A stretch of DNA of 64,000 nucleotides, taken from Macrostomum hystrix (lineage: Eukaryota; Animalia; Platyhelminthes). Below the pieces are notes generated by a model that saw nothing but the letters and a program-made list of their open reading frames with translations, did not search any database and was not told where the DNA came from. The DNA is taken from contig CATNEN010000020.1 in NCBI GenBank assembly GCA_950097015.1, positions 1 through 64,000 on the forward strand, in the 5' to 3' direction. This document shows, piece after piece, positions 1-64,000 of the stretch. A program made the translations under genes and the position numbers. Each line of letters opens with the position of its first letter. Positions within the stretch are counted from its first letter, which is position 1.

Positions 1-208
1 TCTCTTCTCTTCTTCTCTTCTCTTCTCTTCTTCTCTTCTCTTCTCTTCTCTTCTTTTCTTCTCTTCTTCTCTTCTCTTCTCTTCTCTTCTCTTCTCTTCT
101 CTTCTCTTCTTCTCTTCTCTTCTCTTCTCTTCTTTTCTTCTCTTCTTCTTTCCCTTCCCTTCTTCTTTCCCCTTCTCTTCTCTTCTTCTCTTCTCTTCTT
201 CTCTTCAG
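1..208. repeat. (TCTTC)n pyrimidine microsatellite, ending in TTCAG
   Basis: Direct reading: about 200 nt of C/T only, period about 5; runs off the window start. Confidence 0.95.
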
Positions 209-212
209 CTCA

Positions 213-258
213 GCAGCCAATGAGACTCCTGCAGCTATGAACGATTCTGGTTGGCTGC
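213..258 (+). promoter_or_regulatory. Putative CCAAT (NF-Y-like) boxes upstream of the ankyrin-cGLR gene
   Basis: AGCCAATGAG with CCAAT at 217-221 and an inverted imperfect copy (CTGGTTGGCTG, about 247-257), roughly 100-135 nt upstream of ATG 354. Motif match only. Confidence 0.3.
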
Positions 259-353
259 TGCGGACTACAAAATCATAGTCTTAAACCAATCTCTGAGCTG
301 CCCTTCTCGACCTCATTTACCACTTTCCCAAACCACAAGCAGACACCTGCAAA

Positions 354-3300
354 ATGTTTCCCTTACTCACAATACTCACCGCTGTCCTCCTGTACCTCAT
401 GAACTCACTTCATTCCTCACACCACCGAGAAGACGCACAAGAACTCACCGACCAGGACCTCCTCGCAGCCATCAGAGACGACCGAGTGGAGCCCGTTCAG
501 CGATTCATTAACAGCGGCGGCAGCCTCGATACCTTCATCGCCTATGCTGACTCATTTTTTACTCCAGCAATGCTCGCTTGCCGTTTCGGAAGACATGAAA
601 TTCTCGTGAGACTCATCCGAGCCATTGCAGATGTAGATAAGCAGAACTGGAGAGGGGCGACAGCATTGTGGATGGCATCACAATATGGTCACCACCGACT
701 GGTGAAATCACTCATCAAAGCACGAGCCGACGTCAATCTTCAAACAAATAATGGCGCCTCACCTCTCCACATTGCATCACTAAATGGCCATAACGACGTC
801 GTCCACTCACTCATCAAAGCACGAGCCGACGTCAATCTTCAAACAATTACTGGCGCCTCACCTCTCTACATTGCATCATATCAAGGCCATAACGACGTCG
901 TCCACTCACTCATCAATGCACGAGCCGACGTCAATCTTCAAGAAAATACTGGCTACTCACCTCTCCACATTGCATCACAAAATGGCCATAACGACGTCGT
1001 CCACTCACTCATCAAAGCACGAGCCGACGTCAATCTTCAAATAAATACTGGCGCCTCACCTCTCTACATTGCATCACAGCAAGGCCATAACGACGTCGTC
1101 CACTCACTCATCAATGCACGAGCCGACGTCAATCTTCAAAAAAATACTGGCGACTCACCTCTCCACATTGCATCACTAAATGGCCATAACGACGTCGTCC
1201 ACTCACTCATCAAAGCACGAGCCGACGTCAATCTTCAAACAATTACTGGCGCCTCACCTCTCTACATTGCATCATATCAAGGCCATAACGACGTCGTCCA
1301 CTCACTCATCAAAGCACGAGCCGACGTCAATCTTCAAACAAATACTGGCGAGTCACCTCTCTACATTGCATCACTAAATGGCCATAACGACGTCGTCCAC
1401 TCACTCATCAAAGCACGAGCCGACGTCAATCTTCAACAGAAAGTCTATGGCGCCTCACCTCTCTACATTGCATCCCGCAATGGCCATAACGACGTCGTCC
1501 ACTCACTCATCAAAGCACGAGCCGACGTCAATCTTCAAACAAATAATGGCGCCTCACCTCTCTACATTGCATCACAGCAAGGCCATAACGACGTCGTCCA
1601 CTCACTCATCAAAGCACGAGCCGACGTCAATCTTCAAGATAATACTGGCGCCTCACCTCTCTACATTGCATCACAAAATGGCCACCTCAGTGTTGTCGAG
1701 TCACTCATGAAGGTCGTTCATAGCCCCGACTTGCTGACAGCTGCTCTGCGAATCGCCACGGAAATCGGCCATGACCAAGTGGTTGACCTGCTGAGCCGTG
1801 GATCCTCCGCGCCATTGCCTGAGGAGAAGCAAAACAGGTAGGAGCTCCTGTTTCTTGTAAATGTCACCTGAACAATCATAGATACTTCGGATTCTCTGAG
1901 TATTCAGACTCCAAATCTGATTGCTGAACTTCGGAACTGATTGTTTTTGTGTTATTGTGTTATTGTTTTCTTGTTTTATTGTTATTGTTAAGGTTCTCAC
2001 GAATACCTGCTGCTTTTACTTCGCATTGTTAAGAGCTGGCGAATTTATAGCCAAAAGCCTCGAATTCACAGCAATGACCACTAGGAGTAAAATAACGGAA
2101 AACTACGATAATAGTTAATAAATATGTCTGCTTGCGCCGAAGATTATACCACAAGGATAGGAAATTGTTAGTGGCGCTGGTGTGCCGCCGGCCCTAGTTA
2201 GCAGTGGCGCCCTCAGAAGGCGAAAGACAGAACTTCCTAGTAGTTCTTATTGTCAATGCCTGTTTAGCCACAGACAGCAGACTCCACTTCAAAATTCTCA
2301 GTTTATGATTCGGATTTGATTGTGGAGGATTCAATATTACAGGCTTGGGATTCAATATTACAGGTTTGAGATTCAGTATTACAGGTTTGAGATTCAGTAT
2401 TACAGGTTTGAGATTCAATATTACAGGTTTGAGATTTAATATTACAGGTTTGGGATTTAATATTACAGGTTTGGAATTCAATATTACAGGTTTGGGATTC
2501 AATATTACAGGTTTGGGGTTCAGTATTACAGGCTCGGGATTTAATATTACAGGTTTGGGGTTCAGTATTACAGGTTTGGGATTCAATATTACAGGTTTGA
2601 GATTCAATATTACAGGTTTGGGGTTCAGTATTACAGGCTCGGGATTTAATATTACAGGTTTGGGGTTCAGTATTACAGGTTTGGGATTCAATATTACAGG
2701 TTTGGGATTAAATGTTACAGGTTCGGGATTCAATATTACAGGCTCGGGATTTAATATTACAGGTTTGGGGTTCAGTATTACAGGTTTGGAATTCAATATT
2801 ACAGGTTTGGGATTAAATGTTACAGGTTTGAGATTCAATGTTACAGAAATATTGGATTTAGATTTCTTAAAATTGACACATTCTGGCTGTTTAGTGTATT
2901 ATTCGCAAAAAATCTGCCTACTAATCTTTTAAAATTCATATATTTTTCTCATTCCTCGTTTCAGCTGTAGTTTTAGTTTCAATCCCAGTGAAACTCAGCA
3001 CTGCCGCCTCCTCTCACCCTTCAGAGCCTCCCAGCCTCACTGAAACTCAGCACTGCCGCCTCCTCTCACCCTTCAGAGCCTCCCAGACTCACTGAACCTC
3101 AGCACTGCCGCCTCCTCTCACCCTTCAGAGCCTCCCAGCCTCACTGAACCTCAGCACTGCCGCCTCCTCTCACCCTTCAGAGCCGCTCCCAGCGACGCAG
3201 AGCTGAGCCAGCAGCTGCACTCCAAGCTCTCTCAGTCGGGATTCGTGGACTCCAGAGCCGCCTTGCAGATCGCTGTGGCTGACGTCTTGCAGGATGTCCT

Positions 3301-6300
3301 CAGGAAGAGATGGAACAATGACGACTGGTTCGCTGTGGGCAGCTTCTCTGAGGCCTGGGGCAACAGCCTGGTCTCTCTGGATGGCAGAACTGACATCGAC
3401 TCTGACATCGATGTTATTGAGCTGATTCCAGGAAGGCCGATTCACCCGAGAGATGTGTGCGAGTGCGACCGAGTGGAGGCTGCTCAGACAGTGGAGCTCA
3501 GCAATGGCCACATCCTGAGCTCCGGATTCGGTGAGAATTTCCTGTCAGAGACTGTCGGGATGGCTGGGACAAGAATTGAACATGAGTTTGGCTTGCTCAT
3601 CTTCTTTGGCTTTCTAAAGCAAACAACAAACAAGGAAAGCAAACAAATGTTCAGTCCAGGTTTGAAATGCAGAGCCAGAGCAAGAAATTTCCCAGCAAAA
3701 ATGTAAACCCTGATTTTTCTTTCGGCACGCTTCCTCTGGGAACCAAACAGAGGCTTAGCGCTCCTCGCTCAGTGTACTTAGTGAATAGTGATGCTATATT
3801 ATGTATTCATGGTACATACTGATCTTTATAAGCCAAAATCTAATATCCTATATTCGCTATAAACTGTTAGTTAACTAGCAATGTAATCCCATCTTCGGGA
3901 GCCCAGACGATTCAATCAAGTTTCTCTCTGTTTCTCAGGCTCGCAATACTTTCACAGTCACAGGTGTGTAAAAGTAAAGTTTTTGAGGTGACCGCCCCAG
4001 TCCATGGACTGAACCGTTGTACACAGCTTTTGGAAGCGTCGTACAAACGCTACGGCTGGGCCATTGCAAATTTCGGTTATTTCTATTATATTATATTCTG
4101 TTGCCGCTTTTACAGAATTAGTTTTCTGTGATTCTGAAATTATGCCAATCAATGTCCATTGATTTTCAACAATATTCCGAACAGCCAATTCTAACTAGCC
4201 ATATAGTAGCTAGTTATCCAGTAGACAGGAAAATTATCCTAATTTATGTGGGCGGGAAAACCACCGCCGCAGGAAAATCCCATCGAATTTCCAGTCCAGA
4301 TTTGAATCTCGGCCTGAGGGAACGATGCTTGTCCAAGAGCTGGAATCATAACCTCGTATTTATTCAGCTCAGCCAGCTGAAGGTTACAGTAGAAATTTGA
4401 GGGGGCTGGTGACTCCCCAGTACAAAGACTGAAGAGCTGTATACAGTACTCACAAAATACTCATTAGAAACTAAAGAAGCAAGGAAGAATTGAAAATAAT
4501 CGTGCACGTGCTGCCCTCCGTAGGGGGCAAAAGTTTCTAGTCTGCACTAAAATTTCATATAAATCGCAGCTACAAACCATCTTTGCACAATTTTTTTATC
4601 TTATCGAGAAATAGTTCTGTGTCTATTAACTTGAAATCGGATGGCATTTTGCATATTTCTTGCATTTCCTTTTACTCCAGCCTCCAACCCAGCCTACACT
4701 CAAAATGGCTCCGCCATGAGACCGGCTGTGGATTACGTCACCGCCCGCCGCCTCTGCCGCTACCCTCCCATCGCGCCGCTGCAACCACCAAGAGTCTCCA
4801 ACTCCAACATCCTCCAGTCCGTGCTGCAGTCGCTCGAGCGAGACCTCACCGCTGCCTCATCGCCCTGTCACGTGGTGCACGCAGCCCCTCCTGGAATGGG
4901 CGGCCAGCAGCTCCGAGTGAGCAGCAGCTTCCTGGAGAGGCGACTGCTGCAGAGTCTCAGCACTCTGCAAGGCCAGCTGTTCGTCACACTCAAGTGGCTG
5001 CTGAAGAAGAAAATCTCAAACGTCGGCTTCAAGTCCTATCACGCAAAGACCGTCACGTTCCGAATGCTGGAGGAGACACCTGCTGAGCAGTGGAAGCCGG
5101 AGAATCTCGTGAGACTCACGACACGCTCGCTGCAGATTTTGCTTGACGGTGTGGAGAGCGGCTGCAGATCAGACACACCTGACGGTCGGATCCTGGAGCA
5201 CTTCTTCCTGAGCGATGCCGCTGTGTACCTGAAGGGCTTGAAGTCGCCCACATCAGCTGAGAGAGTGAGCGAAGCGTTGAATCGGGCAGCCGGCGCATTG
5301 AGTGACGCCATGGCTGAGCTGCCTCAGCTGCTGCTGCAGTTCGAGGACAGTCTGCGACCCGTCACCGACTCGGGCCGATTCCACTTCCACCCGTTCCTCA
5401 TCCTGCCAGTTCTTTGGCTCACACCTGTACCAGAAGCCAAGACATGCGAGTTCCACGAGATCTACGACATCGTGAGAGAGTCGGTGCTTCGTCTGTCCGA
5501 TGGAGACCGCAGCCCGCAGTCCCGAGAGAGTCTCGCAGAGCTGATCAACAAACTGCCAGACTGCGCCCGATCAGCGCGAGAGTCTCTCAGAGCGCTGGCC
5601 TGCCTGAAGTTCGGCGACAGACGCACTGCTGAAAAAGTTGTGAGCGACTGCGGGCCGTTCAGTGCGAGCAGAGGCATCGATTGGGGAGATGAGAGGTCGG
5701 CGAGAGAGGCCACTGCGGACTTTGTGTGGCAGCACCTGAAGAGCCGAGACTCCGCCTGGAAATTCTGCTTGGAGTTTGATGAGCGACCGAAGCTGCCGAT
5801 TCAGCACAAAGTCTTTGCCGACTGCTTTCCGCTGCAGATGATAAACTACAGCACATACTTCTACCTGAACTTTGACGCTCTGCTGCGGGCTCTTTGCAAT
5901 GAGCTGACAGTAGCAGGAGACCGGAGCGATCAGGACTGGATCCGGGATGTGGCTCAGAGGGAGGATGCGGATGAGCAGGAGCTGCTGGTGGCTGCGGCGA
6001 TCTGCGGAGATCTGGAGCTGCTGCGGCGGCTGCGCAGAAGAATCACTCACGAGCTGTGCCAGCTGCCAGGGTGGCTGCAGCAGAAGATTGAGAGGCTGAG
6101 CAGTCAAGGTGAAGATCGCCAAGACCAAGGTGAAGATCGCCAAGACCAAGGTGAAGATCGCCAAGACCAAGGTGAAGATCGCCAAGACCAAGGTGAACAT
6201 CGCCAAGACCAAGGTGAAGATCGCCAAAACCAAGAGATTCAAGAGAGATTGATATTGAGATTGAGATCAGCACAGGCAAAAAGGCTGCAGAGAAAGCGAA

Positions 6301-6314
6301 AATCGGTCGAGTAA
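354..6314 (+). CDS. Ankyrin-repeat + Mab-21/cGAS-like nucleotidyltransferase (cGLR) fusion protein, 3 exons, about 1155 aa
   Basis: Exons 354-1837 (AG|GTAGGA, phase 2), 3181-3530 (pyrimidine tract+CAG acceptor; G|GTGAGA, phase 1) and 4681-6314 (TTTACTCCAG acceptor) join in frame: 3468 nt = 1156 codons. An in-frame TAG at 276 supports ATG 354. Exon 1 has about 14 ANK repeats. Exon 2 has VGSFSE...SDIDV (GS and DxD motifs). Exon 3 has AVDYV (candidate third acidic residue), [20 protein letters not shown] and ILEHFFL, typical of the Mab-21 C-lobe. Confidence 0.85.
753..1690 (+). repeat. Coding tandem array of near-identical 99-bp ankyrin units (one of 102 bp)
   Basis: Units start GGC at 753, 852, 951, 1050, 1149, 1248, 1347, 1449, 1548 and 1647; consensus [33 protein letters not shown]. 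Confidence 0.95.
2331..2845. repeat. 21-bp minisatellite (CAATATTACAGGTTTGGGATT) in intron 1
   Basis: About 24 copies; explains the spurious GFNITGL / NPKPVIL ORFs. Confidence 0.95.
2989..3184 (+). repeat. 52-bp tandem repeat x4 duplicating the exon-2 splice acceptor
   Basis: TGAA starts at 2989, 3041, 3093 and 3145; each unit contains CCTCCTCTCACCCTTCAG|AGCC. Confidence 0.9.
3988..4040 (+). repeat. Short dispersed repeat (GGTGACCCCCAGTCCATGGACTGAACAGCTG...TTTGGAAG); other copies at about 4407-4447, 25654-25785 and 26904-27100
   Basis: Four similar copies, all on +. The 26.9-kb copy has an internal duplication of about 37 bp. Confidence 0.65.
6105..6230 (+). repeat. Coding 21-bp repeat x6 (QGEDRQD) in the cGLR C-terminal tail
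   Basis: CAAGGTGAAGATCGCCAAGAC tandem, in frame. Confidence 0.9.
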
Positions 6315-6454
6315 AGCACCAAATATAATCATTTTACAATCAAGTTATCATTTAGTATCAAAAGATCATTGGACCATCAAGTCGTACACTCACGAGCTGT
6401 GCCGGCTGCCAGGGTGGCTGCAGCAGAAGATTCGGAGGCTGAGATGTCAAACTA

Positions 6455-9400
6455 AAACTTCAGGCCTGTGACAATCGAACATCAGGCCAGTGACTGTCGA
6501 ACTTCAGGCTCGTGCTTTGCGAGTGAGTCGTACCTCCTCAGGCCAGTGACTATCGAACATCAGGCAAGTGACTATCGAACTTCAGGCCAGTGACTATCGA
6601 ACTTCAGGCCAGTGACTATCGAACTTCAGGCCAGTGACTATTGAACTGAAGGCCAGTGACTATCAAACTTCAGGCCAGTGACCATCGAACTTCAGGCCAG
6701 TGACTATCGAACATCAGGCAAGTGACTATCGAACTTCAGGCCAGTGACTATCGAACTTCAGGCCAGTGACTATCGAACTTCAGGCCAGTGACTGTCGAAC
6801 TTCAGGCCAGTGACCATCGAACTTTAGGCAAATGCTTTATGAGTGAGTTCTACCTCCTCAGGCCAGTGACTGTCGTACTTCAGGCTCGTGCTTTGTGAGT
6901 GAGTCCGACCTCCTCAGGCCAGTGACAATCGAACTTCAGGCTAGTGACTATAAAACTTCAGGCCAGTGACCATCGAACTTCAGGCCAGTGACTATTGAAC
7001 TTCAGGCCAGTGACTATCAAACTTCAGGCTCGTGCTTGGTGAGTGAGTTCTACCTCCTCAGGCCAGTGACTGTCGTACTTCAGGCCAGTGACCATCAAAC
7101 TTCAGGTCAGTTACTATCCAACTTCAGGCTCGTGCTTTGTGAGTGAGTCCTACCTCCTCAGGCCAGTGACAATCGAACTTGAGGCTAGTGACTATCGAAC
7201 TTCAGGCCAGTGACTATCGAACTTCAGGCCAGTGACCATCAAACTTCAGGCCAGTGACTATCGAACTTCAGGCCAGTGACCATCAAACTTCAGGCCAGTG
7301 ACTATTGAACTGAAGGCCAGTGACAATCAAACTTCAGGCCAGTGACCATCGAACTTCAGGCCAGTGACTATCGAACTTCAGGCCAGTGACTTTCGAACTT
7401 CAGGCCAGTGACCATCAAACTTCAGGCCAGTGACCATCGAACTTTAGGCACATGCTTTATGAGTGAGTCCGACCTCCTCAGGCCAGTGACAATCGAACTT
7501 CAGGCTAGTGACTATCAAACTTCAGGCCAGTGACCATCGAACTTCAGGCTAGTGACTATCAAACTTCAGGCCAGTGACTATTGAACTTCAGGCCAGTGAC
7601 CATCAAACTTCAGGTCAGTTACTATCCAACTTCAGGCTCGTGCTTTGTGAGTGAGTCCTACCTCCTCAGGCCAGTGACAATCGAACTTGAGGCTAGTGAC
7701 TATCGAACTTCAGGCCAGTGACTATCGAACTTCAGGCCAGTGACCATCAAACTTCAGGCCAGTGACTATCGAACTTCAGGCCAGTGACTATTGAACTGAA
7801 GGCCAGTGACTATCAAACTTCAGGCCAGTGACCATCGAACTTCAGGCCAGTGACTATCGAACTTCAGGCCAGTGACTTTCGAACTTCAGGCCAGTGACCA
7901 TCAAACTTCAGGCCAGTGACCATCGAACTTTAGGCACATGCTTTATGAGTGAGTCCGACCTCCTCAGGCCAGTGACAATCGAACTTCAGGCTAGTGACTA
8001 TCAAACTTCAGGCCAGTGACCATCGAACTTCAGGCTAGTGACTATCAAACTTCAGGCCAGTGACTATTGAACTTCAGGCCAGTGACCATCAAACTTCAGG
8101 TCAGTTACTATCCAACTTCAGGCTCGTGCTTTGTGAGTGAGTCCTACCTCCTCAGGCCAGTGACAATCGAACTTGAGGCTAGTGACTATCGAACTTCAGG
8201 CCAGTGACTATCGAACTTCAGGCCAGTGACCATCAAACTTCAGGCCAGTGACTATCGAACTTCAGGCCAGTGACCATCAAACTTCAGGCCAGTGACTATT
8301 GAACTGAAGACCAGTGACTATCAAACTTCAGGCCAGTGACCATCGAACTTCAGGCCAGTGACTATCGAACTTCAGGCAAGTGACTATCGAACTTCAGGCC
8401 AGTGACTATCGAACTTCAGGCTCGTGCTTTTGAGTGAGTCGCACCTCCTCAGGCCAGTGACCATCGAACTTCAGGCTCGTGCTTTTGAGTGAGTCGCACC
8501 TCCTCAGGCCAGTGACCTTCGAACTTCAGGCCAGTGACTATCGAACTTCAGGCCAGTGACTATCGAACTTCAGGCCAGTGACTATCGAACTTCAGGCCAG
8601 TGACCATCGAACTTTAGGCACATGCTTTATGAGTGAGTCCGACCTCCTCAGGCCAGTGACAATCGAACTTCAGGCTAGTGACTATCAAACTTCAGGCCAG
8701 TGACCATCGAACTTCAGGCTAGTGACTATTGAACTTCAGGCCAGTGACTATTGAACTTCAGGTCAGTTACTATTGAACTTCAGGCCAGTGACCATCAAAC
8801 TTCAGGTCAGTTACTATCCAACTTCAGGCTCGTGCTTTGTGAGTGAGTCCTACCTCCTCAGGCCAGTGACAATCGAACTTGAGGCTAGTGACTATCGAAC
8901 TTCAGGCCAGTGACTATCGAACTTCAGGCCAGTGACTATCGAACTTCAGGCCAGTGACCATCAAACTTCAGGCCAGTGACTATCGAACTTCAGGCCAGTG
9001 ACCATCAAACTTCAGGCCAGTGACTATTGAACTGAAGGCCAGTGACTATCAAACTTCAGGCCAGTGACCATCGAACTTCAGGCCAGTGACTATCGAACTT
9101 CAGGCAAGTGACTATCGAACTTCAGGCCAGTGACTATCGAACTTCAGCCTCGTGCTTTTGAGTGAGTCGCACCTCCTCAGGCCAGTGACCATCGAACTTC
9201 AGGCTCGTGCTTTTGAGTGAGTCGCACCTCCTCAGGCCAGTGACCTTCGAACTTCAGGCCAGTGACTATCGAACTTCAGGCCAGTGACTATCGAACTTCA
9301 GGCCAGTGACTATCGAACTTCAGGCCAGTGACTATCAAACTTCAGGCCAGTGACTATCGAACTTCAGGCCAGTGACTATCGAACTTCAGGCAAGTGACTA

Positions 9401-12400
9401 TCGAACTTCAGGCCAGTGACTATCGAACGTCAGGCCAGTGACTATCGAACTTCAGGCCAGTGACCATCAAACTTCAGGCCAGTTACCATCCAACTTTAGG
9501 CTCGTGCTTGGTGAGTGAGTCCTGCATCCTCAAGCCAGTGACCATCGAACTTCAGGCTCGTGCTTTATGAGTGAGTCGCAATTCCTCAGGCCAGTGACCT
9601 TCGAACTTCAGGCCAGTGACCATCGAACTTCAGGCCAGTGACTGTCGTACTTCAGGCTCGTGCTTTGTGAGTGAGTCGCACCTGCTCAGGCCAGTGACCA
9701 TCGAACTTCAGGCCAGTGACTGTCGAACTTCAGGCCAGTGACTATTGAACTGAAGGCCAGTGACTATCAAACTTCAGGCCAGTGACCATCGAACTTCAGG
9801 CCAGTGACTATCGAACTTCAGGCAAGTGACTATCGAACTTCAGGCCAGTGACTATCGAACTTCAGCCTCGTGCTTTTGAGTGAGTCGCACCTCCTCAGGC
9901 CAGTGACCATCGAACTTCAGGCTCGTGCTTTTGAGTGAGTCGCACCTCCTCAGGCCAGTGACCTTCGAACTTCAGGCCAGTGACTATCGAACTTCAGGCC
10001 AGTGACTATCGAACTTCAGGCCAGTGACTATCGAACTTCAGGCCAGTGACTATCAAACTTCAGGCCAGTGACTATCGAACTTCAGGCCAGTGACTATCGA
10101 ACTTCAGGCAAGTGACTATCGAACTTCAGGCCAGTGACTATCGAACGTCAGGCCAGTGACTATCGAACTTCAGGCCAGTGACCATCAAACTTCAGGCCAG
10201 TTACCATCCAACTTTAGGCTCGTGCTTGGTGAGTGAGTCCTGCATCCTCAAGCCAGTGACCATCGAACTTCAGGCTCGTGCTTTATGAGTGAGTCGCAAT
10301 TCCTCAGGCCAGTGACCTTCGAACTTCAGGCCAGTGACCATCGAACTTCAGGCCAGTGACTGTCGTACTTCAGGCTCGTGCTTTGTGAGTGAGTCGCACC
10401 TGCTCAGGCCAGTGACCATCGAACTTCAGGCCAGTGACTGTCGAACTTCAGGCCAGTGACTGTCGAACTTCAGGTCAGTTACTATCCAACTTCAGGCTCG
10501 TGCTTTGTGAGTGAGTCCTACCTCCTCAGGCCAGTGACAATCGAACTTGAGGCTAGTGACTATCGAACTTCAGGCCAGTGACTATCGAACTTCAGGCCAG
10601 TGACTATCGAACTTCAGGCCAGTGACCATCAAACTTCAGGCCAGTGACTATCGAACTTCAGGCCAGTGACCATCAAACTTCAGGCCAGTGACTATTGAAC
10701 TGAAGGCCAGTGACTATCAAACTTCAGGCCAGTGACCATCGAACTTCAGGCCAGTGACTATCGAACTTCAGGCAAGTGACTATCGAACTTCAGGCAAGTG
10801 ACTATCGAACTTCAGGCCAGTGACTATCGAACTTCAGCCTCGTGCTTTTGAGTGAGTCGCACCTCCTCAGGCCAGTGACCATCGAACTTCAGGCTCGTGC
10901 TTTTGAGTGAGTCGCACCTCCTCAGGCCAGTGACCTTCGAACTTCAGGCCAGTGACTATCGAACTTCAGGCCAGTGACTATCGAACTTCAGGCCAGTGAC
11001 TATCGAACTTCAGGCCAGTGACTATCAAACTTCAGGCCAGTGACTATCGAACTTCAGGCCAGTGACTATCGAACTTCAGGCAAGTGACTATCGAACTTCA
11101 GGCCAGTGACTATCGAACTTCAGGCCAGTGACTATCGAACTTCAGGCCAGTGACCATCAAACTTCAGGCCAGTTACCATCCAACTTTAGGCTCGTGCTTG
11201 GTGAGTGAGTCCTGCATCCTCAAGCCAGTGACCATCGAACTTCAGGCTCGTGCTTTATGAGTGAGTCGCAATTCCTCAGGCCAGTGACCTTCGAACTTCA
11301 GGCCAGTGACCATCGAACTTCAGGCCAGTGACTGTCGTACTTCAGGCTCGTGCTTTGTGAGTGAGTCGCACCTGCTCAGGCCAGTGACCATCGAACTTCA
11401 GGCCAGTGACTGTCGAACTTCAGGCCAGTGACTGTCGAACTTCAGGCCAGTGACCATCGAACTTCAGGCCAGTGACTGTCGTACTTCAGGCTCGTGCTTT
11501 GTGAGTGAGTCGCACCTGCTCAGGCCAGTGACCATCGAACTTCAGGCCAGTGACTATCGAACTTCAGGCCAGTGACTATCGAACTTCAGGCCAGTGACCA
11601 TCAAACTTCAGGTCAGTTACTATCCAACTTTAGGCTCGTGCTTTGTGAGTGAGTCCTACCTCCTCAGGCCAGTGACAATCGAACTTCAGGCTAGTGACTA
11701 TCAAACTTCAGGCCAGTGAATATCGAACTTCAGGCTAGTGACTATTAAACTTCAGGCCAGTGACCATCGAACTTTAGGCCAGTGACCATCAAACTTCAGG
11801 CCAGTTACCATCCAACTTTAGGCACGTGCTTTGTGAGTGAGTCCTACCTCCTCAGGCCAGTGACTGTCGTACTTCAGGCTCGTGCTTTGTGAGTGAGTCC
11901 GACCTCCTCAGGCCAGTGACCTTCGAACTTCAGGCCAGTGACTATCGAACTTCAGGCCAGTGACTGTCGAACTTCAGGCCAGTGACCATCAAACTTCAGG
12001 CCAGTTGCCATCCAACTTTAGGCTCGTGCTTGGTGAGTGAATCCGACCTCCTCATGCCAGTGACCATCGAACTTCAGGCTCGTGCTTTTGAGTGAGTCGC
12101 ACCTCCTCAGGCCAGTGACCTTCGAACTTCAGGCCAGTGACTATCGAACTTCAGGCCAGTGACTATCGAACTTCAGGCAAGTGACTATCGAAGTTCAGGC
12201 CAGTGACTATCGAACTTCAGGCCAGTGACTATCGAACTTCAGGCCAGTGACTATTGAACTGAAGGCCAGTGACTATCAAACTTCAGGCCAGTGACCATCG
12301 AACTTCAGGCTCGTGCTTTTGAGTGAGTCGCACCTCCTCAGGCCAGTGACTATCGAACTTCAGGCCAGTGACTATCGAACTTCAGGCCAGTGACTATCGA

Positions 12401-15400
12401 ACTTCAGGCCAGTGACTGTCGAACTTCAGGCCAGTGACCATCGAACTTTAGGCACATGCTTTATGAGTGAGTTCTACCTCCTCAGGCCAGTGACTGTCGT
12501 ACTTCAGGCTCGTGCTTTGTGAGTGAGTCCGACCTCCTCAGGCCAGTGACAATCGAACTTGAGGCTAGTGACTATCGAACTTCAGGCCAGTGACTATCGA
12601 ACTTCAGGCCAGTGACTATCGAACTTCAGGCCAGTGGCCATCAAACTTCAGGTCAGTTACTATCCAACTTCAGGCTCGTGCTTTGTGAGTGAGTCCTACC
12701 TCCTCAGGCCAGTGACAATCGAACTTGAGGCTAGTGACTATCGAACTTCAGGCCAGTGACTATCGAACTTCAGGCCAGTGACTATCGAACTTCAGGCCAG
12801 TGACCATCAAACTTCAGGCCAGTGACTATCGAACTTCAGGCCAGTGACCATCAAACTTCAGGCCAGTGACTATTGAACTGAAGACCAGTGACTATCAAAC
12901 TTCAGGCCAGTGACCATCGAACTTCAGGCCAGTGACTATCGAACTTCAGGCAAGTGACTATCGAACTTCAGGCCAGTGACTATCGAACTTCAGGCTCGTG
13001 CTTTTGAGTGAGTCGCACCTCCTCAGGCCAGTGACCATCGAACTTCAGGCTCGTGCTTTTGAGTGAGTCGCACCTCCTCAGGCCAGTGACCTTCGAACTT
13101 CAGGCCAGTGACTATCGAACTTCAGGCCAGTGACTATCGAACTTCAGGCCAGTGACTATCGAACTTCAGGCCAGTGACCATCGAACTTTAGGCACATGCT
13201 TTATGAGTGAGTCCGACCTCCTCAGGCCAGTGACAATCGAACTTCAGGCTAGTGACTATCAAACTTCAGGCCAGTGACCATCGAACTTCAGGCTAGTGAC
13301 TATTGAACTTCAGGCCAGTGACTATTGAACTTCAGGTCAGTTACTATTGAACTTCAGGCCAGTGACCATCAAACTTCAGGTCAGTTACTATCCAACTTCA
13401 GGCTCGTGCTTTGTGAGTGAGTCCTACCTCCTCAGGCCAGTGACAATCGAACTTGAGGCTAGTGACTATCGAACTTCAGGCCAGTGACTATCGAACTTCA
13501 GGCCAGTGACTATCGAACTTCAGGCCAGTGACCATCAAACTTCAGGCCAGTGACTATCGAACTTCAGGCCAGTGACCGTCAAACTTCAGGCCAGTGACTA
13601 TTGAACTGAAGGCCAGTGACTATCAAACTTCAGGCCAGTGACCATCGAACCTCAGGCCAGTCACTATCGAACTTCAGGCAAGTGACTATCGAACTTCAGG
13701 CCAGTGACTATCGAACTTCAGCCTCGTGCTTTTGAGTGAGTCGCACCTCCTCAGGCCAGTGACTATCGAACTTCAGGCCAGTGACTATCGAACTTCAGCC
13801 TCGTGCTTTTGAGTGAGTCGCACCTCCTCAGGCCAGTGACCTTCGAACTTCAGGCCAGTGACTATCGAACTTCAGGCCAGTGACTATCGAACTTCAGGCC
13901 AGTGACTATCGAACTTCAGGCCAGTGACTATCAAACTTCAGGCCAGTGACTATCGAACTTCAGGCCAGTGACTATCGAACTTCAGGCAAGTGACTATCGA
14001 ACTTCAGGCCAGTGACTATCGAACTTCAGGCCAGTGACTATCGAACTTCAGGCCAGTGACCATCAAACTTCAGGCCAGTTACCATCCAACTTTAGGCTCG
14101 TGCTTGGTGAGTGAGTCCTGCATCCTCAGGCCAGTGACCATCGAACTTCAGGCTCGTGCTTTATGAGTGAGTCGCAATTCCTCAGGCCAGTGACCTTCGA
14201 ACTTCAGGCCAGTGACTATCGAACTTCAGGCCAGTGACTATCGAACTTCAGGCCAGTGACTATCGAACTTCAGGCCAGTGACTATCAAACTTCAGGCCAG
14301 TGACTATCGAACTTCAGGCTAGTGACTATCAAACTTCAGGCCAGTGAATATCGAACTTCAGGCTAGTGACTATTAAACTTCAGGCCAGTGACCATCGAAC
14401 TTTAGGCCAGTGACCATCAAACTTCAGGCCAGTTACCATCCAACTTTAGGCACGTGCTTTGTGAGTGAGTCCTACCTCCTCAGGCCAGTGACTGTCGTAC
14501 TTCAGGCTCGTGCTTTGTGAGTGAGTCCGACCTCCTCAGGCCAGTGACCTTCGAACTTCAGGCCAGTGACTATCGAACTTCAGGCCAGTGACTGTCGAAC
14601 TTCAGGCCAGTGACCATCAAACTTCAGGCCAGTTGCCATCCAACTTTAGGCTCGTGCTTGGTGAGTGAATCCGACCTCCTCATGCCAGTGACCATCGAAC
14701 TTCAGGCTCGTGCTTTTGAGTGAGTCGCACCTCCTCAGGCCAGTGACCTTCGAACTTCAGGCCAGTGACTATCGAACTTCAGGCCAGTGACTATCGAACT
14801 TCAGGCAAGTGACTATCGAAGTTCAGGCCAGTGACTATCGAACTTCAGGCCAGTGACTATCGAACTTCAGGCCAGTGACTATTGAACTGAAGGCCAGTGA
14901 CTATCAAACTTCAGGCCAGTGACCATCGAACTTCAGGCTCGTGCTTTTGAGTGAGTCGCACCTCCTCAGGCCAGTGACTATCGAACTTCAGGCCAGTGAC
15001 TATCGAACTTCAGGCCAGTGACTATCGAACTTCAGGCCAGTGACTGTCGAACTTCAGGCCAGTGACCATCGAACTTTAGGCACATGCTTTATGAGTGAGT
15101 TCTACCTCCTCAGGCCAGTGACTGTCGTACTTCAGGCTCGTGCTTTGTGAGTGAGTCCGACCTCCTCAGGCCAGTGACAATCGAACTTGAGGCTAGTGAC
15201 TATCGAACTTCAGGCCAGTGACTATCGAACTTCAGGCCAGTGACTATCGAACTTCAGGCCAGTGGCCATCAAACTTCAGGTCAGTTACTATCCAACTTCA
15301 GGCTCGTGCTTTGTGAGTGAGTCCTACCTCCTCAGGCCAGTGACAATCGAACTTGAGGCTAGTGACTATCGAACTTCAGGCCAGTGACTATCGAACTTCA

Positions 15401-17290
15401 GGCCAGTGACTATCGAACTTCAGGCCAGTGACCATCAAACTTCAGGCCAGTGACTATCGAACTTCAGGCCAGTGACCATCAAACTTCAGGCCAGTGACTA
15501 TTGAACTGAAGACCAGTGACTATCAAACTTCAGGCCAGTGACCATCGAACTTCAGGCCAGTGACTATCGAACTTCAGGCAAGTGACTATCGAACTTCAGG
15601 CCAGTGACTATCGAACTTCAGGCTCGTGCTTTTGAGTGAGTCGCACCTCCTCAGGCCAGTGACCATCGAACTTCAGGCTCGTGCTTTTGAGTGAGTCGCA
15701 CCTCCTCAGGCCAGTGACCTTCGAACTTCAGGCCAGTGACTATCGAACTTCAGGCCAGTGACTATCGAACTTCAGGCCAGTGACTATCGAACTTCAGGCC
15801 AGTGACCATCGAACTTTAGGCACATGCTTTATGAGTGAGTCCGACCTCCTCAGGCCAGTGACAATCGAACTTCAGGCTAGTGACTATCAAACTTCAGGCC
15901 AGTGACCATCGAACTTCAGGCTAGTGACTATTGAACTTCAGGCCAGTGACTATTGAACTTCAGGTCAGTTACTATTGAACTTCAGGCCAGTGACCATCAA
16001 ACTTCAGGTCAGTTACTATCCAACTTCAGGCTCGTGCTTTGTGAGTGAGTCCTACCTCCTCAGGCCAGTGACAATCGAACTTGAGGCTAGTGACTATCGA
16101 ACTTCAGGCCAGTGACTATCGAACTTCAGGCCAGTGACTATCGAACTTCAGGCCAGTGACCATCAAACTTCAGGCCAGTGACTATCGAACTTCAGGCCAG
16201 TGACCATCAAACTTCAGGCCAGTGACTATCGAACTTCAGGCCAGTGACTATCAAACTTCAGGCCAGTGACCATCGAACCTCAGGCCAGTCACTATCGAAC
16301 TTCAGGCAAGTGACTATCGAACTTCAGGCCAGTGACTATCGAACTTCAGCCTCGTGCTTTTGAGTGAGTCGCACCTCCTCAGGCCAGTGACTATCGAACT
16401 TCAGGCCAGTGACTATCGAACTTCAGCCTCGTGCTTTTGAGTGAGTCGCACCTCCTCAGGCCAGTGACCTTCGAACTTCAGGCCAGTGACTATCGAACTT
16501 CAGGCCAGTGACTATCGAACTTCAGGCCAGTGACTATCGAACTTCAGGCCAGTGACTATCAAACTTCAGGCCAGTGACTATCGAACTTCAGGCCAGTGAC
16601 TATCGAACTTCAGGCAAGTGACTATCGAACTTCAGGCCAGTGACTATCGAACTTCAGGCCAGTGACTATCGAACTTCAGGCCAGTGACCATCAAACTTCA
16701 GGCCAGTTACCATCCAACTTTAGGCTCGTGCTTGGTGAGTGAGTCCTGCATCCTCAGGCCAGTGACCATCGAACTTCAGGCTCGTGCTTTATGAGTGAGT
16801 CGCAATTCCTCAGGCCAGTGACCTTCGAACTTCAGGCCAGTGACCATCGAACTTCAGGCCAGTGACTGTCGTACTTCAGGCTCGTGCTTTGTGAGTGAGT
16901 CGCACCTGCTCAGGCCAGTGACCATCGAACTTCAGGCCAGTGACTGTCGAACTTCAGGCCAGTGACTGTCGAACTTCAGGCCAGTGACCATCGAACTTCA
17001 GGCCAGTGACCATCGAACTTCAGGCTCGTGCTTTTGAGTGAGTCGCACCTCCTCAGGCCAGTGACCATCGAACTTCAGGCCAGTGACTATCGAACTTCAG
17101 GCCAATGACTATCGAACTTCAGGCTCGTGCTTTTTGAGTGAGTCCTACCTCCTCAGGCCAGTGACTGTCGTACTTCAGGCCAGTGACCATCGAACTTCAG
17201 GCCAGTGACCATCGAACTTCAGGCCAGACCCTATTGAACTGAAGGCCAGTGACTATCAAACTTCAGGCCAGTGACCATCGAACTTCAGGC
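6455..17290. repeat. About 10.8-kb composite satellite: 22-bp unit (GAACTTCAGGCCAGTGACTATC) interspersed with 56-bp units carrying a 34-bp insert; higher-order duplications
   Basis: Direct reading. Rare variants recur at offsets of 718 (9571/10289), 972 (10289/11261) and 2628 bp (12004/14632, 12634/15262, 14167/16795). Confidence 0.95.
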
Positions 17291-17525
17291 AAAGCCAGTG
17301 CTAAGTGAATTTGTTTTTGCTGTTAATCACAATGCCAAGAGCAAACCATGCGATCCCATTCAGGAGGCTCTCCTTATCAGATCCTATACCTGGGTGCCGA
17401 GTCTCATCTCGAATACAAAAATATTTTCCTAAATCGTTCCCATAATCCTAAATATTAGAATACAAATATTTCCTATAATCCAGACCTCAAACCCAGACAT
17501 CTTGGATCACCCTTTCTCTGGCTTC

Positions 17526-17539
17526 GTTTCCATAGAAAC
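17526..17539. promoter_or_regulatory. X-box (RFX-binding)-like palindrome GTTTCCATAGAAAC
   Basis: One mismatch to GTTTCCATGGAAAC; motif match only. Confidence 0.35.
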
Positions 17540-17605
17540 AAGCACTTCAGCCCCACAAATGTCATTATAAACAATCGTCATGTATAAGAATAGATGAATG
17601 TTTGA

Positions 17606-17748
17606 GTTAGACTGTGTCTGTGTTAGACTGTGTCTGTGTTAGACTGTGTCTGTGTTAGACTGTGTCTGTGTCAGACTGTGTTTGTGTTAGACTGTGTCTG
17701 TGTTAGACTGTGTCTGTGTTAGACTGTGTCTGTGTCAGACTGTGTCTG
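17606..17748. repeat. 16-bp minisatellite (GTTAGACTGTGTCTGT)
   Basis: About 9 copies. Confidence 0.9.
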
Positions 17749-18042
17749 AGTTCCCCAGCCCAGATCCCTAACCCTGTTCCCAAACACTGATTCCCAACCC
17801 TAATCACCAACCCTGATCTCTAAAAAAATCCCGGCCACCAAAGGCTGCAATTCTGATACCGAAAAGATGATAAAGTTCCCTACCCAAATCCGGATTATCG
17901 AAGCGTCATCCCAAAACCTGATCCTGGCCCTCGATCCCAAATCCCCATGCAGCCTTTGAATATGTGATCAATCAAGTAGCCTATCAAACCTGATCCATCA
18001 TTTTTGAGTCAGTCCAAGTCAGCTTTAATTTACTCACGCATA

Positions 18043-18056
18043 GTTGCCATAGCAAC
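18043..18056. promoter_or_regulatory. X-box (RFX-binding) motif GTTGCCATAGCAAC
   Basis: Matches the GTNRCC-N(0-3)-RGYAAC consensus; followed by a donor-like TCA|GTGAGT at 18105. Confidence 0.45.
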
Positions 18057-18159
18057 AAGCACTCCAGCCCCCCAGAGTCCATTGGAGAAGCCGGGGAATC
18101 TTCAGTGAGTTGAGCACTCATATCAGGCAGAGGCTTTGAGCAAATCAGGCGGCTAATGG

Positions 18160-18512
18160 GAGATGGAGACAGAGAGAATGGCAGATGGAGACAGAGAGAA
18201 TGGCAGATGGAGACAGAGAGAATGGCAGATGGAGACAGAGAGAATGGCAGATGGAGACAGAGAGAATGGCAGATGGAGACAGAGAATGGCCGATGGAGAC
18301 AGAGAGAATGGCAGATGGAGACAGAGAATGGCAGATGGAGACAGAGAGAATGGCAGATGGAGACAGAGAATGGCCGATGGAGACAGAGAGAATGGCAGAT
18401 GGAGACAGAGAATGGCCGATGGAGACAGAGAATGGTAGATGGAGACAGAGAATGGGAGATGCAGACAGAGAATGGCAGATGGAGACAGAATGGCAGATGG
18501 AGACAGAGAATG
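18160..18512. repeat. 20/22-bp minisatellite (GATGGAGACAGAGAGAATGGCA)
   Basis: About 17 copies; source of the METER/ADGDRE ORFs. Confidence 0.9.
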
Positions 18513-18889
18513 GGAGGGCACAGCAGCAGCTGAGCACAATGCCAGTTAATTAGGGAGCGGTTGCGGCAAAAGCCAGTTCAAACTGCAGGGCCAAGCTGAG
18601 CTGCCGTACTCACATCCCTCCCTCCCTCCGCCCTCCGCTCTGAGCAGGACTCGCGATTTCTGTACAATCCGCAGCCTCTCCTGGTGGGCCCTCCGAGCAC
18701 CGAGGCGAAGGCAAAGGCATCTCGGGCCTGCCTTCTCCGACACAATGGGCCTGTGGGACTCACCCACCTCCCTCCGCTCCGATGAGGCTGAACCGCAGTC
18801 TCTCCGCTTCTGTCCTCTCCTCTCCTCTTTATTCCCTGCTGTGAGTGCTCGACTTTAAGGGCTGGAGGGGGTCACCGCCCGATGTGAAG

Positions 18890-19170
18890 CAGGCCAGATT
18901 CTGCTCAGCATCGAGTTGAGCACGGTACTGTCTGAACACAATTATCCAGAGAGGCTGTAACTAAGGGGCAGCCACCCCACTCCCAGACAGAGGCATTGTG
19001 CTGAGGGGTTTATCTGAGCACAGTGAGCCTTCACAGCTTCTCAAACTGCGGCCTTAGCAGCAGACAGGCAGGCTGAGATGGGTTGAGAAGAATGGATGGG
19101 CCGCTGCTGAGTTCATGATTTTATGAGTTTGAGAACAGTCGGAGACTGCCTGCCTGCCTGTGCCAAAGCT
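18890..19170 (+). repeat. Diverged dispersed module of about 250 bp; paralogues at about 22434-22710, 25440-25630 and 26520-26760
   Basis: Shared GCATCGAGTTGAGCAC...GCCACCCCA...AGGCATTGTGCTGAG...CTCAAACTGCG. A second shared module lies at 18620-18790 and 22940-23150. Confidence 0.75.
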
Positions 19171-19232
19171 TGTTAAGTGCTGTAGAATGCTGTGTGTGCT
19201 GATGATGAGGGAAACAATCTTCAATAAATTTT

Positions 19233-19660
19233 ACAACCCCGAATCCACAGCCCTGAATCCACAACCCTGAATCCACAACCCCGAATCCACAACCCTGAAT
19301 CCACAGCCCTGAATCCACAACCCTGAATCCACAGCCCTGACTCCACAACCCCGAATCCACAACCCAGAATCCACAGCCCTGACTCCACAACCCTGAATCC
19401 ACAACCCTGAATCCACAACCCTTAATCCACAACCCTGAATCCACAGCCCTGAATCCACAACCCTGAATCCACAACCCTTAATCCACAACCCTGAATCCAC
19501 AACCCTTAATCCACAACCCTGAATCCACAGCCCTGAATCCACAACCCTGAATCCACAACCCTTAATCCACAACCCTGAATCCACAGCCCTGAATCCACAA
19601 CCCTGAATCCACAACCCTTAATCCACAACCCTGAATCCACAACCCGGAATCCACAACCCT
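19233..19660. repeat. 14-bp minisatellite (GAATCCACAACCCT)
   Basis: About 30 copies. Confidence 0.95.
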
Positions 19661-20427
19661 TAATACAGAACCTAAATAAACATTCAAACCCTAGAAATTA
19701 AAATCTTTTATTTTAATCCCTTATCCCAGATCCCGAATCCTGAAGTCTGAATACTCAACAGCTTTCTTATTCCTTACCAAATATGCTCAAATGCTCAACC
19801 ATTCAACTGAAGCCTGTTCCTGAATCAAAAAAGATCCCAAACCTCGTGACCCATCTCGAATGGGATTTGTTTAACAGGTTTATTCGCAGATTTATCAGAA
19901 AATGGCTTTCAGCAGCTGTTATCACCTGACCAAATAGCACTGGCTTATTTGCAATGTATTTTATGTCTATGGCTAAACCTATCTAAGCAGTGTGATTTTC
20001 TCTTCACTGTCCGTCCATGCTTCAGCTCATGCGGCTGCTTAAATGTTAATTAAACTGGCTGCTAACATTTGAGCAGTGTTGCTTTTTCATTTCAAACAGT
20101 CTTTTCAGAAGTTGCTGATCTTTACAAGGCCAATGATTTTAGTTTTGTTTTGTCATTGGCACAGCAGCTGCTATTGTTCAGTGAGCACCGCTACACTTGT
20201 CTCAAAGGGCAATTCTGAGCACACTGTGAGCAGTCTCAGCTGCAGCCACCCCAGCCTCCTCAGATGCGGTTCAGGAGAGCCTTTGAAAAAGCATTCTCAA
20301 GCAGACAATGAGTTGAGCACAGCTTAAATATATTCAGTTGTTAATGTATCAAGTTGTTAATAAAATATATAATTATATCAATTTGAATACTGTTGTTATC
20401 TAATTTAAATGCCATATTCACCATGAG

Positions 20428-20522
20428 GCTCAAGTATGCTCAAGTATGCTCAAGTATGCTCAAGTATGCTCAAGTATGCTCAAGTATGCTCAAGTATGCT
20501 CAAGTATGCTCAAGTATGCTCA
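20428..20522. repeat. 10-bp tandem repeat (GCTCAAGTAT)
   Basis: About 9.5 perfect copies. Confidence 0.95.
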
Positions 20523-21184
20523 CTTCTTAACAATGTTGCAGTACGAATTTGCTTTGTGTTTTTTATTTGAATTCAAACGATTAACTTTGATATGGTGAAT
20601 TTATCTTGCATGCTTTCATTCTACGCTTGTAATATGTAAGTCTGCTGTTTCTGTGTGAGTATTCTCATCCAGCAGGGTGGGCTGCAGTTTTGTTGTTGTG
20701 CATAAGTGGCAGGTTGGCATGCAAGACAAGCTCATAGACTGCAGGTTTGGCTGAGCATTGCTTGCGTTAGATCGCTTTGGACAGACTGGAGTCTATTCTC
20801 AATCCAGCCTCTTCCTTCCCCTACTCTCGTCTCCGCGCAGTCCATTCCAGTCCCCGTGTTGGTCTCGGTTGCCAAGGGCCGCATATCGACCTCCTCCCTC
20901 CAGCAGGTTTGAGCAGTTTTGCACTCGGCCTGGAGCTCTCAGCGTGGCCCGCCTGACTGGCGCCCTTTGGCTGCGTTTTTACCTGCGGGAGGGTCTCATT
21001 GCTGTGCTGGGTTGGCGCCCAGATACTGAGTGTGCTCAAGTTAATTACAGCCTCAATTTCTGCTCACAGCTGGTTAATTTCTCTGTCTCTCTTCAGCTAC
21101 TGTTTTGAGCTCCTTTTTGAGGCCTGACTCAACATTCTCTCTGCCGTGCTGATGCTTTAGGATTGCAAAATTGAATTCTGGGAT

Positions 21185-22350
21185 GTGAGGGGAGAAACAG
21201 ACAGAGGTGAGGGGAGAAACAGACAGATATGAGTGGAGAAACAGACAGAGATGAGGGGAGAAACAGACAGAGTTGAGGGGGAGAAACAGACAGAGGTGAG
21301 GGGAGAAACAGACGGAGATAAGGGCAGAAACAGACAGAGATGAGGGGAGAAACAGACAGGTGAGGGGAGATACAGACAGAGGTGAGGGGAGAAACAGACA
21401 GAGATAAGGGCAGAAACAGACAGAGATGAGGGGAGAAACAGACAGGTGAGGGGAGATACAGACAGAGATAAGGGGAGAAACAGACAGAGGTGAGGGGGAG
21501 AAACAGACAGAGGTGAGGGGAGAAACAGACAGAGGTGAGGGAGAAACAGACAGAGGTGAGGGAGAAACAGACAGAGGTGAGGGGAGAAACAGACAGAGGT
21601 GAGGGGAGAAACAGACAGAGGTGAGGGGAGAAACAGACAGAGATGAGGGGAGAAACAGACAGAGGTGAGGGGAGAAACAGACAGAGGTGAGGGGAGAAAC
21701 AGACAGAGATGAGGGGAGAAACAGACAGAGATGAGGGGAGAAACAGACAGAGGTGAGGGGAGAAACAGACAGAGATGAGGGGAGAAACAGACAGAGATGA
21801 GGGGAGAAACAGACAGATGTGAGGGGAGAAACAGACAGAGGTGAGGGGAGAAACAGACAGAGGTGAGGGGAGAAACAGACAGAGGTGAGGGGAGAAACAG
21901 ACAGAGGTGAGGGGAGAAACAGACAGAGATGAGGGGAGAAACAGACAGAGATGAGGGGAGAAACAGACAGAAATGAGGGGAGAAACAGACAGAAATGAGG
22001 GGAGAAACAGACAGAGGTGAGGGGAGAAACAGACAGAGGTGAGGGGAGAAACAGACAGAGATGAGGGGAGAAACAGACAGAGGTGAGGGGAGAAACAGAC
22101 AGAAATGAGGGGAGAAACAGACAGAGGTGAGGGGGAGAAACAGACAGAGGTGAGGGGAGAAACAGACAGAGGTGAGGGGGGAGAAGCAGACAGAGATGAG
22201 GGGGAGAAACAGACAGAGGTGAGGGGAGAAGCAGACAGAGATGAGGGGGAGAAACAGACAGAGGTGAGGGGGAGAAACAGACAGAGGTGAGGGGAGAAAC
22301 AGACAGAGGTGAGGGGGAGAAACAGATAGACGTGAGGACAGAAGCAGACA
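21185..22350. repeat. About 22-bp purine-rich minisatellite (GAGGGGAGAAACAGACAGAGGT), array 1
   Basis: Direct reading; source of the spurious SPHLCLFLP ORFs. Confidence 0.95.
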
Positions 22351-23191
22351 GAAAGCAGTCAGCAAAAAAGCGGGAAAAGGTGAGAAAAAGCCATTAGTTT
22401 TGTTTGAGCACTCGATATTTTTTTGACTTGCAGCCTCAGAAATTATGGGGGGGGCAGGTCACCACCAAAAAGCAGACTGGATTCTGCTTACATCGAGTTG
22501 AGCATGGCCCTGTCTGAGCACAATTAATCAGAGAGGCTGTAACTAATGGGTCAGCCACCCCACTCCCATCCAGAGGCATTGTGCTGAGGGTTTTCCGAGC
22601 ACAATGAGCAGTCACAGCTTCTAAAACTGCGGCCTGGGCAAGAGACACACTAACTGAGTTGGTCTGAGAATGAGTTATGTATTTTATGAGTTTGAGAACA
22701 TTCAAAGCTATTGTTTAGAGAGCCGCCGCTTCCTACCAGAGACCCTGTGCTCTAGGGGCTTCTGAGCAGACTCAGTGCATTCTGTGGCATAGAAGCCGTG
22801 TTGCAAGCCGAGAAAATGCGGCAGAATTTTATTAGCAGACACCGAGTTGAGCACAATTGAGTCACTGAGCTCACTGAAACGAAGGGCCATAGCAACACAA
22901 TGAAGCTGAGACAGAGCTAAACTGGCTGCCTCATTGTATGGGGTGCACTGGCTCTGAGCATGGTCCGCAGTTTCTGTACAATTCGCAGCCTCTCCTGACG
23001 GCCCTCCCCGCTCGGAGGCGAAGGCGCTGAGCCCGTGGCAGCAGCGGCCGCTCGCACGTTGCCTCGCAGACTCCAGCTCTGGCCTGCCTTCTTCGACACA
23101 ATGGGCCTGTGCGACTCACCCACCTCCCTCCGCTGTGATGAGGCTGCAGCTGCAGCTGCAGGTGCATTTCCACCTCAATTTCAGATTGATA

Positions 23192-25335
23192 GATGAGGGG
23201 AGAAACAGACAGAGGTGAGGGGAGAAGCAGACAGAGATGAGGGGAGAAACAGACAGAGATGAGGGGAGAAACAGACAGAGATGAGGGAAGAAACAGACAG
23301 AGGAGAGAGAGAAACAGACAGAGGTGAGGGGAGAAACAGACAGAGGTGAGGGAGAAACAGACAGATGTGAGGGAGAAACAGACAGAGGTGAGGGAGAAAC
23401 AGACAGATATGAGTGGAGAAACAGACAGAGATGAGGGGAGAAACAGACAGAGTTGAGGGGGAGAAACAGACAGAGGTGAGGGGAGAAACAGACGGAGATA
23501 AGGGCAGAAACAGACAGAGATGAGGGGAGAAACAGACAGGTGAGGGGAGATACAGACAGAGGTGAGGGGAGAAACAGACAGAGATAAGGGCAGAAACAGA
23601 CAGAGATGAGGGGAGAAACAGACAGAAATGAGGGGAGAAACAGACAGAGATAAGGGGAGAAACAGACAGAGGTGAGGGGGAGAAACAGACAGAGGTGAGG
23701 GGAGATACAGACAGAGGTGTGGGAGAAGCAGACAGAGGTGAGGGAGAAACAGACAGAGGTGAGGGGAGAAACAGACAGAGGTGAGGGGAGAAACAGACAG
23801 AGGTGAGGGGAGAAACAGACAGAGATGAGGGGAGAAACAGACAGAGGTGAGGGGAGAAACAGACAGAGGTGAGGGGAGAAACAGACAGAGATGAGGGGAG
23901 AAACAGACAGAGATGAGGGGAGAAACAGACAGAGGTGAGGGGAGAAACAGACAGAGATGAGGGGAGAAACAGACAGAGATGAGGGGAGAAACAGACAGAT
24001 GTGAGGGGAGAAACAGACAGAGGTGAGGGGAGAAACAGACAGAGGTGAGGGGAGAAACAGACAGAGGTGAGGGGAGAAACAGACAGAGGTGAGGGGAGAA
24101 ACAGACAGAGATGAGGGGAGAAACAGACAGAGATGAGGGGAGAAACAGACAGAAATGAGGGGAGAAACAGACAGAAATGAGGGGAGAAACAGACAGAGGT
24201 GAGGGGAGAAACAGACAGAGGTGAGGGGAGAAACAGACAGAGATGAGGGGAGAAACAGACAGAGGTGAGGGGAGAAACAGACAGAAATGAGGGGAGAAAC
24301 AGACAGAGGTGAGGGGGAGAAACAGACAGAGGTGAGGGGAGAAACAGACAGAGGTGAGGGGGGAGAAGCAGACAGAGATGAGGGGGAGAAACAGACAGAG
24401 GTGAGGGGAGAAGCAGACAGAGATGAGGGGGAGAAACAGACAGAGGTGAGGGGGAGAAACAGACAGAGGTGAGGGGAGAAACAGACAGAGGTGAGGGGGA
24501 GAAACAGACAGGAATGAGGGGGAGAAACAGACAGAGTTGAGGGGGAGAAACAGACAGAGGTGAGGGGGAGAAGCAGACAGAGATGAGGGGGAGAAACAGA
24601 CAGAGATGAGGGGGAGAAGCAGACAGAGATGAGGGGGAGAAACAGACAGAGGTGAGGGGAGAAGCAGACAGAGATGAGGGGGAGAAACAGACAGAGGTGA
24701 GGGGGAGAAACAGACAGAGGTGAGGGGGAGAAACAGACAGAGTTGAGGGGGAGAAACAGACAGAGGTGAGGGGGAGAAGCAGACAGAGATGAGGGGGAGA
24801 AACAGACAGAGATGAGGGGGAGAAGCAGACAGAGATGAGGGGGAGAAACAGACAGAGATGAGGGGGAGAAACAGACAGAGGTGAGGGGGGAGAAACAGAC
24901 AGAGGTGAGGGGGAGAAACAGACAGAGGTGAGGGGGGAGAAACAGACAGAGGTGAGGGGAGAGACAGACAGAGGTGAGGGAGAAGCAGACAGAGGTGAGG
25001 GCAGAAACAGACAAAGATGGGGGGAGATACAGACAGAGGTGAGGGAGAAACAGACAGAGGTGAGGGAGAAACAGACAGAGGTGAGGGAGAAGCAGACAGA
25101 GGTGAGGGGAGAAACAGACAGAGGTGAGGGGGGAGAAACAGACAGAGGTGAGGGGAGAAGCAGACAGAGGTGGGGGGGGAGAAACAGACAGAGGTGAGGG
25201 GAGAAGCAGACAGAGGTGAGGGAGAAGCAGACAGAGGTGAGGGGAGAAACAGACAAAGATGGGGGGAGATACAGACAGAGGTGAGGGAGAAACAGACAGA
25301 GGTGAGGGAGAAACAGACAGAGGTGAGGGGAGAAA
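23192..25335. repeat. About 22-bp purine-rich minisatellite, array 2
   Basis: Same unit as array 1; shares a variant pattern with it at offset 2180-2182. Confidence 0.95.
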
Positions 25336-25977
25336 AGTTTCAAAGCATGCAGAGGAGAATCTGAGAAAAGACTCAATTGTGTTGTTGCCAGGCCAATAGA
25401 AATTTCTGTGCTCACTAAAAGTTTTCTTTTGCTCTCGCAGCCTCAGAAAATTTCAGTTTCACAGCACAATTATTCAGAGGCTATAACCAGCCGCCAGCCA
25501 CCCCATTAACAGCCAAAGGCATTGTGCTGAGAACTTCCGCAGCCGTCACAGCTTCTCAAGCTTTGGCCATAGCAACGAAAAAATTTGATCACTTTGAGTA
25601 CAGTTGGAGAGTGCCTGCCTGCCCCCAGTCCGCTGCGCTTTTAATTAGGGTTTGGTGACCCCCAGTCCATGGACTGAACAGCTGACAGCAGACTTTGGAA
25701 GTCGCTGGCTGCACATCTAGCCCATCTAGACTGGGTGTCTTCTCCATCTGCTCAAATCAGGATGCCAAAAAACTGTCTAAACCTCGCGGCAGTTGATGAA
25801 AGGTTAGTGAACTGAGTCAGCTTCACTTCACGGTGTCTCAAATTTGATCCCAAATCCCGTTTCTGAACGGCAAACAAAAGCCGGCTAATCCCGAAACTCC
25901 GATAGCTGAACAGCTAACAGATTCCGAATCAGAACTCGATCTTACAGATGGGCGAGAAACCGAGTCCTGAACCAACA

Positions 25978-26196
25978 GTCCTGAACCCACAGTCCTGAAC
26001 CCACAGTCCTGAAACCACAGTCCTGAACCCACAGTCCTGAACCCACAGTCCTGAACCCACAGTCCTGAACCCACAGTCCTGAACCCACAGTCCTGAACCC
26101 ACTGTCCTGAACCCACAGTCCTGAACCCACAGTCCTGAACCCACAGTCCTGAACCCACAGTCCTGAAACCACAGTCCTGAACCCACAGTCCTGAAC
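25978..26196. repeat. 14-bp minisatellite (GAACCCACAGTCCT)
   Basis: About 15 copies. Confidence 0.95.
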
Positions 26197-27491
26197 CCTT
26201 CAGTTCAGTAAACTTTGCTTCTAACAAGAAAGCATTGATTTCACATTTTGTATGCAAAAAATCTTTAGCGAGCGAGCGCCAGCTACCAGAGTCTTCTGTG
26301 CTCAAGAGACAATTGAGCACACTGTGAGCAGTCGAGGCTTCCCACCCAAGCCTCCCCTGATGGTTGGACCCCTCGACAGGCCGAGCAATGCTTTCTGCAT
26401 CTCCCGCACGGAGACGCTGTGTTGCTACCCGATGAGAAGCTTAGCACAGTTGAGCAGTTGAGCACAATGCTAATAAGTGAGGCTGTATGCAGCAATGAAC
26501 TGAACTCATTGAATTGAAGGCATTGGCCAGATTTTGCTCAGCATCGAGTTGAGCACAGCAATTCCTGAGCACAATAAATCAGAGGCTGTGGCAGGGCTGG
26601 CAGCCACCCCACACAGAGCCAGAGGCATTGTGCTGAGAACATTTGGAGCACAATGAGCAGGCTCAGTTTCTCAAACTGCGATACACACTGGCAGAGATGG
26701 GCCAAGAAGACGTTAGTTGAGTTTCAGAACAGTTTGAGACTACCTGCCTGCCTTAGTCCGCTCTGCTTCTGATAATTTTCACTGCTTGGCCATTGTTAGT
26801 GGATTGTTTGGGTAAACTTGTGAGTTGGTCCCTGATCCTAAATTAAAGATCCCAAATATCATCAAGATGAACCTCTTGCTTGGGTGGGAATTCTACTGGG
26901 TGTGGTGGCCCCCAGTCCACGGACTGAACAGCTGTACACAGCCTTTGGAAGCGCAGAGTAATAGCTGCGGCTGTGCCACTGGCTGCACATCTGGCCCAAC
27001 TGGGCTGAGTGTCTGTTCCATGCCACTGGCTGCACATCTGGCCCAACTGGGCTGAGTTGATCCATCCGTTCAAATCAGGATGCCAATCGAGTAACTGAAC
27101 CTTTGGATAATGTTTCTGTTGACTTAGTTATGGTACCTGAGTTATGGTACCTGAGTTATGGTACCTGAACAGACCGGGGTGAGTGGCAGAGCGGTTTAGC
27201 GCGTCTCGCATCAAGGTCCCAGAACTCGACTCCACGGCGAGGCCACATTCATTTGGGGCGCAGCGGCAGAGAGAAGGCTTGAGGCTTTGTGCACTTTCAG
27301 CACTTGAGGGCCAACTTCTAAGGCACAGTGAGAGTGATCACTGCCTGACGATGAGAAAGTCAGGGCATGTGTAGACACACTTGGCTGAGTGTGTACCTGC
27401 GTACAGTATCTGTGTGTGTGTGTGCTCAGGAGTCATGGGAGGCAGAATTGTCAGATTCGGGTCTTCCTTCGCCAAAGGAGTTATGGTACCT

Positions 27492-27945
27492 TTACGAGCC
27501 CGCAGCCCTCCTGCGAATACAATTATTATTATTGTGGTACCTGAACTGTCTGATTGCCTCACCTGTAGACGGAGGTGAAGTGCCGGTCTCCGTAGCCGTC
27601 CGGACACAGCCGACCGTCGGACAGTCCGGGCAAGCGTCGCACGAAGGCCCAGCCGAACTCGCTGCAGTTCTCGGCGTTGGCCCGATGGACGCAGCGGTCG
27701 AACTCGAACGTGCGGCAGTGGCCGGAGCCGGGGGTCAGGCGGAAGGCTCGGCAGCGGGCCGAGGAGCTGCAGGCTCTGGCGCAGTCCATCAAGCTGCCTG
27801 GCGCCACGTCTGCCTGGTCATGGACGAACTGAACCTTCAGGCACAGACGGATGAAGGACCGGCTGAATAGATCCATGGAACCATCAGCGCTGAGTGAGCT
27901 TGTCCTTATGAGGAGTAACAGTTGCAACAGCAGTGATGGGGACAT
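27492..27945 (-). CDS. Small secreted PAN/apple-like domain protein (about 133 aa, 2 exons)
   Basis: MSPSLLLQLLLLIRTSSLSA signal-peptide-like start at 27945; DCARACSSSARCRAFRLTPGSGHC has PAN-type Cys spacing. Exon 1 27945-27563, 52-nt GTGAGG...GCAG intron, exon 2 27510-27492 ending TAA. The early stop may itself be derived. Confidence 0.6.
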
Positions 27946-28448
27946 GATTCGTTTTCTAGTTGTTTGAATCTGATTCTTCTGCCTGCAGTCCAGTTCTGGC
28001 ATGTGTTGTTCGCTCCGCTGATTTTTGACAAGCATTTTAAGTTTTCGTGTTATAAAATGCATATTTTTGACAAATCTGATGATTCAACAACTCTGAGAGA
28101 TGACTAAAATTGGTTTTTTCAACAGCCCAGGCAAGTGAAGAGCATCCATTTTAGTGATATTCTCCTAAGTTCAAGCACCAACCTATACCTATTTGATATG
28201 AATGAAAACACATTGTACAGAAAACTGCTGTTCCACCACTTTATGCTGCCCAATCGCTTACCATATACGCTATTCGAAAGCTGTGGCATAGCAGGCATTG
28301 CATCTTACTCGGACAAGTGATTGACAGCTGCATGGTTGGCCAAATATTTGCAGGCCAAGAATTTCATTCGTGCAGCTAAAAATCCCATTGAAATTTTGCA
28401 GATGGGGTTTTTTGAAGTCTTAGCTTTGCTCTGCACTGCAACCGTGCC

Positions 28449-29150
28449 ATGAATTGACAGATAGCTCTGCTACTGCTGCTAGTGACAATGGGCATCAAGG
28501 TACAGTCATTCAGCTTGAAGCCGGAGTTCGTCCTGTCGCCTGATGGCGTGCCACCTCGTAGCAAGATGGCCTGCAGCTCCTCGGCCCGCTGCCGAGCCTT
28601 CCGCCTGACCCCCGGCTCCGGCCACTGCCGCACGTTCGAGTTCGACCGCTGCGTCCATCGGGCCAACGTCCAGAACTGCAGCCAGTTCGGCTGATGGGCC
28701 TTCGTCCGACGCCTGCCCGGACTGTCCGACGGTCGGCTGTGTCCGGTCTACAGGTGAGGCAATCAGACAGTTCAGGTACCACAATAATAATAATTGAATT
28801 CGCAGGAGGGCTGCGGGCTCTGGCACATCATTTGGCGAAGGAAATCCCGCAGCTTGCGAGGAGCCAGTTCTTCCAATTCCGCTGACTCCTGAGCACAGAC
28901 TCACCACGGACCACCAGTTAGATCTACTTTACTTTAGCTCTACTATATTAGTCCTTGACACGCACACACTCACACAGGTGTGTACATATCTCATCGTCAT
29001 GCAGTGTGCACTCTCACTGTGACTTGAAAGATGGCCCTCAAAGGGCGTAAATTGAACGACATGCCCCAAGCCTTCTCTCCGCTGCTGCGCCCCAAATGCA
29101 GCCTAGCCGTGGAATCGAGCTCAGGGACCTTGGTGCGAGAGGCAAACGCA
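28449..29150 (+). pseudogene. Pseudogene paralogue of the PAN-domain gene, in inverted orientation
   Basis: ATG AAT TGA (stop at codon 3) precedes the signal-like QIALLLLLVTMG. Relative to the minus-strand copy it has a 12-nt deletion removing the first PAN Cys, a TGA insertion after FG and a 30-nt deletion. The intron is nearly identical. Confidence 0.8.
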
Positions 29151-29173
29151 ACTCATGTACTATATAACCATAT

Positions 29174-29555
29174 CTCAGGTACCATAACTCAGGTACCATA
29201 ACTCAGGTACCATAACTCAGGTACCATAACTCAGGTACCATAACTCAGGTACCATAACTCAGGTACCATAACTCAGGTACCATAACTCAGGTACCATAAC
29301 TCAGGTACCATAACTCAGGTACCATAACTCAGGTACCATAACTCAGGTACCATAACTCAGGTACCATAACTCAGGTACCATAGCTCAGGTACCATAACTC
29401 AGGTACCATAACTCAGGTACCATAACTCAGGTACCATAACTCAGGTACCGTAACTCAGGTACCATAACTCAGGTACCATAACTCAGGTACCATAACTCAG
29501 GTACCATAACTCAGGTACCATAACTCAGGTACCATAACTCAGGTACCATAACTCA
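29174..29555. repeat. 14-bp minisatellite (CTCAGGTACCATAA); 3 inverted copies at 27125-27168
   Basis: About 27 copies; the reverse-complement units sit at the outer end of the minus-strand PAN copy. Confidence 0.95.
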
Positions 29556-31616
29556 TAACTTAATAAGGCTTTCAGTCTACTGAATGTAAAATTCAATCCT
29601 TCTAAAGCATTTTTGAATGATTTTGTGGTAGATAAATCATGAAAGTACTATAATATTTTGCTGGATGCTTCCGGGGCTTCAAGAGCCAGCTCTTGTAGTT
29701 AATTAATTGACATTGTCGTTCCCAATTTGATTTTGTTGAGTATTTTCGAATCATTATTGAAAGCCTTTGCTGTTAAAAACTATAAATTTCAGGCATGCAT
29801 TAATGTTTTATGGTACCTGATGTTTTTGGTTCTGGTGTTGAGACTGCTGCTCTTGTTATAGTTTGTGGTGGAGTTTTGCCTTTTTAATTCTCCATATTTA
29901 AGAAGTTGCTGGCTTGGTGTACCCTAATTTCTAAGACAAAAATAACTTGTTTTTGATGCTCCGTTCTTGAGCGCTACAGATGAGCGACTTCAATTCCCAC
30001 TCGTATTTTTAGCAAATAGAAACCTTTAGCAACGAACCTCTTTCTCTCGCGTCCGCCCTATGTTTGTCTGACGTCAGTTTCTATTTTTAGATAGTCACGT
30101 GATCGTATATTCACTTTATTTTCCCAGCCAGTGCGCCATTCAAGCAGTGCCTGCTCTTGGTTTTTGGTTTCTGGGTTTTCTCAGCCTTTGATTATAAAAA
30201 ACTATAATGATATTAGCGTAATATCTCCGACCAAGATTCTGTGATGCACTTAACGATTCGCATTATATTGGCATTCCCAGCACTTCCATCCAGGATTTTA
30301 CTGACGAATTAGATCCTAAGTTAATAATACTTTATTCATAAAATAAAAAAACTGCACTGAAAAAATTGAAACTACTTTTTTAAGTAGTGTAATTTGAATG
30401 TAAAATTAGCGAAACCGTACGAAAACTAGACCCAGTTTTTGCTTCCTATTCTGCTAGCTTTAAGCAAATAGTTAAGCTTGCTTTTTCTAAGAAAAACGCC
30501 TTTCTAAGAAAAAGTGCAGCTGTGTGCTGGTCATGCTAAGGCTTAGTTCGAAGCAGGCGTTCTGCTATGAGCAAAGATAAAGCTGTAGCTGAGCAGGCCG
30601 GTAGGTGTTTGTTGATTGAGACGAGAGAAACTGCAGGAGTGACATGGCAATGTGCCTGCCGCGTATTTGCTAACAAAAAGCTGACAAAACTCTTGCCATT
30701 TCTTCATTCCTGAGCAGGGCTGTAAATGTGCTGTACAGTTTTAGCAGCAGTGCACATGCGGCCCTGCCACGGCCCCCCAGGCTAACCCAGATGTCCGCGT
30801 ACAAGGAAAAACAATCAATGACTTTAGACTGGCTTTGGTGGATTAAAAAGCAGCTTTTTGGAGGCGGGTGTGAAGTACAAGCCTGAGGCCGCTGGTTCAC
30901 ACTGCAGCAACTGAATGCCAGACTGCGGCCGGTTCGCTAACAGCTCCAGCTGCGCTGATCAGCTGATTGCACTGCTGGACACAGCGGCTGAGGATGAGCT
31001 GGCGTGCCCGGAGTCGGCCTTCCTATCGGCTCTTTGCAGCCGAGAGCAGCGGAGGCAGCAGCAGCATCTTCAGGCAGCGAAGAGAGCTCGCAAGGATCGA
31101 ATCCAGCCCGGCCCGACGGCGGAACGATTCGGATTTCACCCACCGCTGGGAGACGAGCGTAGCAGCGAGGTCGAGAGGTTCGGAGTTCGATTATTGAATT
31201 ACTGATCCTGTCCTTGAGCGATACGCCCAATTCCCTAGTGCTTCAATTCACCCAGCTATGTTGCTGAGGTAGACAATTGAGTGGGCGTGGTGGCCCGGCC
31301 CCTTCAAGTCCTTGCTTGAATTGTACTCACATTCGTCCCCACACAATCCTAGCAGAAGCAGCAACAGCAGCAGCAGTTATCTGGTCTGGTACACAGCGCA
31401 ATGCAGCTATGCTCAACGTGCTAGCAAAGCTGCAGCCCCATCTGGCACCGCAAGTCCAGGCCAAGTTAACGCAGCCAGTGCCGGCCTGCTGGACAGACTG
31501 GCTGCGCTAAACGCCATCGGAGATCGAGCGCAGATGCGGTGAGTTTCCGGACGACATGTAGCTAGCCGTCTGACTGGTGCTTTTTCACCTGCCCGTCTTT
31601 GACAGGTACTCCTATT

Positions 31617-31950
31617 AATGTATATGGCAATAGTGGCAGGAGGGCTGCGGGCAATGGTACATCGTTTGGTGACACTAGACCACGCATTTCTGCCCATTTT
31701 CACTGACTCCTGAGCACACATGCACAAAAGGTTGTGTACATCTGCCCTGACTTTCTCATCGTCAGGCAGAGTACACTGCCCCTATGCCTTGAAGGTTGGA
31801 CCTCAAGGGCGTAAATTGCACGACAAGCCCCCAAGCCTTCTCTCTGCGGCTGCCACAACTGAATGTGGTCAATCCGTGGCAATCGAGGTCAGTGACCTTG
31901 TTCCGAGAGGCAAACGCGTTAGACCGCTCTGCCACTAGCCCCACGCAGTG
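31617..31950 (+). pseudogene. Third, more diverged copy of the PAN-gene 3' region
   Basis: Shares GCAGGAGGGCTGCGGGC, TGACTCCTGAGCAC, CCCTGACTTTCTCATCGTCAGGCAG and CCAAGCCTTCTCTC with the other copies; no long open frame; upstream sequence is unrelated to PAN. Confidence 0.55.
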
Positions 31951-32070
31951 GCCCTATGATCCACGAGTAGTCGACAGAAAACCGATGACAACTACTTAGT
32001 TAGTAGTAGGCGGTGAAAACTTATTTTTTATTTCCATTATTCTAGCGCGGTTCTTGCTACGGACCAGCTT

Positions 32071-32103
<33 letters not shown>

Positions 32104-32280
32104 AGCATCGGCTTGAGAAACAGCAGCAGCAGCGTTGTACCAGAACCGCTAGCAACCTATGAACGGTGATATTTTAACACGGTTTTTTCACGATTCTTTT
32201 TCTAGGCAGAAACTGCACTTTTCAAAAATAGACATTTAAACAGCCGATCGCTTTTAGTCAAGCTTAGCTGTCTATAGCAG

Positions 32281-32570
32281 TGCTGTTCGGTGCTTCCCAA
32301 CTGCAGCTTCAACGAGCTGACCTACGGCTTCGCGCCGAAATCGCGTCGAGCTGCGCCGCAACCGACGATTCAGACGGACACTTCGTCGTCATCAGCGACG
32401 ACAACAATGAGCAGTGCGGGCATTGTGCGGCAGTCTATTCCAATCATTGGGACTGGACTAAGGGCTGTGGACAGAAGGCAGCAGCAGCAGCAGCAGCAGC
32501 AACCACAGAAGCTAGAGCTGGACAGGCGTCAGAAAAGTGCCCAATCGCGTGTGGCGTCTGCTCGCAGTAA
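32281..32570 (+). CDS. Probable terminal exon encoding an ShK (ShKT)-like Cys-rich domain
   Basis: Acceptor-like TCTATAGCAG at 32271-32280; open frame ends ...KCPIACGVCSQ*, the CPxxCxxC ending typical of ShK domains. Upstream exons not resolved. Confidence 0.45.
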
Positions 32571-32999
32571 TGCCGATATTTTTGCAGAGGAAAGACATCA
32601 CAGACCTTCGTCAGTCCAGGTGGCGGAGGCGACAGCGCTGCCAGGTGTTGGCGCAGAGTCTGGGATTCGGTGGGGCGCCAGCAGTGCTCCAATGCAGCAG
32701 AACCTGCCTCCGCTTGCTTAGCTGTGGGCGGACTTATGCACTTAAAGACTAGCTCCATTGTCAGCAGTCTGGTAGTGTCTATCACACATGTTTTGCAATG
32801 AATCTTATCATATTTTGTACGCGACAAGCCTTTTCGCTTATCAAGCATCAATATATCAGCTACGAGAGTCCCGAAAGGTTACTCAATGTAGTGCATGCAA
32901 ATTAAAAATAATAATAAATTGCTTGCTTGTTTAAAATCTCCTTGATGGTAGGGTTCCAAGGCGCAGTATGGACAATATGCAGGATTTTACACATTGTCT

Positions 33000-33497
33000 C
33001 ACCACCACTCTCTCCCACTGTATCCCACTCCCTTTCACTCCCTCCCACTCTCCCCGACTCTCCCCCACTCTCTAGCCTCTCTCTCCCACTCTCTCCGACT
33101 CTCCCCCACTCTCTACCCTCTCTCTCCCACTCTCTCCCACTCTCTCTGACTCTCCCCCACTCACTACCCTCTCTCTCTCCCACTCTCTCCCACTCTCTCC
33201 CACTCTCTCCGACTCTCCCTCACTCTCTACCCTCTCTCTCTCCCACTCTCTCCCACTCTCTCCCACTCTCTCCCACTCTCTCTGACTCTCCCCCACTCAC
33301 TACCCTCTCTCTCTCCCACTCCCTCCGACTCTCTCTCACTCTTTCCCACTCTCTCCCACTCTCTCCCCCTCCCTCCCACTCACTCCCACTCTTTCCCACT
33401 CTCTCCCACTCTCCCCCACTCTCTACCCTCTCTCTCCCACTCTCTCCCACTCTTTCGCACTCTCTCCCCCACTCTCCCACTCTCCTCCACTCTCTCC
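33000..33497. repeat. Degenerate CT-rich microsatellite (CCCACTCTCT-like)
   Basis: Direct reading. Confidence 0.9.
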
Positions 33498-34083
33498 GAC
33501 TATTTCAATATTATTTGTTCGTAATTTCTTATTATAAGTCATTTTAATAAGCATGTTTGGCATGTTTGGCAATCAACCGGATTTTATGTTTCCAACAAGT
33601 CTGTGAGTCACCTGACCTGCTCTAGCTAAGAATCCCAAACGTGAATTATTAATGTTAATCCTTCTGTTCCGAGCGCTGGGTCCTGGAGGGCCGTCCGTTG
33701 CTCGGAAAGTTTTTTATCTGATGGAGACAATTGTGTCCTTCTCATGCGCGATTAATTTAATCCGCACCACAAACTTAGAGGAGTCTCGTTGTGAAGTCAA
33801 TTGACAAAGAAAAAGGTAAGCTATATAATAGGCTCGCTATCTTGCCGATTAATCTCTCAAAACTTGAAATTTATCCCCTTAATGCTGTTCTCCATGGAGT
33901 CTTTCGAAAGAACTGCTCATTTCTTTTTCATTCACGTTTTTTAAAAAGCGTTCCATGATAAGGATAATTGAGGGCAGTAAAATACACAATGACGGCATTT
34001 GGGTTTTAGATCCAAACATTGAATAGATAGCAATGAAGTGAAGTGACTGAATACGAGCTATATAACTGAGAATGGAGAGTCTA

Positions 34084-34200
34084 AAGTGACTGTGAATAGA
34101 TGGGATTTGAGGGTCCTGGAGTGACTGTGAATAGATGGGAGTTGAGGGTCCTGAAGTGACCGTGAATAGATGGGATTTGAGGGTCCTGAAGTGACCGCGA
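34084..34200. repeat. 35-bp tandem repeat x about 3.5
   Basis: GTGAC at 34086, 34121, 34156 and 34191. Confidence 0.85.
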
Positions 34201-34984
34201 ATCGATGGAATTCTCGGAAACCTCAAGTGATTGAGAATATATTTTTTAGTAATTGTACTCGTTGATAGAATTTGTGGTAATAAAACGAATTTCTTACAGT
34301 TTTTAGACTTGTAAATAAAACGAAATTAATTTTTCTTAATGAAGATTTTGCTGATTTCATTAATATGGGAAAACTATTAAATCACAATCCATCTCAGTTT
34401 GCGTGTGAGTTCTGACTTCCGCAAAGGCATGTTCAACTTAATTATACACTTTATCGCTCCTATCCGATGCGAATTCTCCTAGACGGTCCCTGGCCCCATC
34501 AGTCCTGTCACTGCGATTGTCTGAGGAACAATAAATTGAGACTCCTGTTTGGGTAATTGTGAAGCAGGCGGCATGAATTTCCGTGAACTCAAAAACCCTA
34601 CAATTATCATCCACCCCGTGACTCAAAAAGAAATTTTGTCAATGGATCAAAGTGGCCTGACGCGCTTAATAGGGTATGTTTGGCTGTCTGTTCAAATAAG
34701 TCTTGATCTTCAACAATGCCAGTCCTAGAAAGCCCCACCCACCCAGCCACCAGATTGCAATCGCTGAGATTCAGAACTGATGGATGGCGCTGAGTCTCTT
34801 GGCTTGATGGACCATAAAATGCACTGAAGAGAGACTTGAAAAAACAGAACTTTGAATTTATTTGGGAATCCAGAGACAAACACAAATAAAGAAATAACTG
34901 AGGAAGATTTTATTCTACTTTTGACTACACAACTTTGTCTGAGCGAATCTGTTTATTGAAAAACTGCCGATTGATTGATCTATT

Positions 34985-37900
34985 GAGACAGGGATGAGAC
35001 AGGGGAGGGATAAGACTGGAAAGATGAGACAGGAGATATGAAATAGGGAGGAGAGGAGACAGAGGAGAGATGAGACAGGGGAGAGATGAGACAGGGGAGA
35101 GATGAGACACGGGAGAGATGAGACACGGGAGATATGAGACACGGGAGAGATGAGACACGGGAGAGATGAGACACGGGAGAGATGAGACACGGGAGAGATG
35201 AGACAGGGGAGAGATGAGACAGGGGAGAGCTGAGACAGGGGAGAGATGAGACAGGGGAGAGATGAGACAGGGGAGAGATGAGACACGGGAGAGATGAGAC
35301 AGGGGAGAGATGAGACACGGGAGAGATGAGACACGGGAGAGATGAGACAGGGGAGAGATGAGACAGGGGAGAGATGAGACAGGGGAGAGATGAGACAAAG
35401 GAGAGATTAGACAGGGGAGAGATGAGACAAAGGAGAGATTAGACAGGGGAGAGATGAGACAGGGGAGAGATGAGACACGGGAGAGATGAGACAGGGGAGA
35501 GATGAGACAGGGGAGAGATGAGACACGGGAGAGATGAGACACGGGAGAGATGAGACAGGGGAGAGATGAGACAGGGGAGAGATGAGACACGGGAGAGATG
35601 AGACACGGGAGAGATGAGACAGGGGAGAGATGAGACAAAGGAGAGATTAGACAGGGGAGAGATGAGACAAAGGAGAGATTAGACAGGGGAGAGATGAGAC
35701 AGGGGAGAGATGAGACACGGGAGAGATGAGACAGGGGAGAGATGAGACAGGGGAGAGATGAGACACGGGAGAGATGAGACACGGGAGAGATGAGACAGGG
35801 GAGAGATGAGACACGGGAGAGATGAGACACGGGAGAGATGAGACAGGGGAGAGATGAGACAAAGGAGAGATTAGACAGGGGAGAGATGAGACAAAGGAGA
35901 GATTAGACAGGGGAGAGATGAGACAGGGGAGAGATGAGACACGGGAGAGATGAGACAGGGGAGAGATGAGACAGGGGAGAGATGAGACACGGGAGAGATG
36001 AGACACGGGAGAGATGAGACAGGGGAGAGATAAGACACGGGAGAGATGAGACACGGGAGAGATGAGACAGGGGAGAGATGAGACAGGGGAGAGATGAGAC
36101 AGGGGAGAAATGAGACAGGGGAGAGATGAGACAGGGGAGAGATGAGACACGGGAGAGATGAGACACGGGAGAGATGAGACACGGGAGAGATGAGACAGGG
36201 GAGAAATGAGACAGGGGAGAGATGAGACAGGGGAGAGATGAGACAGGGGAGAGATGAGACAGGGGAGAGATGAGACACGGGAGAGATGAGACACGGGAGA
36301 GATGAGACACGGGAGAGATGAGACACGGGAGAGATGAGACACGGGAGAGATGAGACAGGGGAGAGATGAGACACGGGAGAGATGAGACACGGGAGAGATG
36401 AGACAGGGGAGAGATGAGACAGGGGAGATATGAGACAGGGGAGAGATGAGAAACGTGAGAGCTGAGACAGGGGAGATATGAGACAGGGGAGAGATGAGAC
36501 ACGGGAGAGATGAGACAGGGGAGAGATGAGACAAAGGAGAGATTAGACAGGGGAGAGATGAGACAAAGGAGAGATTAGACAGGGGAGAGATGAGACAGGG
36601 GAGAGATGAGACACGGGAGAGATGAGACAGGGGAGAGATGAGACAGGGGAGAGATGAGACACGGGAGAGATGAGACACGGGAGAGATGAGACAGGGGAGA
36701 GATAAGACACGGGAGAGATGAGACACGGGAGAGATGAGACAGGGGAGAGATGAGACAGGGGAGAGATGAGACAGGGGAGAAATGAGACAGGGGAGAGATG
36801 AGACAGGGGAGAGATGAGACACGGGAGAGATGAGACACGGGAGAGATGAGACACGGGAGAGATGAGACAGGGGAGAGATGAGACAGGGGAGAAATGAGAC
36901 AGGGGAGAGATGAGACAGGGGAGAGATGAGACAGGGGAGAGATGAGACAGGGGAGAGATGAGACACGGGAGAGATGAGACACGGGAGAGATGAGACACGG
37001 GAGAGATGAGACACGGGAGAGATGAGACACGGGAGAGATGAGACAGGGGAGAGATGAGACACGGGAGAGATGAGACACGGGAGAGATGAGACAGGGGAGA
37101 GATGAGACAGGGGAGATATGAGACAGGGGAGAGATGAGAAACGTGAGAGCTGAGACAGGGGAGATATGAGACAGGGGAGAGATGAGACACGGGAGAGACG
37201 AGATAGGGGAGAAATGAGACAGGGGAGAGATGAGACACTGGAGAGATGAGACAGGGGAGAGATGAGACAGGGGAGAGATGAGACAGGGGAGAGATGAGAC
37301 ACGGGAGAGATGAGACACGGGAGAGATGAGACAAGGGAGAGATGAGACAGGGGAGATATGAGACACGGGAGAGATGAGACACGGGAGAGACGAGATAGGG
37401 GAGAGATGAGACAGGGGAGAGATGAGACACGGGAGAGATGAGACACGGGAGAGATGAGACAGGGGAGAGATAAGACACGGGAGAGATGAGACACGGGAGA
37501 GATGAGACAGGGGAGAGATGAGACAGGGGAGAGATGAGACAGGGGAGAAATGAGACAGGGGAGAGATGAGACAGGGGAGAGATGAGACACGGGAGAGATG
37601 AGACACGGGAGAGATGAGACACGGGAGAGATGAGACAGGGGAGAGATGAGACAGGGGAGAAATGAGACAGGGGAGAGATGAGACAGGGGAGAGATGAGAC
37701 AGGGGAGAGATGAGACAGGGGAGAGATGAGACAGGGGAGAGATGAGACACGGGAGAGATGAGACACGGGAGAGATGAGACACGGGAGAGATGAGACACGG
37801 GAGAGATGAGACAGGGGAGAGATGAGACACGGGAGAGATGAGACACGGGAGAGATGAGACAGGGGAGAGATGAGACAGGGGAGATATGAGACAGGGGAGA

Positions 37901-38256
37901 GATGAGAAACGTGAGAGCTGAGACAGGGGAGATATGAGACAGGGGAGAGATGAGACACGGGAGAGACGAGATAGGGGAGAAATGAGACAGGGGAGAGATG
38001 AGACACTGGAGAGATGAGACAGGGGAGAGATGAGACAGGGGAGAGATGAGACAGGGGAGAGATGAGACACTGGAGAGATGAGACAGGGGAGAGATGAGAC
38101 AGGGGAGAGATGAGACAGGGGAGAGATGAGACACGGGAGAGATGAGACACGGGAGAGATGAGACAGGGGAGAGATGAGACAGGGGAGATATGAGACACGG
38201 GAGAGATGAGACACGGGAGAGACGAGATAGGGGAGAAATGAGACAGGGGAGAGATG
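34985..38256. repeat. About 3.3-kb 16-bp minisatellite (GAGAGATGAGACASGG)
   Basis: About 200 copies; the rare variant AAACGTGAGAGC recurs at 36451, 37139 and 37907 (offsets 688 and 768, multiples of 16). Confidence 0.95.
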
Positions 38257-38802
38257 CGAGAAAAATATAAAAAGCTGTAATACTCTTTCTAGAATGAAGC
38301 TTTGAGAAGCGACACTGAGAACCAGTTTTTTTATCTAAGAAACCGTGCAGTTCAAATTGCCTATCCTTACAGATCTAAATGGCTAGTGTTTGAATTTATA
38401 ACTAAACTCAAATAAATTATGTTTGTATCCATTTTGGCTAGGTTCCTAGCAACACTCCCCACAGAGAAATTGCGACTCCCAAAAATAATAAAAACAACTT
38501 GGCTGTCGGGGTTGAACACGCTTTGAACACGTGGCTTTACACGCGAGTCCAGGTAAAATGCCAGGTAAGGACTGATTTTTGATGTCTTTCTTCTTCCCCC
38601 GGTTGCAGTCGCGCGTGTCCCTATAAAAATCCCCCCTCCGCTTGGTTGGGAGCCCCGGTTTTACAATCCCAGCCGACCGAATGACCGAACTGGGAGATCA
38701 TTTCAGACTGGGAGCAGTTTTATTACTGGCGATGGAATTGGGATAAATTGTTACCAATTTATGTTGGGAATTTGCAGGCAGCCCCTGGAATCCCGCGGCA
38801 CC

Positions 38803-38852
38803 AATATACACACACACACTCACTGATGGGTCTCAATTCTCAATGGGAAACT
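38803..38852. repeat. Left arm of an inverted repeat (AATATA-(CA)n-CTCACTGATGGGTCTCAATTCTCAATGGGAAACT); right arm 42447-42526
   Basis: Exact reverse complement over 34 bp, the dinucleotide run and the outer 6 bp; only the (CA)/(TG) length differs. Confidence 0.85.
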
Positions 38853-39264
38853 GGGTGGAGGGGAGCATTGTGCGGAGTCTGCTGAGTTTAATTCGCAGGC
38901 CCCATGTGAGCATGCTCTGCTTGAGGTGCATGGGAGACAATTGACGAATCATAAAAAAAGTGTTCTCGCGGGTCGAGTGGAAGGAAAAACGGAGCTGGGG
39001 AGGCTGCGCACGGGGCACCGGTGCGTGAATTATTTATTGGCCTGATTACCAACTGCCAACTGGTGGAAGCGGCGGCTGCTTTGGCCGGCATCCACTTCAC
39101 CTCCACATGGCTGGGGGTGGGTGCTCAAACGCCAGCCAATGAGCTCGGGCGAACCGGCGCACAATTCATCTCGCTATATTTAACAGTTAGTTTGTTCAGC
39201 CTCCGTCCAAGGACTCCAAGTCAGGAACTCGAGCCAGACTCAAATCGAATCTTGCGCGTCAGTC

Positions 39265-39771
39265 ATGGAAGTTACATCTTGCCAGGAGGCGGTCGACAGC
39301 AGCAGGAGGCGCCGTCGACGAGTCCGAGGCCGAGGCAGAGTCGATGATCACAGCAGCGTCGGCGAAGTCGACTGCGGTGGCAGAGGCCACCGGCGGAGGG
39401 CGGCAGCCAACGAGCGCGAGCGCCGCCGCATGGCCTCGCTGAACGACGCCTTCGAACGGCTGCGGGGAGTCCTGCCAGCCAGCGAGGCGAAGCGCCTGTC
39501 CAAGTACGAGGTGCTGCGGCTGGCCCAGTCCTACATCGCCGAGCTGGCTGACTACCTGGCGATGCAGCGGGACCGAGCCGCCGACGGCGATGGTCAAATT
39601 GATCAGTACGAGCTGCCAACTGATCGAGAAATCGACGATGACGATACCACCGCCGACGGATCGAGCGAGGCGTCGGGCATCGGCATGGAGACGGATAGTG
39701 ACGGAGTCGATGTTGAGACAAACAGCTTGGAGGTGGTTGCTGAGTCCAGATCTGCTTATGCCAAGAGATGA
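39265..39771 (+). CDS. ato: Atonal-family proneural bHLH transcription factor (168 aa, intronless)
   Basis: [29 protein letters not shown]...[14 protein letters not shown]; LSKYExL..AQ.YI is characteristic of the atonal/amos/ATOH1/ATOH7 group; acidic C-terminal tail. The symbol is family-level, not strict orthology. Confidence 0.85.
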
Positions 39772-39789
39772 TCAGACGTGAGGCGGTAT

Positions 39790-40716
39790 TCTACTGTAAT
39801 CTACTGTAATCTACTGTACTCTACTGTACTGCTCTGCAGTATACTCTTCTGTAATCTACAGTAATCAACTGTAGTCTACTATACTCTTCTGTAATCTACA
39901 GTAATCTATACTGTAATCAACTGTAGTCTACTATACTCTTCTGTAATCTACTATACTCTTCTGTAATCTACAGTAATCTATACTGTAATCAACTGTAGTC
40001 TACTATACTCTTCTGTAATCTACTATACTCTTCTGTAATCTACAGTAATCTATACTGTAATCAACTGTAGTCTACTATAATCTTGTGTAATCTACTATAC
40101 TCTTCTGTAATCTACAGTAATCTATACTGTAATCAACTGTAGTCTACTATAATCTTGTGTAATCTACTATACTCTTCAGTAATCTACAGTAATCTATACT
40201 GTAATAAACTGTAGTCTACTATACTCTTCTGTAATCTACTGTAATCTACTGTAATCAACTGCAATCTACTGCAATCTACTGTACGCTACTGTAATCTACT
40301 GTAATCAACTGCAATCTACTGTAATCTGCTGTAATCTACTGTAATCTACTGTAATCTACTGTACGCTACTGTAATCTACTGTAATCAACTGCAATCTACT
40401 GTAATCTACTGTACGCTACTGTAATCTACTGTAATCTACTGTAATCAACTGTAATCTACAGTAATCTACTGTAATCTACTGTAATCAACTGTAATCTACT
40501 GTAATCTACTGTAATCTACTGTAATCTACTGTACGCTACTGTAATCTACTGTAATCTACTGTAAGCTACTGTAATCTACTGTACGCTACTGTAATCTACT
40601 GTAATCTACTGCAATCTACTGTAATCTACTGTAATCTACTGCAATCTACTGTAATCAACTGTACGCTACTGTAATCTACTGTAATCTACTGCAATCAACT
40701 GCAATCTACTGTAATC
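39790..40716. repeat. 10-bp (TACTGTAATC) tandem repeats with derived longer units, downstream of the atonal stop
   Basis: Direct reading. Confidence 0.9.
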
Positions 40717-42475
40717 TAGTGTACTCTTGTGGAGATAAGAAGTTTCGGCTCTATAGAGCTTGAATGACCATGCCATGTACAGAAATGGATCATCTCACTG
40801 CTATTTTATTCAGTCATGCATGCAGCCCGACTTCAAGACCAGGCATTTTAAACTGTTGTCCCATCTGTAATTAACGAGCCATCGAGTAACGCGTCTCATC
40901 TTTCTCAAAGAGTATTATTTTTTTAGTTCGATGCAATAAATAATTTTGTTGACGGATGACACAACCGCTTCATCCGTGTACAGTAAGTCTGCATTTGAAT
41001 TGTGTGTATGAAATGTTTACTTATATTCAACTTAGCAGATTTCAAATTCTATGTTTTTCTTTGACCTATATGATCGATATTTCGTACAAAATGTGTACTA
41101 TATGCCACTGAATCTCTGTAATGTACTAAAATATAACTATGTTACTCGTTTTTATGTCAATTCAATCATACATGACACCCTTAAAAAGAGTTTTTTACAT
41201 TAGGTGGTTGAAATTTTTCTCAGGTACTGGCTGAACCATCGCTGAGGAAATCGCTGTAGTGAGTGGCGGAACTGGCTTGACTGATAAGGTCACTTGATAG
41301 CAATATAATTTTACTTCACTTGAACGATATTTATATTATTGATAGAAGGGTAACGAGCCTTAATAAACTTATTTCGATGACTGCAGTGTCAGTAACTTAA
41401 AAGCAAACGAAAACTTTCAATGGTTTTGCATTTTTTCAGTACACACGTTACTAAATCAGAGAGACCTAAGTAGGCAGCTCAGCAAGCGAGTCGAAAAGAA
41501 GAGTTAAAGCTATACGGACGTCAATTAAGCACTAAACAGCTTGCTTTGCGGTTACGTTTAAATAAAAGTAGTAGTGAGTACTTAAAAGTAGTATCTGTAG
41601 TAAACTTTGTGAAGTTCGAAAACGAAGTAAAAAGTGAAAGTAAAAATATATAAAAAACAAGTTTATTCCTTACCTCTTAGAAACAAATTGTGCTTTCAAA
41701 ATTTAAGCTAAAATAGTATATTTTCTATACAACTTAGCAATTTTATTTCAAACTTACTAGTAATTGCTGTTTATTTTGTTTTACCGTAGATTTCTTCGAA
41801 ACAAAAAATTGAAGCTTTCCTAATTCGTTCACGAGGCGTGGAATATTATCATGCTCAGTTGCACACAAGAAGGGTGTAAGATTGTGAGAAAATATTTTAA
41901 TTGAACATTTATAAAACCGAGCACTATAAATGTGAGAAAATATTGTGAGAAAATATTTTAATTGAACATTTATAAAACCGAGCACTATTAATATTTGTTT
42001 AAAATACGACAATATTAAAATACTTATGCTACTCACATAACGATCAATTAGTTCAGATAAAAAGGAATGAAGAAAAATCACATTTCCTAAAGGCAGATGC
42101 TCACAAAGTGAAGTGATATACCTGTTCTCTAGTCTATTCGTGTGAGACAAAATAAATGTTAAATTCTGTGCTTATAGGCTAAAATCATGTTTATATATAG
42201 TATAAGCATTTTTTCTTATGAACCAAATATAATAACACATAAAAAATGTTTGTAATATTGAAAAGATTAAAGATGCTCGAGTTAAATTAAATGATAATTT
42301 ATATAAAAGTAAAGTATTTTTATGCCTAAACTGTGTAAAATTATCTTGACTTGACTAAATAATTGACTAGACTTTCTAGCATGCTAATCATGTAAACCTG
42401 CTGATATCATGTGTGGGTTTTGCATTTTTCTTGGATTGTCATGATTAGTTTCCCATTGAGAATTGAGACCCATCA

Positions 42476-42525
<50 letters not shown>

Positions 42526-42569
42526 TCCATTTTTGCATTCACATAGGCCCCTATTCTAATATGGGTGCT

Positions 42570-43296
42570 GGTCCCAGGTCATTCGGTGACAAGACATTTC
42601 GGTGACAGTAATTTCAGACTTTTTCAGTGACAGAATTGGTAAGTTTGGTGACAACTATTTTTGCACCTAAATATGCTGAGAAAACTGCCTTCCACGATCC
42701 AGCAGCTGCTTAAAGCCTGCACTCGCCTTGTCAATCCAAAACTTGAAAAATTATTATTATACACATTTAATTAGGAAAAAAGCAACTATTGAAACTATTG
42801 ACTACTCATTAAATCATTTAATAATTTAACTCATTTAAAGTAAAACCCAGACTTAATCAGAGCGATGCAGCTTCTTATGAATACTTTTAGCATTATATAA
42901 TTAATATTTTTTATGTGTGCATATACATGCGCAACACCCGGCCAAACCGGCCAGGTAAAATGAGGTCAAAGCAAGGTAAGTCACAAAAACCAATTGACCA
43001 AGCGTAGAAAAATCAAAGGGGGCACAAAGGGACAAAAAAGGAAGGCGTGAAGAAAAGGAAAAAAGGAAGAGAAAAAGAGTGCAAATGAGAGCAAACTAAG
43101 TCGTAAATAGAGCAAAAACTAAGTCGCACAGCCAGCTAAGATTTGGGAGGTTGCGCATGTATGTGTGTGTATAGTTAAAATGGAAGGCTGTTTGCATATT
43201 TATGTGCAAAAATAGTTGTCACCAATCTGACCAATTGTGTCACTGAAATGACTTGAGTTGTCACCGAAATGACTGTCACCGAAATGACCTAGGACC
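42570..43296. mobile_element. Non-autonomous DNA transposon (MITE-like) with about 95-bp imperfect TIRs and a near-perfect 8-bp TSD
   Basis: Left GGTCCCAGGTCATTCGGTGACA...GGTGACAACTATTTTTGCAC versus right GTGCAAAAATAGTTGTCACC...TGTCACCGAAATGACCTAGGACC; flanks TGGGTGCT and TAGGTGCT (7/8 match); no ORF. Confidence 0.7.
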
Positions 43297-43304
43297 TAGG
43301 TGCT

Positions 43305-44385
43305 GGTCATTTCGTCAACTGCCACATCATCAACTCGGTTGACAAAGCGACCAACATTTAAGGGTGGTCTTATTGGCAGTTGACGAAATGACCAAGGTTT
43401 AAGGCCGCCTTATTGGCTAGTTGATGAAATGGGTACAGATCAAATCGTCATATTCTAAAATGTCATATGATGATGACAATTTGAGCAAAAGTGTCACAAT
43501 ATTCAATTTAATGTGACGATCTTGACTATTTGTTCATTGCTCATATTAATTATGAATGTGATTTTAATATTTAATGATGCATAATTCAAACAATTAATTG
43601 ATTTAAAGACAGTTAAAAGTAAATGCAGATTAAAAAACACCGATAAAAGCGTTAGGTAGGCACAATGAACAGACAAATGCAATATGCAGATATTGCAAAT
43701 CATGACGATGCAATAGGGCACGTTTGAGCTACATGTACATAGCTACATGCTGAAAAAAATTCAGTGCACATGTTATGTAATGTGCAATGTACTTTGAGTG
43801 GCTCAAATGACATTATTTTTGTAGAGCCAAGTGAGACAAGGCCAAAAATGTATGCTTCGCTTCGCTTATGCTTTCAACAAAGCTGTTTGTGGAGCCAATA
43901 AAATAACAATATGACAACTTTGTTAATGTCACATTGTCCGATGTGGACAATATGACGATTTAGATAATGTTGTTATTTTTTTACAGCCCTCATGACGATT
44001 TAGAATATGATGATTTTGGCTGGAGCCGACGAAATAACCTCACAGTGTTAGTCACTTTGCCAACCAGTTAACACTGTCGAATTTTTTAAGTTAGAATAGA
44101 ACCACCCCTCCCCACCTTCTCATATTGTGTTGGCACCTATCTTTCAACTCTTATAATGAAATCAGTTTTGACACCTCTTTTTGGCATTTTAAGTGTGAAG
44201 TGTGTTCACACCTCTGCCTCACCACCCCACTCACTTTATTGATGACGAACTTGATTGCTTATTTGTTATTAGTAGATGACGAACTGACCAAACTTTAAAG
44301 CATGTCAATTGGCTGGATGACGAAGTGTCCTAACTTTCAAGTGGATGACGAAGTTGTAAGATGACAAAGTGTCTAGGATCCGTCT
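43305..44385. mobile_element. Degenerate inverted-repeat-rich element(s) with GTTGACGAAATGACC-type subterminal motifs
   Basis: 20-bp inverted pair at 43305-43324 and 43375-43394; repeated GATGACGAA motifs ending CTAGGATCC at about 44380; the same motif recurs at 45277-45778. Confidence 0.4.
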
Positions 44386-45322
44386 AGTTAACATCATGCG
44401 TGGATCCAGATGCAAATTGACATTCATTGTAAGAGAACCAACATGTGTGAAAGAGGGAGGGAGAGAGAGTAGGGGGAGTTGTGTGAATAGTCACATTGCA
44501 TGTTGTCTTGTTTTGTTGGAAAACATCCCTCTCCTGGGCGCCCACTTTCTGAAATCCCTACTGAATTGAAACATACAAATTGAAATATCTTTTGCATCTG
44601 TTAATTCCCTCAATCCATTTTCACACCCACCCCCAAAGCTGACAAGGTGCGCCCTATCTTGGTCTTGGTTTCAATCAAAACTTGGGTGGTGCTGGAGCAG
44701 AGGGGTAAATGACACCTTTAATTGGTAGGCACATCCTGTTTTCCTGTACCAGTAACAGTACCAGTACAGGAAAAAAATCATAGTTAAAAAAGGGTCGTAA
44801 CATTAGAAAAATATTAATTGCCATGGCTGTAGATGAAGCACGTGCAATTTCAGCTTCCTACAGCATCCAGCGCTGGAGCAGTGGACATGTTTGCATGGTC
44901 ATGTGCCACTTGTAGGCCTGTGGCAGAGCTCTTCCTGACTCTTACACCATAGTCAGGAAGGTACCAGTAGCATTGTACATGTACATTTACATTGTACTCA
45001 CATGTACATGTAGATGTATGCCCGCACCCACTTAATCTTTGTGACCTTTGTGATATATTTGTGATGACATTGCACCAGTATATTTACACTACAGTATATT
45101 CGAATTCAAGGGACTGTGGTTTTGTGGTATAAACTGAATATAATAATACACTAATTTATTCAGTTTGACCAATTTGAATATGAAAATCATTTTAACAAAG
45201 CATTCCTTGTCTATATTTGTATGGGTTAGGCTATAGTACAAGCCATACAAGTCACGGAACGGGTGATATTTTATTGGCAGCTGACGAAATGACCAAGGTT
45301 TGAGATTGCCCCATTGTCCATT

Positions 45323-45768
45323 TGATGAAATGACCAATATGGGAATCCAGTTGATGAAGTGACCAATATGGGAATCCAGTTGATGAAGTGACCAATATGG
45401 GAATCCAGTTGATGAAGTGACCAATATGGGAATCCAGTTGATGAAGTGACCAATATGGGAATCCAGTTGATGAAGTGACCAATATGGGAATCCAGTTGAT
45501 GAAGTGACCAATATGGGAATCCAGTTGATGAAGTGACCAATATGGGAATCCAGTTGATGAAGTGACCAATATGGGAATCCAGTTGATGAAGTGACCAATA
45601 TGGGAATCCAGTTGATGAAATGACCAATATGGGAATCCAGTTGATGAAATGACCAATATGGGAATCCAGTTGATGAAGTGACCAATATGGGAATCCAGTT
45701 GATGAAATGACCAATATGGGAATCCAGTTGATGAAATGACCAATATGGGAATCCAGTTGATGAAATGA
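45323..45768. repeat. 29-bp minisatellite (GATGAAGTGACCAATATGGGAATCCAGTT)
   Basis: About 15 copies, ending TAGGATCC; the unit resembles the subterminal motif of the upstream elements. Confidence 0.95.
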
Positions 45769-46389
45769 CTAGGATCCTTATAATATTTGAGTAACTCACA
45801 AGAATAAGTTTTGTAATTTATTACTGATACAAAGTGGCAAGATACCTATTATAGATTATGACACAAATTATTAATTTTATTCATTCGCAATACATACATC
45901 ACAGATAGCAGGTTTAATTAGCTAGGCTAATCCTAAAACAAAGATTAGATCAAGAGTTGCCTGGTAGAAAATTCCCTTTCCTTGTTAAGAGAAACATTTT
46001 TTTCTCTAAACAAGTAATTTAAAATTGTTATCAAATAGTTTAAATTTTTGCCCACAAAAAATATATTTTTTGCAGATTCCAGTTACCTAAACACAAGCTA
46101 GCCTAAACACAAAAAGCCTTCATACTCCTTATTGGAATGAGTGGTATTTTTTGTGGATGGCATCCAGCATACTCTTGCATTCTGGCATGGTACCATGACA
46201 TACTCACTAGGTCAGGGTGTGAGAACGTGTAACTGGAAGAAGTTAACAAAAAGAAGAAAACTAGCTATTAGAATGTTTCTTCCTTAGTTATAATTTTGTT
46301 TCAAACATCAAAAGTTGGTTCAAATTGCTTATTTTTTCAGCACAACCATTTTCTGTGTTTAAAAATCTGAGCCACCATCAGGCTAAAAG

Positions 46390-49300
46390 ATGCTGACTGT
46401 TGCTAGGCAACATGCTAATCAAGCTGTATTCAAATTGCTGGCTGTTGGCAGTGCTAAGCGGCTGTGCCACTGCACCCTTAAGCCAGGCACTCGCCCAGTC
46501 AAGAATGTGTGTCGCATTGGCTGCTCGTCTGGCTTCTGGGGCGACACTTCTGTGTCCAGTGAGTGTGATTTGAACTTTCTTTTCTGCTAGCAGTATTGGA
46601 TAAATGTTTAAGCTGCCTCCCTGAGCATACTAATGCTGATCATGATTCTAGCTCAACAGCTGGTCAAGCATGGCAACATTGACTACCTGGTGTCTGACTA
46701 CCTGTCCGAGATCACAATGTCCCTGCTTGCTGGCGCAAAAATGAAGAGTCCAGTAAGAATTATCAACCATTTTTTCCTATTAAACAAATTCAACTTTCAT
46801 TCGCATAATTTGTACTTATCAGTAGACATGTGCAAACATCAAATATGTTCATTTTTTAATCACGTCTTATAGAAACTGGGCTTTGCACCAGACTTCATCA
46901 ACTACAGTGTTGGACCCATGCTTAAAGAGATCACAAAGCAAGGTTAGTATTTTATTTTCTGCTATAATTAGAAATTCCATTAGTTAAATGATGTGCATAT
47001 TTTTTAACTTTCCGGCAGGCATTCGGGTGGTGACAAACGCGGGCGGCATTAATGCGGCATCTTGCGCCGAGTTTCTCATAGCCTACGCCAAAAATGTCGG
47101 CCTGGATTTGTCTGGCTCCGTAGCCGTGGTTACCGGCGATGACGCCAAAACTTTACTGCCAAGTGCTTCATCAAATATGATCAACGCGAACGCTTATCTT
47201 GGGTAATACTTTAAACTTGAGGCTGGATTCTTTAGTTTTAACAATGTCTAGGATCTTAACTCAGGAAGCGCGAGTTTTGGCATTTTAAGTTTAGACGGAG
47301 AAGTTTAGGAACTGACATCAGCATGTGGAGTTTTGGGATCTGACTTTTGATATCCGGGATTGAGAAGGGCTGTTTTGGTATCGGAGATCGACATGGGATC
47401 TGAGTTTGCGATGCGGTGTTTTGGGATCTGAGATAGGGATTGGGTGTTTTGAGATCTGAGATAGGGATGGGGTGTTTTGGGATCTGAGATAGGGATGGGG
47501 TGTTTTGAGATCTGAGATAGGGATGGGGTGTTTTGGGATCTGAGATAGGGATGGGGTGTTTTGGGATCTGAGATAGGGATGGGGTGTTTTGAGATCTGAG
47601 ATAGGGATGGGGTGTTTTGGTATCTGAGATAGGGATTGGGTGTTTTGGTATCTGAGATAGGGATTGGGTGTTTTGGTATCTGAGATAGGGATGGGGTGTT
47701 TTGGTATCTGAGATAGGGATGGGGTGTTTTGGGATCTGAGATAGGGATGGGGTGTTTTGGTATCTGAGATAGGGATTGGGTGTTTTGGTATCTGAGATAG
47801 GGATTGGGTGTTTTGGGATCTGAGATGGGGATTGGGGTGTTTTGGTATCTGAGATAGGGATGGGGTGTTTTGGTATCTGAGATAGGGATTGGGTGTTTTG
47901 AGATCTGAGATAGGGATGGGGTGTTTTGGTATCTGAGATAGGGATTGGGTGTTTTGGTATCTGAGATAGGGATGGGGTGTTTTAGGATCTGAGATAGGGA
48001 TTGTGTGTTTTGAGATCTGAGATAGGGATGGGGTGTTTTGAGAACTGAGATAGGGATAGGGTGTTTTGAGATCTGAGATAGGGATCGGGTGTTTTGAGAT
48101 CTGAGATAGGGATGGGGTCGTTTAGTTATCTGAGATAGGGATGGGGTCGTTTGGGATCTGAGATAGGGATGGGGTCGTTTAGTTATCTGAGATAGGGATG
48201 GGGTCGTTTGGGATCTGAGATAGGGATGGGGTCGTTTAGTTATCTGAGATAGGGATGGGGTCGTTTGGGATCTGAGATAGGGATGGGGTCGTTTAGTTAT
48301 CTAAGATAGGGATGGGGTCGTTTAGTTATCTGAGATAGGGATGGGGTGTTTCGGGATCTGAGATAGGGATGGGGTGTATTGGGATCTGAGATAGGGATGG
48401 GGTGTTTTGGGATCTGAGATAGGGATGGGGTGTTTCGGGATCTGAGATAGGGATGGGGTTGTAGGATTAGTTGTAGGATAGAGTTGAGTTGTAGAAAATT
48501 GTAACTGTGCTCGTAGTCTGAACAAAAACACGGGGAAATTGCGGTCGCTTTGACAATGGCCAGCGCAAAGTGATAATTGCAATCACACCTTCGTTTCAGA
48601 GCTCAGCCTATTGCTCAGGCTTTGGATGCTGGCGCCCAGTTTGTCATCACGGGCCGCTGTGTCGACAGCGCCCTGGTCCTGGGTCCATTGATTCACGAGG
48701 TGAGACAACAGCGGCGCATTGTGACTTTGTACTTGAAGCTGCGTTAACCCACTTTATGATCTTGCAGGATTGAGTCCTGGTCTCAGTAAAGAATCTCATG
48801 CAGGATTGAGTCCTGGTCTCAGTAAAGAATCTCATGAAGGATTGAGTCCTGGTCTCAGTAAAGAATCTCATGCAGGATTGAGTCCTGGTCTCAGTAAATA
48901 ATCTCATGCAGGATTGAGTCCTGGTCTCAGTAAATAATCTCATGCAGGATTGAGTCCTGGTCTCACTAAAGAATCTCATGCAGGATTGAGTCCTGGTCTC
49001 AGTAAAGAATCTCATGCAGGATTGAGTCCTGGTCTCAGTAAATAATCTCATGCAGGATTGAGTCCTGGTCTCAGTAAAGAATCTCATGCAGGATTGAGTC
49101 CTGGTCTCAGTAAAGAATCTCATGCAGGATTGAGTCCTGGTCTCACTAAATAATCTCATGCAGGATTGAGTCCTGGTCTCAGTAAAGAATCTCATGCAGG
49201 ATTGAGTCCTGGTCTCAGTAAAGAATCTCATGCAGGATTGAGTCCTGGTCTCAGTAAAGAATCTCATGCAGGATTGAGTCCTGGTCTCAGTAAAGAATCT

Positions 49301-52300
49301 CATGCAGGATTGAGTCCTGGTCTCAGTAAAGAATCTCACGCAGGATTGAGTTCTGGTCTCAGTAAAGAATCTCATGCAGGATTGAGTCCTGGTCTCACTA
49401 AATAATCTCATGCAGGATTGAGTTCTGGTCTCAGTAAAGAATCTCACGCAGGATTGAGTCCTGGTCTCACTAAATAATCTCATGCAGGATTGAGTCCTGG
49501 TCTCAGTAAAGAATCTCATGCAGGATTGAGTCCTGGTCTCACTAAAGAATCTCATGCAGGATTGAGTCCTGGTCTCTGTAAAGAATCTCATGCAGGATTG
49601 AGTTCTGGTCTCAGTAAAGAATCTCATGAAGGATTGAGTCCTGGTCTCAGTAAATAATCTCATGCAGGATTGAGTCCTGGTCTCAGTAAAGAATCTCATG
49701 CAGGATTGAGTCCTGGTCTCAGTAAAGAATCTCATGCAGGATTGAGTCCTGGTCTCAGTAAAGAATCTCATGCAGGATTGAGTCCTGGTCTCAGTAAATA
49801 ATCTCATGCAGGATTGAGTCCTGGTCTCACTAAAGAATCTCATGCAGGATTGAGTCCTGGTATCAGTAAAGAATCTCATGCAGGATTGAGTCCTGGTCTC
49901 AGTAAAGAATCTCATGCAGGATTGAGTCCTGGTCTCACTAAATAATCTCATGCAGGATTGAGTTCTGGTCTCAGTAAATAATCTCATGCAGGATTGAGTC
50001 CTGGTCTCAGTAAAGAATCTCATGCAGGATTGAGTCCTGGTCTCAGTAAAGAATCTCATGCAGGATTGAGTCCTGGTATCAGTAAATAATCTCATGCAGG
50101 ATTGAGTTCTGGTCTCAGTAAATAATCTCATGCAGGATTGAGTCCTGGTCTCAGTAAATAATCTCATGCAGGATTGAGTCCTGGTATCACTAAATAATCT
50201 CATGCAGGATTGAGTCCTGGTCTCAGTAAAGAATCTCATGCAGGATTGAGTCCTGGTCTCAGTAAAGAATCTCATGCAGGATTGAGTCCTGGTCTCAGTA
50301 AAGAATCTCATGCAGGATTGAGTCCTGGTCTCACTAAAGAATCTCATGCAGGATTGAGTCCTGGTCTCAGTAAAGAATCTCATGCAGGATTGAGTCCTGG
50401 TCTCAGTAAATAATCTCATGCAGGATTGAGTCCTGGTCTCAGTAAAGAATCTCATGCAGGATTGAGTCCTGGTCTCAGTAAAGAATCTCATGCAGGATTG
50501 AGTCCTGGTATCACTAAATAATCTCATGCAGGATTGAGTCCTGGTATCAGTAAAGAATCTCATGCAGGATTGAGTCCTGGTCTCAGTAAAGAATCTCATG
50601 CAGGATTGAGTTCTGGTCTCAGTAAAGAATCTCATGCAGGATTGAGTCCTGGTATCAGTAAAGAATCTCATGCAGGATTGAGTCCTGGTCTCACTAAAGA
50701 ATCTCATGCAGGATTGAGTCCTGGTCTCAGTAAAGAATCTCATGCAGGATTGAGTCCTGGTCTCAGTAAAGAATCTCATGCAGGATTGAGTCCTGGTCTC
50801 AGTAAAGAATCTCATGCAGGATTGAGTCCTGGTCTCAGTAAAGAATCTCATGCAGGATTGAGTCCTGGTATCAGTAAAGAATCTCATGCAGGATTGAGTC
50901 CTGGTCTCAGTAAAGAATCTCATGCAGGATTGAGTCCTGGTCTCAGTAAAGAATCTCATGCAGGATTGAGTCCTGGTCTCAGTAAATAATCTCATGCAGG
51001 ATTGAGTCCTGGTCTCAGTAAATAATCTCATGCAGGATTGAGTCCTGGTCTCAGTAAAGAATCTCATGCAGGATTGAGTCCTGGTCTCACTAAATAATCT
51101 CATGCAGGATTGAGTCCTGGTCTCAGTAAAGAATCTCATGCAGGATTGAGTCCTGGTCTCACTAAAGAATCTCATGCAGGATTGAGTCCTGGTCTCACTA
51201 AAGAATCTCATGCAGGATTGAGTCCTGGTCTCACTAAAGAATGTCATGCAGGATTGAGTCCTGGTCTCAGTAAATAATCTCACGCAGGATTGAGTCCTGG
51301 TCTCAGTAAAGAATCTCACGCAGGATTGAGTCCTGGTCTCAGTAAAGAATCTCATGCAGGATTGAGTCCTGGTCTCAGTAAAGAATCTCATGCAGGATTG
51401 AGTCCTGGTCTCAGTAAAGAATCTCATGCAGGATTGAGTCCTGGTCTCAGTAAAGAATCTCATGCAGGATTGAGTCCTGGTCTCAGTAAAGAATCTCATG
51501 CAGGATTGAGTCCTGGTCTCAGTAAAGAATCTCATGCAGGATTGAGTCCTGGTCTCAGTAAAGAATCTCATGCAGGATTGAGTTCTGGTCTCAGTAAAGA
51601 ATCTCATGCAGGATTGAGTCCTGGTCTCAGTAAAGAATCTCATGCAGGATTGAGTCCTGGTCTCAGTAAAGAATCTCATGCAGGATTGAGTCCTGGTCTC
51701 AGTAAAGAATCTCATGCAGGATTGAGTCCTGGTCTCAGTAAAGAATCTCATGCAGGATTTAGTCCTGGTCTCACTAAAGAATCTCATGCAGGATTGAGTC
51801 CTGGTCTCAGTAAAGAATCTCATGCAGGATTGAGTCCCTGGTCTCAGTAAAGAATCTCATGCAGGATTGAGTCCTGGTCTCAGTAAAGAATCTCATGCAG
51901 GATTGAGTCCTGGTCTCACTAAAGAATCTCATGCAGGATTGAGTCCTGGTCTCAGTAAAGAATCTCATGCAGGATTGAGTCCTGGTCTCAGTAAAGAATC
52001 TCATGCAGGATTGAGTCCTGGTCTCAGTAAAGAATCTCATGCAGGATTGAGTCCTGGTCTCAGTAAAGAATCTCATGCAGGATTGAGTCCTGGTCTCAGT
52101 AAAGAATCTCATGCAGGATTGAGTCCTGGTCTCACTAAAGAATCTCATGCAGGATTGAGTCCTGGTCTCAGTAAAGAATCTCATGCAGGATTGAGTCCTG
52201 GTCTCAGTAAAGAATCTCATGCAGGATTGAGTCCTGGTCTCAGTAAAGAATCTCATCGCAGGATTGAGTCCTGGTCTCAGTAAAGAATCTCATGCAGGAT

Positions 52301-55300
52301 TGAGTCCTGGTCTCAGTAAAGAATCTCATGCAGGATTGAGTCCTGGTCTCAGTAAAGAATCTCATGCAGGATTGAGTCCTGGTCTCAGTAAAGAATCTCA
52401 TGCAGGATTGAGTCCTGGTCTCAGTAAAGAATCTCATGCAGGATTGAGTCCTGGTCTCAGTAAAGAATCTCACTGCAGGATTGAGTCCTGGTCTCAGTAA
52501 ATAATCTCATGCAGGATTGAGTCCTGGTCTCAGTAAAGAATCTCATGCAGGATTGAGTCCTGGTCTCAGTAAAGAATCTCATGCAGGATTGAGTCCTGGT
52601 CTCAGTAAAGAATCTCATGCAGGATTGAGTCCTGGTCTCAGTAAAGAATCTCATGCAGGATTGAGTCCTGGTCTCAGTAAAGAATCTCATGCAGGATTGA
52701 GTCCTGGTCTCACTAAAGAATCTCATGCAGGATTGAGTCCTGGTCTCAGTAAAGAATCTCATGCAGGATTGAGTCCCTGGTCTCAGTAAAGAATCTCATG
52801 CAGGATTGAGTCCTGGTCTCAGTAAAGAATCTCATGCAGGATTGAGTCCTGGTCTCACTAAAGAATCTCATGCAGGATTGAGTCCTGGTCTCAGTAAAGA
52901 ATCTCATGCAGGATTGAGTCCTGGTCTCAGTAAAGAATCTCATGCAGGATTGAGTCCCTGGTCTCAGTAAAGAATCTCATGCAGGATTGAGTCCCGGTCT
53001 CAGTAAAGAATCTCATGCAGGATTGAGTCCTGGTCTCAGTAAAGAATCTCATGCAGGATTGAGTCCTGGTCTCACTAAAGAATCTCATGCAGGATTGAGT
53101 CCTGGTCTCAGTAAAGAATCTCATGCAGGATTGAGTCCTGGTCTCAGTAAAGAATCTCATGCAGGATTGAGTCCTGGTCTCAGTAAAGAATCTCACGCAG
53201 GATTGAGTCCTGGTCTCAGTAAAGAATCTCATGCAGGATTGAGTCCTGGTCTCAGTAAAGAATCTTATGCAGGATTGAGTCCTGGTCTCAGTAAAGAATC
53301 TCATGCAGGATTGAGTCCTGGTCTCAGTAAAGAATCTCATGCAGGATTGAGTCCTGGTCTCAGTAAAGAATCTCATGCAGGATTGAGTCCTGGTCTCAGT
53401 AAAGAATCTCACGCAGGATTGAGTCCTGGTCTCAGTAAATAATCTCACGCAGGATTTAGTCCTGGTCTCACTAAAGAATGTCATGCAGGATTGAGTCCTG
53501 GTCTCAGTAAAGAATCTCATGCAGGATTGAGTTCTGGTCTCAGTAAAGAATCTCATGCAGGATTGAGTCCTGGTCTCAGTAAAGAATCTCATGCAGGATT
53601 GAGTCCTGGTCTCAGTAAAGAATCTCATGCAGGATTGAGTCCTGGTCTCAGTAAAGAATCTCATGCAGGATTGAGTCCTGGTCTCAGTAAAGAATCTCAT
53701 GCAGGATTGAGTCCTGGTCTCAGTAAAGAATCTCATGCAGGATTGAGTCCTGGTCTCAGTAAAGAATCTCATGCAGGATTGAGTCCTGGTCTCAGTAAAG
53801 AATCTCATGCAGGATTGAGTCCTGGTCTCAGTAAAGAATCTCATGCAGGATTGAGTCCTGGTCTCAGTAAAGAATCTCATGCAGGATTGAGTCCTGGTCT
53901 CAGTAAAGAATCTCATGCAGGATTGAGTCCTGGTCTCAGTAAAGAATCTCATGCAGGATTGAGTCCTGGTCTCAGTAAAGAATCTCATGCAGGATTGAGT
54001 CCTGGTCTCAGTAAAGAATCTCATGCAGGATTGAGTCCTGGTCTCAGTAAAGAATCTCATGCAGGATTGAGTCCTGGTCTCAGTAAAGAATCTCATGCAG
54101 GATTGAGTCCTGGTCTCAGTAAAGAATCTCATGCAGGATTGAGTCCTGGTCTCAGTAAAGAATCTCATGCAGGATTGAGTCCTGGTCTCAGTAAAGAATC
54201 TCATGCAGGATTGAGTCCTGGTCTCAGTAAAGAATCTCATGCAGGATTGAGTCCTGGTCTCAGTAAAGAATCTCATGCAGGATTGAGTCCTGGTCTCAGT
54301 AAAGAATCTCATGCAGGATTGAGTCCTGGTCTCAGTAAAGAATCTCATGCAGGATTGAGTCCTGGTCTCAGTAAAGAATCTCATGCAGGATTGAGTCCTG
54401 GTCTCAGTAAAGAATCTCATGCAGGATTGAGTCCTGGTCTCAGTAAAGAATCTCATGCAGGATTGAGTCCTGGTCTCAGTAAAGAATCTCATGCAGGATT
54501 GAGTCCTGGTCTCAGTAAAGAATCTCATGCAGGATTGAGTCCTGGTCTCAGTAAAGAATCTCATGCAGGATTGAGTCCTGGTCTCAGTAAAGAATCTCAT
54601 GCAGGATTGAGTCCTGGTCTCAGTAAAGAATCTCATGCAGGATTGAGTCCTGGTCTCAGTAAAGAATCTCATGCAGGATTGAGTCCTGGTCTCAGTAAAG
54701 AATCTCATGCAGGATTGAGTCCTGGTCTCAGTAATCCATGCAGATTGAGTCCTGTCTCAGTAAAGAATCCAGGATTGAGTCCTGGTCTCAGTAAATAATC
54801 TCATGCAGGATTGAGTCCTGGTCTCAGTAAAGAATCTCATGCAGGATTGAGTCCTGGTCTCAGTAAAGAATCTCATGCAGGATTGAGTCCTGGTCTCAGT
54901 AAAGAATCTCATGCAGGATTGAGTCCTGGTCTCAGTAAAGAATCTCATGCAGGATTGAGTCCTGGTCTCAGTAAAGAATCTCATGCAGGATTGAGTCCTG
55001 GTCTCAGTAAAGAATCTCATGCAGGATTGAGTCCTGGTCTCAGTAAAGAATCTCATGCAGGATTGAGTCCTGGTCTCAGTAAAGAATCTCATGCAGATTG
55101 AGTCCTGGTCTCAGTAAATAATCTCATGCAGGATTGAGTCCTGGTCTCACTAAAGAATCTCATGCAGGATTGAGTCCTGTCTCAGTAAAGAATCTCATGC
55201 AGGATTGAGGTCCATGGTCTCAGTAAATAATCTCATGCAGGATGAGTCCTGGTCTCACTTAAAGAATCTCATGCAGGATTGAGTCCTGGTCTCAGTAAAG

Positions 55301-58300
55301 AATCTCATGCAGGATTGAGTCCTGGTCTCAGTAAATAATCTCATGCAGGATTGAGGTCCTGGTCTCACTAAAGAATCTCATGCAGGATTGAGTCCTGGTC
55401 TCAGTAAAGAATCTCATGCAGGATTGAGTCCTGGTCTCAGTAAAGAATCTCATGCAGGATTGAGTCCTGGTCTCAGTAAAGAATCTCATGCAGGATTGAG
55501 TCCTGGTCTCAGTAAAGAATCTCATGCAGGATTTGATTCCCTGGTCTCAGTAAAGAATCTGCATGCAGGATTGAGTCCTAGGTCTCAGTAAAGAATCTCA
55601 TGCAGGATTGAGTCCTGGTCTCAGTAAAGAATCTCATGCAGGATTGAGTCCTGGTCTCAGTAAATAATCTCATGCAGGATTGAGTCCATGGTCTCCACTA
55701 AAGAATCTCATGCAGGATTGAGTCCTGGTCTCAGGTAAAGAATCTCATGCAGGATTGAGTCCTGGTCTCAGTAAATAATCTCATGCAGGATTGAGTCCTG
55801 GTCTCACTTAAAGAATCTCATGCAGGATGAGTCCTGGTCTCAAGTATAAAGAATCTCATGGCAGGATGAGTCCTGGTCTCAGTAAAGAATCTCATGGCAG
55901 GATTGAGTCCTGGTCTCAGTAAAGAATCTCATGCAGATTGAGTCCTGGTCTCAGTAAGAATTCTCATGCAGGATTGAGTCCTGGTCTCAGTAAAGAATCT
56001 CATGCAGGATTGAGTCCTGGTCTCAGTAAAGAATCTCATGCAGGATTGAGTCCTGGTCTCAGTAAAGAATCTCATGCAGGATTGAGTCCTGGTCTCAGTA
56101 AAGAATCTCATGCAGGATTGAGTCCTGGTCTCAGTAAAGAATCTCATGCAGGATTGAGTCCTGGTCTCACGGAAGATTCTCTCGGGGAGTTTATTCATAA
56201 GTATGTGAACAGTATCTTATGATATTGGGCATAACGCTGAAGAATGAAATCAGAGAGTTAAAATGGTCTCTTGTTAGCCTAAAGTAGTAAGAAGTGCCTC
56301 TGCACTTGTTCGCAAGTATTAATAATTGTATGTGTCAATCAATTTTAGCATTAAATTCCATAGCTAATTTAGTGAGAATTTAGCGAGATTGCTTCGAGTG
56401 CCACCTCTGTATTCATTAATCAGTTACCTACAGCTCTAGACTAATTACTTAATTTTCCTTTCCTTGTGTCTTGCCTAATCTAACTGTGCTTATTATTTTC
56501 TCGTCCCTTGCCCGGTTGCATTTTCTTGAATTTTGCTAGCTTGAACGGCTTGGATTTGAAATTTCAGTGTCTTTAATCCAAGCAGTTTTCCCGTTTTAAA
56601 GGTGTTGCCATTTGAATCCAGGTTTCAAAATTTCTCATTCGCATTGTTAATTTCCCGTCTGTGCATGTGGGGGGGGGAATCAAGCCAACCCAGTTCCTCT
56701 TATCGGATTAATATGTGTGATATCTGACACGAGTTCGTATTTGGGAAGGAAGAACCGTTGTAAGTCTATTTTGTTATTTTAGCATTTCAAATGATCAAAT
56801 CATCTCAAGGGTGAATAAGCAGGGCAATGCGTGTTGCTTTAAAGAAGGGGCAAGCATCACTGGCAGAACGAAGTGAAGATAGGGCGGGTTTGTACCATAG
56901 ACTAAACTTCAATGTGTGTCAATATGGTAAGGAGAATGTATGAAAACATTAAGACGTTGATTGTAGCCGTGTCTGATGTGTATGAGGCTTTGGTAAGCCT
57001 TGCTTAATCTCTGATCCTCTATTAATCTATCCCGACCATGCTGGCTGAGGCTCAGGCATGATAACGATTCGGTTTAACTCTCTGTCACTTTGTGGACTGT
57101 GAGCAAATTTATGCCCACTCATTTCAGCTGATCTCCCACCTCCAATCTCCCATGCTGGAGATTAGTCGCGAACATGGTTGTTGGACTGAAACGGATCCCA
57201 TTAAGGTGGTAGCTGGCTATTTATATCAGATAGCCAGTTCCGGTCTCATTGTGTACACTGAGTGACCGGGTGGACTGAGCAGCGACCGGAAATTCAAGCT
57301 GATCCCCTACCACTCAGCTTAAACAGAGAGAATGAGGAAGATGTCTCTACTTGTCCTAACTGCTCCCATGGTCCACTATCCTAAAAGCAATATCATTTGC
57401 TGATGCTTCCATAAAAAATAAATAACATTGACAGCCTCTTCACGCTGGAAACGCTTGCTTTAGGTTAGTCCATCGCACGAGCCTTAGCTCAACGCCATCT
57501 GCTAAAGTCTTGACTACTCAGACGATTATCCTGAGAAACTACGTTAAGCGAGACGCAAACAGAGTGTGAATCTCGCCCTTAGCTTTTCTCATCGTCTGGA
57601 AGTGTACAGTCTTGCCTTGGAGCTTTCGTTTACATTTAGCGCAGATGGCTTAAACTCCTGGTCATAATATCTCCGCTTAGACTTTTCAGATGTGCCTTTA
57701 AAAAATCTTGTAAAGGCTTTTTAATCCTTGAAATCAATTAAACTACTCCTACAGCACAGTGGATGTCTACATGCTGAATGTCTTTTGGATTCGTGAAGTC
57801 ACGAGACAGTTAAAAAAGTTGATGCAGCTAAAATGCAGATTTTCAATAAAAAACGTCACCTAACCAGTTCAGTAAGATTTGCAGCCAGTGGCACAGCCGC
57901 AGCTATTGCTCGGCACTTCTAAGGCCTGTTTACAGCTGTTGAGTCCGTAAATTAGGGAGGCCGCCACACCCACCTAGTTTCTTCTACCCCAACTGATGCT
58001 GGTAGCTATTTTACAGCTGGGTGAATTAAAGTACTAGGAAATGTAATTTCCCCAACAACACAACTTTCTTCATCTGGGCCGAGGGCTTCCAGGCGCGTGT
58101 TTAGCACGCGTGAGGTGAAGCTTAGCAAGCTCTGCCAGCTCTGCAAGATTAGCAGAGTTCTGCTTCCAGAATTAGCTGACTGCTACCTGAAAATTCTGCT
58201 GCGCCAGACTCCTGTACAGAGAAAGCTAGGATCCAATATACACGTACATACAGAATGCACACTGGGCACTAACATCAATTTGTGCGCACTGCGCGCTGCA

Positions 58301-59320
58301 CAAACTGGCTCAATTACGTCACTCAACCATAAATCTGATGAAAATTTATCCGCTACTGGTTTTCAGATGTTTAATTTTTGACTTAGGCAAGTGTATGTAG
58401 TTATTCAAATCTCATTATAGTCCCTTCTATATGCCCCCTATTTCATTGAACTTTTTGTTAGTTCCGCTGGTCACCGCACGACCTGGACCTGCTGGCCACC
58501 GGCAGCCTGGCTGGCCACATTATCGAATGCGGCGCCCAGTGCACTGGTGGCATCTTTACTGACTACGAAAGCGTGCCAGACTGGCACACCATCGGCTTCC
58601 CGGTTGCCGAGTGCCACAGAGATGGCCGGCTCTACATCACAAAACCGGCTGGCACTGGCGGCCTCGTCACCACGGAGACAGTCGGCGAGCAGATTGTGTA
58701 CGAAATCGGCGACCCGTCCGCCTACCTGCTGCCGGACTGCACGCTGGATCTGCGGCAAGTCCGGCTGGAACAAGCGGGCGAAAATCGCGTCGCTGTGCTG
58801 GGCGCGCGCGGTCGACCTCCGCCGAGCCAGTTGAAGGTCAGCGGCTGCGTGACCGACGGCTACAGGCTGACAGCCGTGTCTGTGGTGGCAGGCGGCCTGG
58901 CGGCTAAGAAGGCCCGACTAACTGCCGAGGCTGTGCTCAAGCGGTTTGTTGTAGCGACTGTTTATTGAAGGGGAACAGAAGGTTGTGAAGTATATGTTGC
59001 ATATTTTTAAAGAGACTTCAATAAATCGATAATAGTCAAAACAGACAGTTGGCGACGACGTTGTAGCCTAGTGGTTAGAGCGTCAGACTCACGACTTAAA
59101 GGTCTGATGTTCGATTCCCGACTCCATTGGAACAATTTGTATCCTTTAGCTAGATACTTAACTCTCCATTGCTTCATTTCACTCAGCTGTTAAATGAGTG
59201 CTAGCATTAGATGGGGAAAATTGAGGGTGTGTGTGGACTGAGAAGTCGTACGCAGCCTTCAGATGCGCCGTGCAATAGCTGCGACCCAATCGGGGCGGTG
59301 TAATTAAATATTATTATTAA

Positions 59321-59352
<32 letters not shown>

Positions 59353-61119
59353 AAAGAGATTTCCGCCATTTTCGATTTTCACCCACAGTGTTCGCCTGAT
59401 ATTCAAGCACCTAGGCTATCAAGACTTCACTGATGTCACGGTACAGGTCATCGGCGCTGAAGACGCATTTGGAGCCTCCGGCATGAGCAGCCCAGTGAGT
59501 AGTCTTGAGCCTTCACTTAATGCGAATCGTTGCCCACGCCTATTCAATGCGACTCGCTGTGTCAACTATTTTTAAGACCTGCTGACGTAATAACTTTGAA
59601 ATTGATGTCTAATTAGTTTTTTAATACGCGCTTTAGCAAATTGAAATCTCATTTTTCCACTTAATAGTTTGTAATCTATTATGCTCTTAAATAAACTCCG
59701 ATAACCACTGATAGAGCTTAAGATTCTGTTTAATTAAGATATATTTTTTGCCTGCCCGTATAAAGACAAATTCTAATTGGGCAAGGAGTGTTTGCACTGT
59801 CTGATTGTGTGAGTGTGTTCAGAGGTCTGCGGAATGGTATATTAGACTAATTTATGCGACTATTAAACGTCGCCAAAATCTATAAAGTACATTTGATGGT
59901 TCGAAGTTTCTTAATACGTATTTAGTGTAATATAGATAGACTGGCAGAAATGCCCATTCGAAGATATGTGTACAGCTGTTCAGTACTTGGACCGCACGCA
60001 TACCTGATTTTCTTCCCCAGGTAATGGGAAATAGAGTATCTTGCTTTATAACACATTATGTTTCCCTGTGGTCTGAGATTCTCTTTACGAGCTCCAAAAT
60101 TCTGACCAATACGGTACAGGCTTGATATTTCCGCATTAGTAGTTTTTGTATTATTCTCTTTGATTTTAATGAATCATCACTCTGAATACCCAGCAGGCGC
60201 CACGCGAAGCCGCCCTGTGGCTGGCTGCCAAGCACCAGTCCAAGGAGGCGCTGGAGGTGCTGTCGCGAGAAATCGCTCCGGCGGGCACCGGCATGGCGCC
60301 CGGTCTAACGGCGCTGGTGGGCGGCCGGCCAAAAGTATCCCCGGTGCTGCGCCTAGTCACGCATCAGGTTAACAGGGCCTCACTGAAGCCGCAGGTGCAC
60401 TTTGTTGGTGGTAGAACTATTGATACAATCGACGCCTGGTCTGATCCGGCAGTCTTGTCTACGGCAAAGGCGAAGTCAGTTGCGACGACTGATAATCTGC
60501 TAGAGAACTGTGAGACTGACGCTTCTGAGGATGAGCAGGCTTCGATGCAGGTAAGGTCCTTTGGCTATTCATACATAAACAAAACATTAGAAATAATGCA
60601 GGCCTCATTCCTAATTTGTTCCTAATTATTTTACATGCAAAGTGCACAAATTAGTATAGTAGACTAGCAAAATCTGCCCCCTTGCTCCGTTGCTCTGTTC
60701 AGGCGCAGCAAAAATTTGTCATTTCATCTGACACTACTCAAATTCTTCACCCGCAGTTGCCTTGTCGCCTAATTGACGTAGCCATTGCGCGCAGCGGTGA
60801 CAAAGGCGACGCCTGCAACATTGGCGTCCTGGCCCGCAGTCCTGAATACTATCCGCTGCTGAGGCGCCGCCTGACTGCCGCAGTCGTGGCCGACTATTTT
60901 CGGCACGTATTTCCTCCTGGGCTAGATCATCGCGCGCTGGTGCGACGCTACGAGCTGCCAGGCCTGCGGGCACTGAACTTCGTGCTGGATCAATCACTGG
61001 GCGGCGGTGGTGTAGCCTCTCTACGCTACGATCCGCAGGGCAAAGCCTACGCCCAGATGCTGCTTGACCTTGTGTTGCAGCCTGAGAACAGTCCAGCTGA
61101 TGCTGCGGCTAGTGGCTAA
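46390..61119 (+). CDS. Acyclic terpene utilisation AtuA-family (DUF1446) protein, 9 exons, about 642 aa, N-terminal mitochondrial-presequence-like peptide
   Basis: Exons 46390-46558, 46652-46752, 46873-46942, 47019-47202, 48600-48699, 58462-58943, 59389-59494, 60197-60550 and 60757-61119; all GT-AG and phase-consistent (1929 nt). Motifs [60 protein letters not shown] and [14 protein letters not shown] are typical of AtuA-like proteins. Confidence 0.9.
47420..48455. repeat. 28-bp G-rich minisatellite (ATCTGAGATAGGGATGGGGTGTTTTGGG) in AtuA intron 4
   Basis: About 37 copies. Confidence 0.95.
48764..56170. repeat. About 7.4-kb 36-bp satellite (GCAGGATTGAGTCCTGGTCTCAGTAAAGAATCTCAT) in AtuA intron 5
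   Basis: About 205 copies; explains the [12 protein letters not shown] and [12 protein letters not shown] ORFs. Confidence 0.97.
56800..57700 (-). mobile_element. Possible degenerate non-LTR retrotransposon (ORF2 C-terminal) remnant
   Basis: Minus-strand frames contain HFVL...[12 protein letters not shown] across a frameshift, resembling the LINE ORF2 C-terminal H...CP...R motif; many stops. Weak evidence. Confidence 0.25.
59051..59351 (+). mobile_element. tRNA-derived SINE with a CORE-like body and a (TAT)n(TAG)n tail, in AtuA intron 6
   Basis: A box TAGCCTAGTGG and B box GTTCGATTC; body TCCTTTAGCTAGATACTTAAC...CACTCAGCTGTTAAATGAGT; simple-repeat tail. A related inverted fragment lies at about 58000-58031. 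Confidence 0.75.
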
Positions 61120-62974
61120 GCCTAATTAGACCTACTCAAATCTGTCTAGCCTTTTTAACAGATTTTCTGTCCCTTCTGTTAACCTAAGCCATCCTTAGTC
61201 ATGTCAAGACAAATGACGATTAGGATAAGGCGGTATTCACAGCCACCCTGGGGTCCTTGGGCCCTAGATACTGTAAGTCATGGGTCGAGGGTTCATCATC
61301 ACCGTCTTGTTGTCATCTAGCAAAATTGTTGTTGCTCTCATCACAACACAATCATAATATTGGATCGAATTCCCTGGTAGTTAAACAAATTTCCTAGAAT
61401 TTTCCACCGATAAATGATGCAACCCAATGACATCTCGTCTGCTTTCCGAACACTTTTAGTACTTTTAGCACCAATAATTTCGGGACATAGGGTACAGCCT
61501 TTTTTTGCGTCAGAAGTCATCTTGTCTTAACTTTTCAATGAGATTTTATCTAATGGCTTAGGTTAACAGAAGGGACAGAAAATCTGTTAAATAGGCTACT
61601 TGTAATCATCATAGTACGGAATGTATTATTAAAGAATCCTATGATTTTTTTTCGTCCCGAGGTTATAAATGAGTCTTTCGTGTGCGCTGCATAAAGCCCT
61701 GATAAATTATTGTGATTAGGTTCGCACTGCCCTGGCACTGCATGTGCTAATTCAGCCTTGAGCCTCTTCAGCCTTGGCCATTTTTCTGTCTGTCGCGTGG
61801 TTTGTGGTACCGATCGGAAAAAATCCTGCGTTGTTACCGTCAAGCTTGGCTCTTCATTACCATCGTGTTGTTGCGAAATCCATTGTGTGCCTCTGTTCCT
61901 GTGGAGGTGCTCAGATCTTGTTATTGGTATTTTTAATCTATTTGTTTTGTTAGCAATTCTCAAAGCTTAATTTAATTGGCCGATTGCATCTATCGAGTAG
62001 GTGCCTCCTAAAGAACTTGTTGTCCTGATGTAAATTGTTGATCTGGTAGCTGTAAAATTTGATATAAAAATTTATCTGAACTTTGTAATTAAATAAAAAT
62101 TAGACTTTGAGCAAGATTTTTTGTGCCTTAACAAACGTTAGGCTTATTTGGCATTATTATTTAACGCTTTCAAATAATACTAGCTAGTCACATTACTAAT
62201 TTTCTAGTCAGTTCTATGTACGAGCTAGTTAGGAATGATTCATAAAAAGCTGGCTTTTGGAACACAGAATTCAATGGTTGCACATTGTCAGACAGCATTT
62301 ATTCGTGTCACTATTTTTTATTTGGTAAATGTCAAAATGTTTTCCTCTACAGAGCTGTTACTAGTGACGATATGCTTTTTAGGTGAATTTTCAAACAAGA
62401 GTTAGTGTAAGGCTTTAAAACTTGTTAAGTTTTGTTAAGTTTATCTAATTCTTATTTGAAGTGTTTTAACACGAAAGGCTAAAAAATGCATTATAACACA
62501 ATGTATTAACTTCACGACACTTCGCACACCTTAAGTAACTAAGCAATAATTTTTGTTAAGAAAGAACAACAGAAGATGCTATTCGCACCAAGATGAGTCA
62601 ATCGTAGCCTCGGAACGATAGACGATTCAACGGTATTGAAGTATGTGCTATTTTTTCATACTTTGCTGGTGCAAAAAAACTAATATAGTGACAACTAAAA
62701 AGTGGAAACTCTTTCTAACGAATGAAACTTAACAGGCATCACAACAGAAAGTGCCGTGAGACACAGCGACCGGCCAAGAAGCCTGTGTCTTGTGCCTGAC
62801 AAGAGCATACGAACACTTGCGACAAGATTTGACAATATTTTAGCAAGACTCGCTAGAAGTTGCTTCACAACAATAGACCAACAACGAGGCAGTGAGAATG
62901 TCTTGCTTTTGCATATCAGAAAGTGGACAATCAACTCTAGCAGATCAGCTATCCGGACCGGGCTTTCGTATTGT

Positions 62975-64000
62975 CTAGCCGATCACTCGCAGCGGTATGA
63001 CGTCCTCCTCTGTGCGATTGCTCGCCCTCTGACAGCGGCTGCGACGCTTCTTGCGCATCTTCGTCGAGACCAGGTGGTGGACCACGAACGCACTGACGGC
63101 CAAAGCGGACAGAACATTCTTCATCGGCTGCAAAATGTAGTTCAGTATCGGATAGAGATCCTGACCTACTGGCATCTTGTCGTGAACGGAAGCAGCACGG
63201 ATCAGGCCGGTGGCAGCGAGTGGCGGATAACAGATTAGCGACACACACAGCTGAAGCAGTTTCACGTTGCGGTTCATTCGGTCCAGACTTGTCAAAGCTC
63301 CGTTAGCGTTGTTTGAGTCGTTAGTTACGTTGCCGACTACCCCGTTATGATTAATAGTCGCTTTTCCAAACACGGTGCTTGGTCGCTCGATTCCGTTGCG
63401 AATCCAGAAAGTTATAACAACTCCTGCCGAGATGCTGCACACCAGCATCGGGGCGTAAACATTGGCAAACAGCTCGACAATTGCAACGACGTAGTATATT
63501 TCCAGAAATTCAGCGGTCACCCGACACTCATATTCGGACAACCAGGCAGTAGAGTTGTTCTGATTGTTCCCTTGACCGCTTAGCGATAGCCCGATGCCGT
63601 ACATCCAGATATGGTTTAGGTGAACTGCCATAGTCACCACAGCGGCTAGGCATGCGCCAATTCTCAGTCGAAATTGGCTAAAATGTTTCACTCCGAAGCG
63701 CAAATTGAAGGCAATAGCGCCTCTTTCTAGCGCAAATAATATCAGTAGGGAGGCTTGCACGCTCATTGTCAGGTTCTCGCCTAAATGGTAGAGCTTGCAA
63801 ACCCAAGTCAGGGCGTGTCGGTTTCCAATCAAATGGCCCAGTTGGCGGTTAATCAGCGCAAATGTCGCCTTATTGAGTAAGCAGGCAACGTCGGCTGCGC
63901 AATTCCAGCGCAGGATGAGAATGCAGCCGAGTCTATATCGGCTAAATGTCGGCCTGCTCATGTAGTAGATGCAAGTTAGCAGCATTACAGCGCCACTGTA
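62975..64000 (-). CDS. Rhodopsin-like (class A) GPCR, orphan/peptide-receptor-like, 5'-partial
   Basis: Several hydrophobic segments; TM3 Cys (WVCKL) and an ERG variant of the DRY motif; TM6-like LCVSLICYPP; basic tail STKMRKKRR. The frame stays open to the window edge, so the true start may lie outside. Confidence 0.8.
   Translation of the reverse strand, partial: YSGAVMLLTCIYYMSRPTFSRYRLGCILILRWNCAADVACLLNKATFALINRQLGHLIGNRHALTWVCKLYHLGENLTMSVQASLLILFALERGAIAFNLRFGVKHFSQFRLRIGACLAAVVTMAVHLNHIWMYGIGLSLSGQGNNQNNSTAWLSEYECRVTAEFLEIYYVVAIVELFANVYAPMLVCSISAGVVITFWIRNGIERPSTVFGKATINHNGVVGNVTNDSNNANGALTSLDRMNRNVKLLQLCVSLICYPPLAATGLIRAASVHDKMPVGQDLYPILNYILQPMKNVLSALAVSAFVVHHLVSTKMRKKRRSRCQRASNRTEEDVIPLRVIG

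Follow-up and report, generated by a model that had tools for sequence, protein, structure and literature searches.

Three exons on the forward strand of the window (the whole stretch of 64,000 nucleotides that was analysed), at positions 354–1837, 3181–3530 and 4681–6314, are joined in frame through GT–AG introns into a coding sequence of 3468 nt. It encodes a protein of 1155 amino acids followed by a single terminal stop, with all 1155 codons open. Exon 1 comprises codons 1–494 plus two nucleotides and encodes a hydrophobic N-terminus and an ankyrin-repeat (ANK) array; it is defined by its open reading frame and the donor CAG/GT, by RNA depth from approximately position 540, and by collinearity with the relative P0031 from residue 25. 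Exon 2 (residues 495–611) carries the N-terminal half of a nucleotidyltransferase (NTase) core, is covered by RNA contigs over 3178–3530 and aligns without gaps with paralogues. The remaining NTase core, a Mab-21_C helical lobe, a C-terminal domain and a tail are encoded by exon 3 (residues 612–1155 and the stop). Intron 1 (1838–3180) has the donor CAG/GTAGGA (1837/1838) and the acceptor ...CCCTTCAG/A (3180/3181), and intron 2 (3531–4680) the donor TCG/GTGAGA (3530/3531) and the acceptor ...TACTCCAG/C (4680/4681). Two repeats are associated with intron 1: a 21-nt minisatellite (2327–2846) and a 52-nt repeat (2989–3193), the latter of which duplicates the acceptor. Frames, splice sites and translation agree, bearing out the proposal of the earlier note that three ORF fragments form one protein of about 1155 amino acids by canonical splicing. 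The other large ORFs of the window (21–64 kb) gave no informative Pfam matches, and a second copy of the gene was absent from the window.

The gene, with its three exons, is intact and transcribed. In the RNA-like runs X9 and X7, depth lay on the exons and was close to zero across most of both introns, with the exception of one block in intron 2 (~3940–4139). Both junctions, 1837/3181 and 3530/4681, were bridged, as the earlier note had predicted. A contig of X7 skips intron 1 and links the end of exon 1 to position 3181, reading GAG-AAGCAAAA-CAG/AGCC, which is the window junction minus one GAG codon; in a contig of X9, the end of exon 2, TGAGCTCCGGATTC, stands immediately upstream of 4681. 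The bridging contigs are approximately 97% identical to the window, which points to an allele or a near copy as their probable source; contigs with 0 differences were confined to the 3′ part of exon 3. As a check independent of RNA, gap-free alignments over both junctions were obtained with the Macrostomum lignano proteins P0031, P0032 and P0041. Runs X1 and X3 (organism A) were excluded from the transcription evidence because intron sequence was also present (a contig on 3556–3777). RNA support over the 5′ end (354–539) was absent in X9 and X7; therefore, the N-terminus with its hydrophobic stretch, like the start codon, remains a prediction.

N-terminus and ankyrin array

The predicted hydrophobic N-terminal segment (354–410) is a possible signal anchor. 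The hydrophobicity claimed for it in the earlier note was recovered (Kyte–Doolittle mean of 1.85 over 19 residues); RNA contig depth in X9 and X7 was nil over 340–539. Comparable hydrophobic N-termini are present in P0043, P0056 and P0079, and some paralogues have none.

The ANK array extends over 450–1814 and consists of 33-residue tandem repeats, for which Pfam scores on the exon products were high (Ank_2, E 7e-119, 389 bits; Ank, 274 bits over 12 stretches). The count of about 14 repeats proposed earlier agrees with inspection by eye, which gives 13–14 units including caps, and exceeds the 12 stretches recognized by Pfam. The core of the array (708–1684) is homogenised at the level of a 99-nt (33-codon) unit, with 9.8 copies and a 90% match according to Tandem Repeats Finder. 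A codon table of eight core units revealed differences only at unit positions 7, 8, 9, 11, 15, 19, 20 and 31; silent differences were almost nil and the scaffold codons near-identical. The varying positions correspond to canonical ANK positions 1, 2, 3, 5, 9, 13, 14 and 25, and the entropy calculated over 71 ANK units from close paralogues had its maxima at positions 1, 2, 3 and 5. Within the array, the variation falls on positions of the ANK binding surface, a pattern that is compatible with ANK-mediated sensing without proving it. Such repeat hypervariability could also arise if constraint were relaxed at surface positions and gene conversion acted in addition.

The cGLR domain and the C-terminal region

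A cGAS/cGAS-like receptor (cGLR) fold was mapped to residues ~504–836 (3206–5354, split by intron 2) by alignment with the model of P0031. Its activation-loop motif, G548-S549 (3338–3343), occupies a column (G62/S63) that is near-invariant in a 60-sequence alignment including bivalve Mab-21 proteins. The first and second catalytic acids, D570-I-D572 (SDIDV; 3404–3412), likewise lie in near-invariant columns (S83/D84/D86) and line up with the SDxD of those Mab-21 proteins that Pfam recognizes. The third, D629 (RPAVDYV; 4731–4733), lies in the near-invariant D143 column and is aligned by HMMER with the Asp of cGAS "ISVDIILAL." The reading of GS, DxD (SDIDV) and a third Asp (AVDYV) as intact therefore holds for each residue, and the triad aligns with that of Mab-21/cGAS. 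The complete motif is V547-G548-S549, X20, D570-I-D572-V, X54, V628-D629-Y630 (GS-X20-DIDV-X54-VDY). It contains every element of the relaxed cGLR motif of Li et al. (2023), which is a G[S/G] loop plus [ED]h[ED] X50-90 [ED], and departs from the strict form, h[QT]GS X8-20 [DE]h[DE]h X50-90 h[DE]h, solely in having V in place of [QT]. The third Asp is missing in some paralogues, for example P0018, and part of the ANK-cGLR family may therefore be non-catalytic.

Assignment of the domain to the Mab-21 NTases, as made in the earlier note, fell below the Pfam threshold on the window itself and was established through its relatives. The domain was scanned in two exon pieces; PF03281 gave no match on either, and Mab-21_C (PF20266) reached E 0.0032 and 18.0 bits on the exon-3 piece, against a cut-off of 24.1. 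Fifteen of the 17 paralogues matched Mab-21_C (best E 1.4e-7). With a profile built from paralogues only (A1), Mab-21 proteins that are positive in Pfam were reached at E values between 1e-11 and 1e-15 (profile positions ~100–330), and cGAS chains at E 1.8e-5. Homology over the NTase core as well as the C-terminal bundle of helices, one of the criteria of Li et al. (2023) for the group, was thus found via this profile, with GS and DxD columns shared with bivalve Mab-21 proteins.

The fold was modelled on P0031, which is 64% identical to the window protein, and the window's own sequence was modelled for the C-terminal domain only. The AF2 model of P0031 residues 485–1094 (610 residues) had a pLDDT of 93.2 and a pTM of 0.93. 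Residues 18–341 of this model superposed on human cGAS 161–521 (6ct9) with Z 19.6 and an rmsd of 3.5 Å; Z was 19.3 for MB21D2 and 19.0 for Cv-cGLR1, and the top 50 Foldseek matches were all cGAS or cGLR. The predicted structural homology to cGAS/CD-NTases was in this way confirmed by proxy, on a relative of the window protein. According to the model, the domain is a complete cGAS/Mab-21 fold that carries both the G-S loop and the triad D-x-D...D. An OAS or non-canonical poly(A)/TUT polymerase identity was rejected, as the match to the MTPAP palm on exon 2 is at chance level (E 0.19) and the top 50 Foldseek and VIA matches are without exception cGAS, cGLR or MB21D2.

Human and mouse cGAS, human MB21D2 and the oyster Cv-cGLR1 share the whole catalytic fold with the P0031 model (Z 19–19.6 over ~265–285 residues), with the GS loop and the acidic triad at equivalent positions; identity to these solved proteins is 14–20%. 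The GS-to-DxD loop of the window protein is eight residues longer than in bivalve relatives, and the solved catalytic domains have neither an ANK array nor the 250-residue C-terminal domain. The pI of the cGLR core is 6.1 in the window protein and ranges from 6.1 to 9.25 among paralogues; nucleic-acid-sensing cGLRs have a pI >8.5 (PMC9980059).

The cGLR fold is followed by a family-specific alpha/beta domain of ~250 residues (5352–6101), predicted from the window's own sequence with a pLDDT of 88.6. Profile searches of Pfam and PDB gave no match for it, and neither did a fold search of PDB (best Foldseek E 0.42). Against AFDB, Foldseek returned flatworm relatives and then weak matches to bivalve Mab-21-like tails; the domain is conserved throughout the ANK-cGLR family. 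The tail contains a 21-nt tandem repeat (6105–6234) encoding (QGEDRQD)x6, whose length is polymorphic among near copies. RNA contigs diverge from the window at 6128–6197 and then read TAA/TAT.

An expanded family of ANK-cGLRs in Macrostomum

Among 50%-identity representatives, profile A1 retrieved 845 proteins at a threshold of E<=1e-3, with 86 left when it was set at E<=1e-30. The family members with a named organism were all from M. lignano; the more distant matches were PF03281+PF20266 proteins, and those with a named organism came from a bivalve. A narrow HMM detected ANK repeats beside the cGLR domain in at least 41 of the 112 relatives that were retrieved, and Pfam found them in all eight further relatives tested (8/8), most of which the narrow HMM had missed. 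Many full-length relatives have the same ANK and cGLR architecture. In P0087 and P0195, the ANK repeats are C-terminal to the cGLR domain and N-terminal to a caspase domain. On this comparative sequence evidence, the gene is assigned to a strongly expanded Macrostomum family of ankyrin-fused cGLRs. Closest to the window protein, P0031 (1094 residues; UniRef A0A1I8HFI3), aligned over residues 25–1082, P0032 (PAA51373.1) and P0041 share its arrangement (an N-terminal ANK array, then the cGLR, then the same C-terminal domain), the signature GSxSEGWGNSL...SDIDV...RPAVD, gapless exon junctions and 58–65% full-length identity to the window protein. They differ from it in the number of ANK units, and the window protein carries the (QGEDRQD)x6 tail. 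Since identity to these relatives is only ~65%, the window protein is judged to be a different paralogue or to belong to a different Macrostomum species.

The architecture is not new: ANK-cGLR fusions are a recognized arrangement in the survey of animal cGLRs by Li et al. (2023) (PMC9980059; Fig. 1C/S2A, Table S2), which also describes three cGLRs of S. pistillata fused to extra domains, among them ANK repeats and death domains. M. lignano cGLRs of the same motif family were screened there (Table S3), and constructs #89 and #90 have the motif GSFAEAWGNSL...D.D.DV, as in the window family. The "Note" field of both is empty, and neither therefore belongs to the 15 enzymes that were selected for their activity with dsDNA or poly I:C. 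For the flatworm enzymes, the paper gives neither an activity nor a ligand or product, and the supplementary-table rows that were searched did not contain the accessions of the nearest relatives. Our literature search returned no publication on a Macrostomum cGLR and nothing relevant on Macrostomum cGAS or STING.

A putative immune sensor enzyme

The best explanation of the data as a whole, to which we give a probability of roughly 60%, is that the ANK-cGLR is an innate-immune sensor enzyme of the cytosol, perhaps anchored to a membrane through its N-terminus, in which ligand binding by the ANK array leads to a nucleotide messenger. The concave face of the array, with contact positions differing between repeats, would recognize something other than nucleic acid, in the likeliest case a protein; the NTase would thereby be released or activated, and the resulting nucleotide second messenger would be sensed by a separate receptor. 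The earlier note's reading of the ANK array as a ligand sensor with cyclic-dinucleotide output stays an inference, one that is compatible with the repeat hypervariability and the acidic core.

Fungal NLR/STAND receptors have hypervariable, internally homogenised ANK, TPR or WD repeats in which differences are concentrated at ligand-contact positions. The window family resembles them in its near-identical tandem repeats varying at contact positions and in its large lineage-specific expansion; however, their output is an oligomerising ATPase, whereas that of the window protein would be an NTase. A NACHT/NB-ARC P-loop ATPase was absent from all three exon products in the Pfam search. Therefore, the "NLR-like sensor logic" of the earlier note is retained as an analogy only, and not as membership.

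A less favoured account, although one with some weight, is that the enzyme is active and the ANK array serves localisation, oligomerisation, autoinhibition or effector recruitment, while recognition of the ligand would fall to the cGLR back face or to the C-terminal domain. The NTase back face is the ligand site of all characterised cGLRs (PMC9980059), the C-terminal domain is conserved in the family and part of the 610-residue model with pTM 0.93, and the order cGLR-ANK-caspase in P0087 and P0195 suggests an adaptor role for the repeats. However, if the array served only localisation or scaffolding, one would not expect its variation to be concentrated on the canonical ANK binding surface with the scaffold codons left near-identical.

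A reading in which the cGLR domain makes no second messenger, and acts instead as a structural or regulatory module like Mab21L1 or in other nucleotidyl-transfer chemistry, is improbable. It would fit the passing over of #89 and #90 as active enzymes in the accessible part of the published screen, the V instead of Q/T before GS, the longer "GS..GWGNSL..SDIDV" loop relative to bivalves, and a Pfam result on exon 2 of no more than a faint MTPAP palm match (E 0.19). Yet the near-invariance of GS, both DxD Asp and the third Asp in dozens of divergent paralogues argues for selection on catalysis, and the folds matched are those of cGAS/cGLR rather than poly(A)/TUT polymerases. An annotation artefact, in which an adjacent ANK gene and cGLR gene or a pseudogene were mistaken for a fusion, would draw on bridging contigs that are not demonstrably from the exact locus and on the 5′ end lacking RNA in X9/X7, but was discarded on the 1155/1155 open codons, the exon-confined RNA depth with both junctions bridged, and the many collinear full-length relatives of the same architecture.

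It is possible, though we hold this only tentatively, that the family forms a flatworm-specific, fast-diversifying repertoire of protein-sensing immune receptors, in which specificity would come from homogenised ANK arrays with hypervariable contact residues, behaving like natural DARPins and coupled by the acidic cGLR core and the C-terminal domain to a nucleotide signal, possibly at a membrane. If so, the family would function analogously to NLRs while using cGLR output, and would be the first cGLR class for which a protein, not a nucleic acid, is the defined ligand. The single locus contributes one further family member and a checked gene model rather than a new principle. Animal cGLRs, some of which carry fused protein-interaction domains, are mostly orphans, with dsDNA and dsRNA as the only known activators. 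Dozens of ANK-cGLR paralogues that vary at the putative binding surface make this family a good system in which to seek a non-nucleic-acid cGLR ligand.

Gene structure and transcripts

The gene at 354–6314 was confirmed as a three-exon gene, with small corrections, and lies in a eukaryotic region of the window. Three long open frames were found on the forward strand (354–1841, 3245–3706, and 4641–6314). The canonical splice sites claimed in the earlier note were all read from the DNA: donor of intron 1 at 1837/1838 (CAG/GTAGGA), acceptor at 3180/3181 (CCCTTCAG/A), donor of intron 2 at 3530/3531 (TCG/GTGAGA), and acceptor at 4680/4681 (TACTCCAG/C), all on the forward strand. Joining 354–1837, 3181–3530, and 4681–6314 yielded 3468 nt, i.e., 1155 codons and a single terminal stop, in agreement with the proposed in-frame product of about 1155 aa. 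Besides a 21-nt minisatellite, intron 1 contains a 52-nt tandem repeat (3.9 copies, 2989–3193) that continues into the exon-2 acceptor. Each 52-nt copy bears its own acceptor-like site (cacccttcag/agcc); since 52 is not divisible by three, only the acceptor of the last copy keeps the frame.

Two sequencing runs from one organism, X9 and X7, were RNA-library-like on the gene stretch, with depths of tens to hundreds on the exons and about zero over 1940–3139 and most of 3540–4539. Low-level splicing to the upstream acceptor copies, or paralogues, may account for the low depth over 2940–3139. Runs X1 and X3 were left out as transcription evidence because both also contain intron sequence. At the first junction, a contig of X7 spans 1823 to 3178 with AAGCAAAA in between; compared with the window, it reads GAG AAGCAAAA CAG/AGCC, which corresponds to the 1837/3181 junction in a copy without one GAG codon, and X9 has an equivalent loose end. 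At the second junction, an X9 contig carries the exon-2 end TGAGCTCCGGATTC immediately before 4681. Both junctions for which RNA had been sought, 1837/3181 and 3530/4681, were thus bridged by assembler contigs; these are about 97% identical to the window, and this difference of about 3% indicates that they probably represent an allele or very close copy of the gene. Zero-difference contigs were confined to 5945–6339. Proteins of M. lignano aligned to the spliced product over its full length, gapless at both junctions: P0031 (UniRef A0A1I8HFI3, 1094 aa) showed 64% identity over residues 25–1082, and P0032 (PAA51373.1) and P0041 aligned in the same manner. Of the sampled words of exon 3, 4–12% were also present in wastewater, outdoor, and sediment metatranscriptomes (X2, X4, X5, X12, and X13).

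The 5′ end (ATG 354) is predicted, as depth in X9 and X7 was absent over 340–539. The hydrophobic N-terminus claimed earlier is therefore a predicted one; its 19 residues have sufficient hydrophobicity to form a membrane segment, and a similar start occurs in some relatives, not all. A 200-nt (TCTCT)n polypyrimidine tract at 1–206, ending in TTCAG about 150 nt before ATG 354, could be a splice or trans-splice acceptor region; between the tract and the start codon there are two short ORFs, with ATG at about 220 and 237. At the 3′ end, a 21-nt repeat (6.2 copies, 6105–6234) encodes (QGEDRQD)x6, which together with a basic tail forms the low-complexity last 70 residues. Near-copy RNA contigs diverge within this repeat and soon read a stop, so the tail length is variable among copies. 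Just 3′ of the stop, 6388–6456 is a partial copy of the CDS end (residues 1067–1089, 74% protein identity), followed by a 22-nt satellite array (6456–7935).

The cGLR domain and the C-terminal domain

On pieces of the window, Pfam detected the ankyrin (ANK) repeats clearly; PF03281 gave no match, and Mab-21_C on the exon-3 piece reached 18 bits, below the cut-off of 24.1. The Pfam check proposed in the earlier note was therefore successful for the repeats and not for Mab-21, and the identity of the cGAS-like receptor (cGLR) domain rests on profile and structure evidence. Searching with the exon-3 product by word index retrieved 30 relatives; M. lignano supplied nearly all of them, and many carry the name ANK_REP_REGION or Mab-21 domain-containing. 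A profile of 17 relatives, 15 of which have Mab-21_C, matched cGAS chains in the PDB (E 1.8e-5); an exhaustive search of 1.84 billion representatives with it retrieved 845 proteins with E ≤ 1e-3, of which 86 had E ≤ 1e-30. At the family level, all protein relatives bearing an organism name belonged to M. lignano. More distant matches (E 1e-11 to 1e-15) were proteins passing Pfam PF03281 and PF20266, and those with an organism name were from the clam Mercenaria. In a 60-sequence alignment including these matches, reference columns G62, S63, S83, D84, D86, and D143 were nearly invariant. The claimed GS, DxD, and third Asp fall in these columns as G548-S549, D570/D572 (SDIDV), and D629 (AVDYV), the last aligning with the mouse cGAS Asp in ISVDIILAL. 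The motif spacings of 20 and 54 residues are within the published X8–20 and X50–90, and the sole departure from the published motif is V in place of Q/T before GS.

An AlphaFold2 model of P0031 residues 485–1094, based on the family alignment, had pLDDT 93.2 and pTM 0.93, and its best 50 PDB matches in Foldseek were all cGAS or Cv-cGLR1. In VIA-align, model residues 18–341 superposed on human cGAS 161–521 with Z 19.6 (rmsd 3.5 Å, 266 residues), and Z values were 19.3 for MB21D2 and 19.0 for Cv-cGLR1. This superposition, obtained for the model of a 64%-identical relative, indicates that the whole bilobed cGAS fold is present in residues ~504–836 of the window protein. The evidence supports a fusion of ANK and cGLR in which the active site is intact.

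The fold is followed by about 250 residues (5352–6101) conserved across the family. The model of the window's own domain had pLDDT 88.6; no sequence match was found in Pfam or the PDB, and no fold match in the PDB (best E 0.42). In AFDB, the matches were flatworm relatives, then weakly some regions after the Mab-21 domain in bivalves (oyster, mussel, and scallop).

The ankyrin array and the putative sensor

Exon 1 encodes the array (Ank_2, E 7e-119), with its core in a 99-nt repeat (9.8 copies, 708–1684). The claimed number of about 14 repeats compares with 12 Pfam stretches and 13–14 units counted by eye. Eight 33-codon core units are homogenised, with the same codons at most positions and almost no synonymous differences; a codon table placed the amino-acid differences at unit positions 7, 8, 9, 11, 15, 19, 20, and 31, i.e., 1, 2, 3, 5, 9, 13, 14, and 25 in canonical ANK numbering. 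Designed ankyrin binders have six randomised positions, five of which (2, 3, 5, 13, and 14) are among these eight; the chance probability of such an overlap is about 0.001 (hypergeometric count, hand arithmetic). Across 71 units from the gene and its five closest relatives, entropy maxima were at positions 1, 2, 3, and 5. This pattern is that expected of a diversifying binding surface and does not indicate the bound partner. This cGLR domain usually comes with ANK repeats, which are present in at least 41 of the 112 retrieved relatives with a narrow HMM and, by Pfam, in 8/8 further relatives tested, most of which the HMM had missed.

At pI 6.1, the cGLR core is acidic. Sensors of dsDNA or dsRNA have pI >8.5, and acidic cGLRs have been suggested to have non-nucleic-acid ligands (Li et al., 2023, PMC9980059); since pI spans 6.1–9.25 among paralogues, the acidic value is weak evidence on the ligand. 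The "NLR-like" logic suggested previously holds as an analogy only, because, unlike an NLR, the protein has no NACHT or NB-ARC domain. On the most likely reading, the ANK array would be the ligand sensor and the output would be a nucleotide second messenger. Two M. lignano relatives, P0087 (1099 aa) and P0195 (1444 aa), combine a cGLR-like domain and ANK with a C-terminal caspase (Peptidase_C14, E 2e-25), an arrangement that would unite sensor enzyme and protease in a single chain.

Relation to catalogued animal cGLRs

Animal cGLRs have been defined and ~3,000 catalogued, 87% of them single-domain and some with TPR or ankyrin modules (Li et al., 2023). Among the table rows listed there, PAA-prefixed accessions (the M. 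lignano protein prefix) have Ank_2 matches, and the accessions of our nearest relatives were not found. The listed part of the screening table has five M. lignano entries; the two whose rows were compared here, with motifs GSFAEAWGNSL...D.D.DV and GSFGDGWG...SDIDF, carry the motif of the family studied here, and their "Note" column, which names the 15 active enzymes, is empty. A literature search found no paper linking Macrostomum with cGLR, cGAS function, or STING. Whether the architecture had already been described, a question left by the earlier note, is answered by the listed rows of that catalogue, which include ANK-cGLR fusions. As both architecture and family were catalogued before, the gene is one more member and not a new kind. 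Of some interest are its ligand and product, its C-terminal domain, a membrane anchor that it may possess, and the hypervariability of the binding surface of the repeats.

Follow-up and report, generated by a model that had tools for sequence, protein, structure and literature searches.

In the macrostomid flatworm Macrostomum hystrix, an array of near-identical ankyrin repeats probably serves a germline-encoded ankyrin/cGAS-like (cGLR-type) receptor as the module that binds its target, under both concerted evolution and diversity of the binding surface; we give this reading a probability of roughly 0.6. The array lies near the start of the window, i.e. the whole stretch of 64,000 nucleotides analysed here (contig CATNEN010000020.1), in which positions 354-6314 of the forward strand are one expressed gene of three exons, the product of which starts with a hydrophobic helix, continues with about 13 ankyrin repeats and carries a divergent cGAS/Mab-21-like domain. 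Among the cGAS-like receptors that have been characterised, most are sensors of nucleic acids. A regime of high internal conservation (HIC) was described in 2014 for the ankyrin, TPR and WD repeats of fungal NLRs (PMC4986451), and we found in the literature no description of this regime on an animal cGAS-like receptor.

The gene begins with a start codon and an N-terminal hydrophobic helix (354..413, + strand, as are all features below), defined by the open reading frame and modelled as a helix at residues 4-20, which is kept in all paralogues of subfamilies A-C. This predicted helix may be either a membrane anchor or a signal peptide, and a cleaved signal peptide would force a revision of the picture of a cytosolic sensor. 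Degenerate ankyrin repeats and an N-terminal cap region follow (447..743; predicted helix pairs at 71-89 and 104-122), and the array itself is succeeded by the helices of the C-terminal cap and a linker, with which exon 1 ends (1737..1837) at a phase-2 donor, AACAG/GTAGGA, placed by joints in RNA-derived contigs. Intron 1 (1838..3180) has zero coverage in the RNA-type runs X3 and X5. Within it lie a satellite of 21-bp units (2327-2846) and a repeat of 52-bp units (2989-3193), the latter unit carrying the acceptor, CCCTTCAG/AGCC. Exon 2 (3181..3529, or possibly to 3530) contains the start of the cGAS/Mab-21-like nucleotidyltransferase core, with the motif SDIDV. Intron 2 (3530..4679, GT..AG) is bridged in run X5 by a joint from 3529/30 to 4680/81, the cut possibly lying one base rightward. 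Exon 3 (4680..6314) encodes the remainder of the cGAS-like domain, with an AVDYV motif and the Mab-21_C region, together with a family-specific tail and a coding repeat of six QGEDRQD units (6105-6234). In both runs coverage is confined to exons, and the GT..AG joints fit the reading frames; the exons were searched separately and the spliced frames checked by arithmetic. The closest relatives of the gene are ankyrin-Mab-21 proteins of Macrostomum lignano, where an ankyrin array and the same Mab-21-like part occur in a single chain.

An earlier, sequence-only reading of this DNA had proposed ten 99-bp units. The array is real, but nine units are fully homogenised (744..1637), one of them being 102 bp long (1437-1538; hairpin QKVYG) and the other eight 99 bp, and the tenth is homogenised in its first half and diverges in its second into the C-terminal cap (1638..1736). 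In the translated frame of 354-1841, the ten units of the array (744-1736) start at 744, 843, 942, 1041, 1140, 1239, 1338, 1437, 1539 and 1638, and Tandem Repeats Finder detects 9.8 copies of a 99-bp unit between 708 and 1684, with 90% matches. The unit preceding the nine (645-743) already has the homogenised scaffold in its second half. The nine units are at least 90% identical to one another in DNA, which agrees with the repeat identity that defines the HIC regime (above 85%, across 100 residues or more).

The scaffold was said to be nearly invariant even at third codon positions, and this is borne out: from codon 15 to codon 33 the nine internal units differ nowhere but in codon 25 (AAA/AAT, K/N, in two units), and scaffold pS is 0.000. 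All the proposed variants were recovered, namely the hairpins TNN, TIT, ENT, INT, KNT, TNT, QKVY and DNT, the residues A, Y, D or E after G, the H/Y alternation, and LN, YQ, QN, QQ or RN at the end of helix 1; likewise, an LN unit followed by a TIT..YQ unit occurs twice, as units 1-2 and 5-6. The 18 variable bases are confined to nine of the 33 codons (1, 2, 3, 5, 9, 12, 13, 14 and 25; P <1e-5 by permutation), with codons 1, 2, 3, 5, 9, 13 and 14, plus 25, being hypervariable. As anticipated, nearly all differences are non-synonymous: 21 of 23 minimal changes alter the amino acid, and the two synonymous ones compare with an expectation of 26% (P=0.04). Many variants differ by two or three bases in a codon.

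Pfam assigns the array to the ankyrin families (Ank_2, E=7e-119; Ank, E=1e-84, in 10 stretches), whose 33-residue helix-turn-helix repeats follow the consensus G-x-(T/S)PLH and GH..V...L...GA.VN, and its units align in register with ankyrin-1 and with the repeats of DARPins, which differ among their own copies at positions 2, 3, 5, 13, 14 and 33. An AlphaFold model built with a 30-row alignment is an ankyrin solenoid (pLDDT 93.5, pTM 0.85) with helices at unit positions 7-14 and 17-25, and its best Foldseek match is a 12-repeat DARPin (6mol; TM 0.79/0.86), followed by ankyrin-R (1n11; TMt 0.90, rmsd 2.1). A single-sequence AlphaFold run gave a beta-solenoid (pLDDT 60), which was discarded as a low-confidence artefact that contradicts the Pfam and PDB alignments. 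When the variable sites are mapped on the predicted solenoid, they fall in the hairpin loop and on the last two residues of the inner helix. By model and alignment, the varying codons are thus predicted to form the hairpin tip and inner-helix end that make up the canonical binding face of ankyrin proteins, and match the positions randomised in DARPins. The proposed correspondence with DARPins holds for five of the six randomised positions (2, 3, 5, 13 and 14, not 33; hypergeometric P=0.003). The window's array is hypervariable at two more positions, 1 (always Asp in DARPins) and 9 (the H of TPLH).

Homogeneity of this kind could in principle be produced by the collapsing or polishing of long reads, and the gene does lie 354 bp from the start of a small, satellite-rich contig of 95 kb. 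Such an artefact is nonetheless very improbable: more than 20 arrays are all in frame, and the variation is structured by codon, unlike sequencing error. Moreover, two independent sets of runs, from 2020 and from 2023, supplied Logan contigs that are short and broken within the array but match it at 99-100%, and one of 99 bases crosses units 2-3 with zero differences.

The gene is one of at least 28 that make up a tandemly clustered family, and at least 18 of these have highly homogenised arrays of 5-50 internal units each. The hypervariable positions common to the paralogous arrays are 5, 1, 13, 14, 2, 3, 9 and 33. Three subfamilies have each homogenised a scaffold of their own, and the top variable positions are always 5, 1, 13, 14, 2/3, 9 and 33. 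Scaffold identity is 96% inside an array, whatever the hairpin class, as against 80-83% between subfamilies, and both hairpin classes, xNTG and EKVxG, are found in every subfamily. Among hairpins with N or I and helix ends with N or Q, all four combinations exist. Between the window's array and those of close paralogues scaffold pS is 0.000; the value for the 5' part of these genes, which is single-copy, is 0.04-0.11. Units 2, 3 and 6 of the window have exactly the DNA sequence of units 3, 4 and 5 of a paralogue on another contig (C18:181.9k), which points to an indel of two units; unit indels and duplications are also seen among three other paralogues on that contig, and the indels between paralogues are of one or two units. 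The suggestion that these repeats follow the homogenise-and-shuffle regime of fungal NLRs is therefore upheld, in that scaffolds are homogenised and units are duplicated, deleted and common to several paralogues. The further suggestion of a recombination-diversified recognition module is supported as well; the recombination, both repeat-number differences and unit exchange, is seen between paralogues of one genome, and we infer recognition because the array is fused to a cGAS-like domain. Metagenome scans for the scaffold sequence gave no match, and the annotated relatives in M. lignano have mostly ordinary, diverged ankyrin repeats.

Because the units recombine, which tree-based tests do not allow for, selection was assessed from pairwise diversity and from single-step edges. 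In the 18 homogenised arrays, pN at the positions taken a priori from DARPins exceeds array-wide pS 2- to 20-fold; in two old diverged arrays the ratio is below 1. Inside the hypervariable codons, Nei-Gojobori pS is raised as well (0.08-0.5), which leaves a pN/pS of only about 1-1.5, a figure inflated by codons that differ at several bases and by the scarcity of silent sites. The expectation that dN/dS per site would exceed 1 accordingly holds against array-wide synonymous diversity, but not clearly within the hypervariable codons themselves, where old unit types preserved in a homogenised scaffold would fit the ratio as well as ongoing positive selection does. Recent single-base steps comprise 32 non-synonymous and eight synonymous changes. 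Eighteen of the 32 lie in seven surface codons, giving an omega of about 3.3 (P=0.003) for a set that includes position 1, which was picked after seeing the data; the a-priori DARPin set gives a borderline 2.3 (P=0.055). A count of amino-acid against synonymous codon variants per position was set aside as uninformative, for it is dominated by rare scaffold singletons and gives similar ratios for surface and scaffold. A formal dN/dS above 1 is demonstrated only in part.

The same figures bear on whether selection for diversity is needed at all. The units might be recent tandem duplicates that amplified neutrally, with relaxed constraint at exposed residues. A scaffold pS near 0 means that they share very recent ancestry, some arrays have been swept by one unit type (in L026 the TIT hairpin is in 10 of 11 units, and L025 repeats a single type), and synonymous changes, which make up 20% of the single steps, are not significantly rarer than expected (26%). 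Neutral change, however, cannot exceed the silent rate, whereas pN in the window's surface codons is 0.29, against a pS of 0.00-0.02 in the scaffold and of 0.04-0.11 between whole paralogues. Considering also the variants with two or three changed bases per codon, and the recurrence of the same positions and hairpin classes in subfamilies whose scaffolds differ by ~20%, we regard neutral amplification as quite unlikely.

Slightly less unlikely, though still improbable, is an effect of conversion boundaries or of mutation in which selection has no part: gene conversion tracts would make the long identical scaffold uniform but halt at patches that are already mismatched, or the codons would be mutation hot spots, and old differences would persist or accumulate passively. 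It would account for pS and pN both being raised inside the hypervariable codons, for hairpin classes that predate the divergence of the scaffolds, and for scaffolds homogenised even between loci. Yet whole units are frequently duplicated and deleted, and the surface codons are copied with them; drift to one unit type would then be expected without selection, whereas most arrays keep 5-20 surface combinations. Nor are the patches in arbitrary places, as they match the structural binding face, and the variants show no evident preference for any one base or motif. Adenine-targeted mutagenesis of the DGR kind was rejected too, since every base takes part in the variation and the gene is from an animal.

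The identity of the domain fused to the array rests on the family as a whole. Searched against solved structures (PDB), the family profile matches cGAS only (E=1e-5), and Mab-21_C is detected in nine of 14 family members; the C-terminal helical domain of Mab-21/cGAS proteins was recognised through these members and the profile. In the window's own gene the Mab-21_C match is weak (E=0.003, below the cut-off), and exon 2 alone has no credible match in either Pfam or the PDB. Exon 2 nevertheless carries GS...SDIDV, and a near-invariant AVD motif stands in exon 3, to be set against the GS motif and the [DE]h[DE] ... [DE] catalytic triad that mark such a nucleotidyltransferase core. Pfam Mab-21 (PF03281) has no match in the family; across the genome it finds only the canonical Mab21 gene, on contig C24. 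A search of the genome for STING gave only a sub-threshold STING_LBD match (25.6 bits, cut-off 27). Because exons 2-3 encode a cGAS/Mab-21-like domain and no STAND NTPase (NACHT or NB-ARC), the array would work like the repeat domain of an HIC-NLR in a protein that is not an NLR.

The array could instead serve an endogenous partner, as a scaffold or as a module for autoinhibition or oligomerisation, in paralogues that have sub-functionalised and whose cGAS-like domain might lack catalytic activity. There are Mab-21 proteins that act in development, and the enzyme core escapes the Pfam Mab-21 model. A conserved endogenous partner, however, predicts conserved contact residues, the opposite of what is observed; the window's copy retains GS...SDIDV and the family-wide AVD motif, and the family resembles those of immune receptors in its large size, its clustering and its variable copy number. 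A non-immune role therefore appears to have little chance of being correct.

In the receptor reading that we prefer, unequal crossing-over and gene conversion would homogenise the scaffold and reshuffle the units, while selection would keep or drive diversity at the contact residues, so that each array or paralogue might present a different long binding groove. Ligand binding would control the fused nucleotidyltransferase, which may then signal via a nucleotide second messenger; the ligand would probably be a protein or another non-nucleic-acid cue, from a pathogen or other non-self. A tentative extension, which we hold to be somewhat less probable than its negation, is that in macrostomid flatworms the dozens of arrays form a germline repertoire of receptors: unequal crossing-over and conversion between loci would diversify the arrays and so change the specificity of the cGAS-like enzymes towards pathogen or allogeneic proteins. 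Less likely, the arrays may also change somatically, with paralogous arrays as donors. If the repertoire exists, animals would have their own equivalent of the fungal HIC-NLR system, and these receptors would be the first clade of cGLRs with ligands set by a hypervariable protein-binding solenoid. Diversification of a binding face by recombination would point to protein or other variable ligands, and to an arms race or self/non-self recognition. As Macrostomum is a laboratory model, the family is a tractable animal system, and would allow a test of whether a homogenised scaffold with a diversified surface arose independently in animals, compared with fungal NLRs and engineered DARPins.

Lampreys and hagfish have variable lymphocyte receptors (VLRs) with LRR cassettes, put together in somatic cells when flanking cassettes are copied in a gene-conversion-like way. 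The flatworm arrays share with them a solenoid repeat receptor, varying residues on the concave face and diversity by recombining repeat cassettes; unlike VLRs, they show only germline differences, those among paralogues. With fungal HIC-NLR repeats (PMC4986451) they have in common 33-34-residue repeats with a mutual identity above 85%, concerted evolution in which sequence is exchanged inside a paralogue and from one paralogue to another, differences in repeat number, and a handful of hypervariable positions on the inner-helix and hairpin face. They differ in their animal host, in the lack of an adjoining NACHT/NB-ARC NTPase, in an N-terminal position, fused to a cGAS/Mab-21-like nucleotidyltransferase and with an N-terminal hydrophobic helix, and in reaching up to 50 internal units, the number differences being known here between paralogues. 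The available part of Li et al. (2023, PMC9980059) reports ANK-cGLR fusions in animals as a minority architecture, the same as that found here, and includes M. lignano homologues of the family in a cGLR enzyme screen; unlike the present account, that part is silent on homogenised repeats, on hypervariable positions of the surface and on the shuffling of units.

With DARPins the arrays share a consensus-like invariant framework and diversity at positions 2, 3, 5, 13 and 14 (and 33 in subfamilies B and C), but they are natural and germline-encoded, and they also vary position 1, position 9 (the His of TPLH) and hairpin length (three or four residues). Such a natural spectrum, with two extra variable positions and a hairpin of either length, may be of interest for binder design. 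The frameworks themselves differ as well, the flatworm one reading SPLYIAS...ARADVNLQ and that of DARPins TPLHLAA...GADVNA.

An open reading frame at 354-1841 (495 aa) encloses a 99-bp repeat detected by Tandem Repeats Finder at 708-1684 (9.8 copies, 90% matches). Cut in register on the forward strand, this frame starts with a hydrophobic N-terminus, followed by degenerate capping repeats. The next unit, at 645-743, shows the common scaffold in its second half, and behind it come nine near-identical units at 744-1637, of which eight measure 99 bp and one, with the QKVYG hairpin, measures 102 bp; a tenth unit occupies 1638-1736. The sequence-only reading had counted ten 99-bp units; nine of these stand as near-identical, one at 102 bp, and the tenth diverges into the C-cap. 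In the nine internal units, the 18 variable bases are confined to nine codons of the unit (1, 2, 3, 5, 9, 12, 13, 14, and 25), and randomly placed sites fell into as few codons in none of 100,000 trials. Apart from a K/N difference at codon 25, no base varies in codons 15-33, and pS for the scaffold of this array is 0.000, which bears out the suggestion that the scaffold is nearly invariant even at silent sites. That differences are almost all non-synonymous also held, as 21 of the 23 minimal steps change an amino acid (2 synonymous versus 26% expected, P=0.04). Every hairpin, post-glycine, H/Y, and helix-1-end variant listed in that reading was present, and the pair of LN and TIT..YQ units occurred twice.

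The array protein matches Ank_2 of Pfam (E=7e-119), and a search of solved structures aligned its units in register with the repeats of designed ankyrin repeat proteins (DARPins). In the work of Binz et al. 2003, six DARPin positions (2, 3, 5, 13, 14, and 33) were reportedly randomized, and the three aligned repeats of DARPin D12 differ mutually at positions 2, 3, 5, 13, 14, and 33. Five of the six are found among the variable codons of the window (P=0.003), in keeping with the match proposed earlier. The DARPin paratope is formed by the randomized surface positions (PMC8683736), and ankyrin repeats are established to bind through their inner helices and hairpins (PMC4986451). An AlphaFold model with a 30-row alignment (pLDDT 93.5) has helices at unit positions 7-14 and 17-25 and is closest in fold to a 12-repeat DARPin (TM 0.79/0.86) and to ankyrin-R. 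Because of these helix bounds, positions 1-5 and 33 would lie in the hairpin loop, position 9 inside the inner helix, and positions 13-14 at its end; the variable sites are thereby predicted to map to the hairpin loop and inner helix, with only position 25 on the outer helix. The variable codons are the predicted binding face of the ankyrin solenoid, with the facing of side chains taken from homology. AlphaFold2 with a single sequence gave a low-confidence beta-solenoid (pLDDT 60), replaced by a confident ankyrin solenoid once 30 aligned sequences were supplied; caution is due with single-sequence models of homogenized repeats.

At least 28 genes in the genome share the N-terminus and ankyrin repeats, with clusters on contigs C18 (six copies within 222 kb), C3, C38, and C2 and elsewhere. 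Twenty-one arrays were parsed, 18 of them homogenized, with 5-50 internal units. Three subfamilies, whose scaffolds differ and which were scored on 56, 92, and 155 units, share their most variable positions: 5, 1, 13, and 14, then 2, 3, 9, and 33. Subfamily C arrays at C3:10733322-10739000, C3:10746181-10750500, and C2:4859940-4864700 contain 37-50 internal units, in open frames of 1460-1911 aa with multi-unit block duplications, and rank with the longest homogeneous ankyrin arrays known to us.

The ratio of pN at the DARPin-randomized (a priori) positions to array-wide pS is 2-20 in 18 of 18 homogenized arrays; for the window array, it is 6.7, or ~14 against scaffold-only pS. Two old, diverged arrays give values below 1. 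Inside the hypervariable codons, pN/pS is only ~1-1.5, because Nei-Gojobori pS is high there too. The expectation of dN/dS above 1 at variable sites is accordingly upheld against array-wide pS and not clearly within these codons. Minimum spanning trees were drawn over the distinct units, and their single-base edges, taken as the youngest differences, comprise 32 non-synonymous and 8 synonymous changes. Seven surface codons, with position 1 included post hoc, hold 18 of the non-synonymous edges (omega ~3.3, P=0.003); omega is 2.3 for the a priori set (P=0.055) and 0.75 for the scaffold. Many variants are two or three bases apart.

Within an array, scaffold DNA is 96% identical regardless of hairpin class; the scaffolds of different subfamilies share 80-83%, even in units of one hairpin class. 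Both hairpin classes, xNTG (three-residue) and EKVxG (four-residue), occur in every subfamily. The scaffold therefore evolves in concert, and surface types outlive it. Between the window array and close paralogues, scaffold pS is 0.000, versus 0.04-0.11 for the 5' region of these genes, which is single-copy; homogenization reaches across loci. The C18:181.9k paralogue has units 3, 4, and 5 that are DNA-identical to units 2, 3, and 6 of the window, and therefore a two-unit insertion or deletion lies between TIT..YQ units one base apart. Single-unit deletions and duplications separate three other C18 paralogues (unit orders 27-28-29-30-31-32-33-34-34, 27-28-30-35-35-36-33-34, and 27-28-29-30-37), and in some arrays one unit type has nearly swept through. 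Hairpin N/I and helix-end N/Q are found in all four pairings, and thus exchange or recurrent change also takes place within the unit. Contigs of the sequencing runs are short, assembled, and break within the array; the scaffold sequence had no match in two metagenome scans.

The high pS within hypervariable codons and the multi-base variants fit old surface types whose diversity is maintained during repeated scaffold homogenization. Ongoing directional positive selection fits these data no better. Both readings call for selection for diversity; left to itself, the duplication and loss of whole units would remove that diversity. A mechanical alternative, in which conversion tracts halt at mismatched patches or hypermutation is local, is possible. 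The regime of the window family resembles that of the high internal conservation (HIC) ANK, TPR, and WD repeats of fungal NLRs, where concerted evolution, differences in repeat number, and a few selected concave-face positions were reported, HIC repeats being rare in metazoans (0.8%) (PMC4986451). Unlike these, the window gene has no NTPase, and it is therefore not an NLR. A full-text literature search found HIC repeats in fungal papers only.

The RNA-type runs X3 and X5 cover 340-1939, 3140-3539, and 4540-6330, with no coverage between these stretches, and their contigs are joined from 1823 (+8 letters) to 3178 and from 3529/30 to 4680/81 (GT..AG). Read with the sequence, the first joint gives an exon 1 donor, AACAG/GTAGGA, at 1837/1838 and an exon 2 acceptor, CCCTTCAG/AGCC, at 3180/3181. 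By arithmetic, reading frames fit across the exons: exon 1 terminates in phase 2, the 349-350 nt of exon 2 bring the reading back into the frame of the ORF at 3245-3706, and exon 3 enters that of the ORF at 4641-6314. These contigs may stem from close paralogues (at least 95% alike), and the architecture is therefore proven for the family, not strictly for the window copy. The N-terminal helix (aa 4-20), conserved throughout the family, is either an anchor or a signal peptide. Intron 1 contains a 52-bp repeat at 2989-3193 (3.9 copies) whose every unit has the CCCTTCAG/AGCC motif; RNA-derived contigs use the acceptor of the final copy, and the earlier copies are thus potential alternative acceptors. 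A 21-bp coding repeat at 6105-6234 encodes six copies of QGEDRQD near the C-terminus of exon 3. Very large satellite arrays occupy much of the window, at 6538-17290 (22/55-56-bp units), 21185-25335 (22 bp), 34993-38256 (16 bp), 47394-48459 (28 bp), and 48763-56169 (36 bp), and in run X2 one contig, with a loose end at 713, places the 22-bp unit TCAGGCCAGTGACyATCGAACT next to an ankyrin unit.

Proteins were searched with each exon separately. The nearest relatives of exon 3 are Macrostomum lignano proteins (67% identity); several of these combine ankyrin repeats with this C-terminal part in a single annotated chain, and their linker matches the exon 1/exon 2 junction of the window. The source is therefore a macrostomid other than M. 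lignano. Against solved structures, the family C-terminal profile matched cGAS only (E=1e-5). Mab-21_C is present in nine of 14 family members, and the Pfam Mab-21 model had no match to family members. Exon 2 has an SDIDV motif, and exon 3 the family-wide AVD motif. An exon-2-like piece lies downstream, on the same strand, of each of the at least 28 genes; at paralogue C18:1705-17173, it is ~13.7 kb past the array versus 1.3-3 kb in others. The intron of this paralogue may have grown, perhaps through satellite DNA. More than 128 exon-2-like (cGAS-like core) loci occur genome-wide, e.g. at C1:3.1-24.8 Mb, most without an ankyrin exon. Flatworms were reported as a phylum mostly without cGAS-like receptors (cGLRs), and these loci represent a large cGLR-like expansion in a flatworm. 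Earlier catalogues already cover ANK-cGLR fusions and the Macrostomum cGLR-like family: Li et al. 2023 (PMC9980059) include M. lignano homologues among the screened cGLRs and describe ANK-cGLR fusions as a minority architecture. The full-text search returned no paper linking cGLRs or Macrostomum with a homogenized scaffold and hypervariable surface. The sole match in the genome resembling a STING ligand-binding domain, at G000:C2:9104529-9104996 (-), is sub-threshold (25.6 bits versus a Pfam cut-off of 27) and lies within a 337-aa open frame.
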